From Thermoplasmatota archaeon (GTDB lineage Archaea > Thermoplasmatota > E2 > UBA202 > JdFR-43), in contig JAPDJP010000014.1 in NCBI GenBank assembly GCA_029259055.1, positions 5,935 to 69,934 of the forward strand: a stretch of DNA of 64,000 bases, in the 5' to 3' direction. How positions within the stretch are numbered: the stretch's first letter is position 1; each line of letters starts with the position of its first letter. Of the stretch, positions 1-64,000 are shown one piece after another. The position numbers and the translations under genes are program-made. The notes beneath the pieces are model-generated. The model was not told the DNA's origin, did no database searches, and was given only the letters and a program-made list of their open reading frames with translations.

Positions 1-41
1 TTTTTGAGAAATATGGCATAAATGTTGATTTTAAATTCATT

Positions 42-782
42 TTGTCTTCTCTTCCCTTCATTTTGTATGGTGCGATTGCAAGAGTAATTGAGGATGCAAA
101 TATTATAACACCTCCCCTATCCTATTTTTTTATATCCCCTCTTATTTATGCGCAGGTAGGAATTCTTTTCTTTTTATCTTTGTTTTTAAAGAAAAGGTTT
201 GGAATCCTTTTGCTTATATTGAATCTTGTTCCTCTTTTCTTTTTGTCTTTTCTTGTTTCTTTCATTTTCGCAATCTCTTCTATCCTTTCATACTACATGT
301 ATAAAAAAAGCGAGAAGGACTATAATTCATCCATGTTTTTCCTGGGTATGCCGTTTTTCTCAACATCTATCATCATTTTGTTTATTCATGTTCTCCCAAC
401 ACACTACGAAATATTGATTGCTTTGTGTATTGCATTGGTAATTTCTTTCATAATCTACATAACGAAAACAATTTATAGTAATAAAATCAATTTATCTGTT
501 ATTTTTTCCCATATGCTCGATGCTTTTACTACATATTTTGCGGTCGTCAATCCATTAGGATTCAATATTGAATATGGAGAGAAGCACCCTTTACCAGATT
601 TTTTAATGAAAAATTTTTATGGAGTAGGATATCCCCTCCTTAAATTAGTTGTTGTAATGGGCATAATATATGCAATAGATGATTTGAAAAAGAATTTAAA
701 AAATACCATCAAATTCTTTATGTTTTTCTTGGGTTTGTCACCTGCAGTTAGAGATTTATTGAGAATAATGCTTGGAATCTAA
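42..782 (+). CDS. multi-pass integral membrane protein, function unknown
   Basis: Long ORF of strongly hydrophobic segments. No catalytic motif recognised. Listed start is a TTG. Confidence 0.4.
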   Translation: MSSLPFILYGAIARVIEDANIITPPLSYFFISPLIYAQVGILFFLSLFLKKRFGILLLILNLVPLFFLSFLVSFIFAISSILSYYMYKKSEKDYNSSMFFLGMPFFSTSIIILFIHVLPTHYEILIALCIALVISFIIYITKTIYSNKINLSVIFSHMLDAFTTYFAVVNPLGFNIEYGEKHPLPDFLMKNFYGVGYPLLKLVVVMGIIYAIDDLKKNLKNTIKFFMFFLGLSPAVRDLLRIMLGI

Positions 783-2365
783 TTTATAAGATGTTGCAGA
801 ATATATTCGTGCACTTTTTCATTAATTGCAATTAATGATATATGGTCTTCTTTCCCTTTTGGCCATGCAGCGCCTTCTAAAATGTATAGTGGCTTTCCTT
901 CCAAATATGGACTTTCAGTTGGGCAAAGACCATCTGAATAATGAGCTATTCCATCTCCATCAAAATCTTCCGGATAATCGCCTACTATGAAACCGATATC
1001 TCCTCCTATTCCATAATAATCAACTAAATCTGTTCCATTATAGCCCATTGCCCGCAAAAAAGGAGAATTATAAACCATATCTGGAACTTGCCCAATCCAC
1101 CATGGGAAGTAGGCGTATTTTATTATACTCCTCAATACACTTTCATTAATATTTGGAGGAACACCATGACAAGGAGTTCCAACTGCTATTAAGTCATCTA
1201 TTTGGTATGGCCCGATTGTAATATCAGGGTCGCCATCTCCATACCACGGCACGCCGGTACCATTCCATTCTTTATTCCAATAATCAACGTCCGCCATATA
1301 ATGCTCAGCCATAAATCTTGCAATCAGTCCTCCCATGCTGTGAGCTACTATATCAATAGTTTGGTTTGGAGGATATCCATTTAAAATCAAGGCTTCCCTT
1401 ATCTTCTCGCATACTTTAGCTGCAATCCATGGAATATGATGTTCTTTCCATTCGGGTTCATAAGTTAGCCATTGAATACCCGGCTTATTTACATCAAAAT
1501 CCAATACCTTAAAACCATTTTGTAACAATTTTTTTGTTAAATTCCACCATGTATAATTCAGTAAGGTATCTGCTATGCTTCCAGTCCATCCATGAATCAA
1601 AACAACTGGAAAATCTCCCGGTTTTTCTGGTTTAATAAATATGCTTTTGGTAGCAGTGCATCCTTTATAATCAATTTCTCCGGTTAGGTTTCTTTTAAAT
1701 TCAGCAATAACATTTATTGTCACATTTTTTTCAGCATTTGAGAAGAAAAATGGAATTTTTGTTTCACCATTGTAATCTGTTTTGCTATATTTTTCCATAA
1801 ATTTTTCTCCATTTATATAAAACTTCCAAACGATAGTTGCATTTTTTAAAGGATATGGTTTACCTAAATCAACAAATAAAGATGCTTTTAGAAAACAAGT
1901 TTCACCAGCAATCATTTTATTTTTGCTACTTTTCAATTTAATTGATGTATTGTACAGTTTCGGATATACAATCGCAACTGTTTTTGCATAATATGTTTTA
2001 CCATTTATTTTTGTACTTGCTGTTATGTTAACTACATGTTCCATTTCATCAACATCCTTTGGAGCGTAATAAACCGCTTTAAGTATGCCATTCTTATCTG
2101 TCATTGAAAAATTCTCAAAAACGAGCATTCCTTTATCATCTTTTGCTTCTACACTCCAATTTATTTTCTTAACACATGGTATGCCATTTACCTTTAGCTG
2201 TAAAATTATTTCTTGGGTTTTTCCCTCTTCAATACTAAATTTGTCGGGCTGTATATAAAAACTTACAGTAATTCCCTCTTTTTTTTCTTCTTTCTGCTCC
2301 GCTAAGATAAGTAAGGAAATCGAAACAATTAAAACTACGATTACTAAAACTTTCTTCAAATCCAT
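779..2365 (-). CDS. secreted alpha/beta-hydrolase (lipase/esterase-like) with N-terminal signal peptide
   Basis: N-terminal hydrophobic signal. C-terminal half has VVLIHGWTGS (oxyanion region) and AHSMGG nucleophile elbow (GxSxG) typical of lipase family. Confidence 0.6.
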   Translation of the reverse strand: MDLKKVLVIVVLIVSISLLILAEQKEEKKEGITVSFYIQPDKFSIEEGKTQEIILQLKVNGIPCVKKINWSVEAKDDKGMLVFENFSMTDKNGILKAVYYAPKDVDEMEHVVNITASTKINGKTYYAKTVAIVYPKLYNTSIKLKSSKNKMIAGETCFLKASLFVDLGKPYPLKNATIVWKFYINGEKFMEKYSKTDYNGETKIPFFFSNAEKNVTINVIAEFKRNLTGEIDYKGCTATKSIFIKPEKPGDFPVVLIHGWTGSIADTLLNYTWWNLTKKLLQNGFKVLDFDVNKPGIQWLTYEPEWKEHHIPWIAAKVCEKIREALILNGYPPNQTIDIVAHSMGGLIARFMAEHYMADVDYWNKEWNGTGVPWYGDGDPDITIGPYQIDDLIAVGTPCHGVPPNINESVLRSIIKYAYFPWWIGQVPDMVYNSPFLRAMGYNGTDLVDYYGIGGDIGFIVGDYPEDFDGDGIAHYSDGLCPTESPYLEGKPLYILEGAAWPKGKEDHISLIAINEKVHEYILQHLIN

Positions 2366-3750
2366 TTTATCCCCAATCTTTCTTGAAATCTAAGTTTTTC
2401 TCCTTCAATTTTTACAGGATATTCCCCAGTAACGCATCCCAAACACAAATTTTTCTTGTCTATACCAATTGCTTCAACGAGTCCATCAATGGAAATATAT
2501 GCCAATGAATCCGCATTTATTTTTTTTCTTACTTCTTCTATGCTTCTATTTGATGCTATCAGTTGGTCTCTCGTTGTCATATCTATACCAAAATAGCAAG
2601 GAGCAATAATTGGAGGAGAGCCAATTCTTACATGGACTTCTTTAGCCCCATGTGTTTTTAGAAGGTTAATAATTTTCTTTATAGTAGTTCCTCTGACTAT
2701 TGAATCATCCACCAAGACGATTCTATTCCCATTGACGATACTCTTTACAGGGTTTAGTTTTAATTGAACAAGCTTTTCCCTCAATTTTTGAGTAGGTAAA
2801 ATAAAAGTTCTTGCTATGTAACGATTTTTCATGAGTCCTTCTGCAAGTGGTATTCCAGAAGCTTTTGAAAACCCATACGCATGAGCCCTTCCCGAATCAG
2901 GAATTGGAATTACATAATCAGCATCAACAGGATGCTCCCTTGCAAGAATTTCTCCCAATTTTTCTCTTACTTTATAAACTTCTTTGTTATGAATAATAGA
3001 GTCAGCCCTTGCAAAATAAACATATTCAAAAAAACAGTGAGCTTTGTATTTTTCCTCCATAAGTTTATATGATTTATAGCCATCAGGAAAAATTTCGATT
3101 AATTCACCGGGCATTACATCTCTTACTAATTCTCCTCCTAAAGCATCTATTGCAACAGATTCCGATGCTATTATATATCCATCTTTAATTTTTCCTATAC
3201 AAAGAGGCTTTATTCCGAGAGCATCTCTAAGTCCGAAAACTCTGTTATTTAACATAAAAGTAAATGAATAAGAGCCCGCTAACTTTTTCATTAAAAGCTT
3301 AACCGCTTTTTCAAAACTTTTAAATTTTAAAAAATCCGCTAATAGATATATTACGACTTCTTCTTCATTACCATAAAAAAAAGTATGACCACTTTCCATT
3401 AATTCTTCCATCAATTGTTTCGAGTTTGTTATTATGCCATTATGGGCTATAGCAATGTCTCCAGCAGAAGTATGAAGTAGAGTGGGTTGCGCATTTTCTG
3501 GAGATGAAATTTTAATAGAATAGTATACATGCCCTATACCTATATTGCCCTTAATGTTACTTATATTTATACCTTTAAAAGCCTCATCAACTAATCCAAG
3601 ACCTTTGTAATTGTTTATTTTCCCTCCATTATAAATTGCCATTCCTGCCGCTTCTTGCCCCCGGTGCTGGAGAGCCATCAAAGCAATGTAAATGTTTTCT
3701 GCTACATTGTTATGAGATGCAATTGCTACAACTCCGCAATTTTCTCTCAT
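2356..3750 (-). CDS. purF: amidophosphoribosyltransferase
   Basis: N-terminal [10 protein letters not shown] (Ntn glutamine amidotransferase Cys after Met). PRTase domain. C-terminal Cys cluster. Length 464 aa. Confidence 0.85.
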
Positions 3751-3902
3751 TTTTTCCAGCTATAATTGCGGAGCCTTTTAGACCTTCCATATCCGCATGA
3801 TGCACAGTATTTTTTCCTTACATTGTATGCATGTTTTCCGCATCTTCTGCAAACAATATGTGTCTTCTTTCCCCCTTCTTTTGATGGCGTTCCCTTACTC
3901 AT
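3747..3902 (-). CDS. rpl37e: ribosomal protein L37e (not in ORF track)
   Basis: Manual translation of minus strand gives [51 protein letters not shown], the C4 zinc-ribbon L37e signature. Stop TGA overlaps purF ATG (ATGA). Confidence 0.8.
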
Positions 3903-3906
3903 TTTA

Positions 3907-4122
3907 TCACGGTAATATATATACTATATTATCTCCTCTAACTATAACTTTTTCTAAATTTCTTTTCTTTTCCCCCTCAATAAATTCCTCAGCATTTCTC
4001 AAAATCAAATTTAAATGAGGATGGTCATATCCCTCCAATATTCCCCTATATTCTCTACCTCCTCTTAATTGAACAAGAACTCTTTTTTCTAAGCTTGAAT
4101 GAATCACTTCAAGAGGTTTCAT
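3907..4122 (-). CDS. Sm-like archaeal protein (SmAP/LSm)
   Basis: [46 protein letters not shown]...RGDNIVYI matches Sm1/Sm2 motifs. Start moved to internal Met (72 aa). Upstream track extension unsupported. Confidence 0.8.
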
Positions 4123-4219
4123 TGGTATTGAATTGCGTCCTATTATTAAAATTTTTGTATCAAGAGTTCCAATAATCTTTAAGAAATTTTTATATAGTTT
4201 TTTTACATCTTTCCACAAT

Positions 4220-5245
4220 ATGGTTGCAATTGTGAGTTATGGAGCGTATGTGCCCAAATATAGAATAAAAGTTGAAGAAATTGCAAGGGTATGGGGAAGA
4301 CAAGCAAAATCCATTTCTGCTGGCTTAAATGTTTTTGAAAAATCTGTTCCCTCTATTGATGAAGATACTGCCACCATAGCTGTTGAAGCTGCAAGAAAAG
4401 CCGTTGAGCATGGCGGAATAAATGCTAAAGAAATAGGAGCAATTTATGTTGGTTCAGAAAGTCATCCATATGCTGTCAAACCAACCGCAACCATTGTTGC
4501 GGAAGCAATAGGAGCAACCCCAGATTTAACCGCCGCTGATTATGAATTTGCCTGTAAAGCTGGAACAGCGGGAATGCAAAATTGTATTGCATTGGTTAAT
4601 TCAGGAATGATAAAATACGGGATGGCAATTGGTGTTGATGTTGCTCAAGCAGCTCCAGGAGATGCTTTGGAATATACAGCTGCTGCGGGAGGAGCAGCTT
4701 TTATAATAGGAAGGGAGGGAATAGCAGAAATAAATGAAACAGTTTCATTTACAACAGATACACCAGATTTTTGGAGAAGAGAAGGACAACCTTATCCGGG
4801 GCATGGAGAACGATTTACTGGGGAGCCCGCTTATTTCCGTCACATTATGAGTGCTGCAAAATTGTTAATGGAGAAAGTTGGGACAAAACCATCTGATTAT
4901 GATTATGCAGTTTTTCATCAACCAAATGGTAAATTTCCTGTTAGAGTTGCAAAAAAACTTGGATTTGATAAAAAACAAATTGAAGATGGTTTATTATGCC
5001 CAATTATTGGAAATACATATTCAGGCTCAACCATGCTGGGGCTAGTGGCAATTTTAGATATAGCTAAACCGGGGCAACGTATTTTGGCTGTTTCATACGG
5101 TTCAGGCGCTGGCTCTGATGCTTTTGATATTACTGTTACAGATAAAATTGAAGGATATGAAAGAATGAAATTAAAAGAAATGCTAAATAAAAAGGAATAT
5201 GTTGATTATGCGACTTACATGAAATTTAGAGGTGAATTTAGATGA
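4220..5245 (+). CDS. hydroxymethylglutaryl-CoA synthase (archaeal type)
   Basis: [16 protein letters not shown] start typical of archaeal HMGCS. Thiolase-fold with catalytic Cys region. Start moved to internal Met. Confidence 0.85.
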
Positions 5246-6408
5246 GGGAGGTTGCGATTATTGGGGTTGGAATGACGGAATTTGGAGAAATATGGCAAAA
5301 ATCTTTTAGAGATTTGGTTGCTGAAGCAGGTATAAAGGCAATTTTAGATGCTGGCATTGAAGGGGATGAAATAGATGCCATGTACATTGGAGGAATGTCA
5401 ACTGGTAGATTTATTGGACAGGAGCATGTTGGTTCATTAGCTTTAGAAGTAGCTGGACTGGAAGATTTGCACATTCCCTCTACACGCGTCGAGGCAGCAT
5501 GCGCATCTGGAGGAGTTGCTATGCATCAGGGCTATTTAGCGGTTGCATCAGGTATGTATGACATCGTTGTTGTTGGGGGAGCGGAAAAAATGACGGATGT
5601 TGTTGGAGGAGAAGCAACAAATATTCTTGCATCTGCCGCAGATAGAGAATGGGAGGCTTTCTTCGGAGCAACTTTTCCTGGCTTATATGCTTTGATGGCT
5701 CGTTATCACATGCATAAATATGGAACGACTCCAGAACAACTAGCGATGGTAGCGGTAAAAAATCATTATAATGGTAGTTTGAACCCAAAAGCTCAGTTCA
5801 AAAGAAAAATAACTGTTGAAGATGTTTTAAATTCTCCGATAGTGGCAGATCCTTTGCATTTACTCGATTGTAGCCCGATTACTGATGGTGCTGCTGCAGC
5901 TATTCTGGCACCGCTGGACATTGCAAAAAAATATACTGATAAAATTGTGAAAATAAAAGCATCTGTTCAAGCTTGCGATACACTTTCATTGCATGGAAGA
6001 AAAAGATTTGATTCTTTACCTGCAGCTGTTCATGCTGCAAAAAAAGCTTATGAGATAGCAGGTATTAAGCCAAAGGATATTGATTTGGCAGAAGTGCACG
6101 ATTGCTTTACAATAGCGGAAATTATTGCTATTGAAGATCTAGGATTTTTTGAAAAGGGAGAAGGAGGAAAAGCAACAGAGGAAGGATTGACAGCATTAGA
6201 TGGGGAAATACCAATAAATACTTCTGGCGGATTGAAAGCAAAAGGACATCCTGTTGGAGCTACGGGAGTTGCTCAGATAAATGAAATTGTTTTACAATTG
6301 AGGGGGGAAGCCGATAAAAGACAAGTTAAAGATGCGGAAATTGGCTTGGCCCATAACGTTGGAGGCTCAGGCGGAACATGTGTTATTCATATTTTGGAGG
6401 CGGTTTAA
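5242..6408 (+). CDS. acetyl-CoA C-acetyltransferase (archaeal thiolase)
   Basis: [17 protein letters not shown]-terminus. Thiolase motifs. ATGA overlap with HMGCS stop. Confidence 0.85.
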
Positions 6409-6807
6409 ATGGGAGTTGCAAGATATTGGAGGGAAATACCTGCGAGATATAATTTGATTGGGAAAAAATGCCAGGTATGCGGGAAAATTTATTTTCCTCC
6501 CCGCAGTATTTGCCCTACTTGCAGAAGAAAATCCATAGGTAAGATGGAAGATTATAAATTAAGCGGGAAGGGAACAGTTGAGAGCTATACAATAATATAT
6601 ACACCTCCACCAGAGTTTAGTGATAAAGTACCATATGCAATTGCTTTAATAAGAATGGACGAAGGATGCTATTTAACTGGGCAGATTGTTGATTGTGATT
6701 TGGAGGAAATACACATTGGAATGAGGGTAAAGGCATGCTTTAGAAGAATACAGGAAGATGGCAAGAGGGGAGCAATATATTATGGCTATAAATTTAGGAA
6801 GGTATAA
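6409..6807 (+). CDS. DUF35 OB-fold/zinc-ribbon protein (thiolase-HMGCS scaffold subunit)
   Basis: CQVCGKIYFPPRSICPTC zinc ribbon plus OB-fold. Immediately downstream of thiolase as in the known archaeal three-gene operon. Confidence 0.8.
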   Translation: MGVARYWREIPARYNLIGKKCQVCGKIYFPPRSICPTCRRKSIGKMEDYKLSGKGTVESYTIIYTPPPEFSDKVPYAIALIRMDEGCYLTGQIVDCDLEEIHIGMRVKACFRRIQEDGKRGAIYYGYKFRKV

Positions 6808-6862
6808 CTAATAACAAAAACTTTAACAAAAACTTTATATACAAAGGAAGAAAAATAATATT

Positions 6863-7237
6863 ATGATTATAACGCTTGAAGATTTAGCAATGGCGATAGC
6901 TGCGAGAGTAGATATAGATATGGAATCAGCTATAAAAGATGCAAATTTTGTTATGGATTTGTTTGGTTTTGAGGATAGAATAATAGATAATATTTTGGAG
7001 CCCGAAGACCGACAATTATTTTATATTTTGGAAGAGGAAGGAATGCTTTTAACTGAAAGAGAAGAAACAACAATATATGATGGAAGAAGTTGGAGGACGC
7101 ATTATTGGGTTTTAAACAAGGAAACCATATTAAAATATAAGGAGGAAGGGAAAAGAAAGGAGGAAAGGAAAAAAGAAATTGAAGATGCTACAGAAGTTTA
7201 TAAGGAAATACCAGATGAATTATGGTTCAGCAGATGA
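6863..7237 (+). CDS. acidic hypothetical protein
   Basis: 124-aa ORF, Glu/Lys-rich C-terminus, no recognised motif. Confidence 0.3.
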   Translation: MIITLEDLAMAIAARVDIDMESAIKDANFVMDLFGFEDRIIDNILEPEDRQLFYILEEEGMLLTEREETTIYDGRSWRTHYWVLNKETILKYKEEGKRKEERKKEIEDATEVYKEIPDELWFSR

Positions 7238-7615
7238 TTCCTTCTTGCTCAAGATATCTTTAACAATTTCTCTAAAACCATCAAAACCCACAGGGCGAGC
7301 AATAACGCCCTTTGCGCCCGCCTTTTCCAATTCTTTTGCCCATCTTGTGCCAAAGTATGCTGTAAATCCATAAACTCTTGCTTTTGGGTCGATTTTTAAA
7401 ATTCTTTTTGTTGCTTCTACACCATCTATGCCCGGTAATTTTAAATCCATAATTACCAAATCTGGTCTCTTTCCTTTCTCCAAAAGCTCTTTATATTTTT
7501 CAACACCTTCTTCTCCACTATAGGCTTGATATATTTCAATTTTTAATGGTGATAAATATTCCTTTATTAATTCTTGAATAGGTTCTTCATCTTCAACAAC
7601 TAACATAATTGGCAT
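7220..7615 (-). CDS. stand-alone response-regulator receiver (CheY-like) protein
   Basis: MLVVEDEEPI ... DLVIMDLKLPGIDG ... phospho-acceptor Asp context and conserved Lys region. 131 aa. Confidence 0.7.
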   Translation of the reverse strand: MPIMLVVEDEEPIQELIKEYLSPLKIEIYQAYSGEEGVEKYKELLEKGKRPDLVIMDLKLPGIDGVEATKRILKIDPKARVYGFTAYFGTRWAKELEKAGAKGVIARPVGFDGFREIVKDILSKKESSAEP

Positions 7616-7661
7616 TATTGAAAAAACACTATTTATATATAAAACTATTTTATTTGCCTTA

Positions 7662-8876
7662 ATGTTAAAGGACTTGCAGGAAATAGCAAGAAAAATTGCA
7701 GAATATAAGCTATGTGATGCATGCTTAGGGAGACAATTTGCAAAGGTGGAGCATGGATTAACAAATGTGGAGAGGGGAAGAAAGATAAGGCAAATTTTAA
7801 ATTTGGATAGAGTGGACTATAAGGATTGTTGGTTATGTGAAGGTTTAATGGGGGAAATTGAAAAATTTGCTGAATTAGTAGTAGAAGAGCTTAAGGAATA
7901 TGATTTTAAAACATTTCTTATAGGTTGCAAGGTTGACGAAGAAATTTTAATGAAAGAAAGGAGAATCGAAACAGAATATAGCGAGTCTATAAAAAGAGAA
8001 TTAAATAGGGAAATAGGTAAAATTGTTTCAAAGAAACTTAATAAACCAGCAGATTTCAAGTCCCCAGATATTGTTGCAATAGTTAACACAATTTATGATT
8101 TTGTTGAGCTGGACATAAGACCTATCTTTATTTATGGAAGATATAAAAAATTAAAAAGAGGAATTCCCCAAACAAAATGGTATTGTAGAAAATGTAGAGG
8201 GAGAGGTTGCGAATATTGTAATTATAAAGGAAAAATGTATGAAGAAAGTGTTGAAGAACTTATTTCAAAAAAAGCTTTAGAAATGTTTGATGCGAAAGAT
8301 GAGGAATTCCATGGGGCTGGTAGGGAAGATATTGATGTTTTAATGCTCGGAAATGGTCGCCCATTTATTTTAGAAATAAAAGAACCAAGAAAAAGAAATA
8401 TAAAGCTTGATGAATTGCAAAAATTAATAAATGAATATGCAAAAGGAAAAGTAGAAGTAAGTGATTTAAGATATGCTAGTAGGCACGAAATAGAAAAAAT
8501 TAAATCTGCAAAATATCCGAAAATCTATAGGGTTAAAATAAGATTTGAAGAAAATGGAAAAATTAATGAAGCAGTAAATGCATTAAGGGGTAAAATAATT
8601 AGTCAAAGAACCCCAAAAAGGGTTGCACATAGAAGAGTAGATAAGATTAGATATAAAAAGATATTAGACATATATGTTGAGGATTTAAAGATGAACGAAG
8701 CAACGATAATAGTGAAGGCGGAAGCTGGGACATATATAAAAGAGTTAGTTACTGGAGATGATGGAAGAACGACGCCCTCCCTGAGCGAGCTGGCGGGCGT
8801 AAAATTAGAAGTTGAAAGTTTGGATGTAATAGGTATTGAAGAAGGTGATGAAAATGAAAAGGTCGAGGGGGTTTAG
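7662..8876 (+). CDS. pus10: tRNA pseudouridine synthase Pus10
   Basis: N-terminal CxxC...CxxC zinc-binding/THUMP-like region. C-terminal catalytic core with DIDVLMLGNGRPFILEI. Length about 400 aa typical of archaeal Pus10. Confidence 0.65.
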   Translation: MLKDLQEIARKIAEYKLCDACLGRQFAKVEHGLTNVERGRKIRQILNLDRVDYKDCWLCEGLMGEIEKFAELVVEELKEYDFKTFLIGCKVDEEILMKERRIETEYSESIKRELNREIGKIVSKKLNKPADFKSPDIVAIVNTIYDFVELDIRPIFIYGRYKKLKRGIPQTKWYCRKCRGRGCEYCNYKGKMYEESVEELISKKALEMFDAKDEEFHGAGREDIDVLMLGNGRPFILEIKEPRKRNIKLDELQKLINEYAKGKVEVSDLRYASRHEIEKIKSAKYPKIYRVKIRFEENGKINEAVNALRGKIISQRTPKRVAHRRVDKIRYKKILDIYVEDLKMNEATIIVKAEAGTYIKELVTGDDGRTTPSLSELAGVKLEVESLDVIGIEEGDENEKVEGV

Positions 8877-9141
8877 GAGTAAGAGTAGAAAAAAATTGAC
8901 GAAGAAATATAGAAAAGGAATGAGTAATATAATAACGAGAGCTATGCAAAAATTTGAAGAGGGGGAAAAAGTCGCCATTGTTATAGACCCATCTTTTCAT
9001 TATGGAATGCCACATCCTCGCTTTCACGGTAGAACAGGAGATGTTGTTGGAAAACAAGGGAGAGCATATATAGTAAAGATTAGGGATGGTAGAAAAATTA
9101 AGCATATAATTGCATTTCCCGAACATTTAAGGAAGGTATAA
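8854..9141 (+). CDS. rpl21e: ribosomal protein L21e
   Basis: MKRSRGFRSKSRKKL...HGRTGDVVG...YIVKI matches L21e. Start chosen at MKRSRGF. Track start 8836 overlaps Pus10. Confidence 0.8.
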   Translation: MKRSRGFRSKSRKKLTKKYRKGMSNIITRAMQKFEEGEKVAIVIDPSFHYGMPHPRFHGRTGDVVGKQGRAYIVKIRDGRKIKHIIAFPEHLRKV

Positions 9142-9142
9142 A

Positions 9143-9454
9143 ATGAAAATTGTGCTCATTTCGGAAGTTAAAGAAATGCTACAAAAATTGAGTAAAGAGA
9201 GAGAGTTGAATAGGGAGCAGAGGATAGCATTGGATCATAGTGAGAGGGTTGCAAAGCTATCTGCGAAAAAAGCGAGGGAACTTGTGAGTAAATTAATGGA
9301 AATAGGAAGGATAAATGAAAAACAAGCTTGCAAAATAGCAGATTTATTACCAAAGGATAAGGAAGAAGTTGTTGCGATTTTTGCAAAAGAAACATATATG
9401 CCATCTGATAAGGAAATTGAGGAAATTTTAGAACTTATAAATCAATATATTTAG
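9143..9454 (+). CDS. rpoF: DNA-directed RNA polymerase subunit Rpo4/F
   Basis: C-terminal KIADLLPKD...EIEEILELINQYI closely resembles archaeal RpoF. Position after rpl21e is the conserved archaeal arrangement. Confidence 0.7.
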   Translation: MKIVLISEVKEMLQKLSKERELNREQRIALDHSERVAKLSAKKARELVSKLMEIGRINEKQACKIADLLPKDKEEVVAIFAKETYMPSDKEIEEILELINQYI

Positions 9455-9462
9455 GAGGCATA

Positions 9463-10014
9463 ATGGAGGATTATGTATATATTTTAGATTATTTACCCAC
9501 GGGGAGACCAGGTTACAGGAGAGGACCTTTAGCTTATGGAATAGGAGAAAAACAATTTACCCTATTGGAATTAATACCAAAACCAAATGTTACCCTGTCT
9601 ATTGGTGAAAAGGTATATGTTGGAAAAGATTTAGAAAAAAGAGATAAAATCGCAAAAGTAAAAGGTAGGGTGAATTATGAGGATTTAACATCTACAGCAC
9701 ATGGAGAGATTTTTTATGTTTTATTGGATATAATAAAGAATAATGAAGAAAGATTTGTTAAATTTTTTAATGAATGTCCTCCCATAACAACAAGATTTCA
9801 TGCTTTGGAATTGTTACCTGGTTTAGGAAAGAAAACAATGCTAGAAATTTTAGATGAAAGAAAAAAAGCTCCATTTAAAAGTTTTGAAGATATAAAAAAT
9901 AGAGTGAAAACAATACATAGCCCAGAAAAAATAATAGCAAAAAGAATAATAGAGGAACTAGAGAATCCTAACGAGAAATATAGGCTATTTACTCGTCCTC
10001 CCTTAAGGAGATGA
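9463..10014 (+). CDS. DUF655 family protein (conserved archaeal, follows rpoF)
   Basis: MEDYVYILDYLPTGRPGY N-terminus and conserved position between rpoF and ksgA. Confidence 0.55.
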   Translation: MEDYVYILDYLPTGRPGYRRGPLAYGIGEKQFTLLELIPKPNVTLSIGEKVYVGKDLEKRDKIAKVKGRVNYEDLTSTAHGEIFYVLLDIIKNNEERFVKFFNECPPITTRFHALELLPGLGKKTMLEILDERKKAPFKSFEDIKNRVKTIHSPEKIIAKRIIEELENPNEKYRLFTRPPLRR

Positions 10015-10727
10015 AATATAGCCAGCATTTTTTAATTGATGAAAGAGTTGCAAATCGTCAAATAGAGTATGCGAATTTAAATGAAAATGATGTTGTTTTA
10101 GAAATTGGAGCTGGAAACGGAATACTTACTAAGAGGATTGCAAAAATTGCAAAAGTTATTGCTATCGAAATTGATAGAAAATTTATTGAAAAATTGAAAA
10201 AAATAAGGAATGTTGAAGTAATTCATGGTGATGCTTTAAAAATTGATTTTAATGAATTGGAATTTAACAAAGTAATTTCAAATTTACCATATCATATTTC
10301 TTCTCCTATTACTTTTAAATTGTTACAAAAAAAATTTGATTTAGGAATTTTAATGTACCAGAAAGAATTTGCGGAAAGATTGGTTGCAAAGCCAGGAAGT
10401 AAGGAATATTCAAGACTCTCAGTAATGGTATATTATAAGGCAGATTGCGAAATTCTCGAATATGTGCCAAAGAAAGCTTTTTATCCAGTACCAAAGGTTG
10501 ATTCATGCATTGTAAAAATTATTCCAATTGGTAAAAGATTTGATGTTAACGAAAAAATATTTGAGAAAGTTGTTAAGATTTTATTTTCTCATAGAAGAAA
10601 AAAAATAAAGAATGCTTTAAAATTACATGGTATAGATAAAGAAGTTCCATACGGGGATAGGAGGGTTGAAGAAATTGAACCAGAAAAAATTGTGGAAATA
10701 TGCAAGGCATTGGAAGAAAATCTTTGA
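10011..10727 (+). CDS. rsmA: 16S rRNA (adenine1518/1519-N6) dimethyltransferase KsgA/Dim1
   Basis: QHFLID...VLEIGAGNGILT SAM motif I and NLPY motif IV. ATGA overlap with upstream gene. Confidence 0.85.
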   Translation: MKYSQHFLIDERVANRQIEYANLNENDVVLEIGAGNGILTKRIAKIAKVIAIEIDRKFIEKLKKIRNVEVIHGDALKIDFNELEFNKVISNLPYHISSPITFKLLQKKFDLGILMYQKEFAERLVAKPGSKEYSRLSVMVYYKADCEILEYVPKKAFYPVPKVDSCIVKIIPIGKRFDVNEKIFEKVVKILFSHRRKKIKNALKLHGIDKEVPYGDRRVEEIEPEKIVEICKALEENL

Positions 10728-11658
10728 AAAAATTGATGCCATTTTTATAAAAACACCTGATGAAAATTTTTATTACTTCACAAATCTGGATGGGATATGG
10801 GAAAATAGCTTTGCAATTGTTTACCCCGATAGAATAGAGGTTATTTCTCCTCCATTAGAGGAAGCGAATGTAAATTTTTATAGAAATAAGAAAGAACTCG
10901 AAAAAATCCTTAAAGAAATGCTAGCAGTTGATAAAATAGGATTTAATGGGAGCAAATTATCCTATAAGGATTTCGTTTATCTCAAAAAAATTACAAAAGC
11001 AAAATTAATTGATATAAGTGATGAAATTAAAAAAATAAGGGTAATAAAGAATAAGGAAGAAATAAATTTAATAAGGAAAGCATGCAAAATATCACATTAT
11101 ATAATAAACAACATGGAGTTGGAAGGAAATGAAAAACAAATGGCAATTAAAATTGAATGTGAGATTAGAAGAAAAGGCGCTGAGCCAGCATTTCCTACAA
11201 TAGTTGCTTATGGAAAAAATAGTTCAATTCCTCATCATATGCCCACCAATAAAAAATTTTCAATGCCCGCATTAATTGATTTTGGAGCAAGGTATAAAAA
11301 ATATTGTTCGGATTTGACAAGAACATTCATAGCTAAAAGAGGAAAAAAGGTATATGAAATTGTTGAAACCGCATTGTATATGGCCATAGACGAAATGACC
11401 GAAGGAATAAAAGCTAAGGAAGTTTATGAAAAAATTGAGAAATATTTTAAAAAATATGGATATAAAATGAGGCATGCATTGGGGCATTCTATCGGTTTAC
11501 TTGTGCACGATGGTTTTTCATTAAGTAAGGAAGAAAGTTTGATATTAAGAGAAAATATGGTATTTGCCGTTGAGCCAGCAATATATACAAAAAATTATGG
11601 AATAAGAATTGAAGAAGATGTTATCATAAGAAAAAATAAAGCGGAAGTAATCCATTAG
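10666..11658 (+). CDS. M24 family Xaa-Pro aminopeptidase/prolidase
   Basis: Pita-bread fold with metal ligands: HHMP..., DFGARYKKYCSDLTRTF, HALGHSIGLLVHDG and AVEPAIY motifs. Start uncertain (overlaps ksgA end). Confidence 0.7.
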   Translation: MKKLNQKKLWKYARHWKKIFEKIDAIFIKTPDENFYYFTNLDGIWENSFAIVYPDRIEVISPPLEEANVNFYRNKKELEKILKEMLAVDKIGFNGSKLSYKDFVYLKKITKAKLIDISDEIKKIRVIKNKEEINLIRKACKISHYIINNMELEGNEKQMAIKIECEIRRKGAEPAFPTIVAYGKNSSIPHHMPTNKKFSMPALIDFGARYKKYCSDLTRTFIAKRGKKVYEIVETALYMAIDEMTEGIKAKEVYEKIEKYFKKYGYKMRHALGHSIGLLVHDGFSLSKEESLILRENMVFAVEPAIYTKNYGIRIEEDVIIRKNKAEVIH

Positions 11659-11686
11659 GCTTATATCTTGAATACTATTTAATTTT

Positions 11687-12358
11687 ATGAAAAATCTTGA
11701 TGAAGTTGCAAATAGGATTGAAGAAGAATTAAATGAAAAGGATGATTTAAGAGAAAAAGCTCTAAAAAAATGTAGGGATATTATAAGGGAAAGTAGAAAA
11801 AGTATAAAGAAAGCTCATTCAAATAATATTGAAGATGCTAGAAAACATTTGGAAAAAGCTAAAAGAATTTTAAGCAATTTAAAAGAAGAAATAAAAGAAC
11901 ATCCAGATATTCTCACATCTGGTTATATGGAAAATGCGATGCAGGAAATAGCGGAAGCAGGCATATTTTTATCAATAATTGAGGATAAAGAGTTACCATA
12001 TCCAGAAGAAATAAATGTAAGTTATACAGCTTATTTACTGGGGCTTGCGGATGTTGTGGGGGAATTAAGGAGGAGAGGGGTTTATCTTCTTAGGAACGGA
12101 AACGTTGAAGAGGTGGAAAAAATATTAGAACTGATGGAGGATATATGTGATAAGTTGTTAGAATTTGATTATCCATCTGGTTTGTTACCAATAAAAAGGA
12201 AGCAAGATGTGATAAAAAAGATTCTTGAAAAAATGAGGGGGGAAGTAGCGATATTTAAGAAAAGCAAAGAATTGGAAAGCAAAATTGAGGCAATAATGAT
12301 AAAATTAAGTAAGAAAAAAGAAAAAGAAGAAGCATTGGATATAGACTCCCTACTCTGA
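11687..12358 (+). CDS. translin-family-like protein (tentative)
   Basis: About 220 aa all-helical Lys/Glu-rich protein with spacing reminiscent of archaeal translin. Weak. Confidence 0.3.
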   Translation: MKNLDEVANRIEEELNEKDDLREKALKKCRDIIRESRKSIKKAHSNNIEDARKHLEKAKRILSNLKEEIKEHPDILTSGYMENAMQEIAEAGIFLSIIEDKELPYPEEINVSYTAYLLGLADVVGELRRRGVYLLRNGNVEEVEKILELMEDICDKLLEFDYPSGLLPIKRKQDVIKKILEKMRGEVAIFKKSKELESKIEAIMIKLSKKKEKEEALDIDSLL

Positions 12359-13513
12359 TTGGTATATTATTTCTCCCCTTTTTATTACCATTCTAACTAA
12401 ATTTGTGCCCACTTTGTATGGAATAAAAAGATAGGATGGAATATCCATGATTATTAAATCGGCTTGTTTCCCCTCCTGAATGCTCCCTATATTATTCATT
12501 TTTAGAGATTTTGCAGATATTAAAGTAGATGACCGAAGAGCTTCTAATGGTTTCATTCTCATTTTATAGCATGAAAGTTGAATAATGAATTGCATATTTG
12601 TAATATAGCAATTTGGGTTAAAATCGGTGGCTAAAGCAATTTCTAAACCATTTTGCAACATTTTTCTAGCATTTGGATAATTTGTATTTAAAACGAACGG
12701 CACAGCTGGCAGGAGGGTAGCGATAACTTTTTTCTTTGCCATCTCCTTTATTTCCTCTTCTCCAGCCATTAAAAGATGGTCAGCTGATACCGCTCCTATT
12801 TCTGCAGCAAGCTTGCTACATCCCATACATGAAAATTCATCTGCATGTATTCTAACATCCATTCCATATTTTTTTGCTTCTCTCAAAATCTTCATTGATT
12901 GCTTTATATCGAAATATCCTTTTTCGCAAAAAACGTCACAAAATTTCGCCAGTTTAGAAGCTTTTGGTAAAATCTCTTCTATAATATATTCAACGTATTC
13001 ATCTGCTGTCATATCTTCTGGAATTGCGTGAGCAAGGAAAGTTGGCACAATATCTATTTTTTCTTCTTTTTTTAATTCATTAATAACTTCTAAAATTTTT
13101 ATTTCATTTTTTTCATCTAATCCATATCCACTTTTTATTTCCAAAGTAGTTGTTCCATGCGTGATCATTTCTTTTATTCTTTCCTTACTTTCCTTTTTCA
13201 ATCTCTCTTTACTTGCTTTTTTGGTTTCTTCAACTGTATATTTTATCCCTCCTCCTCTTCTTGCAATTTCTTGATAACTAAGTCCCTCTATTTTCCATTC
13301 GATTTCAAATTCTCTATAACCAGCAAAAACCGTATGAGTATGGCAATCAACAAAGCCCGGCATCACAAATTTTTTCTCAGCATCTATTATTTCATCCGCT
13401 TTTTCCTTTTTTCCGATGCTCTTTATTATACCATCTTCAATATATATACATGTATTCTTTATAATTCTGGAACCATCAAATAATTCCCCAATATTCTTTA
13501 TTAGCAAATTCAT
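12350..13513 (-). CDS. imidazolonepropionase-like metal-dependent amidohydrolase
   Basis: PGFVDCHTHTVFAGYRE and YQEIARRGGGIKYTVEETKKAS match HutI-family signature. Downstream His/Asp metal ligands. Confidence 0.6.
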   Translation of the reverse strand: MNLLIKNIGELFDGSRIIKNTCIYIEDGIIKSIGKKEKADEIIDAEKKFVMPGFVDCHTHTVFAGYREFEIEWKIEGLSYQEIARRGGGIKYTVEETKKASKERLKKESKERIKEMITHGTTTLEIKSGYGLDEKNEIKILEVINELKKEEKIDIVPTFLAHAIPEDMTADEYVEYIIEEILPKASKLAKFCDVFCEKGYFDIKQSMKILREAKKYGMDVRIHADEFSCMGCSKLAAEIGAVSADHLLMAGEEEIKEMAKKKVIATLLPAVPFVLNTNYPNARKMLQNGLEIALATDFNPNCYITNMQFIIQLSCYKMRMKPLEALRSSTLISAKSLKMNNIGSIQEGKQADLIIMDIPSYLFIPYKVGTNLVRMVIKRGEIIYQSE

Positions 13514-13611
13514 GAGGTAAATAAATGTGGGATAAATAAATGTATAATGTGTATAGAGTTAATTAAACGATATAAAAGGAAAAGCTTAATTTCATCTAAT
13601 GCATTCAGATT

Positions 13612-14070
13612 GTGGAATTAAAGGAACTTCATGAAAAGAAAATAAGAGACATAATTGATGAAAAGCAAGTATGGAACCTCCCTTTAATAGAAAAAGATGC
13701 GAGTATAGAAGAAGTTTTAAGTGTATTAACTGGAAGAGACCATGTATGGGTTGTTGAAGAAAAAGGTAGCAAAAAATTGGTGGGAATTATTACGGAAAGC
13801 GATGTGCTTCGTCTCCTCGCTCCTCCTCGCCTTCCAAAATATGTTTTTGGTAAAAGATATGGCGTTTCCTTGCAGCATGGTACAGTTAAGGTTGCAAAAG
13901 ATGTTATGCATAGACAAATAATAAAATGTTCTCTTGATGACAAAATCGGTGACGCATTGTGCAGGATGATAAATTGTGGAATAAGAAGATTACCAGTTGT
14001 TAAAGATGATGAGATTGTTGGAGAAATTACTGTTCATTATATCCTTCAAATATTGTTAGGTAAGAGATAA
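13612..14070 (+). CDS. CBS-domain pair protein
   Basis: Two CBS motifs (GIITESDVLRLL ... RRLPVVKDDEIVGEITVHYIL). Confidence 0.7.
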   Translation: MELKELHEKKIRDIIDEKQVWNLPLIEKDASIEEVLSVLTGRDHVWVVEEKGSKKLVGIITESDVLRLLAPPRLPKYVFGKRYGVSLQHGTVKVAKDVMHRQIIKCSLDDKIGDALCRMINCGIRRLPVVKDDEIVGEITVHYILQILLGKR

Positions 14071-15194
14071 TGCTACTTGAAATAGGTATAGCCTTATTAT
14101 TAGCAAAAGTTGTTGGGCTTGCCTTCGAAAAAATCAAGCAACCAGCTGTAATAGGAGAAATTCTTGCAGGCATTATGATGGGACCATTTATAGCTGGCTA
14201 TTTTGGATTAAACTATCTTTCAGATGTAACGGAAGGATTGGCTCATATTGGAATAATATTACTTTTATTTATTTCAGGATTGGAAACAGGCATAGATGAA
14301 CTAAGAGCAGTTGGGAAAAATGGTTTTATTACCTCTCTCTTTGACGTATCAATTGCTTTCTTTTTTGGTTGTTTAGCAGGATATATTTTGGGATATGATT
14401 TAAAGGTAAGTATTGCAATAGGAAATATTCTGGTTGCAACAAGCGTTGGAATTACTGTAAGAACTCTAATGGAAATGCATGCTTTGCACACAAAAGTTGG
14501 AGAATTAATTTTAACTGTAGCTGTTTTAGATGATGTATTGGGCATAATCGTATTGTCCATTACATTAGGTCATGGCGCATCCTCCTCATTAATCAAAATT
14601 ACCATATTTTTCATTCTCTTCATAATTCTTTTATTTTTAATAGATAAAATTAAGGAAATAAAATTGCATATTCCTCGTTTTGCTTTAACTTTATCATTAT
14701 CTTTCGCTTTAATATTTTCAGCGTTTGCAAAAAGCTTAGGATTGGCTGCTATTACAGGCTCATTTTTTGCTGGGCTAATTTTTAGTAAATTGCCACAAAG
14801 AAGAAGAATAACAGACTTTATAAGACAAATTGGAGAAATTTTCTTTATTCCTTTATTTTTTGTATGGGTAGGAGCATCTTTTGATTTTTCTGCCATAAAG
14901 GAAATAGGTAGCCTCGTTGCTCTCTTTATACCAATGGCCTTGATTGGAAAAATAATTGGTTGTTCAGCTGGTGCAAAAATTTGTGGATTTACTGCAAGAG
15001 ATGCTTTCGCAGTTGGAATTGGAATGATGCCTCGTATGGAAGTTGCTTTAGTAGTGGTGACTACAGAAATAACGATGGGGATATTCAATGAAACTCTAGC
15101 TCATCAGGTTTTGGCATCGACAATTTTATTAGTAATAATATCTTCGTTTATTACCCCAATTTTGCTAAAAATGGTATATAAAGGAGAGAGTTAA
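14070..15194 (+). CDS. CPA2-family cation/proton antiporter (Kef/NapA-like)
   Basis: MLLEIGIALLLAKVVGLAFEKIKQPAVIGEILAGIMMGP typical CPA2 N-terminus. About 12 TM segments. ATGA overlap with CBS gene. Confidence 0.7.
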   Translation: MLLEIGIALLLAKVVGLAFEKIKQPAVIGEILAGIMMGPFIAGYFGLNYLSDVTEGLAHIGIILLLFISGLETGIDELRAVGKNGFITSLFDVSIAFFFGCLAGYILGYDLKVSIAIGNILVATSVGITVRTLMEMHALHTKVGELILTVAVLDDVLGIIVLSITLGHGASSSLIKITIFFILFIILLFLIDKIKEIKLHIPRFALTLSLSFALIFSAFAKSLGLAAITGSFFAGLIFSKLPQRRRITDFIRQIGEIFFIPLFFVWVGASFDFSAIKEIGSLVALFIPMALIGKIIGCSAGAKICGFTARDAFAVGIGMMPRMEVALVVVTTEITMGIFNETLAHQVLASTILLVIISSFITPILLKMVYKGES

Positions 15195-15919
15195 TATAGT
15201 TCTGTGAGTCTTTTGCATATGAAATTTAAAGCTTTTCGCAAATTCTTTTTATTATCCCAATTTTTAATTATATCATCTGGATTTTTTACTTCATCATAGT
15301 ATTTTATCATATTCGGTATAGCTCTTACAACATTATCAACAATAGTTACATCTGCACTTCTTGCTGTTCTAGATAAAGGATTTAAATCGATGGTTATGAC
15401 TATTTTCCCCATTTTTTTCAATGCTTCACACCTATCTCCATCTTCTAGAGGAACTAAAACAGTATCAGAAGAATATATGCCATCGTAACTGCATATAGCT
15501 CTATCATGCTTTAAGCCCTCGATTCTTGCATCTGCTTCTAATCCAAGTATATTTTCTCCTCCGTTTTCTTCTAGAAATCTTATTATCTTTTTTATTCTTT
15601 CCTCGCTCCTATGAAATAAATTTACCTCTATTTTTGCCTTTATTTTTCTGGCAAGATTTATAATGTCCTTTCCAGCTAGAATGGCAGTATTTCCATTTAC
15701 TGATATAACTGGATTTTTTGCCTTTTTAAGATATGCTATAGATGCCTTAACCGCTTCTATCGCAAATGGTTGAGTTTTTTCTCCTAATAAGTAATCAAAA
15801 GCTTCTCCTCTCCCATGAGCTATCAAGCCAGTAATATGAACAATTCCCTTTTTAACTCCTTCCGCTACAATTTCACGAAGTACTAAACTTTGATATCGGG
15901 GATGAGATTTTGGAATCAT
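15191..15919 (-). CDS. 4-phosphopantoate--beta-alanine ligase (archaeal phosphopantothenate synthetase, COG1701)
   Basis: PKSHPRY, GLIAHGRGEAFDYL, VNGNTA, PLEDGDR and ITIDLNPLSR blocks as I recall them from archaeal PPS. Recall-based. Confidence 0.5.
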   Translation of the reverse strand: MIPKSHPRYQSLVLREIVAEGVKKGIVHITGLIAHGRGEAFDYLLGEKTQPFAIEAVKASIAYLKKAKNPVISVNGNTAILAGKDIINLARKIKAKIEVNLFHRSEERIKKIIRFLEENGGENILGLEADARIEGLKHDRAICSYDGIYSSDTVLVPLEDGDRCEALKKMGKIVITIDLNPLSRTARSADVTIVDNVVRAIPNMIKYYDEVKNPDDIIKNWDNKKNLRKALNFICKRLTELY

Positions 15920-16038
15920 ATTTTTAATTGTTTTCTCCTTACTTTAATTTTTATTTTTATACTTTTTACCCCTATTTTTAAAACTTTCTAAAATAAACTT
16001 TAATTAAAAAATAAATAGTAGAAAATGCTTTTTGAACC

Positions 16039-17274
16039 ATGAAATCTTCCCGTATACCAGGCTTTTATAAGATGTCTATAGAAGAAAGAATAAAAATTAT
16101 CAAGGAATTTGCTGAATTAAGCGAAGAAGAGGCTAAGACGCTACGTTCATTTAATGGATTAACTAAGGACATTGCAAATATTATGATAGAAAATGTTGTT
16201 GGAAGTATGCAATTACCCTTGGGAATAGCAACAAATTTCATAATAAATGGAAAGGAAAAACTCATTCCAATGGCAATAGAAGAAACTTCTGTTGTTGCAG
16301 CCGCTTCCAACGCCGCCAAGCTGGCAAGGCCGGAAGGATTTAAAGCAAAAGCAAGTGAGCCCATCATGATTGGACAGATACAAATTCTTAATCCTTGTAA
16401 AGATGCGGAGAAAAAATTAGTGGAAAATAAGGAGGATATTTTAGATTTAGCAAATGCACAAGATAAAATTTTAGTCAGCTTGGGGGGAGGAGCCAAAGAT
16501 TTGGAAGTTAAGTGGCTTAGCGATGATATGTTGGTTGTTCATTTACTGGTTGATGTAAGAGATGCAATGGGTGCAAATGCTGTTAATACAATGGCTGAAG
16601 CTGTTGCCCCTCTTTTAGAAAAAATAACTGGCGGAAAAGCCTTATTACGTATAATATCGAATCTAGCTATTTATAGATTAGCTGAAGCAGAGGTTATCTA
16701 TAAGAAAGATGTTATAGGAGAGGATGTTGTAGATAAGATTGTTAAAGCTTATGAATTTGCTTCTTTGGATATCTTTAGAGCAGCTACCCATAATAAGGGA
16801 ATAATGAATGGAATAGATGCGGTGGCAATAGCAACAGGTAATGACTGGCGCGCTATTGAGGCGGGAGCGCATGCATATGCAGCAATGAATGGTTACAAGC
16901 CTTTAACAACCTGGCAGAAAAACGAGAATGGAGATTTGTACGGAAAAATAAAGTTACCGCTTGCTGTTGGGATAATTGGAGGAGCAACAAAAGTTCATCC
17001 TATTGCAAAATTATGTTTGAAAATATTAGGTGTAAAAACAGCCAAAGAACTCGCCGAAGTTATGGCAGCTGTTGGCTTAGCCCAAAACTTTGCTGCATTA
17101 AGAGCTTTGGCCACGAAGGGAATACAAGCAGGGCATATGAAATTGCATGCCCAAAATATTGCATTTATGGCTGGAGCTAGAGGAGAGGAAATTGACATTG
17201 TTGCAAAAAAAATGATTGAAGAAGGAAAAATAAGAATGGATAGAGCAAAAGAAATATTAGAAGAAATTAGATAA
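16039..17274 (+). CDS. hmgA: HMG-CoA reductase, class I
   Basis: Catalytic-domain-only archaeal form, 411 aa. Conserved ENVVG, DAMGANAVN and GGAT regions. Confidence 0.85.
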   Translation: MKSSRIPGFYKMSIEERIKIIKEFAELSEEEAKTLRSFNGLTKDIANIMIENVVGSMQLPLGIATNFIINGKEKLIPMAIEETSVVAAASNAAKLARPEGFKAKASEPIMIGQIQILNPCKDAEKKLVENKEDILDLANAQDKILVSLGGGAKDLEVKWLSDDMLVVHLLVDVRDAMGANAVNTMAEAVAPLLEKITGGKALLRIISNLAIYRLAEAEVIYKKDVIGEDVVDKIVKAYEFASLDIFRAATHNKGIMNGIDAVAIATGNDWRAIEAGAHAYAAMNGYKPLTTWQKNENGDLYGKIKLPLAVGIIGGATKVHPIAKLCLKILGVKTAKELAEVMAAVGLAQNFAALRALATKGIQAGHMKLHAQNIAFMAGARGEEIDIVAKKMIEEGKIRMDRAKEILEEIR

Positions 17275-17757
17275 TTTTCTTATTCTTTCTTCCCCTCCTA
17301 TTTTTTTAATAAAATTAGCTACTCTACTTGGTACTAAATGTTCCCATGGTTCATTATTTGCTATCTTTCTCCTTATAACCTTTCCTTGACATTCTTTTCT
17401 ATTAAACAGTTCAGTTTCCCTTACTTCATATCCCTCCCTTATAAAAAGCTCTTTTATTAGCTTATTATTTGAAATAACAAAATCAAAAGATGGCACCAAA
17501 TCTTCAACATGTTTTGCATAAACGCCATATCTATTTATATCTGGAACTGGAACAATAAAAAATTTTTTAATTTGCATTTCAAGCATTGCTTCATAAATCA
17601 TTTCATATCTCTCTCCAGCAGTAAAAGGATTTTCAAAAGTATAACTTTCATATGCGGAGCCAATTGCAAAAATAAGTTCATTTTCCTTAAATTTTTTTAC
17701 AAGAAAAGCATGCCCGTTATGAAAAGGTTGGAACCTACCTATTATTAAAGCTCTCAT
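17257..17757 (-). CDS. nadM: nicotinamide-nucleotide adenylyltransferase (archaeal NadM)
   Basis: MRALIIGRFQPFHNGH (H/T-x-GH nucleotidyltransferase motif). 166 aa. Confidence 0.8.
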   Translation of the reverse strand: MRALIIGRFQPFHNGHAFLVKKFKENELIFAIGSAYESYTFENPFTAGERYEMIYEAMLEMQIKKFFIVPVPDINRYGVYAKHVEDLVPSFDFVISNNKLIKELFIREGYEVRETELFNRKECQGKVIRRKIANNEPWEHLVPSRVANFIKKIGGEERIRKLSNFF

Positions 17758-17769
17758 AAATAATAATTT

Positions 17770-18780
17770 TTACCTAATTTTTAATCTTTCCTCAATTTCT
17801 TCAATGAGCAAATAGGATGGACAATTCAATATGGTATATCCCTTTTTGCTTTTATGTATAAATCCTTGCTGTAATAAATTTTGGAAATTTGTCTCAAATT
17901 TAATTTTTGTATTATATTCCTCTTCTTTTATTTTAACAATTTCTTTTATTTCTTCCAAATCTGCATATGCCTTGTTTTTACACGCTAAAGCCGTTGCTAA
18001 AAGAATCAAAGCTTCATCAACTTCCATGCTAGCGATATCGCTTATCCAATCTTCTCTATTTGCTTCTCTTATATCCTCTGCTTCAATTTTATTATGCTGT
18101 TTACTCTCCGCAACTAACGCGGAATTACGGAGGAGGTCTATAGCAGTTCTCATGTGGCCGGGAGCATCCAAAGCAATATCTGCTATTAATGATAAGCAAT
18201 CATCATCATAACTCCCAGTTATTAAACTTTCTTTCGCTCTATATTCTAATATTTCCTTAATTTCCTCCCACTTATATGGTCTTAATTCAACTATTGCATT
18301 GTTAGCGAAAGTGCTCCAGATAGCGTCATCATTTATTACTTGCTTCAAAATCATCCAGTTTCTTGTTATTGCTATATATGAGATTTTTTTCCCAAGTTCA
18401 TATTGTCTGGATAATGTGTAAGCAAAATGCCTTAGTTCATCTGTATGCATACCGTCTATTTCATCAAATATTAGCATTTTCCCTTCTTCAATTTCTTTCC
18501 ATAATTTTTGAGTTGGTAAGCCAGCTGGATTAAAACGGGGTTTTATTTGTTTTAATATTTCCTCTAAAACTCTATGTTCAGTTCTGTTCATATAACAATT
18601 TACATACGCATCTCCCCCAATATATCTTGCTAACAAGGTTTTTCCCGTTCCCACCCCTCCACTTATTAATGCTCTTCCTGTTTTAACCAAAATTTTTAAT
18701 CTGTTTATTTCTTCGTCTCTACATAAAATTTTATCTGGAATATATGATAAATCAAGTTTTTTTGCATCCTTCAGAATCAC
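17770..18780 (-). CDS. Orc1/Cdc6-family AAA+ protein, short paralog
   Basis: [16 protein letters not shown]-term. Walker A GGVGTGKT, Walker B LIFDEID, sensor-2 [11 protein letters not shown]-terminal winged helix. 336 aa, shorter than canonical. Confidence 0.65.
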
Positions 18781-18869
18781 ATATTTTAATTATGCAATTT
18801 CATAAAAAGTTTTCTAACAGCGTCAAAACCCAATATAAACATTTTTATATAAATCAATATTTCATTCTC

Positions 18870-19148
18870 ATGATTCGACCCCAAATAATAAAGACATATT
18901 GTCCTTATTGTCATCGCCATACGGAACATGCTATTGAGAGGGTAAGAAAGAAAAGGGCATCAGAATTAAAATGGGGACAACGCCGTTTCAGAAGAGTGAC
19001 AGCGGGGTACGGCGGATATCCCCGCCCCAAGCCGGAAGGGAGGGAAAAGCCAACAAAGAGAATCCATTTAAGATATCGCTGTAAGGAATGTGGCAAAGCT
19101 CATCAGAAAAAAGGCATTAGGTCAAAAAGGTTTGAATTTAAGAGATAA
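18870..19148 (+). CDS. rpl44e: ribosomal protein L44e
   Basis: [20 protein letters not shown]...GQRRFRR...GYGG...[20 protein letters not shown]4 zinc-finger L44e pattern. Start moved to internal ATG at 18870. Confidence 0.8.
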
Positions 19149-19150
19149 AT

Positions 19151-19324
19151 ATGGCGTCCCCATTTTATAAAGTTAGGTGTAAAGATTGTAACAATATCCA
19201 AATAATATTCAGTAAAGCAAGTACAAAAGTACTTTGTAATATATGTGGTAGTATATTGGCAGAGCCAACGGGGGGAAAAGCAAAAATAAAAGGAGAAATA
19301 TTAGAGGAATTGAGGCATGCTTAA
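19151..19324 (+). CDS. rps27e: ribosomal protein S27e (not in ORF track)
   Basis: Manual translation gives MASPFYKVRCKDCNNIQIIFSKASTKVLCNICGSILAEPTGGKAKIKGEILEELRHA, the C4 zinc-ribbon S27e. 3 nt after L44e stop. Confidence 0.8.
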   Translation: MASPFYKVRCKDCNNIQIIFSKASTKVLCNICGSILAEPTGGKAKIKGEILEELRHA

Positions 19325-20093
19325 GGAATTACCTGAGAAAGGAGAATTGGTTGTATGCACCGTAACAAAAGCAAAGGGATTTGGTGCTTTTGTTGAGCTT
19401 GAAGAATATCCAGGTAAAAAAGGATTTATTCATATAAAGGAAGTTGCACCTGGATGGGTTAAAAATATAAGAGACCATGTTAGAGAAGGGCAAAGAATAG
19501 TATGTAAAGTAATGGATGTGGATCCTTCCAAAGGATATGTTGATTTATCATTAAAAAGAGTTAATGAACATCAAAAAAGGGAGAAGATTCAGCAATGGAA
19601 AAATGAACAAAAAGCGAAAAAGTTGCTTGAGATGGTGGGCGAAAAAATAGGATTAAGTTTTGATGAATGCCTTAAAGAATTTGGTTATGAATTGGTTAAA
19701 AAATTTGGAAGTCTATATACCGCATTCGAGGAAGTAGCAAGAAATGAGAAAGTACTTGAAGAGGAAGGTTTCGAAGGGGAATGGATTGAGTATTTTATAG
19801 ATGTAGCAAAAGAAAACATAGTTATTCCATTTGTTGAAATAAAAGGATATGTAGAGATGAATTGTCCTACTCCAGATGGAATAAAACATATAAAGAAAGC
19901 TCTAGAATTAATTGAAGAAAAGAACGAGGTTGAAATTCAAGTAAAATATGTATCAGCTCCATTGTATAGAGTAGAGGTTAAAGCGCCAGATTATAAAATT
20001 GCAGAAAAAGAATTAAAAAGTAAAATTGAAAAAGCTATTGAATATATTAAAAAGCATGGTGGATATGGGAAATTTATGAGAGAAATCAAATGA
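19317..20093 (+). CDS. eif2a: translation initiation factor 2 alpha subunit
   Basis: N-terminal S1 domain (GELVVCTVTKAKGFGAFVELEEYPGKKGFIHIKEV). 258 aa. Conserved position after rps27e. Confidence 0.8.
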   Translation: MLKELPEKGELVVCTVTKAKGFGAFVELEEYPGKKGFIHIKEVAPGWVKNIRDHVREGQRIVCKVMDVDPSKGYVDLSLKRVNEHQKREKIQQWKNEQKAKKLLEMVGEKIGLSFDECLKEFGYELVKKFGSLYTAFEEVARNEKVLEEEGFEGEWIEYFIDVAKENIVIPFVEIKGYVEMNCPTPDGIKHIKKALELIEEKNEVEIQVKYVSAPLYRVEVKAPDYKIAEKELKSKIEKAIEYIKKHGGYGKFMREIK

Positions 20094-20266
20094 AATATTG
20101 TTATAAATGTAAAAGATACACATTAAAAGAAGTTTGTCCCGTTTGTGGAGAGAAAACATATAGAAAAGAACCTCCTCGTTTCTCTCCACAAGATAAATAT
20201 GGAAAATATAGGAGAATGCTCAAAAAAGTTGAAAAAGTTAAAAAAGTAGGAGTAGATAAAAAATAA
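20090..20266 (+). CDS. nop10: H/ACA RNP protein Nop10 (not in ORF track)
   Basis: Manual translation gives MKYCYKCKRYTLKEVCPVCGEKTYRKEPPRFSPQDKYGKYRRMLKK... zinc ribbon plus PPRFSP..KY motif. ATGA overlap with eif2a stop. Confidence 0.75.
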   Translation: MKYCYKCKRYTLKEVCPVCGEKTYRKEPPRFSPQDKYGKYRRMLKKVEKVKKVGVDKK

Positions 20267-20285
20267 AGAAAAATAAAGAAAATAA

Positions 20286-20317
20286 GTTAATAGGTTAATA
20301 AGTTAATAGGTTAAAAG
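20286..20317. repeat. tandem octamer GTTAATAG/GTTAATAA x4 just upstream of RBS of PAC2 gene
   Basis: Direct reading: gttaatag gttaataa gttaatag gttaaaag followed by ggagg and ATG at 20329. Confidence 0.5.
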
Positions 20318-20328
20318 GAGGAAATAAA

Positions 20329-21096
20329 ATGGAAAAGTTTAGAATTAGAGAAGCAACAGTAGTATATTTAGAAAAACCAGATTTGAAGGAACCAATCCTT
20401 ATAGAGGGATTGCCAGGTGTTGGTAATGTTGGAAAACTGGCTGCAGAACATCTTATTGATGAGATAAAAGCAAAAAAATTTGCCGAAATTTATTCAACAG
20501 ATTTTCCCCCACAGGTATTTGTTAATGCAGATGGCACAATAAAACTTGTAAAAAATGAGTTATATTATTGGAAAGGGGAAAAAGATTTAATAATATTAAC
20601 TGGAGATTATCAGGGAATGTCCTCTAAAGGTCAATATATGCTGGCAGAGGCTGTCTTGGATATAGCGGAAGAGTTCGGGACAAAAATGATTTATACTTTA
20701 GGAGGCTATGGAACTGGATTAGAAATTGAAAAACCTAGGGTAATAGGAGCTGCGACAGATAAAGAGCTAGTAGAAGAACTGAAGAAATATGGTGTTGTTT
20801 TTAAAGGAGAAGAAGGTGGGGGAATAATTGGCGCCTCCGGCTTATTGTTGGGATTGGGGAAATTGAGGAATATGAGAGGAGCCTGTCTCATGGGAGAGAC
20901 CTCAGGATATATTGTTGACCCGAATTCTGCAAGGGAAGTGATAAAAGTTTTAACGGAGATGTTAGGAATAAAAATTAGTTTTGCAAGATTGGATGAAAAG
21001 GCGGAGGAAGTAAAGAGAATAACAAGTAGAATAAGAAGCCTAGAAAAAGCTTTAATGGAAAAGGAAAGTAAGGAAGATTTAAGATACATTGGCTAA
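20329..21096 (+). CDS. PAC2-family proteasome-assembly-chaperone-like protein
   Basis: ILIEGLPGVGNVGKLAAEHLI motif typical of archaeal PAC2 (COG1938). Conserved position after nop10. Confidence 0.6.
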   Translation: MEKFRIREATVVYLEKPDLKEPILIEGLPGVGNVGKLAAEHLIDEIKAKKFAEIYSTDFPPQVFVNADGTIKLVKNELYYWKGEKDLIILTGDYQGMSSKGQYMLAEAVLDIAEEFGTKMIYTLGGYGTGLEIEKPRVIGAATDKELVEELKKYGVVFKGEEGGGIIGASGLLLGLGKLRNMRGACLMGETSGYIVDPNSAREVIKVLTEMLGIKISFARLDEKAEEVKRITSRIRSLEKALMEKESKEDLRYIG

Positions 21097-22448
21097 TGAT
21101 GGAAGAAATCGGAGAAATAAAGGAAAGTGCAACAGCAACATTCACTTTTAAAGCTTTTAAGGATATAAGAAAACTTGATTATGTATTTGTCGAAAATGTT
21201 TTGGCTCAGGTATGGGAAGTGAAACAAACGGTAAATGGCATTTTTGCTTATGCAACAATAATTGGCTCGATAAATGATAAATTTATGCCAAGAACTCCTT
21301 TTAAAATAGGAAGTAAAGTATATAGAGCTAATGAGAAAATTATTAAAAAAATTATTGGAATTGAAAATGAAGGAATATATATAGGACTCCTCAAAGATAC
21401 AAACATTAAGGTTCATCTTTCCCCAAAAGTTTTGATTCAAAAGCATTTATGTATATTAGCAAAAAGCGGAAGCGGGAAAAGTTATGCAATGGGTGTAATC
21501 ATTGAAGAATTTATTAAAAAGAATATACCAATTGTAATAATTGACCCACATGGAGAGTATACATCTTTAAGGAGACCAAACTTGGATAAACAAGACGTCT
21601 CAATAATGAAAAAATTTGGGATAAAACCAAGGTCTTATTTAAAAAATGTGTATGAATTTTCTCCAGTTTGTAGTAGAAACAAAGAAGCTATACCATTATA
21701 TATTGATGAAACGAATTTATCATTTCAAGATTTACTCAATTTATTACCAAATGCAACACCCTTACAAAAAGGAATATTATATGAAGCGCACAAAAAGGCG
21801 CAGGAAAAGAAAATATATTTATTAAAGGATATACTGGAATATATAAAAGAATCGAAGAGCAATGCAAAATGGAACCTTATTCCACAGATAGAACAAATTA
21901 TTTCAATGAAATTATTCTCAGTAAATTATACTCCAATAAATGAAATAGTCAAAAAAGGAAGATGTTCGATAATAAATTTGAAAGGAACGCCCCCATATAT
22001 TCAGGAAATATTGGTTGGTTTACTATTAAATAAAATATTTGAGCATAGAAAAAATGAAAAGATTCTTCCTGTGATGATAGTGATTGAAGAAGCTCATAGA
22101 TATTGCCCTGAAAAAGGACAGGGAAAAAGCTTTTCTAGTAGTATAATAAGGACAATTGCATCAGAAGGAAGGAAATTTGGAGTGGGTTTAGCTATTGTAA
22201 GCCAAAGACCAGCCAGAGTCGATAAAAATGTAATTTCCCAGTGTAATACCCATATAATACTTAAAACAACAAATCCAAATGACTTAAAAACCATTGTTGC
22301 AAGTGTTGAAGGCCTAAATTCAAAGGCATCAGACGAAATCCAAATGCTTCCAATAGGTACAGCAATAATTGCGGGTTTGCCTTTGGCAACCCCAATTTTT
22401 GTTGAGATAAGACCAAGAGAGACATTACATGGGGGAAAACTGGATTGA
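21096..22448 (+). CDS. HerA/FtsK-like P-loop ATPase (DUF87)
   Basis: Walker A CILAKSGSGKS. Walker B hydrophobic run plus EEAHRY. Arginine-rich C-terminal region. 450 aa. No NurA partner seen. Confidence 0.55.
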   Translation: MMEEIGEIKESATATFTFKAFKDIRKLDYVFVENVLAQVWEVKQTVNGIFAYATIIGSINDKFMPRTPFKIGSKVYRANEKIIKKIIGIENEGIYIGLLKDTNIKVHLSPKVLIQKHLCILAKSGSGKSYAMGVIIEEFIKKNIPIVIIDPHGEYTSLRRPNLDKQDVSIMKKFGIKPRSYLKNVYEFSPVCSRNKEAIPLYIDETNLSFQDLLNLLPNATPLQKGILYEAHKKAQEKKIYLLKDILEYIKESKSNAKWNLIPQIEQIISMKLFSVNYTPINEIVKKGRCSIINLKGTPPYIQEILVGLLLNKIFEHRKNEKILPVMIVIEEAHRYCPEKGQGKSFSSSIIRTIASEGRKFGVGLAIVSQRPARVDKNVISQCNTHIILKTTNPNDLKTIVASVEGLNSKASDEIQMLPIGTAIIAGLPLATPIFVEIRPRETLHGGKLD

Positions 22449-22450
22449 AT

Positions 22451-22897
22451 TTAAACTTTTCCTATATCTTTTTTTATTTCATCAAATAGCTCATCAACGT
22501 TATTGAAATTTTTTATGCCGACATCCCAGCTCATTAATCCATATACTGGCTTACCATGTTCTAAAGCTAGAGCAATTTCTGATAATGTTCCATAATGGCC
22601 ATCTATGGCGATAACAATATCCCCATTCAATATGACTAAAACATTTCTTGCATATCCAATGCCAGTTACAATTGAATAATCTAGGTATTTATTTCCTTCT
22701 TTCCTGTCATCACTTGGTAAAATTCCAATTGTTGTTCCTCCCGCTTCCTTTGCTCCCTGGCTTGCTGCTTCCATTACTCCTCCTCTTCCTCCAGTTATTA
22801 ACACTGCTCCCATTTCTGCTACTCTTTTTCCTACTTCTTTTGCAAGTTCATAAATTTCTTTACTGCAATGTTCTCCTCCTATCACACTTATATACAT
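22451..22897 (-). CDS. LOG/TIGR00725-family Rossmann-fold protein
   Basis: ISVIGGEHCS...ITGGRGGVMEAASQGA...GILP... pattern of TIGR00725/LOG family. Confidence 0.65.
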   Translation of the reverse strand: MYISVIGGEHCSKEIYELAKEVGKRVAEMGAVLITGGRGGVMEAASQGAKEAGGTTIGILPSDDRKEGNKYLDYSIVTGIGYARNVLVILNGDIVIAIDGHYGTLSEIALALEHGKPVYGLMSWDVGIKNFNNVDELFDEIKKDIGKV

Positions 22898-22967
22898 AGT
22901 TCCTTATAGATATTGGGTTAAAAAAGTTAGTGAGAGAATATTTTTATATTAATACATCTATAGAATT

Positions 22968-24005
22968 GTGCAGAAAGTAGGAGTAGCAAATTTACCTCTT
23001 CATTATGGGAAAGCCCCAAAATGGCTTTATGAAAGAATGGTTAGATTAGCTTCTGCTATTTCTGGCATAATAATTTACGAATATGGGGAAGAAAAATTTT
23101 TAGAGCTATTATCCAATCCTTTCTGGTTTCAGTGCTTTTCATGTGTATTAGGCTACGATTGGCATTCCTCAGGCACAACAACAGTTACAACAGCCGCCTT
23201 AAAAGAAGCTTTAACAAAATATGATATTGCTGTGGCTGGCGGAAAAGGAATGGCTAAAAAAACTTTGGAAGAAATAGAAAAGAAAGCTAACAAATTTGAT
23301 ATAGATGCGGAAAAAATAAAATATGCGAGCAGGATGACAGCAAAAGTAGATAGCTCGGCGTTACAAGATGGTTATGGTTTGTATCATCATACGATTTTTT
23401 TCACAAGAAAAGGAAAATGGATTGTTATTCAACAAGGAATGAATATAAAAACAAGATATGCCCGCCGTTATCACTGGATATGGAAAATAAAGAATTTTAT
23501 TGAGGAACCTCATTCTGGAATAGCAGGCATAAAAGGCATTGCTCTAAATATGACTGCAAAAGAAAGTGAAGAAGCAAGAAAAATTAGTTTAGATATTGCA
23601 AAAGAAAGACCAAGCATACTGATGAGGCAATTTAAAGCAATAAAATCTTATAAGGCAGAAAAATTGGATATGCCCCGCCACATTAATTGGAATGCATTAA
23701 AAGAAGTATATGAAATTCAACCTAAAAATTATGAAGAATTTCTATCAATAAAAGGAATTGGAGCATCAACGGTTAGAGCTTTAGCATATATATCAGAATT
23801 AATATATGGAAAAGCACCTTCTTGGAAAGACCCCGTTAAATTTTCTTTTGCAGTTGGAGGAAAGGATGGCGTGCCATATCCAGTAGATAGAAAGGCAATG
23901 GATGAAGCAACTAAAATTTTGCAATTAAGCTTGGAAGAAGCGACTTTAGGGAAAAAAGAAAAAATAGAAGCTATAAAAAGATTAAAAGCTTTAATTGGGC
24001 GTTAA
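22968..24005 (+). CDS. conserved archaeal protein (DUF763-like, tentative)
   Basis: LPLHYGKAPKWL and WHSSGTTTV blocks recalled from COG1415/DUF763. Weak. Confidence 0.35.
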   Translation: MQKVGVANLPLHYGKAPKWLYERMVRLASAISGIIIYEYGEEKFLELLSNPFWFQCFSCVLGYDWHSSGTTTVTTAALKEALTKYDIAVAGGKGMAKKTLEEIEKKANKFDIDAEKIKYASRMTAKVDSSALQDGYGLYHHTIFFTRKGKWIVIQQGMNIKTRYARRYHWIWKIKNFIEEPHSGIAGIKGIALNMTAKESEEARKISLDIAKERPSILMRQFKAIKSYKAEKLDMPRHINWNALKEVYEIQPKNYEEFLSIKGIGASTVRALAYISELIYGKAPSWKDPVKFSFAVGGKDGVPYPVDRKAMDEATKILQLSLEEATLGKKEKIEAIKRLKALIGR

Positions 24006-24518
24006 TTTAACGGAATAGCTTGCTATTGCATACCCTTCCTGTATTACATGCCCACTTATTGCTTCGTCAAATCTTTTCCAGTCTGCACCAGCTGGCAAAT
24101 CAAGAGATGTATCAAGAATATATACTCTAAAATAATACCTGTGCGATTTGTCTGGAGGAGGACACGGCCCACTATATCCTATTTTACCAAAATCATTTCT
24201 TCCCTGAATTGCTTCTATGGGCTTTTCCACAATTTCCTCCTTTGGTATATTTTCTGGAATCACAACCTCTTCCTTAGCTTCTATATTCCATATAAGCCAA
24301 TGCACAAAATCATGTGCATCAACATCATAAACTTTTATTGCAATTGTTTTTGCTTTACTACTTATTCCGGTTATTTTTATTTGTGGGGAAATATCTTCTC
24401 CTTTGCAAGTATATTTATCTGGAAACTCGCTAAATGGAAGCTCCACTTTTAATTCTTCTTTTTTAATGCAACCAGGAAATAGTAATAAAATAATCGTTAT
24501 AATAACCAATTTTTTCAT
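23991..24518 (-). CDS. PEBP/YbhB-YbcL family protein, lipoprotein-like signal
   Basis: N-terminal signal with PGC lipobox-like. DVDAHDFVHW and GYSGPCPPPDKSHRYYF PEBP motifs. Confidence 0.7.
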   Translation of the reverse strand: MKKLVIITIILLLFPGCIKKEELKVELPFSEFPDKYTCKGEDISPQIKITGISSKAKTIAIKVYDVDAHDFVHWLIWNIEAKEEVVIPENIPKEEIVEKPIEAIQGRNDFGKIGYSGPCPPPDKSHRYYFRVYILDTSLDLPAGADWKRFDEAISGHVIQEGYAIASYSVKLTPN

Positions 24519-24539
24519 AATTTTAAATAAAAATTTGGC

Positions 24540-25052
24540 TTAAATTGATTTTGCTGTATTTAGCAATTCTATTAGTATTTTTTCTTTGATTTTATTTTTT
24601 TCATTAAAGAATTCTTCCAGCAATTTTTTATCGTATTTTTTGCTATATTCATATGCCTGTAAAATCATTTCAAATTTATCTATTTGATGAAGTAATTCTG
24701 CTTCTCTACTTTTGCCTTCCATAAACTCTTTCCATAGATTATAATATTCTCTGTTTTTTAATTCATCCAATAACAATTTTTTCATAGCCATTTCTTCCAT
24801 TTTCATTTTATCCCTTTTCTCCATATCATGAGGTGTAATATCTCCTGTAATTACTTCCGCCAAATCATGCAGTAAAGCCATTTTCATTAATTTCTCCGTA
24901 TTCAGGTTCATATAATCCCCCAAAAGCATAGCAATTAAAGCAACTCTAAATGTATGGCAAGCAACACTTTCTGCATCTTCTATCCCAATCCTAATCCATC
25001 CCGCTCTTTTTATTTCTTTTAGTTTCCCAGCTTTCATAATAAATGACAACAT
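24540..25052 (-). CDS. HD-domain phosphohydrolase (YfbR-like 5'-nucleotidase family)
   Basis: CHTFRVA...LLHDLAEVITGDITP HD motif. Start trimmed to MLSF at 25052 because the first 31 codons of the track ORF are the tRNA below. Confidence 0.65.
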   Translation of the reverse strand: MLSFIMKAGKLKEIKRAGWIRIGIEDAESVACHTFRVALIAMLLGDYMNLNTEKLMKMALLHDLAEVITGDITPHDMEKRDKMKMEEMAMKKLLLDELKNREYYNLWKEFMEGKSREAELLHQIDKFEMILQAYEYSKKYDKKLLEEFFNEKNKIKEKILIELLNTAKSI

Positions 25053-25053
25053 A

Positions 25054-25135
25054 TGCGGGGGGTGGGATTCGAACCCACGAAGGCCTTCGCCACAGGGTCC
25101 TAAGCCCTGCGCCGTTACCGCTTGGCTACCCCCGC
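25054..25135 (-). tRNA. tRNA-Leu (anticodon TAG), long variable arm
   Basis: Minus-strand read GCGGGGGTAGCCAAGCGGTAACGGCGCAGGGCTTAGGACCCTGTGGCGAAGGCCTTCGTGGGTTCGAATCCCACCCCCCGCA. 7-bp acceptor stem, GTTCGAATC T-loop, anticodon loop CTTAGGA, long extra arm. CCA not encoded. Confidence 0.8.
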
Positions 25136-26172
25136 TAACATGCAAGCAATTTTTTTGTTATTGGTAAAAAGTTAAAGTCCTTTATAATTTTAGCCTTATT
25201 TAAACTATATGTCCTTATGAGAGGATTTAACAAAATCCAATCATTTTCCTTTAATTTTTGCATTATGTTTGTTTTGCAGAGCTTATAGCTTTCAAAACTG
25301 TCATGCATTGATATCGCAACAAATTCGAATCTTCTCGCCGCCAAAAAAACAATTTCATTACACAATAATTGCTTAAGCTCGTCTTTTTCAAAATTTGGAG
25401 GATTGTGAGGATTTAAGGGCACATGATAAAATGCCAAAATTTTCAAACCTATTTTACTGAAATCTGGTATTACTATTGTTTTCATATAACCATTCATGAA
25501 TTTTTTCTTCAACCTTCCAACTGTATGCCTTGTTACTCCTATCATTTCAGCAACTTCTTTTGAAGATTTTTCGGGGTGTTCAATTATTTTACAAAATATT
25601 TTCTTTTCTCTTTTCGAAAAACTTACTTTTTTAATTTCAAAAAAATTCCCATTTTCTTTTACTTCGTCATTTATTTCAAATAAAGTGGATAGCAAGGGAG
25701 AAAAATCAAAAAATCTATATATTTTACTTAATTCAAAAGGAAAAATCACCTCCCTCGGATACTGTCTATCTAATAAGCCTAAAGAACCAAATGTATAAGT
25801 TCTCACATCATTTATTTTTCCAATACTTGTATAATTTTTTGCAAAACTTATTGAAAATCCCTTATCCTCTTCCCCCATAGAAAAGAAAATTTCCTCTGAG
25901 GCTTCTATTTTTTCTTCTGTTACCTCCACTCTTCTTTCTAAAGGAATGACTGGGTTAAAATTTGTATATATTATTGCCATTATTTCTGCTCCAAAATTTT
26001 GGAGCATTGGAACAAGATAAACCTTGTAATAATTTTCTTCCCTTAATCTTTTTCTAATAGCGGAAACTGTTGATTGCTTTATCCCAAATTTTTCCGCTAT
26101 TTGCCGATCACTTGCATTTGGGAATTTTGTTATACCATACAATACTTTTTTTTCATAATTTGTTAAATTCAC
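25135..26172 (-). CDS. transcriptional regulator with two tandem wHTH-plus-effector modules
   Basis: Module 1 has DRQIAEKFGIKQSTVSAIRKRLREE and module 2 has SKEVAEMIGVTRHTVGRLKKKF, each followed by about 100 aa. Internal duplication visible by eye. Confidence 0.45.
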   Translation of the reverse strand: MNLTNYEKKVLYGITKFPNASDRQIAEKFGIKQSTVSAIRKRLREENYYKVYLVPMLQNFGAEIMAIIYTNFNPVIPLERRVEVTEEKIEASEEIFFSMGEEDKGFSISFAKNYTSIGKINDVRTYTFGSLGLLDRQYPREVIFPFELSKIYRFFDFSPLLSTLFEINDEVKENGNFFEIKKVSFSKREKKIFCKIIEHPEKSSKEVAEMIGVTRHTVGRLKKKFMNGYMKTIVIPDFSKIGLKILAFYHVPLNPHNPPNFEKDELKQLLCNEIVFLAARRFEFVAISMHDSFESYKLCKTNIMQKLKENDWILLNPLIRTYSLNKAKIIKDFNFLPITKKLLAC

Positions 26173-26367
26173 ATAAATAAATGTAATTTGGAATAAATTT
26201 TTTGTGTATTTTATAAATTTAGATTTGTTATAAGAAGCTGAGAATTAAAATTATAAAAATGGAAAAAATTTTGATATAAATTATCCAAATTTATAAATTT
26301 TATATTTTTATTTTCAATTTTGGAAAAAATTTATATAGCAAAAAGAAATAATTTTTATGGCGATTAA

Positions 26368-26619
26368 ATGAAATATTGGGTAAAAGAAGAATTAAAGCCC
26401 CCTCATGGCAAAGTGTATATAATAAAGGATAGATGTAAGGGTTGCGGTTTTTGCATAGAGTTTTGCCCACAAGGCGTTTTACAGGAATCGGAAGAATTTA
26501 ATGCCAAGGGATATCACCCACCAAAACTTGTTGAAAACGAAAAAAAATGCATAGGATGCGGTTTCTGTTCCTTGGTTTGTCCTGAATTTGCAATTTATAT
26601 TGAAAAGGAGGGGGAATAA
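26368..26619 (+). CDS. 2-oxoacid:ferredoxin oxidoreductase delta subunit (2x[4Fe-4S])
   Basis: CKGCGFCIEFCP and CIGCGFCSLVCP cluster motifs. 83 aa. Confidence 0.75.
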   Translation: MKYWVKEELKPPHGKVYIIKDRCKGCGFCIEFCPQGVLQESEEFNAKGYHPPKLVENEKKCIGCGFCSLVCPEFAIYIEKEGE

Positions 26620-26621
26620 AT

Positions 26622-27752
26622 ATGCAAGTAAAATTTTATAGTGGAAATATTGCATGTGCTGAAGGCGCAATAGCTGCTGGTTGCAGATTTTTTGCTGGTT
26701 ATCCTATAACACCTTCATCAGAGATTGCAGAACATATGGCTTTAAGATTGCCGCAAGTAGGAGGGATATTTATTCAAATGGAAGATGAACTTGCTTCGAT
26801 GGCTGCTATACTTGGTGCATCTTGGGGAGGTGCTAAAGCAATGACAGCTACATCTGGCCCGGGTTTTTCGTTAATGCAAGAAAATATTGGATTGGGAGCG
26901 ATGACGGAAACACCTTGTGTTGTTGTAAATGTTCAGAGAGCGGGCCCCTCTACCGGAATGCCCACTTTAGTTGGACAAGCGGATGTTATGCAAGCAAGAT
27001 GGGGTAGTCATGGTGATTATGAAATCATTGCCTTGAGCCCTTCTTCACCGCAAGAATGTTTTGATTTAACAATAAGAGCGTTTAATTTGGCGGAAGAATA
27101 TAGAGTTCCAGTTATTGTTTTAATGGATGAAAGTGTAAGCCATATGTTTGAAAAAGTAATTATCCCTCCTAAAGAAAAAATAAGAATTGTTAATAGAAAA
27201 AAACCAAGAGTTCCCCCTGATGAATTTCTGCCATATAAGGCAGATGATTTTATTCCTCCTATGGCTTGTGCTGGAGAAGGTTATTCGGTACATGTAACTG
27301 GTTTAACCCACGATGAAAAAGGTTATCCTCAAGCTACCTCACCAGAAGTTCAAGAAAGACTTGTGAGGAGATTATGTGATAAAATTAGGAAAAACGAAAG
27401 GAAAATGAGAGATATTGAAGAATATGAGATGGAAGATGCTGAAATTGCAATAGTTTCTTTTGGAACAACCGCAAGAAGCGCAAAAGCAGCGGTAAAGTTT
27501 GCTAGAAAAAAAGGATATAAGGTTGGATTGATAAGACTTAAAACAATATGGCCATTTCCTGATGAATATTTTGAAAGCTTGGATGGCATTAAAAAATTTC
27601 TGGTTGTAGAAGTAAATTATGGACAAATTAAATTGGAAGTGGAAAGAAATGTTGGCAAAAATAGAGTTGAATTATTACCAAAAATGGGAGGGGAAATTCA
27701 TACGCCTGAAGAAATATACAAAAAAATTAGGGAGGTGTTGCAATGGAAATAG
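26622..27752 (+). CDS. 2-oxoacid:ferredoxin oxidoreductase alpha subunit
   Basis: Typical OFOR alpha N-terminus (GNIACAEGAIAAGCRFFAGYPITPSSEI). Confidence 0.8.
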   Translation: MQVKFYSGNIACAEGAIAAGCRFFAGYPITPSSEIAEHMALRLPQVGGIFIQMEDELASMAAILGASWGGAKAMTATSGPGFSLMQENIGLGAMTETPCVVVNVQRAGPSTGMPTLVGQADVMQARWGSHGDYEIIALSPSSPQECFDLTIRAFNLAEEYRVPVIVLMDESVSHMFEKVIIPPKEKIRIVNRKKPRVPPDEFLPYKADDFIPPMACAGEGYSVHVTGLTHDEKGYPQATSPEVQERLVRRLCDKIRKNERKMRDIEEYEMEDAEIAIVSFGTTARSAKAAVKFARKKGYKVGLIRLKTIWPFPDEYFESLDGIKKFLVVEVNYGQIKLEVERNVGKNRVELLPKMGGEIHTPEEIYKKIREVLQWK

Positions 27753-28573
27753 TTGCAAAAAATCATCCTTTAGATAAATATCTCCGTACGGATCGTATCC
27801 CCCACATATGGTGCCCTGGTTGTGGTCTTGGAACTGTATTAAATTGTTTTTTGCATGCCTTAGAAGAAACAGATATTGATTTGAAAAATTTAGCCATTGT
27901 TTCTGGAATAGGATGCACTGGAAGAGTTGCTGGTTATATAAATGTTGATTCCTATCATACCACTCATGGAAGGGCGATACCATTTGCTACTGGATTAAAA
28001 CTTGCAAATCCAAAATTGAAAGTAGTTGTATTTAGTGGAGATGGAGATTTATTTGCTATAGGGGGAAATCATTTTATACATGCTGCCAGGCGAAATATAG
28101 ATATGACGGTAATATGCGTAAATAATTATAACTATGGAATGACAGGCGGACAGTTAGGACCAACTACACCTTTGGATGCAAGAACAACAACAAGTCCATA
28201 TGGAAATATTGAGCATCCTTTCAATTTATGCCATGTTGCTGCTGCATCAGGTGCTGTTTATGTTGCGAGATGGACAGCACTCCATGTTCGCCGCCTAAAA
28301 GAATCGATGAAGGAAGCATTAAACAAAAAAGGTTTTTCTTTCATAGAAGTAATCGCTTCCTGTCCTACTACTTATGGGCGCCGTAACAAAATGCCGACTG
28401 GATTAGAAACAATGAAATATTATAAAGAGCATTCCGTAATTAAGCATGGTATCGACCCATCAAAAGCAGATATTGAAATTGGTAAAGATATCGTAGTGGG
28501 AAAATTTGTTGACATTGAAAAACCTACATTTGATGAAGCTGTTCATGAATTGATAAAAAAGGCGAGAAAATGA
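27743..28573 (+). CDS. 2-oxoacid:ferredoxin oxidoreductase beta subunit (TPP-binding)
   Basis: WCPGCG..., GIGC and GDGD TPP/Mg motifs. Confidence 0.8.
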   Translation: MEIVAKNHPLDKYLRTDRIPHIWCPGCGLGTVLNCFLHALEETDIDLKNLAIVSGIGCTGRVAGYINVDSYHTTHGRAIPFATGLKLANPKLKVVVFSGDGDLFAIGGNHFIHAARRNIDMTVICVNNYNYGMTGGQLGPTTPLDARTTTSPYGNIEHPFNLCHVAAASGAVYVARWTALHVRRLKESMKEALNKKGFSFIEVIASCPTTYGRRNKMPTGLETMKYYKEHSVIKHGIDPSKADIEIGKDIVVGKFVDIEKPTFDEAVHELIKKARK

Positions 28574-29106
28574 GAATCGAAATAAAATTTGGGGGATTTG
28601 GAGGGCAAGGAATAATCACTATGGGACATATAGCGGGCAAGGCTTGTATCTATGATGAAAGGAATGTTGTCTTTACACCTTCTTATGGGCCTGAAGCAAG
28701 AGGAGGAGCGGCAAGTTCAAATATTGTTATAAGCGATGAAGAAATAGATTATCCATATGTTACATACCCAGATATTCTTGTCGTAATGAGTCAAGAAGCA
28801 TATGAAAAATATGCCCCTTTGCTTAAGGAGGAGGGTTTACTCATTATTGATGAAGATTTAGTCAGACTTAAGAATGGAGAAGGAAGAGTAGCAAAAATAC
28901 CGGCAACAAGAATTGCAGAAAATCTAGGAAAAAGAATAGTTACAAATATAGTGATGCTTGGATTTTTTACTGGAGTAACAAAATTGATTTCTTATGATGC
29001 AATAAAAAAAGCTGTATTGGAAACGGTCCCAGCAAAATTTAAAGAGCTAAATGAAAAAGCATTAGATGAAGGTTATAAGAGAGGGATAGAATGGCAAGAA
29101 GAATAG
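28570..29106 (+). CDS. 2-oxoacid:ferredoxin oxidoreductase gamma subunit
   Basis: GFGGQGI...PSYGPEARGG motif of OFOR gamma. Confidence 0.75.
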   Translation: MRIEIKFGGFGGQGIITMGHIAGKACIYDERNVVFTPSYGPEARGGAASSNIVISDEEIDYPYVTYPDILVVMSQEAYEKYAPLLKEEGLLIIDEDLVRLKNGEGRVAKIPATRIAENLGKRIVTNIVMLGFFTGVTKLISYDAIKKAVLETVPAKFKELNEKALDEGYKRGIEWQEE

Positions 29107-31025
29107 GTGTATTTGTTTGTCATTGTGGCGTAAATATTGCAGGCGTTGTGGATGTTGAAAGAGTAGCTGAAGAAATAAAAAAGCATCCAAATGTTGTTTT
29201 TGCAACTACCTATCAATACATGTGCTCTGACCCTGGCCAAAACCTAATAAGACAAAAAATAGAGGAGGAGAATTTAGATGCTGTTGTTATAGCAGCTTGC
29301 TCACCTGCTATGCATGAAGAAACATTTAGAAATGTTTGCAAAGATTATTTCAATCCCTATAGGTGTGAAATGGCTAATATCAGGGAACAATGTTCATGGG
29401 TTCATGATGGGAAAGAAGCAACAGAAAAGGCAATAAAAATTGTTAAAGCAACTGTTGAAAAATTAAAAGAAAATGAGGATTTATTGCCCATTCTTGTTCC
29501 GGTAGAAAAGAGATGCTTAGTCATAGGAGGGGGTATAGCTGGAATACAAGCAGCTTTAGATATAGCTGATGCTGGTTATGAAGTTATTTTGGTGGAGAAA
29601 GAGCCAAGTATAGGAGGAAGAATGGCGCAATTGAGCGAGACATTTCCTACATTGGACTGTAGCCAATGTATTCTAACGCCTAAAATGGTTGCTTTATCAA
29701 GACATCCAAAGGTAAAGCTGTATGCATATTCCGAAATTTTGGATATATCTGGATATGTTGGCAACTTTACTGTAAAAATTTTGAAGAAGCCCCGTTATGT
29801 TGATGAAGATAAATGCACTGTATGTGGAGATTGTGAAAAAGTTTGCCCAGTTATTGTTCCAAATGAATTTGAAATGGGAAGAAAGCCAAGAAAAGCAATT
29901 TATATTCCCTTCCCCCAAGCAGTTCCTTCCACATATACTCTGGATAGAGAAGCTTGCTTAGGATTGGCTCCATTAACATGCGCTCAATGTAAAGATGCGT
30001 GCGAGGCTGGTGCCATCGATTATGATATGCAGCCGAAAATTGTTGAAGAGAAAGTCGGAGCCATTATAGTTGCTACTGGCTATAACTTATATGATAAGAA
30101 TAAGCTTGTAGAATATGGATACGGGGAGGATGATGATATAATAACAAGTTTAGAATTTGAAAGAATGCTTTCCGCCAGTGGTCCCACACAGGGCAAAATT
30201 ATAAAGCCTTCTACAGGTGAAGTGCCAAAAAAAATCGTTTTTATTCAGTGTGCTGGTTCTAGAGATAGACAGCATATGCCTTATTGTAGCAGTATATGCT
30301 GTATGTATACAGCAAAGCATGCTTTGCTATATAAACATCATGTGCCGGATGGGGAAGCATACGTTTTTTATATTGATATAAGAGCTACTGGTAAAGGTTA
30401 TGAAGAATTTATTGCAAGAGTAATGGAGGAGGAAAGAATAAATTATATTAGGGGCAAAGTAGCCAAGATATATAGAGAGGGAAATAAACTCATTGTTTGT
30501 GGAGTTGACACTCTTACAGGTAGGAGAATCGAAATAAAAGCTGATTTGGTTGTATTAGCAATGGCTATAGTTGGAAAAGAAGAGACAAAGGAAATAGCAA
30601 AGTTATTGAAAGTGGCTATAGACGAAGGAGGATTTTTAAAAGAATCTCATCCAAAATTGAAGCCAGTTGAAGCTTTATCAAGAGGCATTTATTTTGCTGG
30701 TTGCTGTCAGTCTCCAAAAGATATTCCTTCTGCTGTTGCTCAAGCTTCTGCAGCAGCATCAAAAGTTCTTGCTTTATTTGCAAAAGATAGACTCGAAAAA
30801 GATCCTTTAGTAGCTGTTATTGATGAAGAACACTGTTCTGGTTGTGGAGTCTGTATAAGTGTTTGCCCCTATGGAGCTATGACATGGCAAAATGGGAAAG
30901 CAAAATGTATAGAAGCACTTTGTGAGGGATGTGGAACCTGTGCGGCAGCTTGTCCGAGCAATAATATTGAAATGAGAAATTTCAAAGACGAACAGATTGA
31001 AAAAATGGTGGAGGTGGTTATATGA
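29091..31025 (+). CDS. hdrA: heterodisulfide reductase subunit A
   Basis: MARRIGVFVCHCGVNIAG N-term. FAD GGGIAGIQAA. Several CxxCxxCxxxCP clusters. 644 aa. Confidence 0.85.
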   Translation: MARRIGVFVCHCGVNIAGVVDVERVAEEIKKHPNVVFATTYQYMCSDPGQNLIRQKIEEENLDAVVIAACSPAMHEETFRNVCKDYFNPYRCEMANIREQCSWVHDGKEATEKAIKIVKATVEKLKENEDLLPILVPVEKRCLVIGGGIAGIQAALDIADAGYEVILVEKEPSIGGRMAQLSETFPTLDCSQCILTPKMVALSRHPKVKLYAYSEILDISGYVGNFTVKILKKPRYVDEDKCTVCGDCEKVCPVIVPNEFEMGRKPRKAIYIPFPQAVPSTYTLDREACLGLAPLTCAQCKDACEAGAIDYDMQPKIVEEKVGAIIVATGYNLYDKNKLVEYGYGEDDDIITSLEFERMLSASGPTQGKIIKPSTGEVPKKIVFIQCAGSRDRQHMPYCSSICCMYTAKHALLYKHHVPDGEAYVFYIDIRATGKGYEEFIARVMEEERINYIRGKVAKIYREGNKLIVCGVDTLTGRRIEIKADLVVLAMAIVGKEETKEIAKLLKVAIDEGGFLKESHPKLKPVEALSRGIYFAGCCQSPKDIPSAVAQASAAASKVLALFAKDRLEKDPLVAVIDEEHCSGCGVCISVCPYGAMTWQNGKAKCIEALCEGCGTCAAACPSNNIEMRNFKDEQIEKMVEVVI

Positions 31026-31441
31026 AAGAAGATTTTGAACCAAAAATTGTTGCCTTTCTTTGTAATTGGTGTGCTTATGCAGGGGCTGATATGGCTGGAA
31101 CATCCCGCCTTAAATACCCAGCAAATGTTGTGCCAATAAAAGTAATGTGCTCTGGAAGGGTTGATCCTGAATTCATATTAAATGCTTTTGAAAAAGGCGC
31201 AGACGGCGTATTCATAGGAGGCTGTCATCCAGGGGATTGCCATTATGTTAACGGAAATTTAAGAACAAGAAGAAGAGTAAAAATGATGAAAAAACTGTTG
31301 GAACAAATGGGAGTAAATCCGAAAAGATTGCGTTTAGAATGGATTTCAGCAACAGAAGGGGCTAAATTTGCAAGAGTAATAAAGGAATTTGTTGAAGAAA
31401 TTAAAGAATTAGGGCCCTCTCCATGGAGGGAAAGAAGATGA
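31022..31441 (+). CDS. mvhD: methyl-viologen-reducing hydrogenase delta subunit
   Basis: KIVAFLCNWCAYAGAD...VMCSGRV...GCHPGDCHY conserved MvhD/FlpD pattern. Confidence 0.8.
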   Translation: MKEDFEPKIVAFLCNWCAYAGADMAGTSRLKYPANVVPIKVMCSGRVDPEFILNAFEKGADGVFIGGCHPGDCHYVNGNLRTRRRVKMMKKLLEQMGVNPKRLRLEWISATEGAKFARVIKEFVEEIKELGPSPWRERR

Positions 31442-32361
31442 AAAACGTAAAGAAGAAAATAGCAATGTATTGGGGAGCTGGTTGTGGGGGATGCGATGTC
31501 TCATTGCTTGGCATACATGAGAAATTGTTGGATTTGCTCGATGAAATTGAAATCGTTTTTTGGCCATGTGCAATGGATATAAAATACGAGGACTTGGAAA
31601 AAATGGAAGATAAGAGCATAGATATTGCTTTTTATAATGGAGCAATAAGAACTGAGGAAAATGAAGAAATTGCCAAATTATTGAGGAAGAAAGCAAAATT
31701 GATGGTGGCTTATGGTTCATGTGCTATAGAGGGATGCGTTATAGGATTAGCGAATTTGTATAATAAAAAAGAAATTTTTGAAGCTGTTTATTTAAAAAAC
31801 GAGACAACAAAAGAAAAAATTTTGCCTTCTCGTGATTTACCAGAATTTTTACCATATTTAAAGACATTGGACCAAGTAGTAAAAGTAGATGCATTTATTC
31901 CGGGTTGTCCTCCCCCTAAGCCAGTATTAGAAGAAGCTTTAGATGCCTTACTTCAAGGAAAAACAAAATTTGGAAAAGAGGTAGCTTTATGTGAAGAATG
32001 CCCGCGTAAAGATACAAAACCAGAAAAAATAGAGATAAGCAAATTTTATAGATGGCATGAGAAAGAAGATAATGGAGAATGTTTTTTGGCACAGGGTATC
32101 ATCTGTATGGGTCCCGCTACACGAGCTGGTTGTAAAGGGGAATGCATTTCTGCAAATATTCCATGTACTGGTTGCATGGGTGCATTGCCTAGAGTTAGAG
32201 ACCAAGGGGCGGCGATGCTCTCAGCGATTGCATCATTATTGGATGTGGAAGATGAAAAGGAGGATGAAGTTATAGATAGTATTAAGGATATAATCGGAAC
32301 ATTTTATAAATATTCTACAGCAAAATTGTTGCCAAGAGGAGGGATGAAAGATGAAAGTTAG
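31438..32361 (+). CDS. mvhG: [NiFe] hydrogenase small subunit (F420-non-reducing)
   Basis: IAMYWGAGCGGCDVSLL proximal-cluster motif. Start set to ATG of ATGA overlap with mvhD stop. Confidence 0.8.
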   Translation: MKNVKKKIAMYWGAGCGGCDVSLLGIHEKLLDLLDEIEIVFWPCAMDIKYEDLEKMEDKSIDIAFYNGAIRTEENEEIAKLLRKKAKLMVAYGSCAIEGCVIGLANLYNKKEIFEAVYLKNETTKEKILPSRDLPEFLPYLKTLDQVVKVDAFIPGCPPPKPVLEEALDALLQGKTKFGKEVALCEECPRKDTKPEKIEISKFYRWHEKEDNGECFLAQGIICMGPATRAGCKGECISANIPCTGCMGALPRVRDQGAAMLSAIASLLDVEDEKEDEVIDSIKDIIGTFYKYSTAKLLPRGGMKDES

Positions 32362-33799
32362 TTGTAATAGCAAAATATGCATTAACCCCATAACAAGATT
32401 GGAAGGGCATGGAAGAATAGATATAATTTTAGATGAAAATGGAAGAGTTGAAAAAGCATATATGATTATCCCTGAATTAAGGGGATTCGAAAAATTTTGC
32501 CAAGGAAGGAAAGCCGAAGATATGCCAATAATAACTTCCCGCATTTGTGGAGTGTGCCCGGAAGCGCATCATATGGCCGCAGCAAAAGCATTAGATATGG
32601 CCTTTAATGTTGAGCCACCTAAAACCGCCAAATTATTGAGGGAATTACTTTACAATGCTTATATATACTATGACCATTGCTTGCATTTATATTATTTAGG
32701 AGGTATTGATGTTTTACTTGGAGATGTTCCCAAAGAAGAAAGAAATGTGATAGGGTTAATAAAAAAATTCGGAGTAGAAATAGGAAAGGAAGTTATAAAA
32801 CATCGCCGTTATGCAATGGAAATTGTTAAAATTCTGGGCGGACGGGAGATACACCCTGTGGCGGCAATACCTGGAGGAGTAAGTAAGGGAATAAATGAGG
32901 AAGAAAGGGAAGAAATCAGGAAAAAAGCTGAATCGTGTGTTAAATTTGCTTTAAAAAGCTTAGAAATTTTTAAAGATGTTTTTAATAGCAAAAGATGGAA
33001 TGAATTGCTTGGCTTAGATAAAATACAAACATATTATATGGGGTTAGTTGATGAAAAAAATCGTGTAAATTATTATGATGGGGACATAAGAATTGTTGAT
33101 CCAGATGGTAAAGAATTTGCAAAAGTAAAGACAAAAGATATTTTAAATTATATAGAAGAGCATGTTGAAGAATGGACTTATGTAAAATTTCCCTACTTAA
33201 AGCAAATTGGATGGAAAGGATTCATTGATGGGAAGGATAGTGGCATTTATAGAGTAGGGTCGTTAGCAAGGCTTAATGTTGCGGATGGAATGAATACTAA
33301 GCATGCTATGGAAGAGTTTAAGGAATTTAGGAAAGATGGTATAGTGCATGAAACCTTTGGATATTATTATGCCCGCCTTATAGAAATGTTAAATGCAGCA
33401 GAAAGAATGCTTGATTTAGTAGAGCAAGATGAAATAGTAGGTAATGATTTGCGAAATATGCCAAACGAGCCCAATGAAGGCGTAGGAGTTGTGGAAGCTG
33501 CTAGAGGTGTGCTAATTCATCATTATAAGCTAAATAATGATGGATTAGTTGAAAAAGTAAATCTTATTGTTGCTACAACAAATAATAATGCTGCCATTAA
33601 TATGAGTGTTGCAAATACTGCAAAAAAGGTTATTGACAAAGGAGAAATAAATGATATTCTATTGAATAAGGTTGAAGCTGCCTTTAGATGTTACGACCCT
33701 TGTTTAGCCTGCGCTTCACATGCTTTGGGGCAGATGCCTCTGATAGTAAACCTATATAAAGGAAAAAAATTTTATAGGAGGCTCGAAAAAAATGTATAG
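32351..33799 (+). CDS. mvhA: [NiFe] hydrogenase large subunit (F420-non-reducing)
   Basis: N-terminal RICGVCPEAHH and C-terminal DPCLACASHA Ni-binding CxxC pairs. Confidence 0.85.
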   Translation: MKVSCNSKICINPITRLEGHGRIDIILDENGRVEKAYMIIPELRGFEKFCQGRKAEDMPIITSRICGVCPEAHHMAAAKALDMAFNVEPPKTAKLLRELLYNAYIYYDHCLHLYYLGGIDVLLGDVPKEERNVIGLIKKFGVEIGKEVIKHRRYAMEIVKILGGREIHPVAAIPGGVSKGINEEEREEIRKKAESCVKFALKSLEIFKDVFNSKRWNELLGLDKIQTYYMGLVDEKNRVNYYDGDIRIVDPDGKEFAKVKTKDILNYIEEHVEEWTYVKFPYLKQIGWKGFIDGKDSGIYRVGSLARLNVADGMNTKHAMEEFKEFRKDGIVHETFGYYYARLIEMLNAAERMLDLVEQDEIVGNDLRNMPNEPNEGVGVVEAARGVLIHHYKLNNDGLVEKVNLIVATTNNNAAINMSVANTAKKVIDKGEINDILLNKVEAAFRCYDPCLACASHALGQMPLIVNLYKGKKFYRRLEKNV

Positions 33800-34238
33800 T
33801 GTTGTTGTTGGCATTGGAAATCCTTTGCTTGGGGATGATGCGGTTGGTTTGGAAGTTGTTAAAAGGTTAAAGGAAAAGAATGAAAAAAATGTAGACACAA
33901 AGCTTTGCATGGCTGGAGGGCTTGAGTTGGCAGAGACGATTGCCGATTACGATTTAGCTATCATAGTCGATGCTGTTAAAGGCATAGATGGAGTCAAAGA
34001 AATTAGTATAGATGACTATAAAGAAAGCGTTGCTAATCATGATATAAGTTTTCCATCTGCCTATAGAATTCTATCAAAATATATTAGGATGCCAAAAGTG
34101 AGAATCGTAGGAATAGGAATAAATAATATAGAAATGAAAGAAGAAATTTCTGATGAAACTAAAGAAAAAATACCTGTTGCAATAAAATTTATTAAAAAAA
34201 TATTGGAGGAAGAAAATGAACTTGTTGGAGAAAGTTGA
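33792..34238 (+). CDS. hydrogenase maturation endopeptidase (HycI/FrhD family)
   Basis: VVVGIGNPLLGDDAVG metal-binding motif. 148 aa. Confidence 0.7.
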   Translation: MYSVVVGIGNPLLGDDAVGLEVVKRLKEKNEKNVDTKLCMAGGLELAETIADYDLAIIVDAVKGIDGVKEISIDDYKESVANHDISFPSAYRILSKYIRMPKVRIVGIGINNIEMKEEISDETKEKIPVAIKFIKKILEEENELVGES

Positions 34239-34572
34239 GGAATTAAGCGGGCAAAATTTGTATGCCTGTTATCAATGTGGGCGTTGTTCAGCAGGTTGCC
34301 CCATGGTTGAACAAATGGATTTATTGCCTAATCAGGTTATATTGTTGGTTATAAGAGGAGATCAAAGTGTTGTAGAAGCTAAAACGCCATGGATATGCGC
34401 AGAATGTTATCAATGCTTTACAAGATGTCCAAAAGAAGTAGATATTGCAAAAATAATGGAAGCATTGCGCTTGATAAAATTGAGGAAAAATATCGATTAT
34501 ATTAAATTGGGGGAATTAAAGAATTTACCACAAATTGCCTTAGTAGCTGGTGCAAGAAAATATACGGGGTGA
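34216..34572 (+). CDS. hdrC: heterodisulfide reductase subunit C-like (2x[4Fe-4S])
   Basis: CYQCGRCSAGCP and CAECYQCFTRCP motifs. Confidence 0.75.
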   Translation: MNLLEKVEELSGQNLYACYQCGRCSAGCPMVEQMDLLPNQVILLVIRGDQSVVEAKTPWICAECYQCFTRCPKEVDIAKIMEALRLIKLRKNIDYIKLGELKNLPQIALVAGARKYTG

Positions 34573-34576
34573 AAAA

Positions 34577-35359
34577 ATGGAGGAAATGGCTTATTATCCG
34601 GGATGTACATTAAAAACAAATGCAAAAGAATTTGAAGAAAGTTTGCTAAGAGTATTTAAGAAATTGGGAATCAGGCTTAAAGAATTGAATAAATGGTACT
34701 GTTGCGGTACAGTATATAGCTTAGCTACTGATAACTTAATGTATAGGCTAGCAGCAATAAGAAATTTAATAAAAGTTATGGAAGAAGGATATGATAAAGT
34801 TGTTGTTCCCTGTTCAATATGTTACAATACCCTAAAACAAGCAAATTTAATGGCAAGAAATGACAAAGAGGCGATGGAAAAAATAAATTCCTTTATGGAC
34901 GAAGAGCCAGATTATGACGGAAGCGTTGAAGTTTTACATCCTTTAGAATTATTAAGAGAAAAAATAGATAAATTAAAAGGAAAATTAAATGGAAAATATG
35001 CATGTTATTATGGTTGCTTGTTGTTGCGCCCAAAAGAAGTTGCTATAGATGAATATGAGATGCCTACAATAATGGAAAAAATTGTTGAAGCTTTAGGAGG
35101 GAGCGTCGTTAATTTTCCTTTAAAAAATGAATGTTGCGGAAGTTATAATGTGGTTAGCAATAAAGAAGCTGTTATTGATAGGGTTTATAGGATTATAATG
35201 AATGCAAGGAAAAACGAAGCAGAAGCAATATTAACTTCATGCCCTCTTTGCCATTTCAACTTAAAGGAAATGCAAAATGAAATAAAAAAAATTCATGCAG
35301 ATTTTGTTGATATGCCAATATATTATTTTAGCCAAATAATAGAGGAAGCGTTAGAATAA
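34577..35359 (+). CDS. hdrB: heterodisulfide reductase subunit B-like (two CCG domains)
   Basis: YYPGCT ... WYCCG ... second Cys-rich CCG region (YYGCLL, CCGS). Start moved to MEEMAYY. Confidence 0.8.
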   Translation: MEEMAYYPGCTLKTNAKEFEESLLRVFKKLGIRLKELNKWYCCGTVYSLATDNLMYRLAAIRNLIKVMEEGYDKVVVPCSICYNTLKQANLMARNDKEAMEKINSFMDEEPDYDGSVEVLHPLELLREKIDKLKGKLNGKYACYYGCLLLRPKEVAIDEYEMPTIMEKIVEALGGSVVNFPLKNECCGSYNVVSNKEAVIDRVYRIIMNARKNEAEAILTSCPLCHFNLKEMQNEIKKIHADFVDMPIYYFSQIIEEALE

Positions 35360-35380
35360 AAATGAGAAAGGAGGGATAAA

Positions 35381-36121
35381 ATGGCAAGAAAAAGGAAGGA
35401 AGGAAGAAAAAAGGAAGAAATGAAAATGGTCAGAATTTATATTATGGGGAAGGAATATAAGGTGCCGGCTGGCTTAACAATAATGAAGGCAATGGAATAT
35501 GCTGGTTATCGTTACATAAGGGGAGCTGGTTGCAGAGCTGGGTTTTGTGGGGCTTGTGCCACTGTCTACAGAAAGGAAGGAGATTACAAATTATATGCAG
35601 ATTTAGCCTGCCAAACAACAGTTGAAGATGGAATGTGGCTTGTACAGCTTCCATTTACTCCAGCAAACAAAGCGACCTATGATTTGGAGGAAATAAAGTT
35701 AGATGATAAAACGCTTGTTAATTTCTATCCAGAAATAGCTAGATGCGTTTCTTGTAATACATGTACAAAAGCGTGCCCCCAGGAACTGGAAGTAATGGAT
35801 TATATACAAGCTTGTTTAAGAGGAGATATCAAAAAAGCTGCTGAGCTTTCTTTTGATTGCATACAATGTGGTTTATGTGCTTTACGATGTCCTGCAGAAA
35901 TAGCTCATTATCATGTTAGCCAGCTTGCAAGGCGATTATATGGAAAATATATTGCTCCAAAAGCAAAGCATTTAGAAAAGAGAGTTGAAGAAATAAAAGA
36001 AGGAAAATTCGATAAAGAAATGAAAGAAATCATGGAAAAGAGTATAGAAGAGCTTAAAGAAATGTATAATTCTCGTTATATAGAGCCGGAAGAAGAGGAA
36101 ATTGTTGTTGAAGCTGACTAG
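35381..36121 (+). CDS. succinate dehydrogenase/fumarate reductase iron-sulfur subunit-like (2Fe-2S + 2x4Fe-4S), no CCG domain
   Basis: GCRAGFCGACA plant-type 2Fe-2S. CVSCNTCTKACP and CIQCGLCALRCP. True start probably MKMVRIY within the Lys-rich leader. Confidence 0.7.
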   Translation: MARKRKEGRKKEEMKMVRIYIMGKEYKVPAGLTIMKAMEYAGYRYIRGAGCRAGFCGACATVYRKEGDYKLYADLACQTTVEDGMWLVQLPFTPANKATYDLEEIKLDDKTLVNFYPEIARCVSCNTCTKACPQELEVMDYIQACLRGDIKKAAELSFDCIQCGLCALRCPAEIAHYHVSQLARRLYGKYIAPKAKHLEKRVEEIKEGKFDKEMKEIMEKSIEELKEMYNSRYIEPEEEEIVVEAD

Positions 36122-36129
36122 GTGAGAAA

Positions 36130-37779
36130 ATGTATCCAAAAGAATTTGAAAAATCTATAAGAAAGGTTGAAGAAACAAGGCAAGAAAGGCTTAAAAAGCC
36201 TCCGGAGAGGTTAGGCGAAAAAGAAAAGGAAGAATTATTAAAGAAATGGCATCCAGATTATAAGCCGGAGGCAAAAAGAAAATTAAGAGTAGGAGTAAGT
36301 AAAGGAAGCATTGTACCAAATGAGGTTGCAGACATAATTGAGGCATATCCTTTAATTAATCCAGATGAGATCGATTTAAGCCAAATTGACTATGAAACCG
36401 ATATTTTAATTATTGGAGGTGGAGGTGCAGGAACTGCGGCAGCTTTATTTGCATACTATAATGGCATATCTCCAGAAAATATAATAATTGCAACAAAACT
36501 TCGCCATGGGGACAGCAATACAATAATGGCTCAGGGAGGAATACAAGCTGCAGACAAAGAAAATGATTCACCAGTTATCCATTATTTGGATGTTATAGGA
36601 GGAGGACATTTCGCAAACAAGCCGGAGTTAGTGGCTAGGCTTGTTTTAGATGCTCCTTTAATAATAAAATGGCATGAAGAACTTGGTGTAATGTATGATA
36701 AAAAGGAAGATGGAGAAATGATAACTATACATGGAGGAGGTACTAGCCGAAAAAGAATGCATTCAGCCAAAGATTATACCGGAATGGAAATAATGCGCGT
36801 GCTAAGAGACGAGGCAAGAAATATTGGTATAGAAGTATTGGAATTTTCTCCAGCCATTGATTTACTTATTGATGATGAGGGAAAAGTAGGCGGAGCATTG
36901 CTATATAATTTGGAAACAGACCAATATTATGTTGTAAAAGCGAAGGCAGTTATTCTGGCAACAGGAGGATTTGGAAGATTACATATACAAGGATTTCCAA
37001 CAACCAACCACTATGGAGCAACAGCCGACGGCCTAGTAATGGCGTATAGAGTTGGAGCAAAGCTTAGAGATATGGATTCTGTACAATATCATCCTACTGG
37101 TGTAGCGTATCCTGAACAAATAGTTGGGTTACTTGTTACGGAAAAGGTGAGAGGATTAGGTGCTCAACCTGTGAATGTGGAGGGAGAACAATTCGTACAT
37201 CCTCTGGAGCCAAGAGATGTTGAAGCAGCTGCAATCATAAGAGAATGTTATGGAAGAAATAAAGGTGTTATTACACCTACTGGAATGCGTGGAATATGGC
37301 TCGATTCCCCAATGATTGAAATAATACATGGAAAGGGAACTATTGAAAGAAGGCTTGGAGCAATGTTTAGAATGTTTAAGAGATTTGATATTGATATGCG
37401 TTACGAACCAATTCTTGTGTTTCCGACGCTTCATTATCAAAATGGGGGTATTGAAATAAATGAGAATGCTCAAGTTCTCGGCATAAATGGAATAATAAAG
37501 GGACTATTTGCAGCTGGAGAAGTAGAAGGAGGAGTTCACGGAAAAAATAGGCTTATGGGTAATTCATTGTTAGATACACAAGTATTTGGAAGAATAGCTG
37601 GAATTAATGCTGCAAAATATTCAAGAAAGGCAAAAGTAGGAAAATTGAGTTTAGAGCATGTCAAAAAATATGTAGAAGAGCTAAAAAAGGCAGGAATAAA
37701 GGAAGAAAGAAAAGCCCCAATCTTGCTTCCAGATTATAGAGAAAAGAAAGTATTATCGAGAGCAATAGACATATTATAG
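36130..37779 (+). CDS. fumarate reductase/succinate dehydrogenase flavoprotein-like (TfrA-like) with about 90-aa N-terminal extension
   Basis: ILIIGGGGAGTAAAL FAD motif. SVQYHPTG (QFHPTG-type) motif. C-terminal helical domain. Confidence 0.75.
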   Translation: MYPKEFEKSIRKVEETRQERLKKPPERLGEKEKEELLKKWHPDYKPEAKRKLRVGVSKGSIVPNEVADIIEAYPLINPDEIDLSQIDYETDILIIGGGGAGTAAALFAYYNGISPENIIIATKLRHGDSNTIMAQGGIQAADKENDSPVIHYLDVIGGGHFANKPELVARLVLDAPLIIKWHEELGVMYDKKEDGEMITIHGGGTSRKRMHSAKDYTGMEIMRVLRDEARNIGIEVLEFSPAIDLLIDDEGKVGGALLYNLETDQYYVVKAKAVILATGGFGRLHIQGFPTTNHYGATADGLVMAYRVGAKLRDMDSVQYHPTGVAYPEQIVGLLVTEKVRGLGAQPVNVEGEQFVHPLEPRDVEAAAIIRECYGRNKGVITPTGMRGIWLDSPMIEIIHGKGTIERRLGAMFRMFKRFDIDMRYEPILVFPTLHYQNGGIEINENAQVLGINGIIKGLFAAGEVEGGVHGKNRLMGNSLLDTQVFGRIAGINAAKYSRKAKVGKLSLEHVKKYVEELKKAGIKEERKAPILLPDYREKKVLSRAIDIL

Positions 37780-39543
37780 CAATATTCTACCTATCTCTTC
37801 CAACGTATCTAAATCATTCATTTTGACCATCTTATTTGATATAGTATATAATACATTGTCAATATATAATGCTCTTTTTACAAAGCTTTCGTAATCCCAG
37901 CAAATTTCTTCTAAATGGGTTATTCTCCCTTTAAATTTAAATCCGCTTAAATTCAATTTGTATACATAAGCTCCCTGAAAAACAAACTTTCTGTATATTC
38001 TTGAATAATTTGCATCTATTTCTTTGCACATTTCGTGCACTCTGACAGGTATAACTAACAATTCTTTTTTTCTATCGAACAAAAATGCTTTATGGTCATA
38101 TAATGCCAAGCTATCCGTTCCTATATCTCCTATAACAACCTTATCTATTTCTTTGGGTTCATCAGGATTGGTAACATCAAATAAAGCAATTTTAAGTCCT
38201 TCTGTAACTCCAATATTTTCGTCTGCCTCTTTCCCTATTCCAATTATGTGATTCTCATCATATGGATGCAAATAATCGGAATAGCCAGGTATTTTTAATT
38301 TTCCTAAGATCTCAGGTTTATAAGGGTTGGATAAATTTATAACAAAAAATGGGTCCATCCTTTTAAAAGTTACAAGATATGCCCTATTTCCCATAAATCT
38401 TGCAGAATAAATTTCTTCTCCAACAGCAATATTTTCTAATTTTCCTACTATACTTAGATTTTCGTCCAATATGTAAATATTATTACTTGAGTTTGTCCAT
38501 GAATAACCAATTGTTGTGGCTATCCTAAAAAATCCATTATATTCGTCCATGGAAAATTGATTTAGAATTCTTCCCAATACTTCTCCAAATGCTTCATATG
38601 AGATTTTGCCATTTTTTATTGATATTCTATGAATTATTGTTCTTTCTTTGTAATAATAACTATAACTGTATTTTCTACACGCTAAGAATATATTATACTT
38701 TGAAACATACATTGTTTGCACATTACCAATAACAAAACTTTTTTGGTCAATAATTTCTCCTCTTATACTTATCGCAATAACATTTGTAATGGAATCTATT
38801 GTATAAGGCATGTCCATGTAATAAATGCAATTAATAGGTGTTGATATGGTCTCATTATCAATTCTTATTTTTGGTAAATTTAATATTTCCTTTTCTTCAT
38901 AAGTAAAATAAATATCAAATGGTTCTTCAATAGTTACAATATAAACATAGTTATCCAGCATTCTTGCATCGAAATATCTTCCGTCTACTTCGATGTCTTT
39001 TATTAATTTAGGCTCTTCTCTATTTGAAATATTATATATCTTAATGAGTGTTGTTGGAAAACCTCTGGAGTAATTCCCAAATTCTAAATATCTATAGGAA
39101 TAGCAAAAAACAATGAGATAATCCTTATTAATAAAAATATCCATTGGTTCAACGTCTAATACTATTTTGGAAGAAATATTAGCATTTTCTGGAGGATAAG
39201 CCCTTATAATATAAATTTTCTGGTTCGTAACCATATAAATATATTCTCCATCTGTTTTGACAAAATCTGGTTCATCAACTCCTTCTACCTGAACATTTGT
39301 TTTAGAAAAATCAATATAATCTGATGATTTGGCATGAAAATCTGCTCCTTCTACAGCATCTACAACAATTTCTCCTTTATATACTGGAGTAAAAATTTCC
39401 CCCATATTATTTCTGAAAAATTCCAAAACTTGATGATATGTAGTGAAGGGTTTTAATTTATATGTATACTCTCCTCGGCTTGGGATGATGACTACCAATG
39501 TTATTAATATTAAAATTACCAATGCTATTTTTTTCCAGTCCAT
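37774..39543 (-). CDS. secreted beta-propeller-domain protein (COG4880-like)
   Basis: N-terminal TM/signal. C-terminal repetitive blade-like segments as in the archaeal secreted beta-propeller family. Recall-based. Confidence 0.45.
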   Translation of the reverse strand: MDWKKIALVILILITLVVIIPSRGEYTYKLKPFTTYHQVLEFFRNNMGEIFTPVYKGEIVVDAVEGADFHAKSSDYIDFSKTNVQVEGVDEPDFVKTDGEYIYMVTNQKIYIIRAYPPENANISSKIVLDVEPMDIFINKDYLIVFCYSYRYLEFGNYSRGFPTTLIKIYNISNREEPKLIKDIEVDGRYFDARMLDNYVYIVTIEEPFDIYFTYEEKEILNLPKIRIDNETISTPINCIYYMDMPYTIDSITNVIAISIRGEIIDQKSFVIGNVQTMYVSKYNIFLACRKYSYSYYYKERTIIHRISIKNGKISYEAFGEVLGRILNQFSMDEYNGFFRIATTIGYSWTNSSNNIYILDENLSIVGKLENIAVGEEIYSARFMGNRAYLVTFKRMDPFFVINLSNPYKPEILGKLKIPGYSDYLHPYDENHIIGIGKEADENIGVTEGLKIALFDVTNPDEPKEIDKVVIGDIGTDSLALYDHKAFLFDRKKELLVIPVRVHEMCKEIDANYSRIYRKFVFQGAYVYKLNLSGFKFKGRITHLEEICWDYESFVKRALYIDNVLYTISNKMVKMNDLDTLEEIGRILL

Positions 39544-39638
39544 GTTAGTAAAATAAACCTCTATTATAAAAATTTAGAAATTGTTAACTAATTAGCTAAT
39601 CATCAAAAAGCTAATTTATTCAAAGTAAATTAATAACA

Positions 39639-40799
39639 ATGATTTATTCGTATTCAGCTATTTCTTCATTTGAAGCATGTCCCCTAAAGTTTAAGTATGC
39701 GTATATCGACAAAATTGAGCCTTTAAGAAGAAATATAGAGGCTTTTATGGGGAATAGGGTTCATGAAGCTTTAGAAAAACTTTATAGAGATAAATTATAT
39801 GAAAAGGTTTGTTCATTGGAAGAATTATTAAATTTTTATAATGAAAGATGGAAAAAGGAAATGAGCGAACAAATATTTGTTACTAAGGAAGAATATCGTA
39901 TAGAAAATTATAGGAAAATGGGAGAAAGATATTTAATAGATTATTATAATACCTACAAGCCATTTGATGAAGGAAGAATAATTGCGCTAGAGAAAAAAGT
40001 TTTTTTCCCATTAAATGAAAAATACTGGATTGTAGGAATAATAGATAGAATTGTTGAAAAAGATGGAAAATATGAAGTTCATGATTATAAAACCTCTCTA
40101 TATTTTCCAACAAAAAAAGAAATAGAAAATGATTGTCAACTTCAATTATATGCTTTAGCTTTGGATTATTTATATGGAATAAAAGAAGTTGAATTAGTTT
40201 GGCATTTTTTAGCCTTTAATAAAGAAATAAGATTAAAGAAAAGGAGCTATGAAGGAGCAAGAATGGAATTAATAAAGAAAATAGAAAAAATAGAAAAGGC
40301 AATAAAATCGAATGAATTTCCACCAAGAGAATCTTCCTTATGCCCATATTGTGAGTATCAACCAATCTGTCCGGTTTTCAGACATAAATATAAATTAGAA
40401 GAAATGGAAGAAATTACGGAGGAAGAGGGTTTTAAATTGGTAAATGAATATTGGAACATATTGACAAAAATTGAAGAATTAAAGATTCTTAAGGAAGAAA
40501 TTAAGGAAAAACTTATAGAATATGCTAAAAGAAATAATTTACAATGTGTCTATGGAAGTGAAAAAGTAGCAAATATTAAAATAAGTAAAAATTTGTATTT
40601 TAACAAAAAATTAAAAATTAAGGAAATCCTTAAAAAAGAGGGATTATACGAAAAATATACAAAACTTGATACTTGGAAATTAGCGGATGATTTCAGAAAT
40701 AACTTACTTCCTAAGCATTTAATGGAAAAATTGAGAGAATTTATTGAGGAAAAAGAAAACACAAGAATTTATTTAAAAAATTTGGAAAGGGAAGAATAA
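39639..40799 (+). CDS. PD-(D/E)XK nuclease with Cas4/AddB-type Cys cluster, stand-alone
   Basis: N-terminal YSYSAISSFEACPLKFKY. D/E-x-K core. C-terminal CPYCEYQPICP (C...CxxCx5C pattern). Confidence 0.6.
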   Translation: MIYSYSAISSFEACPLKFKYAYIDKIEPLRRNIEAFMGNRVHEALEKLYRDKLYEKVCSLEELLNFYNERWKKEMSEQIFVTKEEYRIENYRKMGERYLIDYYNTYKPFDEGRIIALEKKVFFPLNEKYWIVGIIDRIVEKDGKYEVHDYKTSLYFPTKKEIENDCQLQLYALALDYLYGIKEVELVWHFLAFNKEIRLKKRSYEGARMELIKKIEKIEKAIKSNEFPPRESSLCPYCEYQPICPVFRHKYKLEEMEEITEEEGFKLVNEYWNILTKIEELKILKEEIKEKLIEYAKRNNLQCVYGSEKVANIKISKNLYFNKKLKIKEILKKEGLYEKYTKLDTWKLADDFRNNLLPKHLMEKLREFIEEKENTRIYLKNLEREE

Positions 40800-40896
40800 T
40801 GTTAATGATATTTGTTTGTTTTTAGTAATTTATGAATTGATGAGTAAATATAATCCTAATCAATAAATATAATTACCAAAAATTTATTATGTCGAG

Positions 40897-41922
40897 ATGG
40901 GAAGCGTTAAAGATCTAATTATAATAAAAGAGGCAAAAAATGATGAGGAAGGTATTGCTAACTTCATTTTTTCCGACCGTTATTCAGTTTTTGACTGGGG
41001 AGAAATGCCAAACCACATAGAAAACAAAGGAGAAGCATTGTGCATAATCGGTGCTTATTTTTTTGAGAAATTGGAGGAAATGGGTATAAAAACGCATTAT
41101 ATGGGGATAATAGAAAAAGGTAAATTGAAAAAATTGGATGAAATAGAAAAGCCAACAAATATAATGCAGTTTAAATTACTCCGCGTTCTTAAGCCAAAAG
41201 TGAAAGAAAATGCATATGATTATTCAATTTATAGAAAAGAGAAAGGCAATTTTCTTATCCCATTAGAAATAATTTACAGGAATTCTCTTCCCGCTGGCTC
41301 AAGCGTTTTTAAAAGATTAAAAGAAGGAACTTTAAAACTTGAGGATATCGGGCTAAAAGAAATGCCAAAAGAAGGACAAAAACTCCCTCATCCAATAATT
41401 GATGTATCAACAAAACTTGAAGAAGTCGATAGATATATTAGCTGGGAAGAGGCAAAGCAAATCGCAGGATTAAGTGAAGAGGAAGCGGAGGAAATGAAAA
41501 AAATTACATTGGAGGTTAATGATTTGATAACAAAAGAAATTAAAAAAGCAAATCTTGAAAATGAGGACGGAAAAATTGAATTCGGCTTTGACAGAAAAAG
41601 AGAGTTACTACTGGTAGATGTTATTGGCACTCCTGACGAGTGTAGATTTAAGTTCAATGACATGCCAGTAAGTAAAGAGATTGCAAGAATTTTTTATAGA
41701 AATACTGAATGGTACAAGGATATAGAAAAAGCAAAAAAAATCGATAGAATAAATTGGAAGAGCCTTGTTTCTTCTCCGCCTCCTCCCCTTCCAGAAAATT
41801 TAGCAAAGCTTTTATCAGATTTATACAAAGCTTGCTGTAATGAAATAACTTCCAAGAATTGGTTTGATGTAGGGAGTTTAAGAGAAATTATTAGGGAGAT
41901 AAAAGACTGCTTAAACTTGTAA
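40897..41922 (+). CDS. purC: SAICAR synthetase (long form)
   Basis: GSVKDLI...FSDRYSVFDWGEMP...KGEAL...FFEKLEEMGIKTHY parallels PurC blocks. Confidence 0.6.
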   Translation: MGSVKDLIIIKEAKNDEEGIANFIFSDRYSVFDWGEMPNHIENKGEALCIIGAYFFEKLEEMGIKTHYMGIIEKGKLKKLDEIEKPTNIMQFKLLRVLKPKVKENAYDYSIYRKEKGNFLIPLEIIYRNSLPAGSSVFKRLKEGTLKLEDIGLKEMPKEGQKLPHPIIDVSTKLEEVDRYISWEEAKQIAGLSEEEAEEMKKITLEVNDLITKEIKKANLENEDGKIEFGFDRKRELLLVDVIGTPDECRFKFNDMPVSKEIARIFYRNTEWYKDIEKAKKIDRINWKSLVSSPPPPLPENLAKLLSDLYKACCNEITSKNWFDVGSLREIIREIKDCLNL

Positions 41923-43234
41923 TAATTAAATTTGCTGAATCAACAGCACAATTCATTCCAACTCCCTTTGAAGAAACACAATCTCCAGCTATATATAGAT
42001 TTTTTATGGGAGTATTTACATTTGGCTTAATACAATCTATTGTTTTTGCTACCCCGTCCAAATGCCATATTGAGGAATAGATGCTCCATTCAACATATTT
42101 CTCATAATTTGGTAGCAATCTTTCTAAATTTTTATCTATAATGTCTTTTAACTCCAACATTTTCTTCCTATTCTTAGCTTCTTCAGGAGAACAAATTGCG
42201 TAGCTTTGGATAATGCATTTTTTCTTTGGCGCTATTCCTAAGGTATAGTTCATTTTAAAATCAACCATTCCAACAACATCATTTCCTTCAAAATCAACAT
42301 CTCTTTCAATAAAAACAAAAGATTTATTCAATGCATTTCCTATTCTATCTATATCTATTGCATGGTATGAGACTAAGCTTCCTGTTGGTTTTAATTTCTT
42401 AATATAATTTACCCACTCATCCGGAAACTCTCTTTCATCAGCTACCGAGAATATATGTTGTACTGGAATAGTCGAAATTATTAAGTCATATTCTCTTTCT
42501 TCCTTTCCAATTTTTATCCCCTTTGCAACACCATCTTCAATAATTATTTTATCCACTTTTTTGTAAATTATCTTTCCTCCATTATTTATAATATAGTTTG
42601 CTATCGATTTTGAAATACTTTCCAATCCATCATATGGATAAATAACTGGGTGTCCTCCTAATAATTCCCGCTGGGCGAAAAATGTTTCTCCAGCGGAAAT
42701 TTTTGATAAGTCATTTACGGTTGTAATAAGACGGGGAAATAGTTCTAAAATTAATTTTAATTTTCCTTTTCCATATCTTTCTATCATTTCTTCAATGGAT
42801 ATTTTTTTCATCTCTTCGATTTTGGATTTTCTTGTAGTAAGAAGTTGGAGTATTCTTGGTAATATTTTCAATTTATCTTTTGCTTTTAATATAGGATAAT
42901 CTATTTTATCACCTATTAATCCTAAACGGGAGCCAACAAAATCAATATTTATTCCTAATTTTTTGAGTAATCTTACGCAGGCGCCCTTTTTCCCTCCCCC
43001 CAATAAATGAAATCCTAAATCTATTTTATAACCTTTCAAGCTTGTATCTAAATTTTTAGAAATAATTTTCATTTCAAATTTTTTTATAAGATTTTCATAT
43101 TCATCTGGACTACAAGATAAAGCTCTTCCTCCTATTCTTTCCCTTTCATATAAAACAACTTCCCATCCATTTTTTACCAATAGGGAAGCTGTTGCCAATC
43201 CTCCCAATCCCGCCCCTATTATACAAGCTCTCAT
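41891..43234 (-). CDS. FAD-dependent oxidoreductase (CrtI/phytoene-desaturase-like family)
   Basis: MRACIIGAGLGGLATASLL dinucleotide motif with downstream E-x-R-x-GG. Confidence 0.6.
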   Translation of the reverse strand: MRACIIGAGLGGLATASLLVKNGWEVVLYERERIGGRALSCSPDEYENLIKKFEMKIISKNLDTSLKGYKIDLGFHLLGGGKKGACVRLLKKLGINIDFVGSRLGLIGDKIDYPILKAKDKLKILPRILQLLTTRKSKIEEMKKISIEEMIERYGKGKLKLILELFPRLITTVNDLSKISAGETFFAQRELLGGHPVIYPYDGLESISKSIANYIINNGGKIIYKKVDKIIIEDGVAKGIKIGKEEREYDLIISTIPVQHIFSVADEREFPDEWVNYIKKLKPTGSLVSYHAIDIDRIGNALNKSFVFIERDVDFEGNDVVGMVDFKMNYTLGIAPKKKCIIQSYAICSPEEAKNRKKMLELKDIIDKNLERLLPNYEKYVEWSIYSSIWHLDGVAKTIDCIKPNVNTPIKNLYIAGDCVSSKGVGMNCAVDSANLIITSLSSLLSP

Positions 43235-43235
43235 T

Positions 43236-44237
43236 TTACATCTCCGGTTGGAATAACTTTAGACCAGCTAATGGAGTGAAGGCAATATACCATAATATAG
43301 GTAATACAACCAATGCCAAAGAAATTATGCCAATTTTACTCATAAGCATTATAGGAACTATTGAATATCTAATAAATGCAGCTGCTGCAATCAATTTTCT
43401 TATTTTTATTCTATTGAATCTCCTTAGCCACAATAACTTTATTTCTATCAAAATTATGAGGGAAATTAATAACAAGAGTAAAATGAGTTGCCATACATAA
43501 TATTTTAGCCCATAAATAAAAGGAATAAAAACGAAACATGCTGATGATAGTCTTATTCCCATGCCAAATGCTTTAAAGTGCCAAGGAACTTCTATCCTTC
43601 CTTCTTCTACTTTTACACCAGATACTAAAGCAATGTTTTTTACGCCCATTAAGTAATCATGGTCCGCATCTTTTATACCCCCTTCTACAGCATTCATATG
43701 TAATGTTTGGTTGAATGTCAGAAGGAAAATTATCCAAGTGAGTAAATTTGGTTTTGAAAAAGCCAACGCACCAAATAAAAAAACAAATGATATTGACAAC
43801 GCCACCAAAAAATCTGAGCCTGCTAATTTCTTTCCATATAAATTATAGATGGTTCCCAATATCCCAGCCAGCACTAAAACAACTATTCCCGCAAATTTTA
43901 AATCATCAAAATTGTAATCCTTCCATAAAATAAAGGCAAAAAGAAATGTTAATATAACGCAAAAAATACAAATTGCTACAGCATTTTTTCTTTCTATTAT
44001 TCCACTCACTAACGGTTTCTTTTGCAACTCTTTTATAAGCCTATCTAGTTCAACGTCAGCATAATCATTTAAAACGAAACCAAAAATAGCGGTAAAACAG
44101 CCAATTGCAAACAGAATGGCTAATTTATAAAAATCGTATATTCCAACAGAGATGGCGCCGAAAACAGGGGGAATCGCCAGTCCCCCCAAGCCCGGTAACC
44201 GTATTAGTTTAATATAAGCATTGAGTTTTTGCATCAT
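43236..44237 (-). CDS. UbiA-family prenyltransferase
   Basis: NDYADVELD (NDxxDxxxD) motif. Multi-TM. 2-nt gap to the FAD oxidoreductase. Confidence 0.7.
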   Translation of the reverse strand: MMQKLNAYIKLIRLPGLGGLAIPPVFGAISVGIYDFYKLAILFAIGCFTAIFGFVLNDYADVELDRLIKELQKKPLVSGIIERKNAVAICIFCVILTFLFAFILWKDYNFDDLKFAGIVVLVLAGILGTIYNLYGKKLAGSDFLVALSISFVFLFGALAFSKPNLLTWIIFLLTFNQTLHMNAVEGGIKDADHDYLMGVKNIALVSGVKVEEGRIEVPWHFKAFGMGIRLSSACFVFIPFIYGLKYYVWQLILLLLLISLIILIEIKLLWLRRFNRIKIRKLIAAAAFIRYSIVPIMLMSKIGIISLALVVLPILWYIAFTPLAGLKLFQPEM

Positions 44238-44352
44238 AAAAAAATAAAAAAGGGTATTAAATTTCTACGCTATTAAATTTCTCCATTAATTATTTTTTGT
44301 TTTAATTATCTATAAAAGATATAACAAAATAATAAATACACAATTTTATACT

Positions 44353-45786
44353 ATGGAAAGAAAAATTATAGAAAAAATTGAGGAAATAATCAGTAAAGAT
44401 AGGATTTTTACCGATACAGCAGATTTATATGCTTATGGTTTTGATGCATCTATACATCATGCAACGCCCGACATTGTTATAAGACCAAAAGATGCGGAAG
44501 AAGTAGAAAAAGTTGTAAAAATAGCTAATGAATATCGCATTCCTATTATTGCAAGAGGTTCGGGCACCGCTTTGTGTGGGCAGGCAGTGCCTATCTATGG
44601 GGGCATTATTCTAGATATGACCGGAATGAATAAAATAAAGGAAATAAGAGTAGAAGATTTGTATTGTGTTGTTGAACCAGGTGTTGTATATGCAAAATTA
44701 AATGAAGCATTGGCGAAATATGGGTTCTTTTTCCCTCCTACTCCAGGAAGTGGAGATGTTTGCACAATTGGGGGAATGCTCGCTGTTAATGCTTCTGGCA
44801 TGAGAGCAATAAAGTATGGAGCAACTCGTGATTATGTTCTTGGTATGGAAATTGTTTTTCCATATGGAAGGGTAAGATTTGGAGGGAAAACGTTAAAGAA
44901 CTCTTCGGGCTATCAAATAGAACGTTTAATTGTTGGGAGCGAGGGAACTCTTGGAATAATAACGGAAGCCACTTTACGAATTGCTCCTCTTCCCCAAAAA
45001 AGAGCTGTTGCATTGGCATCTTTTGATGATGTAATTGATGCAGGTAAAGGAGTGGCAGAAATTATTGGAAAAGGTGTGCTTCCTTCAGCATTAGAAATTA
45101 TGGATAGAGTATGTATTCAAGCTGTAAATAGGGCAATGGGTATTGGATTACCAGATGCAGAAGCTATTTTATTAATTGAAGTTGATGGAAATGAAAAGGA
45201 AGTAAAAGAAAATATAGAAAAGATTGCAAAAATTTTGAAGGAGAAGGCGAGCAAAATAGAATTTACTGATGATGAGCAAGAAATGCTTAAATTGTGGAAA
45301 GGTAGAAAAGGGGTTTTACCCTCTTTATCAAGATACGGTGAAAATATGGTTTCTGTTAGCTTAGCTGATGATATGTGCTTACCCATTTCAAAAATTCCAT
45401 ATGCAATAAAAGAATTCCAAAAAATAGCAAAGAAATATGGCATAATCATTGGAACATATGGACATGCTGGAGATGGAAATTTACATACAAAAGTTTTAAT
45501 TGACCCAACAAAAGAAGAAAATTGGAGAAATGCAGAAAAAGCTGTGGATGAGATATATAAAGTTGTTTACCAGCTTAATGGAATTGCGAGTGGTGAGCAT
45601 GGCATAGGAATAACAAAAGCACCTTGGATGAATGGAGATTTATCAACAATGGAAAAAATAAAAAAGGCAATAGACCCAAACAATATCATGAATCCAGGAA
45701 AAATGATGCAATGGAAAAAAGGTATAATAGCCTATTTGAGATATCCCGTTAAAAATGAGGAAAAAAGATTTAGAACTGTTACTTGA
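44353..45786 (+). CDS. FAD-linked oxidase (GlcD/D-lactate dehydrogenase family)
   Basis: PCMH-type FAD-binding N-domain (RGSGTALCGQAVP) and C-terminal FAD-oxidase domain. Confidence 0.75.
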   Translation: MERKIIEKIEEIISKDRIFTDTADLYAYGFDASIHHATPDIVIRPKDAEEVEKVVKIANEYRIPIIARGSGTALCGQAVPIYGGIILDMTGMNKIKEIRVEDLYCVVEPGVVYAKLNEALAKYGFFFPPTPGSGDVCTIGGMLAVNASGMRAIKYGATRDYVLGMEIVFPYGRVRFGGKTLKNSSGYQIERLIVGSEGTLGIITEATLRIAPLPQKRAVALASFDDVIDAGKGVAEIIGKGVLPSALEIMDRVCIQAVNRAMGIGLPDAEAILLIEVDGNEKEVKENIEKIAKILKEKASKIEFTDDEQEMLKLWKGRKGVLPSLSRYGENMVSVSLADDMCLPISKIPYAIKEFQKIAKKYGIIIGTYGHAGDGNLHTKVLIDPTKEENWRNAEKAVDEIYKVVYQLNGIASGEHGIGITKAPWMNGDLSTMEKIKKAIDPNNIMNPGKMMQWKKGIIAYLRYPVKNEEKRFRTVT

Positions 45787-46384
45787 AAAAATAAAGAAAC
45801 CAAAAAAAATCAAAGTTAATCTGGAGCAATACATTACGCCAGCAAACATTGCCTCAGATATTTTATGGACTGCTTTTTATAATGGAGATATAGAAAATAA
45901 AATTGTTATTGATTTGGGATGCGGAACGGGCATTTTTTCTATTGGAAGCGCTTTATTGAATGCAAAAAGGGTAATAGGTATTGATATAGATAAGGAACTC
46001 GTTGAAATAGCGAAGAATGAGGCAAAAAGATTCGGATTGAAAATAGAATTTTTAGTAATGGATATTGACGAATTTAATGAAAAAGGAGATACGGTTATTA
46101 TGAATCCTCCATTTGGCGCTCAATTTTCAAATAGAAGAGCTGATAGAAAATTTATAAAGAAAGCAATGGAACTTTGCCGCACATTTTACTCCCTACATTT
46201 AAAAGAAACGATCGAATTTATAAGGAATATTATAAAAAGAAATAATTGGAAAATATGTATGGAGAAAGAATATAAATTCCCATTAAAAGCCTCTCTCCCT
46301 TTTCATGAGAAAAAAATCGCATATTATGATGTTGTAATGGTAATGGCTAAATCAAAACATTTTTCCAATTACAAAAGCAATTAA
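45755..46384 (+). CDS. small class I methyltransferase with NPPFG motif (METTL5-like RNA MTase)
   Basis: DLGCGTGIFSIG motif I and MNPPFG motif IV. 209 aa. Confidence 0.6.
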   Translation: MRKKDLELLLEKIKKPKKIKVNLEQYITPANIASDILWTAFYNGDIENKIVIDLGCGTGIFSIGSALLNAKRVIGIDIDKELVEIAKNEAKRFGLKIEFLVMDIDEFNEKGDTVIMNPPFGAQFSNRRADRKFIKKAMELCRTFYSLHLKETIEFIRNIIKRNNWKICMEKEYKFPLKASLPFHEKKIAYYDVVMVMAKSKHFSNYKSN

Positions 46385-47068
46385 CGCTGTTATTGCTATA
46401 GAAATTAAATTTACATCGCTATTGGTTAAAATGGTGTCTTCTCCCTTTATATTTCCCTTATATCTCCCCTGAAAGGTTGCCCCTAATAAGGAATCAATGT
46501 GACAACCCAATAATCCCAATAAAATACATAATACAAACTGTAATATACTCAAATTAAGCAGGAAATAACCCAATATGGATATAATGAATGCTCCTATAAA
46601 GGAAAAAAATTCCCCTAGTAATGAAATTGCGCCATTTGTCCCAGCCTCCACCCTTTTTAGATTTGTAATAAAATAAGCCTTATCAGATAGAACGCCAATT
46701 TCTGAAGCTAAAGTATCTGCCAAAGCAACTGATATAGAAACAACAAATGGAAAAGAAAAATCCAAATTTAATGATGAAAAAATAGCCAAAACAGCAGGAA
46801 TGAGGCCATTTGCAACAACGTTCATTGCTCTTCTTGCAGCTCTTTCTTTTAGTCTCTGCCTTTTGAAATTTCTCTTGTATTTTGTTGCAATTGCGCCTAA
46901 GATTAAAAAAATAAGAAGGAGAAGAAACCAGTAAATTCCTTGTGTGAATAGAATAGTTGCTCCGATTATTATTGCAAATATTGTTCCTCCTGTATCCAAT
47001 ACTCTAAATTTTAAGGAAATAATTGCAAACAGAAGGCAAATTATTATGTTTGTAAAGATTTCGATCAT
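46352..47068 (-). CDS. integral membrane protein (DUF92/TMEM19-like, tentative)
   Basis: Multi-TM with [11 protein letters not shown] conserved-looking loop. Confidence 0.4.
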
Positions 47069-48537
47069 CCTTTTACTACACCTAATGGCACCATTTTTGC
47101 TACTTTTAATGATAAGCCAGCCCCATGTGTGGCATTAACAACTTGACTTACATCTTTATATGCATCAGGGCTTTCTTCCGCCATCACAACCCAACTTGCT
47201 GGATGAGCATAAATTCCTTTCTGTTCTAACTTTCTTGCAATTTCTCTTCCACTCCATCTTCTTTTTGCTTGCTCTCTTGACATAACTCTTCCTGCACCAT
47301 GACAGGTTGAACCAAAAGCTTCTTCAGATTGTTCTGTTCCCTTTAATAAATAGCTCTCAGTTCCCATATCTCCAGGTATCAAAACAGGTTGCCCAATCTT
47401 TTGATATTTCTTTGGAATTTCCTTTCTATTTGGGCCAAAAGAGCGAGTTGCTCCTTTTCTATGAACACAAACTAATTTTTTCTCTCCATCCACAACATGC
47501 TCTTCAAATTTTGCGATATTATGGCAAACGTCATAAACAATATGCATTCCAAGTTCTTCAGCATCCTCTTTTAAAATGTTTTCAAACGACTGCCTTACCC
47601 AATGGACAATCATTTGCCTGTTTGCCCAAGCAAAATTGGCTGCACAAGCCATTGCCTTAAAGTAACTTTCTCCCTCTTTACTTTTTACTGGTGCACAGGC
47701 AAGCTGACGGTCGGGCAAACTAATATTATATTTTCTAACAGCTTGTTCTAATACTCTCAAATAATCTGAACATATCTGGTGCCCGCATCCTCTAGAGCCC
47801 GTATGAATCATTACAACAATTTGGTCTTTTTCTATTCCATAAACCTTTGCCGCTTCTTCATCAAAAACTTCTGCTACTCTCTGAATCTCTAAAAAATGAT
47901 TTCCCGCCCCTAACGAACCCACCTGACTTTTTCCTCTTTCTTTAGCCCTTTCTGATACATAACTGGCATCTGCAACATCCATGCAACCATTTTCCTCTAA
48001 ATATTCTAAATCCTCTTCCCATCCATAACCATTTTCAACCGCCCATCTCGCACCCATTTGTAAAACGTCATCGAGCTGAGCTTTATTTAGTCTCACCCTC
48101 GCCTGACTACCTACTCCTGAAGGGACATTTTTAAAAAGTTCATCTACAAGTTGTCTAATTTTGTTTTTGTCCAGATCATTGACTTTTAAATTTGTTCTTA
48201 CAAGACGAACTCCGCAATTTATATCAAATCCTACCCCTCCAGGAGATATTACTCCCTCCTCTGCATCTGTGGCTGCGACCCCGCCAATTGGAAATCCATA
48301 TCCCCAATGTATGTCAGGCATCGCTAGCGATTTACCCACTATGCCTGGTAAAGTTGCCACATTGGCTGCCTGCTCTGGAGCATTGTCTTTCCTTATTGAT
48401 GGTATCATTTCATCACTTGCATATATCAGGGCGGGTACTTTCATTTTCAAATTACCATTTATTCCCCTGTATGTTTTTGGGATTTCGTACCTGTAATCTC
48501 CTATTTTTACAAGTGGACCACTCCACATTTTTATCAC
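47065..48537 (-). CDS. rtcB: RNA-splicing ligase RtcB
   Basis: Canonical RtcB motifs ([27 protein letters not shown]). 490 aa. Confidence 0.9.
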
Positions 48538-48945
48538 CTATATATCAAATAATACTTTAATGGTAACTCCTTTTTTATTTCTTTTTATTTCCAACATATG
48601 GTATGTTACCGCTTTTATCTCCACACCATACCCATGTTTCTGCCGATCATATTTTTCTCCACATGCATAACCAATAAGTCTATCATTTAATTTAACTTCA
48701 AATTCTCCAAATACAAGATTCTCAACATCATGTATGTAAAGCAATTCTGAGAGCCAGTCCACAAGCAACAATTCTTCATCATCTCCTTTTTCTAACTCAA
48801 TTTTTTTCTTTACTTTGCAATCTATTTTGCTTCCGTCTGTTATTATCGCAAACATTCCTTTAGCAGCATTTTCAAATGCCTCTTCCAGATTTTTCCCATA
48901 TGCTTCTATTCCAACATCTGCTGTATGCTCAATAATTTTATACAT
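48538..48945 (-). CDS. archease
   Basis: MYKIIEHTADVGIEAYG N-terminus. Adjacent to rtcB. Confidence 0.85.
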   Translation of the reverse strand: MYKIIEHTADVGIEAYGKNLEEAFENAAKGMFAIITDGSKIDCKVKKKIELEKGDDEELLLVDWLSELLYIHDVENLVFGEFEVKLNDRLIGYACGEKYDRQKHGYGVEIKAVTYHMLEIKRNKKGVTIKVLFDI

Positions 48946-48979
48946 GTTTGTAAAATTGCTAAGTTATAAAAACTTATGG

Positions 48980-49032
48980 GGGAGGGGGAAAAATAGACAA
49001 TTAGAGGTGGAGGCAATATCCATCCCCCTCCC
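48980..49032. other. GC-rich hairpin GGGAGGGGG...(35 nt)...CCCCCTCCC in intergenic gap
   Basis: Direct reading. Perfect 9-bp G/C stem in an otherwise AT-rich gap, just downstream of archease stop on the other strand. Confidence 0.35.
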
Positions 49033-49205
49033 AACAATTTTATAAAATTAAGTGTTTATAAAACTTTCTATTTTATTTGGGGCGGGGCTGTCAAAAATTT
49101 TTGAAAAACGGCTTACTGCATTTGTAGTCATCTACATCTGGATTTCTTGATAACCCCTTACCAATTTAAACCTTAAATTTTTAAATTTTAAAAAATATAA
49201 AAATA

Positions 49206-49263
49206 CCGCGATGATGAATACTTCCGCCACTGATAGATGATGAATATTACGCTATCGGAGCGG
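49206..49263 (+). ncRNA. candidate C/D-box sRNA (2'-O-methylation guide)
   Basis: ccgc-GAUGAUGA-12nt-CUGA-ua-GAUGAUGA-12nt-CGGA-gcgg. C and C' boxes are perfect, D' is perfect, D has one mismatch (CGGA). Both guides are exactly 12 nt. 4-bp terminal stem ccgc/gcgg. Confidence 0.5.
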
Positions 49264-49308
49264 TTTATGATAGAATAAAATATAAAAATAAAATTTTATT
49301 CCAACAGC

Positions 49309-50376
49309 ATGAAATTGCTCGAATTCCAAGGAAAAAAACTTTTTAAGGAATATGGCATACCTGTACCCCAAGGCATTGTTATTGAGAAAAAAGAGGATTT
49401 AAAAGATATAGATATTCCCTTTCCATGGGTAATGAAAGCCCAAGTTTTGGTGGGAGGAAGAGGAAAAGCAGGAGGTATTAAATTTGCAAATAATATGGAA
49501 GAAGCAATAAAGAATTTTGAAGAGCTCATAACCATGGAAATAAAGGGGGAGAAAGTAAGAAAAGTGCTTATTGAGGAGAAATTAAGGATCGAAAAGGAAT
49601 ATTATTTAAGCTTTTTTATAGATAGGAGTAGCAGAAAATATTTAATGATGTTCTCTTTTGAAGGAGGTGTCGATATAGAAGCAATGGCTGAAAAAGTAAT
49701 GAAAATTTATGTTAATCCTTTAATTGGGTTGCAACCATACCATTTAAGAAAACTGCCAAAAGAAGTGCGAGAGATTGCAAAAAAGCTGTTTCAGTTATTT
49801 ATTGAAAAGGATTGTGAGCTGGCAGAAATAAACCCTTTAGTTATTTCAAATGGATTGGCTATTGCTGCGGATTCAAAAATAATCATAGACAATAATTCCA
49901 TTTATAGGCATGAAGACTTACCAAAAGAAGATATAGAACTTACCCCTCTAGAAAGGGAGGCAAAAGAAAAAAGAATTGCTTTTGTTCAACTTGAAGGAAA
50001 TATTGGAGTTATAGCAAATGGAGCTGGTCTCACAATGGCAACTTTAGATGCATTAAATGAGTTTGATGGTAAGGGAGGGGTATTTTTAGATTTAGGAGGA
50101 ACAGATGACCCAGAAAAAGTAAAACAGGCTTTTGAATTAATGGCAAAAGCAAAACCAAAAGTGATTCTCCTAAATTTATTTGGAGGTATAACAAAATGTG
50201 ATACAGTTGCAAAAGGCATTATAGAATTTTTGCAAGAGAATAAAATCAATTGTCCCGTTATAGCTCGTATTAAGGGAATGAATGAAGAAAAAGCAAGGCA
50301 AATGCTTAAAGAATATGTTATTCCTATAGAATCTTTTAAAGAAGCTGCAAAAAAGGCAGCTGAGCTGGGTGGTTAA
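49309..50376 (+). CDS. sucC: succinyl-CoA synthetase beta subunit (ATP-grasp)
   Basis: [23 protein letters not shown]-term and ligase-CoA domain. Confidence 0.75.
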
Positions 50377-51247
50377 AATGGCTATATGGGCGGATGAAAA
50401 TATAAGGCTGCTTGTTCAAGGCATTACAGGGCATCAGGGACGTTTTCATACAAAAGCCATGATGGAATTTGGAACGAAAATCGTAGCTGGGGTGACGCCT
50501 GGCAAAGGCGGACAAGAGGTTCATGGAGTGCCAGTTTATGATAGTGTTGAAGAAGCCATGGAAATGAAGCCGAATGCAAGCATTGTTTTTGTTCCAGCCC
50601 CTTTTGCTAAAGATGCTGTTATCGAAGCATTAGATGCGGGAATAAAGCTTATTGTTGTAATAACGGAAAATATTCCTTTCCATGATACAATGCAATTTAT
50701 ACACTATGCAATATACAAAAAAGCCCGTATCATCGGACCAAATTGTCCTGGTATAGCTTCTCCAGGAAAAACAAAGATTGGAATTTTTCCAAATGTAATA
50801 TTTAAGAAAGGAAATATTGGAGTGGCTTCCCGCTCTGGAACATTAACCTATGAAATTGTAAATGCTTTGAGCAAAGAAGGCTTAGGGCAATCAACATGTG
50901 TCGGCTTAGGAGGAGACCCTATTATAGGTTCAACATTTATCGATGCTCTAAAAGCTTTTGAAAAAGATGATGAAACGCATGCAATTGTTTTGGTTGGAGA
51001 AATTGGGGGCACAGCAGAAGAAGAAGCTGCTGAATATATAGAAGCAAATGTAAGCAAGCCAGTATATGCGTATATAGCTGGGAGAACAGCTCCTCCTGGG
51101 AAAAGAATGGGGCATGCAGGAGCCATCATATCTGGTAAAAAAGGGACGGCAGAATCAAAGATAAAAGCTTTTGAAAAAGCTGGCGTAAAAGTTGCTCGTT
51201 TTCCTCATGAAATAGCAAAGTTAATTAAAAATGATAAGAGAATTTAA
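50369..51247 (+). CDS. sucD: succinyl-CoA synthetase alpha subunit
   Basis: [13 protein letters not shown]...VTPGKGG...phospho-His region GHAGAI. Confidence 0.85.
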
Positions 51248-51719
51248 GGGGAAAAGACCAAAAATAAGCAATGCCATTGTTGATGAACTGGCAATTCTTA
51301 TTGGAAACGTTATAATAAAAGATGGTGCGAATATATGGCCCCATGCAATGTTGAGGGCAGATGAAGAAGAAATTATAATAGAAGAAAATGTCGCCATATT
51401 AGAAAAAGCATTTATTGAAGCTCCAAAAAAAGTTGTAATTGGAAAAAACAGTGTAATATCTCACGGAGCAATAATTCATGGCGCAACTATAGGAGAAAAT
51501 GTTCTTATTGGTATAGGGGCTATCGTTCTGGAAGTAAATGTTGGGAAAAATAGCATAATTGCTGCTGGTTCCGTCGTTACAAAAGACGTTGAAGAAAATT
51601 CTTTTGTAGCTGGGATACCTGCTAAAAAATTAAGAGGAATAAAAGAGGAGGAAATTAAAAAAATAAAAGAAATTGTGGAGGAATTAAAGGAAAAGGCGAG
51701 ATATTTAAAAATGGGCTAA
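51231..51719 (+). CDS. gamma-class carbonic anhydrase/left-handed beta-helix (hexapeptide) protein
   Basis: Hexapeptide repeats with His ligand pattern ([22 protein letters not shown]). Confidence 0.6.
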
Positions 51720-51728
51720 TTTAATTTT

Positions 51729-52343
51729 ATGAAAGAAATCACCATAGAAGGAAGGAAACTTTACTTATTGCCAGTAATTCATGGGTTGGTAGGAGAAGAA
51801 GAAAAAGTAAAAAAAGCTTTTGAAGATTTCAGCCCAGATTGTATTGCAATAGGTATTTCCCCAGAAGATATTGAAATAATGGGTAAAATAGATGATACAG
51901 AAGAATATGAAATATCTTTCCAACATCAATGTTATTTAATGCATCTTTCCAATTATGGCAAGATTTCTCTCCCACCTTTGGATATTAAAGTGGCTTATGA
52001 ACTAGCTAAAAAAAATAAGATACCAATTTTAGCAATTGATATAAATGATGATGAGTATGCTGATTTACTCACTCAAAATGTTTCGATATTTTCCTTGATT
52101 AGACATTCCAGAAAAATAAAAAAATTAGCAAAGAAAAAGTTCAAAGCAAAAAATGCGAAAGAATTTGTAATGGAATGGGACAGGGAGATAAATTCAATAA
52201 AAGCTTTTAGAAAAATAGAAGAGATAAGGGAGGAAAGGATGACGCACAATCTTATTAAACTCTGTAAGAATTACAAGAAAATTTTGGCTATAATCCCATT
52301 TGAAAAATACGATGGAATTAGGAAAAGATTGGAAGATATGTAA
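51729..52343 (+). CDS. TraB/GumN-family-like protein (tentative)
   Basis: LYLLPVIHGLVG...PDCIAIGISPED and REERMTHNL reminiscent of TraB family. Weak. Confidence 0.3.
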   Translation: MKEITIEGRKLYLLPVIHGLVGEEEKVKKAFEDFSPDCIAIGISPEDIEIMGKIDDTEEYEISFQHQCYLMHLSNYGKISLPPLDIKVAYELAKKNKIPILAIDINDDEYADLLTQNVSIFSLIRHSRKIKKLAKKKFKAKNAKEFVMEWDREINSIKAFRKIEEIREERMTHNLIKLCKNYKKILAIIPFEKYDGIRKRLEDM

Positions 52344-52362
52344 AAGAAAGTTATAAAAGATA

Positions 52363-53700
52363 ATGGCATATTACCAACCAATGAGAAAAAAAGTAATAAT
52401 AATGGGGGCTGCGGGAAGAGACTTTCATAATTTCAATGTTTTTTTCAGAAATAATAAAGAATATGAAGTAATTGCTTTTACAGCTGCACAAATTCCAAAT
52501 ATTTCTGGGAGGAGATATCCAAAGGAGCTTGCAGGCGAACTTTATCCAAATGGCATACCAATTTATAGCGAGGATGAACTTCCAGATTTAATAAAGAAAC
52601 ATGGAGTGGATGAAGTTATCTTTTCATATACAGATGTTTCATATCAATATGTAATGAATAGATGCTCCATTGTAAATGTTGCTGGGGCAGATTTTAAATT
52701 ATTGAGTCCAGAGCATACAATGCTTAAATCAAAAAAACCTGTTATTGCAGTATGTGCTGTAAGGACGGGATGCGGAAAATCCCAATTTTCAAGAAAAATT
52801 TTCGAAATTTTGGCTAAAAGATGTAAAGTTGTGGCAATAAGACATCCAATGCCATATGGAGATTTAGCAAAGCAAAAATGCCAAAGATTTGCAAGTTATG
52901 AAGATTTAGACAGGCATGAATGTACCATAGAGGAAAGAGAAGAATATGAGCCGTATATTGATATGGGGGGCGTAGTATATGCGGGTGTTGATTATGAAGA
53001 AATCCTAAAAGAGGCTGAAAAAGAGGCAGATGTAATCATATGGGATGGAGGAAATAATGACTATCCATTTTATAAACCTGACTTGCATATTGTAATCGCT
53101 GATCCTCATCGAGCGGGACATGAACTTTCATATTATGCTGGAGAAATAAACTTGAGGATGGCTGATGTTGTCATTATAAATAAAATTGATACAGCAAAGG
53201 ATGAGGATATAAAGAAAATAGAGAAAAATGTTAGGAATGCCAATCCAAAAGCAAAAATAATCAAAGCTACGTCCCCTATAAAAATTGAAGGTGATATAAA
53301 AGGAAAAAGAGTCTTGGTCGTAGAGGATGGCCCCACTTTAACACATGGAGAAATGAAATTTGGTGCTGGAACAATAGCAGCCATGAAAGAAAATGCCGAG
53401 ATAATTGATGCAAGAAAATATGCTGTTGGTTCCATTAAAGAAACTTTTGAAAAATATTCTCATCTAGAAAAAATATTGCCAGCGATGGGATATGGAGAAG
53501 AGCAAATAAGGGATTTAGAAAAAACAATAAATTTGGCGGATTGCGATGTTGTTTTAGCTGCAACACCTATTGATTTAAAAAGAATCATAAAAGTGAATAA
53601 GCCAATTATTAGGGTAAGATATGGAGTGGGGGAAGAAGCAGAAAAAGAGTTAGAAAAAATAATCGAGGAGTTTCTAAAAAATGTTGATTTTTCCAGCTAA
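52363..53700 (+). CDS. cpgS: cyclic 2,3-diphosphoglycerate synthetase
   Basis: About 445-aa protein with N-terminal KVIIMGAAGRDFHNFN and P-loop-like CAVRTGCGKSQ. Matches my recollection of COG2403 cPGS. Confidence 0.65.
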   Translation: MAYYQPMRKKVIIMGAAGRDFHNFNVFFRNNKEYEVIAFTAAQIPNISGRRYPKELAGELYPNGIPIYSEDELPDLIKKHGVDEVIFSYTDVSYQYVMNRCSIVNVAGADFKLLSPEHTMLKSKKPVIAVCAVRTGCGKSQFSRKIFEILAKRCKVVAIRHPMPYGDLAKQKCQRFASYEDLDRHECTIEEREEYEPYIDMGGVVYAGVDYEEILKEAEKEADVIIWDGGNNDYPFYKPDLHIVIADPHRAGHELSYYAGEINLRMADVVIINKIDTAKDEDIKKIEKNVRNANPKAKIIKATSPIKIEGDIKGKRVLVVEDGPTLTHGEMKFGAGTIAAMKENAEIIDARKYAVGSIKETFEKYSHLEKILPAMGYGEEQIRDLEKTINLADCDVVLAATPIDLKRIIKVNKPIIRVRYGVGEEAEKELEKIIEEFLKNVDFSS

Positions 53701-54840
53701 CAATTCATCTTTTATCTCTCCCAATTTTTCTAATCTTTCCCTCACAATTTCTTCCACCCCTGAATCTACTTTTCCTCCAATTATTCCAATTCCCACCACT
53801 AATGGGTCAGTAATTGGTCTACCTATCTGAGACAGCATTTTAACATATGCTTCTTCCACATCATAATTTTTTACTATATCATCTGCTATTCTGGTAGCTG
53901 TTATATTGTAGAGTTTGCCAACATGTGTTACCGGGTTTTTTCCAGCAGCCGCCTCCATCGATACCGGGCGGTTCGGAGTAATTAAACCATTTATTCTGTT
54001 TCCTCTTCCTACTGAGCCATCGTCTCCATTTTCCATTGATAAGCCGGTAACAGTTAAATAAAAAATTCCTTTTTCATAATCATCTGCGGTATTTATGGCA
54101 AGGCTCACATCTTTATCTGTAAATTTTTTGGCAAAATCTAGTAAATCTTCCGCTACTTCTTCCTTTACACTTATATAATGGTCTGCATCTGGAATATATT
54201 TATCAACCATTGCTATTGCAACTGTAACATTTATCCTATCTTCTACTCTACAACTCATTACTTTAACATCCTGTCCTAATTCGGGATAGCTACTTTTTAA
54301 ATTGATGTTTATATATCTTTCCATTTGTAAAGTTAGCTTTTCTGTTTCAGAAAGAGGAGCATATCCAGCACCAACTGATGTATCATTTGCTAATCTTCTA
54401 CGTGGGTCATAAACGCTTTTTAAATCTTGACTGCCTTCCCATATTTTACAATCTATTATAACATCTGTATCTGCATTTAAATCTGGGAAATTCTTTTCTA
54501 AATATTCATGAGCTGCTCTAACAGCAATGGCCCTTATAGGCATTCTCTTATTTCCAAATAATGCTGTTGCTCTCCCTACAAGCAGTATATAGGCTGGTTC
54601 AATAATTACTCCTCCTCCAAATGAGGGTTGTGATTGTCCCCCTACAATTTGGCATTCATCCGTATTATGATGCAAAATATAACCGAAGTGCTGTAGATAT
54701 TCTTTACATAAAGCTCTTGATACGCTTTCCGCTAATCCATCAGCTATTGAATCGGGATGGCCTATTCCTTTTCTTTCTACTATTTCAACTTTTTGTTTTT
54801 CAACTGGGATGCTATTTAGATTTTCAATGGTAATTTTCAT
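53674..54840 (-). CDS. S-adenosylmethionine synthetase, archaeal type
   Basis: VEIVERKGIGHPDSIADGLAE signature of archaeal MAT. 388 aa. Confidence 0.8.
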   Translation of the reverse strand: MKITIENLNSIPVEKQKVEIVERKGIGHPDSIADGLAESVSRALCKEYLQHFGYILHHNTDECQIVGGQSQPSFGGGVIIEPAYILLVGRATALFGNKRMPIRAIAVRAAHEYLEKNFPDLNADTDVIIDCKIWEGSQDLKSVYDPRRRLANDTSVGAGYAPLSETEKLTLQMERYININLKSSYPELGQDVKVMSCRVEDRINVTVAIAMVDKYIPDADHYISVKEEVAEDLLDFAKKFTDKDVSLAINTADDYEKGIFYLTVTGLSMENGDDGSVGRGNRINGLITPNRPVSMEAAAGKNPVTHVGKLYNITATRIADDIVKNYDVEEAYVKMLSQIGRPITDPLVVGIGIIGGKVDSGVEEIVRERLEKLGEIKDELLAGKINIF

Positions 54841-54930
54841 AAAATGAGGATTGAAAACCTATACTTATATTTTTGTGTTTTACTTTTTCTATTATTTCTT
54901 TTTCGAGACTTTACATTAACTTTTTACATT

Positions 54931-54977
54931 AAAAGTATTTAAATATCCTTAAAAATATTCTAATTAGGTAGATAATC
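54931..54977 (+). promoter_or_regulatory. repeated promoter element copy A (TATA-like TTTAAATA)
   Basis: AAAAGTATTTAAATATCCTTAAAAATATTCTAATTAGGTAGATAATC then ATGCAA. Near-identical to copy B at 57039 and similar to copy C at 60851. Confidence 0.55.
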
Positions 54978-55370
54978 ATGCAAACGCAAAATCTGAAAAA
55001 AGTGTTTAGTGAGCATCCGGAGATCTTAGTAGCTTATCTATTCGGCTCTTTAGCAAAAGGAGAAGCAAATGAGAAAAGCGATGTAGATATAGGCATTCTT
55101 GTTAGTAAGAATTTCAAACCAGATAGATTTTACGAAGTGAAAATAGCTGAAGAGATAGAAAAAGAAGTTGGTTTAAGAAGAGTGGAGGTTGTGATATTAA
55201 ACGATAAACCCGTAAGCTTTCTTAACCAAGTCTTAAGATATGGTAAACTCATTTTCTGTAGAGATGATAAAGCGAGAGTTTCTTTTGAAACTATAGTAAC
55301 GAAAAAATTCATAGACCTTAAACCATATTTTGAAGAATATAATAAGATGAGGGTGTTGAAGTATGATTGA
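54978..55370 (+). CDS. minimal nucleotidyltransferase (MNT, HepT/MNT antitoxin-type)
   Basis: LFGSLAKGEANEKSDVDIGILV GS...DxD nucleotidyltransferase motif. 130 aa. Confidence 0.75.
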   Translation: MQTQNLKKVFSEHPEILVAYLFGSLAKGEANEKSDVDIGILVSKNFKPDRFYEVKIAEEIEKEVGLRRVEVVILNDKPVSFLNQVLRYGKLIFCRDDKARVSFETIVTKKFIDLKPYFEEYNKMRVLKYD

Positions 55371-55474
55371 TAAGGATTTAATAGAAGCTAAATTTGACAT
55401 AATAGAAACAATTCGCTTATTTAATTTCTTGAAGAAGATGCTTTGTAAAGATCTTGAAATTTCTTAAAAAGGTT
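55367..55474 (+). pseudogene. HepT (HEPN toxin) N-terminal remnant, 35 codons
   Basis: ATGA-overlapped ORF MIDKDLIEAKFDIIETIRLFNFLKKMLCKDLEIS. Resembles HepT N-terminus but lacks the Rx4HxY region. It runs into the 3' end of the convergent AbiEii gene. Confidence 0.45.
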
Positions 55475-56325
55475 TCAAATTCTTTAGTCGGTTTAACGAT
55501 AAACATGCTTCTTTCGAAAGGGTCTTCTAAAATTTCATTTCCGATATCGAAAAACTTTCTATTCTTTTCCAAGTTTTCTCTATATTTTTGATAATAAAGA
55601 GAAAAAAGTATCTTATCTATTATCTGTTGCTTTAATTTACTTACAAGAGTCAATTTTGGATCCACCACGAATATATCATAGAAATCTCTCAATTTTTGTT
55701 TCCTTCTTGTCAATATAGCTCTTATTTTTTCACAAAGGATTTCTTTTATATCGTAAACTACCACATTAAAAGGCTTATAAAATTCAAAAAAATCTTGAAA
55801 ATATGTTTTTTCGTTTCTATCTAACTTAGCGTTTGTTAATAATGTATTTGCTCTTCTTTCCTTAGGTTTAAACAAAATTTTCTCGACAAAATTTACTTGG
55901 ATCTTAATTATTTCTTCTTTATACCACATTTTAAACGTTACCATTCTTCCACCTCCTCCAAACTCAAAATATTTTTTATCCTCCAAATTAGAGAGAAAAT
56001 CGATATTCATCTTCTTTCCTACCAATTCAAGAAATTTTGCAAATTCATTTATTTTTTCTATCAGTTTCTTTCTTATCCTTTTCCTTCCTAATCCTTCCCA
56101 TATCTCCTGATTTAACCATGTAAAATCTAGATCAACACTAAACCTATAATATCCTAAATAACACTTTATCAAACAACTACCTCCCTTAAAGATGTAATTC
56201 CTTCCAAAGTTTTCTGAAATTTCTTTCAGAATTCTGTGAATTATAACATCTCTTTCAATTAACGATCTATTTTCTATTCCTGTTTTCTCGGCAATAAATT
56301 CAACAAATTCAGATAAGTCTGGCAT
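55417..56325 (-). CDS. AbiEii/DUF1814-family nucleotidyltransferase (type IV TA toxin)
   Basis: FKGGSCLIKCYLGYYRFSVDLDF core motif of AbiEii family. Confidence 0.65.
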   Translation of the reverse strand: MPDLSEFVEFIAEKTGIENRSLIERDVIIHRILKEISENFGRNYIFKGGSCLIKCYLGYYRFSVDLDFTWLNQEIWEGLGRKRIRKKLIEKINEFAKFLELVGKKMNIDFLSNLEDKKYFEFGGGGRMVTFKMWYKEEIIKIQVNFVEKILFKPKERRANTLLTNAKLDRNEKTYFQDFFEFYKPFNVVVYDIKEILCEKIRAILTRRKQKLRDFYDIFVVDPKLTLVSKLKQQIIDKILFSLYYQKYRENLEKNRKFFDIGNEILEDPFERSMFIVKPTKEFETFLRNFKIFTKHLLQEIK

Positions 56326-56935
56326 TTTCCATCATTCCTTTAACACTTTTTGGATAAAATTTCACATACTTTGCTAATCTTTTTCTATTCACTTTATTCC
56401 TGTATTCTTCAATAAAAGAAATAATCTTTTCTTCTGGTACAGACCTGTATCTAAAAATATAAATAAAATCTAGCAATGTTTTTTCAATATCGGAGAATGG
56501 AATTTCATCATTTTTAATCCCAAAGCTCAATAATTTTGGTTTTAACTTAATGAACTTCACTTTTTCTCCCATAACCTTTATTTCCTTTGCTCTGAAAATT
56601 TTATCGTTTATTATGAAGATAGTATCAAAAAATTCATGGGTTAAACCATTCAATCTTAATGCTGTGTACAAACCAAAATACCATTTTATCCTAAGTTTAT
56701 TCATTCCTAAGGAAAGAATTCGATAAATACTCAACGCTTTTTTCAATTTAAATTCTTCAATGTTCTTTACATAATATAACCCTCTCAGAATTCTTATCAA
56801 ATATCCATAGTAAATCATAAAGTTCAGTGTATTATCAATGTTTACCCTAAATCTTTTCAAGACTTTTTCTATTTCTTCCCTTTCTAAAACCTTTCCTCCA
56901 TATTCCGAAATCAAGTATTTTATCGCATTCCTCAT
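56309..56935 (-). CDS. AbiEi-like antitoxin/transcriptional regulator (tentative)
   Basis: Upstream, overlapping partner of AbiEii. About 200 aa with N-terminal wHTH-like region. Confidence 0.45.
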   Translation of the reverse strand: MRNAIKYLISEYGGKVLEREEIEKVLKRFRVNIDNTLNFMIYYGYLIRILRGLYYVKNIEEFKLKKALSIYRILSLGMNKLRIKWYFGLYTALRLNGLTHEFFDTIFIINDKIFRAKEIKVMGEKVKFIKLKPKLLSFGIKNDEIPFSDIEKTLLDFIYIFRYRSVPEEKIISFIEEYRNKVNRKRLAKYVKFYPKSVKGMMENARLI

Positions 56936-57038
56936 GATTGTTATTTATATAACAATAATTAAAAAAGTTTTTGGTTGTTATATAAATAACAAGATGGAAA
57001 TGACAATATTTTACGTCCTTTTATATATTTTACCACTA

Positions 57039-57087
57039 AAAAGTATTTAAATACTCTTAAAAATATTTCTAATTAGGGTAGATAATC
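57039..57087 (+). promoter_or_regulatory. repeated promoter element copy B
   Basis: AAAAGTATTTAAATACTCTTAAAAATATTTCTAATTAGGGTAGATAATC then ATGCAA. Confidence 0.55.
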
Positions 57088-58905
57088 ATGCAACGTACTT
57101 TACGAATTCCAAGCTTTGTAACACCAGAAGCATATTTTAAAGTCATAAGCGAAGAGTTAGCTCGCCGTATCCTTTCTCGACCTTACGAAGCAGATGCTTC
57201 TTTTTCCACTTACTCACAAGCTTTACCAAGCATAGAAAGTGAATATGTTACTCCTAGCAATATTTGTGTTTCTTATAATATTAATGGTAAGCCAACTTTG
57301 GAGCAATTGATTGATGGATTACCTTCAGAAGAAGAAAGAGGGATAGAGAAGATTTACAATTCGTTAAGCGAGGGGAAAAGGAAAGAGCTGTATGATGTTC
57401 TTTTCTATGATAAGCTTATTACCGATGTTGCTGATAGAAGTGAGATTAAAGAGCTTAGAAATAAAATCTACTTTTCTGAAATTGGTAAGAAAAGCAGAAA
57501 GGAAGTGAAAAGGAAAATAAGGGAGGAGATTGAGCGATATTTAGAGAATAACGTTAAGCCCATTATAGAAGAATATAGAAAAGAACTTCTTTCTCGAGCA
57601 AATGGAGAGAGCGATTTAACCAACGTAATTAATGAAATCTTTTCTCCTCAAAATGCAGGCGATTACCTAAGAGCTTTAGAATACATAAAGAAAATCGGAT
57701 TTCACAATTTTCTAGAAGAACTCGTGTTTGAAAACGAAAATCCTTCTTCTCCTGTTGAATATCTCCACGAAGCCATTGCAAGCGATGCAATGGCTGATTA
57801 TTTGCTAAGGAAAGGACTGTATCATATTAGCAAAGATGGTGCTCTTGAAAGAGCAAGCAGCTATGGAGAAATATTTCACAAGCTCTCTAAGCAAGAAAGA
57901 AAAAAAGTCAAGGAATATGAAAAGAAGCTTGGGTTGAGGAAGAGCAAGGCATTTGCAATTGGAGCTGCAAGCATTATATTAGGAGCGATAGGAGCAGCAG
58001 CTTATCATGCCTACAAAAGCGGAGAAAAGCTTAAAGGAGATGGCTCTTACTTTTTCCACAACCCTAATGATTACATAAAATATCTAAAATCAATATGGAA
58101 CAAACACAGCAACGATATTGACAACGATCGTATTCCTAATGATGTTGAGGAAAAGTATGGGTTGGATATGTTTGATGGAAAGGATGCCTGGAAAGATAAC
58201 GATGGTGACAAGTTTCCTGATTGGTTTGAAGAAAAGGTAAGTGGAACAGACCCAGTCATTCCAAATCATAGATGGGCGATCTTGGAGCATGGATTTAATA
58301 AAGGTGGGATAGGGTTATACAAAATATTTACTAAAAAATTAGGGGAGAAGGAGGTTCCTTGGGAGGCTTCGGGTTTAGGTTTCGATAAAGACAAAGTCAT
58401 ACTCCTTAAAGGTCCTAATGCAACATTTCAGAATTATCTTGATGCCATAAATGAAACGAAGCAAAAAATTTCTCCGAATGATTTTTTGGTGATAAGGATA
58501 TATGGGCATGGAGCTGAAGGGTGGTTTGGTTTTAATAACGGGAGCGAATTAAAAGATGATTATACGTCAGATTTGCATCAATATTCTGAAATAATAAAAC
58601 CAATAGAGGATGTTGAATGTGATCGTATAATCTTTTTTATAGACGCTTGTTATAGTGGTTCGGCAATACAATCATTTAAAAAAGCTTTATTTAAGTCTCC
58701 TATTATTGTATATACAAGTGGGAAAAGCGACGAAACAACTGCACCTCATATCGACAATTTTCTAAAAGCATTAGATGATAAAAAGCGGATAGAGATGGAA
58801 ACTATTTTATTTCCCTTTATGAAGCTTATAAAAGTGTATACGATGAAGTTTCAACATTTAAATATGAACCAGACTATCCTCAACAATACGATCCTTTTAA
58901 TTTAG
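57088..58905 (+). CDS. single-pass membrane protein: cytoplasmic N-domain, TM, DxDGD Ca-like motifs, extracellular legumain/GPI8-like (C13) peptidase domain
   Basis: TM AFAIGAASIILGAIGAAAYHAY at about aa 290. DNDGDKFPDWFE. His in RIYGHGAEGWF and Cys in IIFFIDACYSGSAI, paralleling legumain HG and EACESGS catalytic dyad. Confidence 0.6.
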   Translation: MQRTLRIPSFVTPEAYFKVISEELARRILSRPYEADASFSTYSQALPSIESEYVTPSNICVSYNINGKPTLEQLIDGLPSEEERGIEKIYNSLSEGKRKELYDVLFYDKLITDVADRSEIKELRNKIYFSEIGKKSRKEVKRKIREEIERYLENNVKPIIEEYRKELLSRANGESDLTNVINEIFSPQNAGDYLRALEYIKKIGFHNFLEELVFENENPSSPVEYLHEAIASDAMADYLLRKGLYHISKDGALERASSYGEIFHKLSKQERKKVKEYEKKLGLRKSKAFAIGAASIILGAIGAAAYHAYKSGEKLKGDGSYFFHNPNDYIKYLKSIWNKHSNDIDNDRIPNDVEEKYGLDMFDGKDAWKDNDGDKFPDWFEEKVSGTDPVIPNHRWAILEHGFNKGGIGLYKIFTKKLGEKEVPWEASGLGFDKDKVILLKGPNATFQNYLDAINETKQKISPNDFLVIRIYGHGAEGWFGFNNGSELKDDYTSDLHQYSEIIKPIEDVECDRIIFFIDACYSGSAIQSFKKALFKSPIIVYTSGKSDETTAPHIDNFLKALDDKKRIEMETILFPFMKLIKVYTMKFQHLNMNQTILNNTILLI

Positions 58906-59043
58906 CTAATAAAACATATTTGGCTCCTATTGTGGCGAAGGAATAACGATCAGTAGAATTGTGCTACTAATACTTCAATTGTTAATTTAAACAAAATCAA
59001 GAATAAGAAAATTTAAATAAATCCTTAGGTAAAAAATAAAATT

Positions 59044-59481
59044 ATGAAAAAGAAATTTCTAGTTGTAGTAGTACTTCTTTTTTTAATAGCCTTTACAAAG
59101 AATGTTTATGCTGCATGTAAAATTTCTTGTTATACTTGTAGTCCCTTCCAGGGTTGTCCTCAAATTCCATCTGGATGCTGGTATGAAGAAGGAAATTATG
59201 TAGAAAGAATATGTATAGTTGGAGATGTAAGTTACGGTCCTGGCGATGGGCAGGAAGAGGGTTGTGTAGATGCGGGAGATTACTGGGGATGTTCGTGTTA
59301 TGATCCTCAAGGATACTGCGGAAATGAGATTTGTTTAGCTACAAGTGAGGGATATAACGGAGCGACATGCGAAATAAAAGATCGATGCTTTTGGAGTGGT
59401 TGTGGTTGGAAAACTGTATCTGGTAAATGGGATGCATCTGAAGATAAATGTGTAAAATGTGATAGTAAAATAAAGAAATAG
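59044..59481 (+). CDS. secreted cysteine-rich small protein (signal peptide, about 24 Cys)
   Basis: MKKKFLVVVVLLFLIAFTKNVYA signal. Mature part dense in Cys/Gly/Asp/Tyr. Confidence 0.6.
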   Translation: MKKKFLVVVVLLFLIAFTKNVYAACKISCYTCSPFQGCPQIPSGCWYEEGNYVERICIVGDVSYGPGDGQEEGCVDAGDYWGCSCYDPQGYCGNEICLATSEGYNGATCEIKDRCFWSGCGWKTVSGKWDASEDKCVKCDSKIKK

Positions 59482-60296
59482 GAATTTTAGGAGATACTTC
59501 AGGAATATACGTCGGTTGTGGAGATGATAATCCCAACTCTGGCAATGGGCTATGCGAATCTGCATGTAATGAAACGGTTGCTCCAGAATGTGACGAACAT
59601 CCTCCTGGCTATCCATGTGGAACAAACAATCCCCATGCAACATGGGGGGTTTGTTGCTACGATGAGCTAACTGGAGAAACTTTTTGCGCAAGATCAGAGA
59701 ACTGCGGTCCTCCTGATGACGAAGTGAATACAGGGATTCCTTGTGATAACACAGAGGATTGTGTGACTTGTACCAATGAATGTAAATGTCCAGTACAACC
59801 ATGTGAAGATGAATGTACCTATGGAAAAAAAAGATGTAGTGGTTCTGTAGCTCAGCAATGTGGAGATTGTGACGATGATCCTTGTTATGAATGGTGTGAT
59901 GTTGAAGATTGTTCCAGCAAGTGGGATAAGTGGACATGTAAGCCTGGAACAACCAAACGTTGTTGGAAAGATGGATATTGTAGTAATGGAAACTGTTATG
60001 CAACCTATTCTTCTTGCTCTTGGTACAAAGATTGTGGTGCAGAGTGTGAAGCTGGAGATACAAAAACATGCCCTGATGGAACTGTTGTGAGTTGTGATAC
60101 TTCAACATGTACATTTCCAAGTTGTCCTTCTGAAATCCCAGAAGGAGCTATAAGAGTCTTCGTAACGTCTAAACAATATAGAGGAGATCTTGGTGGATTA
60201 GGTGGAGCGGATGCAAAATGTCAGGCGAGGGCTGACAATGTAAAAAGCATTAATCATTCGATAATCATCCGAGAATTATCTGATGAAGAAACATAA
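59469..60296 (+). CDS. cysteine-rich protein segment without own ATG; probable frameshifted continuation of 59044..59481
   Basis: Frame is open from 59469, 13 nt before the stop of the upstream Cys-rich ORF. No ATG until far downstream (track start 59724 is GTG). Same Cys-rich composition. Confidence 0.45.
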   Translation, partial: NKEIGILGDTSGIYVGCGDDNPNSGNGLCESACNETVAPECDEHPPGYPCGTNNPHATWGVCCYDELTGETFCARSENCGPPDDEVNTGIPCDNTEDCVTCTNECKCPVQPCEDECTYGKKRCSGSVAQQCGDCDDDPCYEWCDVEDCSSKWDKWTCKPGTTKRCWKDGYCSNGNCYATYSSCSWYKDCGAECEAGDTKTCPDGTVVSCDTSTCTFPSCPSEIPEGAIRVFVTSKQYRGDLGGLGGADAKCQARADNVKSINHSIIIRELSDEET

Positions 60297-60327
60297 TACG
60301 TTGATCTCTTTATCAATATGTTTTCGT

Positions 60328-60546
60328 TTACAAAAATTCCTCAATAGACTTTCTAGTTTGCTTAACTATATATTTCAATACAAATTTGCTTATCTCTTTA
60401 TGTAGTGGGACCCATGTTGTAAGAACTTTACCATTTTCCAATCGCTTTTTAAAAGTCATATGCTTTCTTGTTCTTACGTTCTTAAATCCATTTTTCTCTA
60501 GAACTTCGATTACTTTACGCTGAGGAAGAGGCTTTAATTTTACCAT
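60328..60546 (-). CDS. hicA: HicA-family toxin (YcfA-like mRNA interferase)
   Basis: LPQRKVIEVLEKNGFKNVRTRKHMTFKK pattern of HicA. 72 aa. Confidence 0.55.
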   Translation of the reverse strand: MVKLKPLPQRKVIEVLEKNGFKNVRTRKHMTFKKRLENGKVLTTWVPLHKEISKFVLKYIVKQTRKSIEEFL

Positions 60547-60775
60547 GCGCCTTACCTCTTAAAACAATAGAAGAGAACGTTATTGAAATAGACTTAAAAA
60601 CTTCAATATTTGGCTTTGGTGTGTCAGGATCTTCCATATATTCTTTAATTAAATCTTCCATATTTTCTTTTGCTTCCTTTTGAGTTTTTCCTTGGGTTGC
60701 TAACTCGAATATAGGGCAAAAAGCAATCCACCATTTATCTTCTTTAAACAAAATAATGGGAACCGGTACAGACAT
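60515..60775 (-). CDS. hicB: HicB-family antitoxin (UPF0150)
   Basis: MSVPVPIILFKEDKWWIAFCPIFELATQGKTQKEAKENMEDLIKEYMED matches HicB N-domain pattern. Start trimmed. Confidence 0.5.
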   Translation of the reverse strand: MSVPVPIILFKEDKWWIAFCPIFELATQGKTQKEAKENMEDLIKEYMEDPDTPKPNIEVFKSISITFSSIVLRGKAHGKIKASSSA

Positions 60776-60850
60776 ATCTTTATCACCTTGCATAATACTA
60801 AGTTTTGGCACATATAAATCTCTTTTCATTCAATATATATTTCACCACCA

Positions 60851-60895
60851 TCAAGCATTTAAATACCCTTAAAAATATTTCTAATAGGGGTGAGT
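60851..60895 (+). promoter_or_regulatory. repeated promoter element copy C
   Basis: TCAAGCATTTAAATACCCTTAAAAATATTTCTAATAGGGGTGAGT then ATG. Confidence 0.5.
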
Positions 60896-62770
60896 ATGCG
60901 TTTTGCCCTTCACATAAAACCAGAATACGTAGAAGCTGTGAGCAACGAGCTTTTAAAGAGAGCTAGAGGCTTGTTAGCGTATCCTATCGATACTACCAGC
61001 GTTAGAGTTTCAACAGATTTTCAGGAATACTGGAATGATAATGTGAATTACAATCCTGAGATTCCGAAAGAGATAAAAGAAATGTTAAATCTCTATGATG
61101 GTAGGGAGAAAGACAATATCTACAATGCTTTTATACAGGATAAATATATTGAGGAATTGATCAATGGAGCGAGGGAGATCAAAAGGAAAATTTACATGGA
61201 AAATGTGGGGAGAAAAAGCAGAAAGGAGATAAAAAAGGAGATAAGGCAAGCTGTAAAGAAGTATATGGAAGAAAATGCAGGATTGCTTTTAGAAAGATAT
61301 AAGGAAGAATTGAAGAGAAAAGCGGGAGATGAGTTGAAAAACAAAATAGAGGAATTTTTTTCCGCTAACAATTTGAAGGATTATTATGAAAAGTTGAGCC
61401 ACATAAAATTCGTTGGCATCGACTCTACTTTAGAAGATCCAACCAAGTCTGCTGAAGATTACTTACATTCCCTATTGAAGGAAGAGGCAGCAGCAGACTA
61501 TCTAACTAGAAAGGGGCTTTATTTCATTAGCGGAGACGGAGAGTTGAAGAGAGCAAAGAATTATAAAGAAATATTTCACAAGCTCTCTAAGCAAGAAAGG
61601 AAAAAAGTCAAGGAATATGAAAAGAAGCTTGGGTTGAGGAAGAGCAAATTATTAACATGGATATCTATTGGTAGTCTTCTAGGCTTATCAGCTGCAGCTC
61701 TTGCTTATGCTTCTATGGATCCAGACCATGATGGACTTAGAAATCTGGGCGAGATTCACCATAGAACAGATCCTCACAACCCGGATACAGACGGCGATGG
61801 TATTAACGATTATGAAGAAATATTTAAATATAATACAAATCCTCTTAAACCAGATAGCGATTATGATGGATTAACAGATTTTCAAGAAATCTTTAATTAT
61901 TCAACAGATCCGTTAGACCCGGATTGCGATAAGGATAACTTATTAGACGGTCAAGAAATTGAAAATAAAACCGATCCCTTTTCTATTGATACAGATGGGG
62001 ATTGGATAAGAGATGATCTTGAAATATTTAAACATCATACCGATCCTACAAAGTTAGATACAGACGGCGATGGTATAGATGATTTTAATGAACTTTTTAC
62101 ATATCCTCATATCTTGAATGCTACGAAAAAGGATGCCGAAAAATTACTAAGCAAGATTCCGAATGTACAGCCAATGCCATGGAATGAAAGTAATGACTAT
62201 ATTAAAGAAAATATAGGTGTTTATCCTTGGGAAGGTTTTATAGGAAGATATAAGGTAGATAATTGGGATCACATTATAATTTCTATTTCAAAGCGAGACC
62301 CATTAGTTAAGTTTTTTGCTAAGCACGCTTACATAGAATGGCTTGGACCTAAAAAAGATCCAGGAGGTGAGTGGTCCTATAGCAATGTGGGTATTCTAAA
62401 AACTTACGGTGGAAGAATATCTAAAGAATATGGAAGAGGTGGACCAGTTCAGCCGTCCCACTTCCTCACCTCTGGAAGAATCGGGACTTGTCAGCACGCG
62501 TCAGTTACTGCAGCAACACTTTTACAACTTATGGGATATGATTCAGTACTTGTTTATGGAGACTATGAACCTATTGGTCAAACATTAGGTCATCAATGGG
62601 TAGAGACTGTTATAGATGGTGAGGTATATGTTGTTAACTTTGATGGGTTAGCTCCAAGGGATGAATTTTATTTTTGGAATCCAGACCTTAAGAAAGTTGC
62701 AATTGGTGGGATAGAAGGAGCTTGTATACCTTATGACCCAGACTGGTATAAAAAAGGCTTACATGTGTAG
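60896..62770 (+). CDS. single-pass membrane protein paralog: shared cytoplasmic N-domain, TM, thrombospondin-type-3-like DxDxDGxxD repeats, extracellular transglutaminase-like Cys-His-Asp domain
   Basis: Start at ATG 60896 (track start is GTG). TM LLTWISIGSLLGLSAAALAYA. Repeats DPDHDG, DTDGDGINDYEEI, DSDYDGLTDFQEI, DTDGDGIDDFNEL. GTCQHAS ... GHQWVE ... D. Confidence 0.6.
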   Translation: MRFALHIKPEYVEAVSNELLKRARGLLAYPIDTTSVRVSTDFQEYWNDNVNYNPEIPKEIKEMLNLYDGREKDNIYNAFIQDKYIEELINGAREIKRKIYMENVGRKSRKEIKKEIRQAVKKYMEENAGLLLERYKEELKRKAGDELKNKIEEFFSANNLKDYYEKLSHIKFVGIDSTLEDPTKSAEDYLHSLLKEEAAADYLTRKGLYFISGDGELKRAKNYKEIFHKLSKQERKKVKEYEKKLGLRKSKLLTWISIGSLLGLSAAALAYASMDPDHDGLRNLGEIHHRTDPHNPDTDGDGINDYEEIFKYNTNPLKPDSDYDGLTDFQEIFNYSTDPLDPDCDKDNLLDGQEIENKTDPFSIDTDGDWIRDDLEIFKHHTDPTKLDTDGDGIDDFNELFTYPHILNATKKDAEKLLSKIPNVQPMPWNESNDYIKENIGVYPWEGFIGRYKVDNWDHIIISISKRDPLVKFFAKHAYIEWLGPKKDPGGEWSYSNVGILKTYGGRISKEYGRGGPVQPSHFLTSGRIGTCQHASVTAATLLQLMGYDSVLVYGDYEPIGQTLGHQWVETVIDGEVYVVNFDGLAPRDEFYFWNPDLKKVAIGGIEGACIPYDPDWYKKGLHV

Positions 62771-62975
62771 ACAAACTTAACGATTGAAACAATAATAAGA
62801 AGACAACAATTATCGCAACGATGAAATTCATTGCTTTGCTCTCGGAAGTGTTACCATGGTAGCTACGTGAGTTGAGATGCCAAGAAGCTTAGCTTCTCTA
62901 TTGATCAATGGAATTAACAGAACCAAATAAATTTAAATAATAAATTTGTGTTAATTAAATATATGCTGCGATATC

Positions 62976-63431
62976 TTGTTGGAATTATTCTTATTGTGTT
63001 ATTTTGTTGGAGGGGTTTTCTTCTTCACGAATATAAAAGAAAAGCCTATAAAATGTGTAAATGGAACGATTCCAAAAAGTATTTTTTGCTTAGTAGAAGA
63101 GCCGAAACTCTTACAAGAAAATAGCTACATGGAAATAAAATTCCTATTGGGAAAAAATGAAAAATTAAGTGAGAATGATTATTTAATTCTATTAACGGAT
63201 CTCGATAATGTTTCTGTTCAAAGTAATTTAAAATTCGTCAGATCAAGATATCAGTTTTCAGCGGATATAAAGAACGAAAAGAGAGTTGAAATTAACATTT
63301 CTGGTTACCTTCCGTCGAGAAACAAGGAAATATGGTTCAATAACTCCCTTATTCGCTTGCCAAATCATGTATTGTTATTCGAAATTCAAAAAACTGAGAA
63401 AGGTGTAAAGGTATATGAGATTTATGAATAG
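62976..63431 (+). CDS. small hypothetical protein with hydrophobic N-terminus
   Basis: ORF-track only. Alternative ATG at 62963 in another frame gives a 52-aa TM peptide. Neither is supported by motifs. Confidence 0.25.
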   Translation: MLELFLLCYFVGGVFFFTNIKEKPIKCVNGTIPKSIFCLVEEPKLLQENSYMEIKFLLGKNEKLSENDYLILLTDLDNVSVQSNLKFVRSRYQFSADIKNEKRVEINISGYLPSRNKEIWFNNSLIRLPNHVLLFEIQKTEKGVKVYEIYE

Positions 63432-64000
63432 AACTTTACTTATTACTTTGATATTGTTATTATCACTATTGAGCATTGGATATGCTCCAGATACATGTCC
63501 AATATGCACTCTAAGATATTGTTGTAGTCCGGGATATTGTGATGAAGGTACTATAACTTATTGGACACCAGCTCCATGTACCCATAATCCTGGTGCCCAA
63601 GAATCATCTTGTACAGCAGGTCAGTGGTCTCCATGCCCACAGAATGTGTGGAAGTGCTATGATTATTGTGTTCAGACAAGTGATGAAGAGTGTCCAACAG
63701 ATGAACCATATTGTTATATTATCCAACCAGATCCTAATCCACCTTGTACAGATAACGGGGTACCTGAAGTAGAGCATGGATACTGCGTAGAGTGCTATGA
63801 AAATTATCATTGTCCAGGAACTGATGATGCTTGTGAATGCGGAAAAGATTTTACTTGTAAACCATGTTCTGAAAATGAATATTGTGATAAAAATAGATGC
63901 CGATCAAAGAAAAAATGTGGGACTGGGGTGGGGGAGATGTGTAAGGGATATAATGTAGCAGAATGTGATTTCTTCTATTGTAGCAGAGAAGGAGAGTGTG
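63424..64000 (+). CDS. secreted cysteine-rich protein, 3'-partial (runs off window)
   Basis: ATG at 63424 gives MNRTLLITLILLLSLLSIGYA signal then CPICTLRYCCSPGYCDEG... Cys-rich to window end. Absent from ORF track because there is no stop. Confidence 0.55.
   Translation, partial: MNRTLLITLILLLSLLSIGYAPDTCPICTLRYCCSPGYCDEGTITYWTPAPCTHNPGAQESSCTAGQWSPCPQNVWKCYDYCVQTSDEECPTDEPYCYIIQPDPNPPCTDNGVPEVEHGYCVECYENYHCPGTDDACECGKDFTCKPCSENEYCDKNRCRSKKKCGTGVGEMCKGYNVAECDFFYCSREGEC

Follow-up and report, generated by a model that had tools for sequence, protein, structure and literature searches.

A membrane-anchored, legumain-like peptidase gene, most likely inactivated by a frameshift, on a recombining island of an uncultured Thermoplasmatota archaeon

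Gene content and layout of the locus

The window (the whole stretch of 64,000 nucleotides analyzed) ends within a strain-variable genomic island, and the features identified on it are collected in Table 1. The gene of main interest, gene A, had been placed at exactly the right coordinates in the first-pass annotation, and in this uncultured Thermoplasmatota archaeon its product is predicted from sequence to cross the membrane once, in type-II orientation (N-in, C-out). Starting at the N-terminus, it has a 286-aa helical cytoplasmic domain, then a transmembrane (TM) helix and a TSP3-like stalk, and ends in a cysteine-peptidase domain of clan CD outside the cell. A single-sequence search of the PDB with the full gene A protein returned no match; no relative was confirmed among species-representative genomes scanned with conserved junction peptides, and none was found in viral contigs.

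Table 1. Coordinates of gene A, its domains and motifs, and the neighboring features of the island (positions in the window)
Feature	Coordinates	Strand	Remarks
Island, about 10 kb, between MAT (S-adenosylmethionine synthetase) and UbiA	54841..64000	.	Strain variable; extends beyond window end
Toxin-antitoxin / abortive-infection group as a whole	54978..56935	.	Left end of island
MNT-type nucleotidyltransferase	54978-55370	+	Left end of island
AbiEii	55417-56325	-	Left end of island
AbiEi	56309-56935	-	Left end of island
Gene A (anchor-stalk-peptidase)	57088..58905	+	605 aa as read; final 39 aa out of frame
N-terminal region, aa 1-286	57088..57945	+	Predicted cytoplasmic, charged, mostly helical
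80-nt block, copy 1	57868..57947	+	Recombination junction; encodes EIFHKLSKQERKKVKEYEKKLGLRKSK at N-domain/TM junction
Single TM helix, aa 288-309	57949..58014	+	AFAIGAASIILGAIGAAAYHAY; hydropathy scan
Stalk, aa 341-390	58108..58257	+	Two degenerate TSP3-type Ca-binding motifs (DIDNDRIPNDVEE, DNDGDKFPDWFEE); NCBIfam
Clan CD (C13-like) peptidase domain, frame-0 part, aa 392-566	58261..58785	+	Pfam, profile, AF2, Foldseek
His474-Gly475	58507-58512	+	His474 codon 58507-58509; motif RIYGHGAEGW begins at aa 470
Asp519	58642-58644	+	Two residues ahead of Cys521
Cys521	58648-58650 (codon)	+	Motif FFIDACYSGS begins at aa 516
Frameshift site AAAAAG (codons AAA AAG)	58780-58785	+	-1 shift (= one more A) reaches conserved tail
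Conserved C-terminus, 53 aa plus stop	58785..58946	+	-1 frame; aligns with all relatives
EF-hand-like loop	58788-58823	+	DRDGNYFISLYE; -1 frame; last helix and strand come after
Cys-rich secreted protein	59044..59481	+	145 aa, 16 Cys, signal peptide
Truncated Cys-rich/DUF1554 gene fragment	59724..60296	+	190 aa, 25 Cys; stops just past DUF1554 domain start
HicA toxin	60328-60546	-	Pfam HicA_toxin in L001 context
HicB-like antitoxin	60515-60829	-	
Gene B (paralog)	60890..62770	+	B-type N-domain, TM helix, TSP3 repeats, transglutaminase-like core (Cys-His-Asp)
80-nt block, copy 2	61568-61647	+	In gene B
Small protein, 151 aa	62976..63431	+	N-terminal TM helix; recurs downstream of gene A family genes

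N-terminal domain, membrane anchor, and stalk

The N-terminal domain of gene A (47 K/R and 49 D/E) had no match in Pfam or NCBIfam, its profile retrieved nothing under E=0.01 from the PDB, and its AF2 model had a pLDDT of 42. It shared 38% identity with the N-domain of gene B, and the N-domains of other long-N-terminal homologs sorted into unrelated BLAST groups. Only one hydrophobic segment was identified, with a flank charge of +7 on its N side and +1 on its C side, which by the positive-inside rule points to an N-in topology with the peptidase domain outside and bears out the extracellular, TM-anchored placement proposed earlier. The stalk was matched by NCBIfam throspo3_MtsD over its full listed extent at E=0.001, and TSP3_bac was matched by relatives of gene A.

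A clan CD peptidase domain nearest to family C13

The Pfam family Peptidase_C13 (PF01650) matched the gene A ORF over aa 462-549 (E=2.2e-5, 24.6 bits), a marginal match just over the curated cut-off of 22.8 bits, and the frame-corrected domain scored 27.3 bits. In the close relatives P0002 (20.3 bits) and P0010 (21.1 bits), PF01650 stayed below threshold, P0003 had no Pfam match at all, and P0022 matched C14 instead, with 23 of 31 close homologs matching C13 (best E=4.9e-15) and 3 matching C14. When the family profile was compared with the PDB, metacaspase-4 was the top single match (E=9.5e-12, dyad aligned), and for legumain chains E was about 6e-9, HG aligning on His148-Gly and C on Cys189. 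Judged by these profile scores, the resemblance of gene A to C13 exceeds chance, and the sequence signals of the domain are divided between C13 and C14.

Comparison of the gene A family with legumain by hhalign gave a probability of 96.5%, and His474-Gly475 and Cys521 of gene A aligned with legumain His148-Gly149 and Cys189, in agreement with the C13 catalytic context that had been read from the two motifs. The Cys521 position is invariant within the family, and His-Gly is nearly so. The AF2 model of the frame-corrected peptidase domain had a pLDDT of 86.4 and a pTM of 0.87, and the best 50 Foldseek matches in the PDB were all legumain/AEP/PAL structures (E down to 5e-10, TM about 0.6). The model thus supports a clan CD domain with the caspase-haemoglobinase fold, in which the catalytic His (with its Gly) stands at the end of one strand and the Cys at the end of the next, and C13 is its nearest known family. 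The family has hundreds of members, and its hallmarks are the TSP3 stalk, the EF-hand-like loop, and an HG...DAC(Y/H)SGSA motif.

Legumain/AEP/PAL enzymes (C13, PF01650) share with gene A this fold and the His-Gly ... Ala-Cys-x-Ser-Gly-Ser residues at the same positions, and legumain, like gene A, carries a T..NF motif ahead of the His strand. Legumain differs in having Glu187 where gene A has Asp519 and in its C-terminal pro-domain (activation peptide plus LSAM), for which the corrected gene A, ending at aa 619, has no residues to spare, whereas the TSP3 stalk, EF-hand-like loop, and N-terminal TM anchor are features of gene A unlike legumain. An Asp two residues ahead of the Cys is also present in GPI8. 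Metacaspases and orthocaspase-like proteins (C14B, PF00656) have in common with gene A the D-x-C-(H/Y)-x-G motif, but the Pfam C14 score of gene A (18.6 bits) was under the cut-off of 21.4, and the best structural matches were all C13. By analogy with metacaspases, Ca2+ dependence of gene A is plausible. Outside the family, the nearest relatives by word search were 250-aa secreted proteins with both PF00656 and PF01650.

The Asn/Asp-specific S1 pocket of legumain is made up of Arg44, His45, Ser216, and Asp231 (PMC4357240). We found no counterpart of Arg44 and His45 in the gene A family, where the stretch that follows strand 1 varies and contains many gaps across 30 members, was left unaligned with legumain by both hhalign and HMMER, and falls in a loop region (domain residues 21-37) with an AF2 pLDDT below 50. 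The position of Ser216 is occupied by Thr551 in gene A, as read from the profile alignment, and Asp231 was not alignable. The P1 specificity of gene A would differ from that set by the Asn pocket of legumain.

The rarity of C13 enzymes in archaea that the first-pass annotation had supposed is not supported: an exhaustive HMMER search with the gene A domain identified 6,390 cluster representatives at E<=1e-3, and MAGs of sedimentary MBG-D/Thermoprofundales have been reported to encode putative extracellular clostripain C11, gingipain C25, and legumain C13 peptidases (PMC6461988). Those peptidases are, like gene A, from Thermoplasmatota, predicted to be extracellular, and of clan CD, but the set consists of database-match annotations, and anchor architecture, head swapping, and frameshift are not covered there. 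No characterized prokaryotic C13 or C13-like enzyme was found in the literature searched.

A frameshift near the C-terminus

A frameshift at the 3' end of the 605-aa ORF was overlooked in the first-pass annotation. A -1 shift gives a product of 619 aa, with the stop reached at 58946, and regains the tail common to all relatives (ADRDGNYFISLYEAY...PQQYDP...YL), which are single ORFs throughout. In the AF2 model, this -1-frame C-terminus forms a helix (H192-204) and a strand (E214-216), and calmodulin EF-loops match the EF-hand-like segment of the family profile at E about 1e-5. Since the frameshift swaps the EF-hand-like loop, the last helix, and the last strand for 39 unrelated residues, the gene A copy in this genome is most likely an inactivated allele.

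The frameshift might instead stem from a mistake of sequencing or assembly within the A-run, in which case gene A would be intact and its real product the active 619-aa enzyme. The homopolymer at the site (AAAAA G), the coverage of just 3.8x in one of the assemblies, and the single ORF of every relative would all fit such an error. We nevertheless regard it as unlikely, with the site identical in a second assembly that agrees with the first throughout 56900-59100 and differs from it at 17 positions elsewhere, and with genuine disruption of further island genes, including one covered at 57x. Moreover, an A5 run is on the short side for a homopolymer error of Illumina sequencing.

Programmed -1 ribosomal frameshifting at U-AAA-AAG, which would make the full-length enzyme from the split frames, is very improbable. 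Exactly a -1 shift is needed on AAA-AAG, within which lies A-AAG, a known slip site of IS3, and a similar A-AAA-AAT sequence is carried by the archaeal fucA1 gene (PMC1616953). However, the first base of the heptamer departs from the X-XXY-YYZ pattern, the shift is not conserved in any homolog, and no stimulatory structure was found downstream, the folding energy there having a z score of +0.14 against shuffles.

Neighboring genes and variability of the island

MAT and UbiA adjoin directly in L005, L007, and L008, and the island of L087 is shorter and carries another head variant. Truncated or split genes are found in the island beside gene A as well. The product of the truncated DUF1554 gene shared 85% identity with a 340-aa ORF of L087 and 72% identity over 40 aa with the DUF1554 protein of L002, and its breakpoint was located. 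The 145-aa Cys-rich protein had no sequence match to intact Cys-rich DUF1554 proteins, so reading it as a fragment as well draws solely on its position and composition. Gene B has the same anchor as gene A and a transglutaminase-like head in place of the peptidase. The 151-aa TM protein was related to a 166-aa protein of L002 (33% identity, E=1e-18) and to a 159-aa protein of L088. In at least 4 loci, genes of the gene A family recur with those for a small TM protein and a DUF1554 protein rich in Cys.

A recombination junction between anchors and heads

Two copies of the 80-nt block are present in the window and differ by 1 mismatch (0 matches expected by chance), and a 75-nt motif within it is identical at 73/75 nt, synonymous sites included. 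A mosaic gene in L002 changes from B-like to A-like within this block, which is the junction where domains swap between strains. Strain variants are about 90% identical over the N-terminal 370 aa, and the heads beyond are only 18-31% identical; the N-domains also vary, with types A, B, and C. When metagenomes were scanned with the block's 26-nt core, only the already known JGI contig was recovered. The island carrying gene A is fast-evolving and accessory, with anchors and heads exchanged by recombination.

In CdiA toxins, cassettes recombine at the conserved VENN motif. The gene A locus resembles this system in having a short conserved segment between exchangeable modules and an observed recombinant between paralog types, but unlike CdiA, both sides of the junction vary, and neither toxin activity nor an immunity gene or a delivery system was identified. 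Gene A might, on this pattern, be a strain-variable surface or conflict effector of the polymorphic-toxin kind and no housekeeping peptidase, with cassette recombination diversifying the heads because they act on, or are targeted by, competitors or viruses. The near-constant N-terminal 370 aa beside divergent heads, the defined junction, and an island shared with AbiE, HicAB, and MNT/HepT genes are in keeping with this idea, as is a small ORF directly after the gene, which was considered as a cognate immunity gene. The family of this small ORF was, however, found behind both head types and is therefore not a head-specific immunity gene, and since the N-domains vary too, there is no constant delivery module. 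PADLOC run on gene A, gene B, and the 151-aa protein identified nothing beyond a weak "caspase" match (E=0.0016), and no secretion-system genes were found near gene A in the L001 context. We consider an effector role improbable.

Proposed function of gene A

The explanation that we favor, with confidence a little better than even, is that gene A encodes an anchored, extracellular legumain-like peptidase for extracellular proteolysis, here most likely inactivated by the frameshift and located on a recombining island. In intact relatives, Cys521, activated by His474, would attack a peptide bond in a protein at the surface or outside the cell, and water would resolve the acyl-enzyme, as for clan CD enzymes, with Ca2+ at the stalk and EF-hand-like loop probably stabilizing the fold. 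The job of such an enzyme would most likely be protein scavenging or the processing of co-encoded secreted proteins, a reading for which the putative extracellular clan CD peptidases of sedimentary Thermoplasmatota (PMC6461988) offer a precedent. A simple digestive function does not account for the long cytoplasmic domain.

The description of gene A as a membrane-anchored legumain/GPI8-like peptidase stands for its legumain-like, membrane-anchored, and extracellular parts, and a specific likeness to GPI8 does not. GPI8/PIGK (C13) does share the fold, the dyad, and membrane-bound action on the non-cytoplasmic side. It has, however, a signal peptide, a luminal domain, and a C-terminal TM helix, in contrast to the N-terminal anchor and 286-aa cytoplasmic domain of gene A, and it works in a five-subunit complex (with PIG-T, GAA1, PIG-S, and PIG-U), whereas no GPI-transamidase partner-like Pfam families were identified among the L001 genes called within 8 kb upstream and 7 kb downstream of the gene. 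GPI8-type sorting is thus most likely not the job of gene A.

The protein-sorting or cell-wall transpeptidase role suggested by the first-pass annotation was speculative, the conserved neighborhood with Cys-rich secreted proteins being its sole support. Put more specifically, the head could cleave and transfer, or cross-link, the adjoining Cys-rich DUF1554 surface protein as a sorting or maturation transpeptidase, with the transglutaminase-like head of gene B doing a chemically related transamidation. Transamidases and ligases are known in C13 (GPI8, and the PALs matched by Foldseek), the gene A family recurs with the small TM and DUF1554 proteins as described, and clan CD and transglutaminase-like heads both use Cys-based acyl-transfer chemistry. 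We hold this role to be quite unlikely, as no recognizable C-terminal sorting signal is common to the neighboring proteins, the anchor orientation is opposite to that of GPI8 with no partner subunits in context, and the residues that distinguish PAL ligases from proteases were not mappable onto gene A. Nor do heads and neighbors co-vary, the heads being 18-31% identical and the DUF1554 proteins 44-70%.

A broader version of the idea, which we likewise rate as a long shot, would combine the anchor-stalk-head genes with the small TM and Cys-rich DUF1554 proteins into an archaeal module, not described before, for maturing or attaching surface proteins. In it, a membrane-tethered Cys enzyme, with a head of either the clan CD or the transglutaminase-like type (each capable of transamidation), would process or cross-link the Cys-rich protein encoded alongside. 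Such a module would be a functional analog of sortase or GPI8 systems in which variability between strains is built in, its heads and cytoplasmic domains being reshuffled by recombination at the 80-nt junction.

As an extracellular legumain-like peptidase, gene A is of an ordinary type, and its modular architecture is of moderate interest. It adds little in this respect, being one more prokaryotic legumain relative, in a copy that is probably broken, and extracellular clan CD peptidases have already been attributed to its phylum; its family lends itself well to defining a new specificity within clan CD. Through the 80-nt junction, the observed recombinant, and the attachment of either a clan CD or a transglutaminase-like head to the same anchor, the locus shows domain shuffling of archaeal surface proteins at nucleotide resolution. 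The conserved three-gene neighborhood hints at a dedicated substrate and not bulk proteolysis, and the recurrent pairing with Cys-rich DUF1554 proteins leads to a testable substrate hypothesis.

Anchor, stalk, and peptidase-like head of gene A

Gene A is a genuine ORF of 605 aa on translation, and both motifs quoted for it in the first-pass annotation, RIYGHGAEGW (from aa 470) and FFIDACYSGS (from aa 516), were found in place, with His474 and Cys521 as the presumptive catalytic pair. A hydropathy scan identified a single hydrophobic segment (aa 288-309) with a net charge of +7 over the 20 residues on its N side and +1 over the 15 residues on its C side, which predicts an N-terminus inside and a C-terminal part outside, in agreement with the membrane-anchored, outward-facing peptidase domain proposed earlier. 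The stalk matched the thrombospondin-type-3 (TSP3) model throspo3 of NCBIfam weakly (E=0.001), and relatives of the protein matched TSP3_bac in Pfam. The N-domain had no match in Pfam, NCBIfam, or PDB, and its AlphaFold2 model was unreliable (pLDDT 42).

Taken together, Pfam, PDB profile, hhalign, and structure matches identify the C-terminal head as a clan CD domain at the edge of family C13, its nearest known family. The ORF as it stands matched Peptidase_C13 at aa 462-549 (E=2.2e-5; 24.6 bits, cut-off 22.8), and the frame-corrected head scored 27.3 bits for C13 and 18.6 bits for C14, under the C14 cut-off of 21.4. Among the 31 top relatives, Pfam assigned C13 to 23 (best E=4.9e-15), C14 to 3, and TSP3_bac to 11. 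A profile of the 30-sequence family alignment retrieved Arabidopsis metacaspase-4 (E=9.5e-12) and many legumains (E about 6e-9) from PDB, in both cases with HG on the catalytic His-Gly and the invariant Cys on the catalytic Cys. Alignment by hhalign to human legumain reached a probability of 96.5% over T..NF ... HG ... AC.SGS and was reproduced on deposited PDB sequences by profile search. The corrected head, modeled with AlphaFold2 from the same family alignment, had a pLDDT of 86.4 and a pTM of 0.87, and its best 50 Foldseek matches in PDB were all legumains, plant asparaginyl endopeptidases, or peptide asparaginyl ligases (E down to 5e-10, TM about 0.6). The legumain-like reading thus stands at the level of fold and family and is unsupported at that of function.

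An exhaustive HMMER search, its profile built from four sequences, gave 6,390 cluster representatives of the head family at E<=1e-3, 437 at <=1e-10, and 11 at <=1e-30. From Thermoplasmatota (MBG-D) MAGs, genes for extracellular clostripain, gingipain, interpain, and legumain (C13), all putative, have also been described in connection with protein degradation (PMC6461988), and given both, the claim that C13 enzymes are rare in archaea is unsupported. No biochemically characterised prokaryotic C13 enzyme was found in the literature searched. The gene A protein is a further member of an already known kind of enzyme and of modest interest as such.

The family alignment conserves a loop, D-x-D-x-N-G-[YF]-[VI]-S-x-x-E, ahead of the last helix of the head, which matched calmodulin EF-hand loops in PDB (E about 1e-5); EF-hand Pfam matches at this loop in relatives were weak. 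Together with the TSP3 stalk, the loop suggests a Ca-dependent extracellular enzyme. On the best-supported reading, the enzyme is a clan CD cysteine endopeptidase that is tethered to the membrane, acts outside the cell, and probably depends on Ca, and it would serve extracellular proteolysis or the processing of secreted proteins.

Departures from legumain and GPI8

The likeness to legumain did not extend to the S1 pocket. The Asn/Asp specificity of legumain has been attributed to Arg44, His45, Ser216, and Asp231 (PMC4357240). For Arg44/His45, the corresponding segment is the loop that follows strand 1 and the beginning of a helix; in the family alignment it varies and has many gaps, it was left unaligned by both HMMER and hhalign, and it forms the only low-confidence stretch of the model (pLDDT <50, domain residues 21-37). 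By our reading of the profile-PDB alignment, Ser216 corresponds to Thr551, and Asp231 has no placeable counterpart in the gene A head. Two residues before the Cys, gene A has Asp519 in place of the Glu of legumain, and this position varies within the family (D, T, H, N, S, E). P1 specificity can therefore not be called, and the family does not conserve an Asn pocket of the legumain type.

Unlike legumain, the gene A protein has no LSAM-type pro-domain, and in contrast to GPI8, it carries its anchor at the opposite end and a large cytoplasmic domain. No transamidase-partner-like genes were identified among the genes called from 8 kb upstream to 7 kb downstream of gene A. A GPI8-like sorting transpeptidase, as the first-pass annotation had suggested, would fit the conserved neighborhood with Cys-rich proteins and the transamidation-capable chemistry common to the clan CD and transglutaminase-like heads, but in view of the anchor, the cytoplasmic domain, and the neighboring genes, we consider it of low probability; the original observation was largely right and the function drawn from it unsupported. 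A conflict-effector reading is a further, low-probability rival to the endopeptidase.

A frameshift in the gene A copy

All relatives share a conserved tail, ...D-x-[DN]-G-x-G-[YF]-[VI]-S-x-x-E-A-F...P-Q-x-x-D-x-x-N-[IL]...Y-L-G, which in gene A lies outside frame 0, in the -1 frame (ADRDGNYFISLYEAYKSVYDEVSTFKYEPDYPQQYDPFNLANKTYLAPIVAKE). The switch occurs at GAT GAT AAA AAG CGG, and one added A, or a -1 slip after AAG, yields a product of 619 aa in which the tail aligns with those of the family, so the final 39 residues of the 605-aa ORF are non-native; the first-pass annotation had overlooked this shift. An assembly error was considered as a rival, but the locus in a second assembly (L001, ENA) is identical to the window over 56900-59100, including this site, while differing at 17 positions elsewhere, so the shift is probably genuine rather than a random error, with the caveat that one of the two assemblies has only 3.8x coverage. 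Programmed -1 frameshifting would be in keeping with the A-AAG slip motif at the site and its resemblance to A-AAA-AAT of the archaeal fucA1 gene (PMC1616953), but it is unlikely, since the 90 nt downstream show no more folding stability than shuffled sequence (z=+0.14) and the split reading frame was found in no homolog. In the structural model, domain residues 192-204 form the last helix and 214-216 the last strand; the shift removes both, along with the EF-hand-like loop, and the uncorrected product would most likely be misfolded. We consider gene A in this genome to be a frameshifted allele that is probably inactive.

Head swapping and an 80-nt junction

Among the incidental results, the most noteworthy are the modular architecture with its exchangeable heads and the 80-nt junction. 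The N-terminal region of gene A was common to only four other proteins in a collection of 5.8 billion sequences. Two relatives, P0002 and P0003, are about 90% identical to the gene A protein over the first ~370 aa, past which the numbers of TSP3 repeats differ and the heads, both with the HG/C dyad, are only 18-31% identical to that of the window. The N-domain of the paralog, gene B, is 38% identical to that of gene A, and a third N-domain type (P0010, P0022, P0157) pairs with either head type. P0157, from another lineage, joins this third anchor type to a transglutaminase-like head as in gene B. Across the 152 top head homologs, a signal or anchor occupies the first 40 aa in 79, and another 23 have >150 aa ahead of a single TM helix; by BLAST, these long N-domains form at least three mutually unrelated groups.

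The 80-nt block lies exactly between the cytoplasmic domain and the TM helix in both paralogs and encodes a basic juxtamembrane peptide (EIFHKLSKQERKKVKEYEKKLGLRKSK). Its copies in genes A and B have one mismatch, a 75-nt motif within it is identical at 73/75 nt, synonymous sites included, and the flanking sequence is far more divergent. The P0004 gene on a related contig (L002) is near-identical to gene B ahead of the block and then, past it, to gene A, which identifies it, on sequence comparison, as a recombinant with a crossover inside the block. The L002 block has three substitutions relative to the window copies, all synonymous, a pattern that suggests that the peptide is under purifying selection and that both copies have been homogenised in the window's genome.

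Coordinates of features in the window and compared loci
Feature	Location	Remark
Gene A	57088-58905 (+)	Anchor-stalk-peptidase protein
His474 codon	58507-58509	
Cys521 codon	58648-58650	
TSP3 Ca-binding motifs of gene A	aa 341-390	Two, degenerate (DIDNDRIPNDVEE, DNDGDKFPDWFEE); between TM helix and peptidase-like domain
AAAAAG	58780-58785	Gene A switch point
Conserved tail of gene A	58785 to stop at 58946	-1 frame
EF-hand-like loop of gene A	58788-58823	-1 frame; matches calmodulin EF-hand loops
Gene B	60890-62770 (+)	Paralog; TSP3 repeats and transglutaminase-like Cys-His-Asp core instead of clan CD head
80-nt block	57868-57947 (gene A); 61568-61647 (gene B); L002 4366-4445	N-domain/TM junction
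Strain-variable island	54841 to beyond 64000	MAT-UbiA insertion
Cys-rich ORF	59044-59481	
Cys-rich ORF	59724-60296	Truncated just past start of DUF1554 domain
Large Cys-rich DUF1554 genes	L002 6103-8070; L088 3535-5310; L087 8876-10683	Beside anchor-enzyme genes
Small TM proteins (151-166 aa)	62976-63431; L002 5619-6119; L088 3072-3551	N-terminal TM helix
A-type remnant	L002 2698-3065	Upstream of HicB
tRNA gene	25054-25135 (-)	

Genomic island and neighboring genes

Gene A lies within a fast-evolving accessory island. The nearby S-adenosylmethionine synthetase (MAT) shares 92% identity with its counterpart in an uncultured Thermoplasmatales MAG and 87-89% with others, among them those of JdFR-43 and AUK isolates, which assigns the host to the uncultured Thermoplasmatota archaea. 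UbiA is directly beside MAT in three related MAGs (L005, L007, L008), and the window has an insertion of about 10 kb between these two genes, encoding in order an MNT-type nucleotidyltransferase, AbiEii and AbiEi (PADLOC, E=1e-96 and 6e-81), gene A, two Cys-rich ORFs, HicA and HicB, gene B, a 151-aa TM protein, and further Cys-rich ORFs. The island of a sister strain (L087) is shorter, with MNT-HepT, the P0002 variant, and a DUF1554 gene split through a GGG-to-GG change (57x coverage). This split gene and the truncated Cys-rich ORF of the window mark the island as variable and in partial decay, and a real frameshift in gene A is plausible in such a setting. The other Cys-rich ORF beside gene A had no sequence match to intact DUF1554 homologs.

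A three-gene pattern recurs in the window, L087, L002, and L088: an anchor-enzyme gene is accompanied by a gene for a small TM protein (about 150-166 aa) and one for a Cys-rich, DUF1554 (endostatin-like) secreted protein, which is large and, where intact, about 9-10% Cys. The small TM proteins, a family with no Pfam match, are encoded directly downstream of anchor-enzyme genes regardless of head type. L002 also retains part of an A-type N-terminus (77% identity to gene A aa 14-74) with a DUF1554 fragment after it, both left over from rearrangement of the same locus. A tRNA gene (62.7 bits) was the only Rfam match of the window at the gathering threshold.

Follow-up and report, generated by a model that had tools for sequence, protein, structure and literature searches.

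A putative membrane-anchored extracellular thiol enzyme of the transglutaminase-like superfamily in a Thermoplasmata-related archaeon

A gene located at positions 60896..62770 of the window (the whole 64,000-nucleotide stretch of contig JAPDJP010000014.1 that was analysed) raises the question of what a transglutaminase-like protein preceded by calcium-binding-type repeats does in an archaeon. The transglutaminase-like superfamily was defined by Makarova, Aravind and Koonin in 1999, as cited in PMC2989375. A previous, sequence-only reading of the locus pointed to the pseudomurein endoisopeptidases, which belong to this fold class, and envisaged, should the host be a pseudomurein-containing methanogen, a chromosomal, membrane-anchored enzyme that could take part in cell-wall remodelling. 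We examined the architecture of the protein, its enzyme domain, its genomic surroundings and the identity of the host.

Domain architecture and membrane anchoring

The coding sequence (60896..62770, + strand) is complete, with the ATG at 60896 and the stop codon at 62768-62770, and coincides with the open reading frame delimited in the sequence-only reading. It encodes 624 residues, organised in an N-terminal domain, one transmembrane helix, six thrombospondin type 3 (TSP3) repeats and a transglutaminase-like domain, and its product is identical to the database protein P0001 (624 aa). The start codon has AGGGGTGA just 5' of it. This ribosome-binding site and a promoter-like TTTAAATA box make up an upstream region (60834..60891, + strand), recognised by a DNA repeat search and by reading the sequence, that is 86% identical to positions 57022-57079, found 5' of a paralog of the gene.

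The N-terminal domain (aa 1-251; 60896..61648, + strand) is rich in Lys and Glu, is predicted to be all-helical and has no signal peptide. It shares 35% identity with the paralog and about 90% with P0002, a protein encoded in a related metagenome contig, and gave no match in Pfam, NCBIfam, PHROG or PADLOC. Among the fetched proteins and in two metagenome scans no relatives were found beyond its own lineage; the two scans returned nothing but a single fragment and the related contig that was known beforehand. The AF2 model is helical, with a pLDDT of 50.9 that is too poor for a fold search. This orphan domain probably resides in the cytoplasm. Its last part is a conserved pre-membrane segment (61484..61647, + strand, ending in YKEIFHKLSKQERKKVKEYEKKLGLRKSK), delimited by the DNA repeat search and by blastn breakpoints with respect to contig L001 from a related organism; its DNA is 79% identical to the paralog at 57784-57947.

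A Kyte-Doolittle scan revealed a single transmembrane helix at aa 252-272 (LLTWISIGSLLGLSAAALAYA; 61649..61711, + strand), preceded by RKSK and followed by the acidic repeats. The protein is indeed, as first proposed, chromosomally encoded and membrane-anchored. Since basic residues precede the helix and acidic ones follow it, the protein is predicted to have an N-in/C-out topology. An extracellular enzyme is also in keeping with the signal-anchor helix that opens many members of the enzyme family described below.

The six TSP3-type repeats (aa 275-410; 61718..62125, + strand) were identified with Pfam, with a regular expression combined with a shuffle test and with the DNA repeat search. The pattern D.D.D......E[ILV] occurs in register at aa 275, 297, 320, 343, 365 and 388, with a period of 22-23 residues; none of 20000 shuffled proteins reached six repeats, the maximum being one. 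The Pfam profile TSP3_bac (PF18884) scored 46.7 bits (cutoff 25) on this tandem array of DxDxDGxxDxxE motifs. The "five or more" repeats originally noted before the transglutaminase-like domain number six. Repeats of this type are carried by 21 of the 41 aligned family members, and the last one is conserved as part of the C-terminal enzyme module. Judging from these motifs, the stalk probably binds calcium. A literature search combining transglutaminase-like, archaea and thrombospondin type 3 retrieved no paper.

The C-terminal enzyme module

The enzyme module spans aa 411-624 (about 215 residues; 62126..62767, + strand), as judged from HMMER, alignments, Pfam, AF2 and Foldseek, and comprises a family-specific pre-domain (KIPNV..W...S.RDP..), a transglutaminase-like core and a terminal YDPDWY motif. 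The Pfam profile Transglut_core (PF01841) gave 24.1-24.3 bits for the domain taken by itself and 22.4 bits for the whole protein (cutoff 23), a borderline score that nonetheless suggests assignment to this profile and bears out the fold superfamily named at the outset. The module shares with PF01841 the order Cys...His...Asp/Asn, the G-x-C at the start of a helix and the H-x-W-x-E strand; it differs from it in having, besides the borderline score, its own pre-domain (KIPNV...RDPL...), QPSYYFTHGR before the Cys, PR..FY after the triad and YDPDWY at the end.

Recovering the family required an exhaustive HMMER search, because the search with the full-length protein was drowned in TSP3-repeat matches and the C-terminal domain alone retrieved a single match; against the genome collection of species representatives, the 624-aa protein found none. 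The exhaustive search yielded 114 clusters among 1.8 billion representatives, whose named members come from Bathyarchaeota and Aenigmarchaeota metagenome-assembled genomes (MAGs). Among the 41 aligned members, Transglut_core matches 18 (best E 5.8e-8) and DUF553 matches 4 (best E 7.2e-6); the DUF553 profile (PF04473) has no match in the 624-aa protein itself. This is a small, archaeal family without a curated model, and the protein encoded at 60896..62770 is a real, fairly ordinary member of the transglutaminase-like superfamily.

The catalytic residues follow the order typical of this superfamily. Cys532 (codon 62489..62491, in GTCQHAS) and His566 (codon 62591..62593, in GHQWVE) are invariant in 41/41 aligned members, as is Glu570, four residues after the His; the Cys aligns with the catalytic Cys of arylamine N-acetyltransferases (NAT), of the structure 3isr and of DUF553 proteins. 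Of the Cys-His-Asp core initially put forward, the first two residues hold, whereas the Asp implied there, taken to be Asp583, lies in a column occupied mostly by Asn or Gly. The triad is most probably completed by Asn581 (codon 62636..62638): the column of this residue contains N or D in 35 of the 41 sequences (N21/D14/other 6), and its counterparts in the alignments are the catalytic Asp of NAT and an Asp of P0084, a DUF553 protein of Thermococcus siculi. The latter, annotated as a "calcium-binding protein" (TSP3 + DUF553), has a comparable layout, with an N-terminal anchor, many TSP3 repeats and then a transglutaminase-like domain (hhalign against the enzyme family, 87.8% probability over 68 columns, with Cys and His aligned), but it has no large cytoplasmic domain and carries a long additional stretch at its C-terminus.

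A sequence search of the PDB returned only NAT, GdmF and 3isr, all below threshold. The AF2 model of the module has a core pLDDT mostly of 85-97, and with this model Foldseek ranked LapG best (E 1.3e-4), followed by PNGase, TglA, an arylamine N-acetyltransferase and 3isr, a putative cysteine protease of Cytophaga hutchinsonii thus recovered by both sequence profile and structure. Among the 50 PDB matches listed, every one whose annotation is recognisable is a transglutaminase-like or papain-fold protein, with TM-scores of 0.2-0.33. The modelled catalytic core is consistent with a papain-like/transglutaminase fold.

The presence of yeast and mouse PNGase at ranks 2, 7 and 10 (E 1.4e-4 to 2.8e-3) raises the idea of an amidase that is not a peptidase, PNGase-like or of another kind, and that would clip N-glycans or other amide-linked modifications off archaeal surface glycoproteins. 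We regard it as improbable: the TM-scores of these matches do not exceed 0.27 and the sequence identity is about 15%, no PNGase-family Pfam model matched the enzyme region at E<=10, and the similarity is confined to the superfamily level.

The pseudomurein question and the host

PeiW and PeiP (MEROPS C71, PF12386) have in common with the protein a transglutaminase-like fold, a triad of the Cys-His-Asp type and an archaeal setting. Their structures (8jx4 and 8z4f, respectively) appear 13th-14th in the Foldseek ranking (E 3e-3 to 5e-3). Pei enzymes are soluble prophage lysins; the protein studied here, instead, is encoded on the chromosome, sits in the membrane and bears TSP3 repeats, and its host lineage is not known for pseudomurein. 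At the profile level the kinship proposed in the sequence-only reading was not upheld. The control PeiP from phage psiM2 scored 318.5 bits with Peptidase_C71 (PF12386) and 133.9 with the profile of the pseudomurein-binding repeat (PMBR, PF09373), whereas neither profile was reported for aa 393-624 at E<=10 or for the full protein at E<=0.1, and hhalign gave a probability of 0.5% to the alignment of the family profile with PeiP. The lack of PMBR alone is not decisive, since some Pei-related proteins are devoid of it (PMC2989375). The activity of Pei on the epsilon(Ala)-Lys isopeptide bond of pseudomurein is assayed with Methanothermobacter sacculi or synthetic peptides (PMC4592898).

Pseudomurein is known from Methanobacteriales and Methanopyrales only (PMC2989375). 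The best matches of the RtcB encoded in the window, a single marker, belong to neither order: they are the Thermoplasmata MAGs AUK181 and AUK146 (78%), and the DUF92 gene next to RtcB is syntenic in AUK146. These observations indicate, indirectly, that the host probably does not make pseudomurein. The window open reading frames that were scanned contained no Mur-ligase-like genes. The frame at 52363-53700, previously labelled cpgS, had no NCBIfam match at 1e-10 and only a weak cobW-domain match in Pfam. The window does carry HdrA and MvhAG-type genes, which fit a methanogen yet occur in other archaea too.

The protein encoded at 60896..62770 is very probably not a pseudomurein endoisopeptidase. 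The shared fold superfamily and Cys-His core, the two Pei structures among the Foldseek matches and the HdrA and MvhAG-type genes leave a membrane-anchored chromosomal PeiW/PeiP relative that remodels a pseudomurein wall with hardly any probability, when set against the profile and hhalign results, the Thermoplasmata MAGs as nearest genomes by RtcB, the Bathyarchaeota and Aenigmarchaeota origin of the named relatives, the lack of Mur-ligase-like genes among the scanned window frames and the narrow distribution of pseudomurein.

Paralog, neighbouring genes and proposed function

The paralog (605 aa; 57088..58905, + strand) lies 3.8 kb upstream and consists of a similar N-terminal domain with a transmembrane helix, degenerate TSP3-like motifs and a different head, which matches Peptidase_C13 (PF01650; 24.6 bits, cutoff 22.8), a legumain/caspase-like His-Cys family. 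The two products are 35% identical over 398 aa (BLASTP, E 2e-50), and promoter, N-terminal domain and membrane anchor are common to both genes. P0002 is a chimera of the two, joining the N-terminal half of the 60896..62770 gene to the C13 head of the paralog, and the pre-membrane segment at 61484..61647 is the apparent recombination point for this exchange of heads. Directly upstream of the gene, on the opposite strand, is a HicA/HicB-like toxin-antitoxin pair (60328..60829, - strand; Pfam HicA_toxin E 4.6e-9). Positions 2938-4439 of L001 are 93% identical to window positions 60142-61647, so that the HicA/HicB pair travels with the 5' half of the gene.

These relations bring in a possible role as a mobile or variable cassette, a module with exchangeable extracellular heads that serves conflict or niche adaptation rather than housekeeping. 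In L001 the cassette sits at another chromosomal site, between homologs of window positions 26206 and 26253; AbiEi/AbiEii and HicAB genes flank it; the P0002 chimera attests to the exchange of a head; and one family member is clustered with two HerA/DUF87 ATPases. However, no integrase, transposase or terminal repeats of the cassette were found, PHROGs and PADLOC gave no match for the 624-aa protein, and the comparison covers two organisms. Overall, we consider this role unlikely. Modification of virus receptors and attack on neighbours would be examples of it, and it is compatible with the biochemical function preferred below. An equally doubtful extension is a full exchangeable-head system, in which a common promoter, cytoplasmic domain and anchor would be recombined with different extracellular cysteine-enzyme heads, each followed by Cys-rich genes, within a relocatable toxin-antitoxin cassette. 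The head would be transglutaminase-like here and caspase/legumain-like in the paralog, with the exchange taking place at the pre-membrane segment.

Downstream of the gene there are a partner gene coding for 151 aa with an N-terminal hydrophobic anchor (62976..63431, + strand), a homolog (35%) of the 166-aa gene next in line after P0002 on the related contig, and a gene for a Cys-rich secreted protein with the signal peptide MNRTLLITLILLLSLLSIGYA (63424..64000, + strand), which runs off the window. In L001, where a Cys-rich protein is encoded at 6133-8070, and in L002 a similar Cys-rich DUF1554 protein takes the position of the latter, and genes for secreted Cys-rich proteins come after both the 60896..62770 gene and the paralog. 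The order protease, anchored protein of about 150 aa and Cys-rich secreted protein is kept in the window (cassette B), L001 and L002, and the Cys-rich gene overlaps at its start the stop of the preceding one (ATGAATAG in the window). Around three other family members no conserved partner genes were seen.

Retention of secreted partner genes would also suit a genuine transglutaminase or transpeptidase, which would cross-link secreted proteins (the Cys-rich ones, for instance) or attach them covalently to the cell surface, the C13 paralog then being a legumain- or GPI-transamidase-like ligase. The fold allows acyl transfer besides hydrolysis, transglutaminase-like and NAT enzymes appear among the matches, and the families of both paralog heads include transpeptidases. 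On the other hand, the protein bears no specific resemblance to any characterised cross-linking enzyme, its top structural matches, LapG and PNGase, are hydrolases, and the sequence gives no evidence of acceptor-site features. We give a cross-linking activity a small but appreciable chance and infer that hydrolysis prevails. Most prokaryotic transglutaminase-like proteins are thought to break amide bonds, as LapG does in trimming an adhesin.

LapG (4fgp, 4fgq, 4fgo; TM-score about 0.3) is an extracytoplasmic, calcium-dependent thiol protease that cuts a surface adhesin under cytoplasmic control (PMC3032545, PMC4359373). By analogy, the combination of a predicted extracellular head with calcium-binding repeats and a putative cytoplasmic domain, next to genes for secreted proteins, suggests a comparable logic for the archaeal protein. 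There are also clear differences: the 624-aa protein has no LapG-family Pfam match, the enzyme carries its own membrane anchor and cytoplasmic domain in one polypeptide, genes for a LapD-like receptor or a LapA-like substrate were not found near 60896..62770, and the archaeal host has no periplasm bounded by an outer membrane.

Taking these data together, the explanation that we favour, and deem fairly probable, is a single-pass N-in/C-out protein of a Thermoplasmata-related archaeon with an extracellular transglutaminase-like thiol enzyme acting on surface proteins. The lineage-specific helical domain of about 250 residues would stay in the cytoplasm, and outside the membrane the six TSP3 repeats would form a stalk, probably calcium-binding, that holds a papain-fold thiol enzyme with the triad Cys532-His566-Asn581. 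This enzyme would most likely break, and possibly transfer, amide bonds in extracellular or cell-surface proteins, its likeliest substrates being the Cys-rich secreted products of the adjacent downstream genes or the surface layer of the cell itself. It is most likely an extracellular thiol peptidase or amidase directed at surface proteins, possibly calcium-dependent; it may have a general part in the processing of surface or envelope proteins.

The analysis removes a tempting but very probably wrong annotation, that of a chromosomal pseudomurein isopeptidase in a methanogen, and replaces it with the description of an anchored extracellular thiol enzyme in a lineage with an unstudied cell envelope. 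Head exchange involving the two paralogs offers a concrete, if modest, case of modular evolution in archaeal surface proteins; if heads are truly exchangeable, this would be an archaeal route to diversify the processing of surface proteins, possibly during conflicts with viruses or neighbours. If the enzyme processes the co-encoded Cys-rich secreted proteins, the system would be a simple archaeal counterpart of the bacterial control of adhesins by proteases.

Domain architecture of the membrane-anchored protein

The gene at 60896..62770 (+) is one open reading frame encoding 624 aa, identical to the 624-aa protein P0001 of the public protein collection. The ORF listing gave GTG at 60890 as an alternative, longer start; the sequence read at the upstream end is AGGGGTGA followed by ATG at 60896, which was taken as the probable start rather than GTG 60890. 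A Kyte-Doolittle scan revealed a single hydrophobic helix (aa 252-272), with LGLRKSK on its N-terminal side and acidic sequence on its C-terminal side. The pattern D.D.D......E[ILV] then occurs six times in register (starting at aa 275, 297, 320, 343, 365 and 388); none of 20000 shuffled versions of the protein contained six repeats, the maximum being one. This stretch matched Pfam TSP3_bac with 46.7 bits (cutoff 25), as well as the NCBIfam models of the TSP3-rich proteins CglD and MtsD. Against Pfam Transglut_core (cutoff 23 bits), the C-terminal ~215 aa scored 22.4 bits when the whole protein was searched and 24.1-24.3 bits when the domain was searched by itself. These results confirm the sequence-only reading, which had placed "five or more" DxDxDGxxDxxE-type repeats before a transglutaminase-like domain. 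TSP3 repeats are extracellular calcium-binding modules; for this reason, and because of the charge distribution around the helix, the topology is probably N-in/C-out, so that a stalk of TSP3 repeats, themselves probably calcium-binding, would hold the enzyme on the outer side of the membrane.

Catalytic domain and its family

When the catalytic domain alone was the query, a word-indexed search gave one relative, and exhaustive HMMER with a profile from two sequences picked out 114 of 1.84 billion representative clusters, 82 with E<=1e-10. Across 41 aligned members, Cys532, His566 and Glu570 never vary. The column of Asn581 contains Asn in 21 members and Asp in 14; in alignments, the counterpart of this residue is the catalytic Asp in arylamine N-acetyltransferases and an Asp in P0084, a Thermococcus siculi TSP3+DUF553 protein. 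Given the two invariant residues Cys532 and His566, the Asn/Asp column and the alignment with the acetyltransferase Asp, the putative triad is best written Cys-His-Asn/Asp. Of the Cys-His-Asp core proposed earlier, Cys and His stand; Asp583, the residue probably meant, lies in a column of mostly Asn or Gly. The family has its own conserved motifs (KIPNV..W, S.RDP, QPSYYFTHGR.G.C, PR..FY and a terminal YDPDWY). Transglut_core is matched by 18 of the 41 members and DUF553 by 4; TSP3 repeats occur in 21, the final repeat (DTDGGG.DDFNE.YTY) being kept as part of the family module.

The AlphaFold2 model of aa 393-624 had a mean pLDDT of 77.9, with most of the core at 85-97. Among the 50 Foldseek matches listed against the PDB, the annotated ones were all transglutaminase-like or papain-fold, in the order LapG (E 1.3e-4), PNGase, TglA, arylamine N-acetyltransferase (1w4t), 3isr, PeiW, PeiP, TgpA and vasohibins. 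From these matches, with TM-scores of 0.2-0.33, membership of the transglutaminase-like superfamily is solid. Foldseek against the PDB and the family searches found no characterised close relative. The protein is new within a known superfamily and belongs to an archaeal subfamily that is small and has no curated model; some relatives carry the database labels 'transglutaminase domain-containing protein' or 'transglutaminase-like putative cysteine protease'.

In family members P0146 and P0157, a C2H2-type zinc finger stands N-terminal to the membrane helix, and P0191 and P0156 have a different N-terminal domain of 480-580 aa, so that unrelated cytoplasmic domains recur before the same TM-TSP3-enzyme module. 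P0162 (L085, 1-17005; Bathyarchaeota contig JAOZIE010000008.1) is encoded within an extended run of genes on one strand, most of them lacking annotation, whose products include two HerA/DUF87 ATPases, an AAA ATPase and a Flg_new_2 protein; the run may represent an element that has integrated, or a locus for a surface structure.

The pseudomurein question

The chief source of interest in this protein was a proposed link with pseudomurein endoisopeptidases and cell-wall remodelling, and this link fails. Peptidase_C71 and the pseudomurein-binding repeat models gave no match with the enzyme region at E<=10 or the full protein at E<=0.1, and none of the 41 family members matched Peptidase_C71; the positive control, genuine PeiP of phage psiM2, scored 318.5 and 133.9 bits, respectively. 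In hhalign, the family profile gave a probability of 0.5% against PeiP and 87.8% against the Thermococcus TSP3+DUF553 protein, and PeiW (8jx4) ranked 13th in Foldseek (E 3.2e-3). Pseudomurein is known only in Methanobacteriales and Methanopyrales (PMC2989375). The closest matches of the window RtcB, in a comparison with GTDB species representatives that did not include the window's own genome, were two Thermoplasmata MAGs from Pescadero Basin (78%), followed by more Thermoplasmata and Thermoplasmatales MAGs; synteny with one of the first pair extends to the DUF92 gene adjoining RtcB. Those family members whose organism is named belong to Bathyarchaeota (P0131, P0162) or to an Aenigmarchaeota MAG (P0148), and no Mur-ligase-like gene was seen among the window ORFs scanned. 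The cell-wall interpretation is not supported.

Outside the cassettes, the window is ordinary archaeal chromosome (Pus10, eIF2-alpha, Cdc6, mevalonate-pathway enzymes, 2-oxoacid:ferredoxin oxidoreductase, HdrA, MvhG/A-like hydrogenase, succinyl-CoA ligase, archaeal SAM synthetase). The putative cpgS (cyclic 2,3-diphosphoglycerate synthetase) at 52363-53700 (+) gave a weak match to a cobW/HypB/UreG nucleotide-binding Pfam model (E 1.1e-6) and no NCBIfam match at 1e-10. A Cas4-like nuclease domain protein (39639-40799, +; under the NCBIfam cutoff), a HerA-type helicase (21096-22448, +) and a 589-aa beta-propeller protein (37774-39543, -; Pfam Beta_propel E 7e-160) have no connection to the target.

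Probable function, neighbouring genes and proposed head exchange

Architecture, conserved catalytic residues and fold are established for this protein; its chemistry would most likely be thiol-dependent cleavage of amide bonds, peptide bonds or others, in proteins outside the cell. Prokaryotic transglutaminase-like proteins in general are predicted to act in this way. Such cleavage is the demonstrated activity of LapG, its best structural match, a calcium-dependent protease that frees an adhesin (PMC3032545, PMC4359373). A cross-linking role and an N-glycanase-like role, PNGase being second in the Foldseek order, are rivals to amide-bond cleavage. Downstream lie genes for an anchored 151-aa protein (62976-63431, +; 35% identity to the product of the 166-aa gene after P0002, a related protein on contigs L001 and L002) and for a Cys-rich secreted protein (63424-64000, +, running off the window), whose start codon, ATG at 63424, overlaps the stop codon of the 151-aa gene (ATGAATAG). 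The L001/L002 counterpart of the latter is a DUF1554 protein of 645-655 aa, and the order protease, ~160-aa protein, Cys-rich DUF1554 protein is the same in both contigs. These genes are conserved and translationally coupled, and in this lineage the Cys-rich proteins would be the leading candidates for the substrate; such neighbours were absent around other family members in the three neighbourhoods examined.

A paralog (57088-58905, +; with upstream region 57022-58905) shares with the target a 58-nt upstream region (86% identity), an N-terminal domain (35% identity overall), a membrane helix and, directly before it, 29 identical residues. In place of the transglutaminase-like head it carries a legumain/caspase-like Peptidase_C13 head (24.6 bits, cutoff 22.8) with the motifs ..YGHG.. 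and ..DACYSG... The N-terminal domain, modelled poorly as all helical (pLDDT 50.9), had no relatives outside this lineage among fetched proteins and metagenome scans. The Cys-rich gene after the paralog (59044-60296, +) appears frameshifted and truncated: a 145-aa ORF with signal peptide ends at 59481, and the Cys-rich reading picks up in a different frame (~59470 to 60296), stopping just inside a DUF1554/LenA-like domain, where the HicAB-bearing segment begins. The two protease cassettes are flanked, and set apart from each other, by two gene pairs: a complete AbiEi/AbiEii pair (55417-56935, -; PADLOC E 3e-80 and 1.3e-96) and one resembling HicA/HicB (60328-60829, -). A conflict-related role is a further rival to amide-bond cleavage.

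In the related organism, the whole cassette (L001 2607-8116) lies between homologs of window 26206 and 26253, directly upstream of 2-oxoacid:ferredoxin oxidoreductase genes, and thus at a different chromosomal site; in the window this site is an empty 47-bp gap, ~31 kb from the cassettes. This comparison turned up neither an integrase nor terminal repeats. P0002 itself reads as a chimera of the target N-terminal half and the paralog C13 head: in L001 2938-4664, its 5' half and upstream HicAB pair are 93% identical in nucleotides to window 60142-61647, and the following 380 nt 91% identical to paralog 57793-58172. As the junction falls within the conserved pre-membrane segment (57784-57947 / 61484-61647), it suggests recombinational exchange of heads between the two genes. 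This head-exchanging paralog cassette, seen in two organisms, is the sole mildly unusual aspect of the system.
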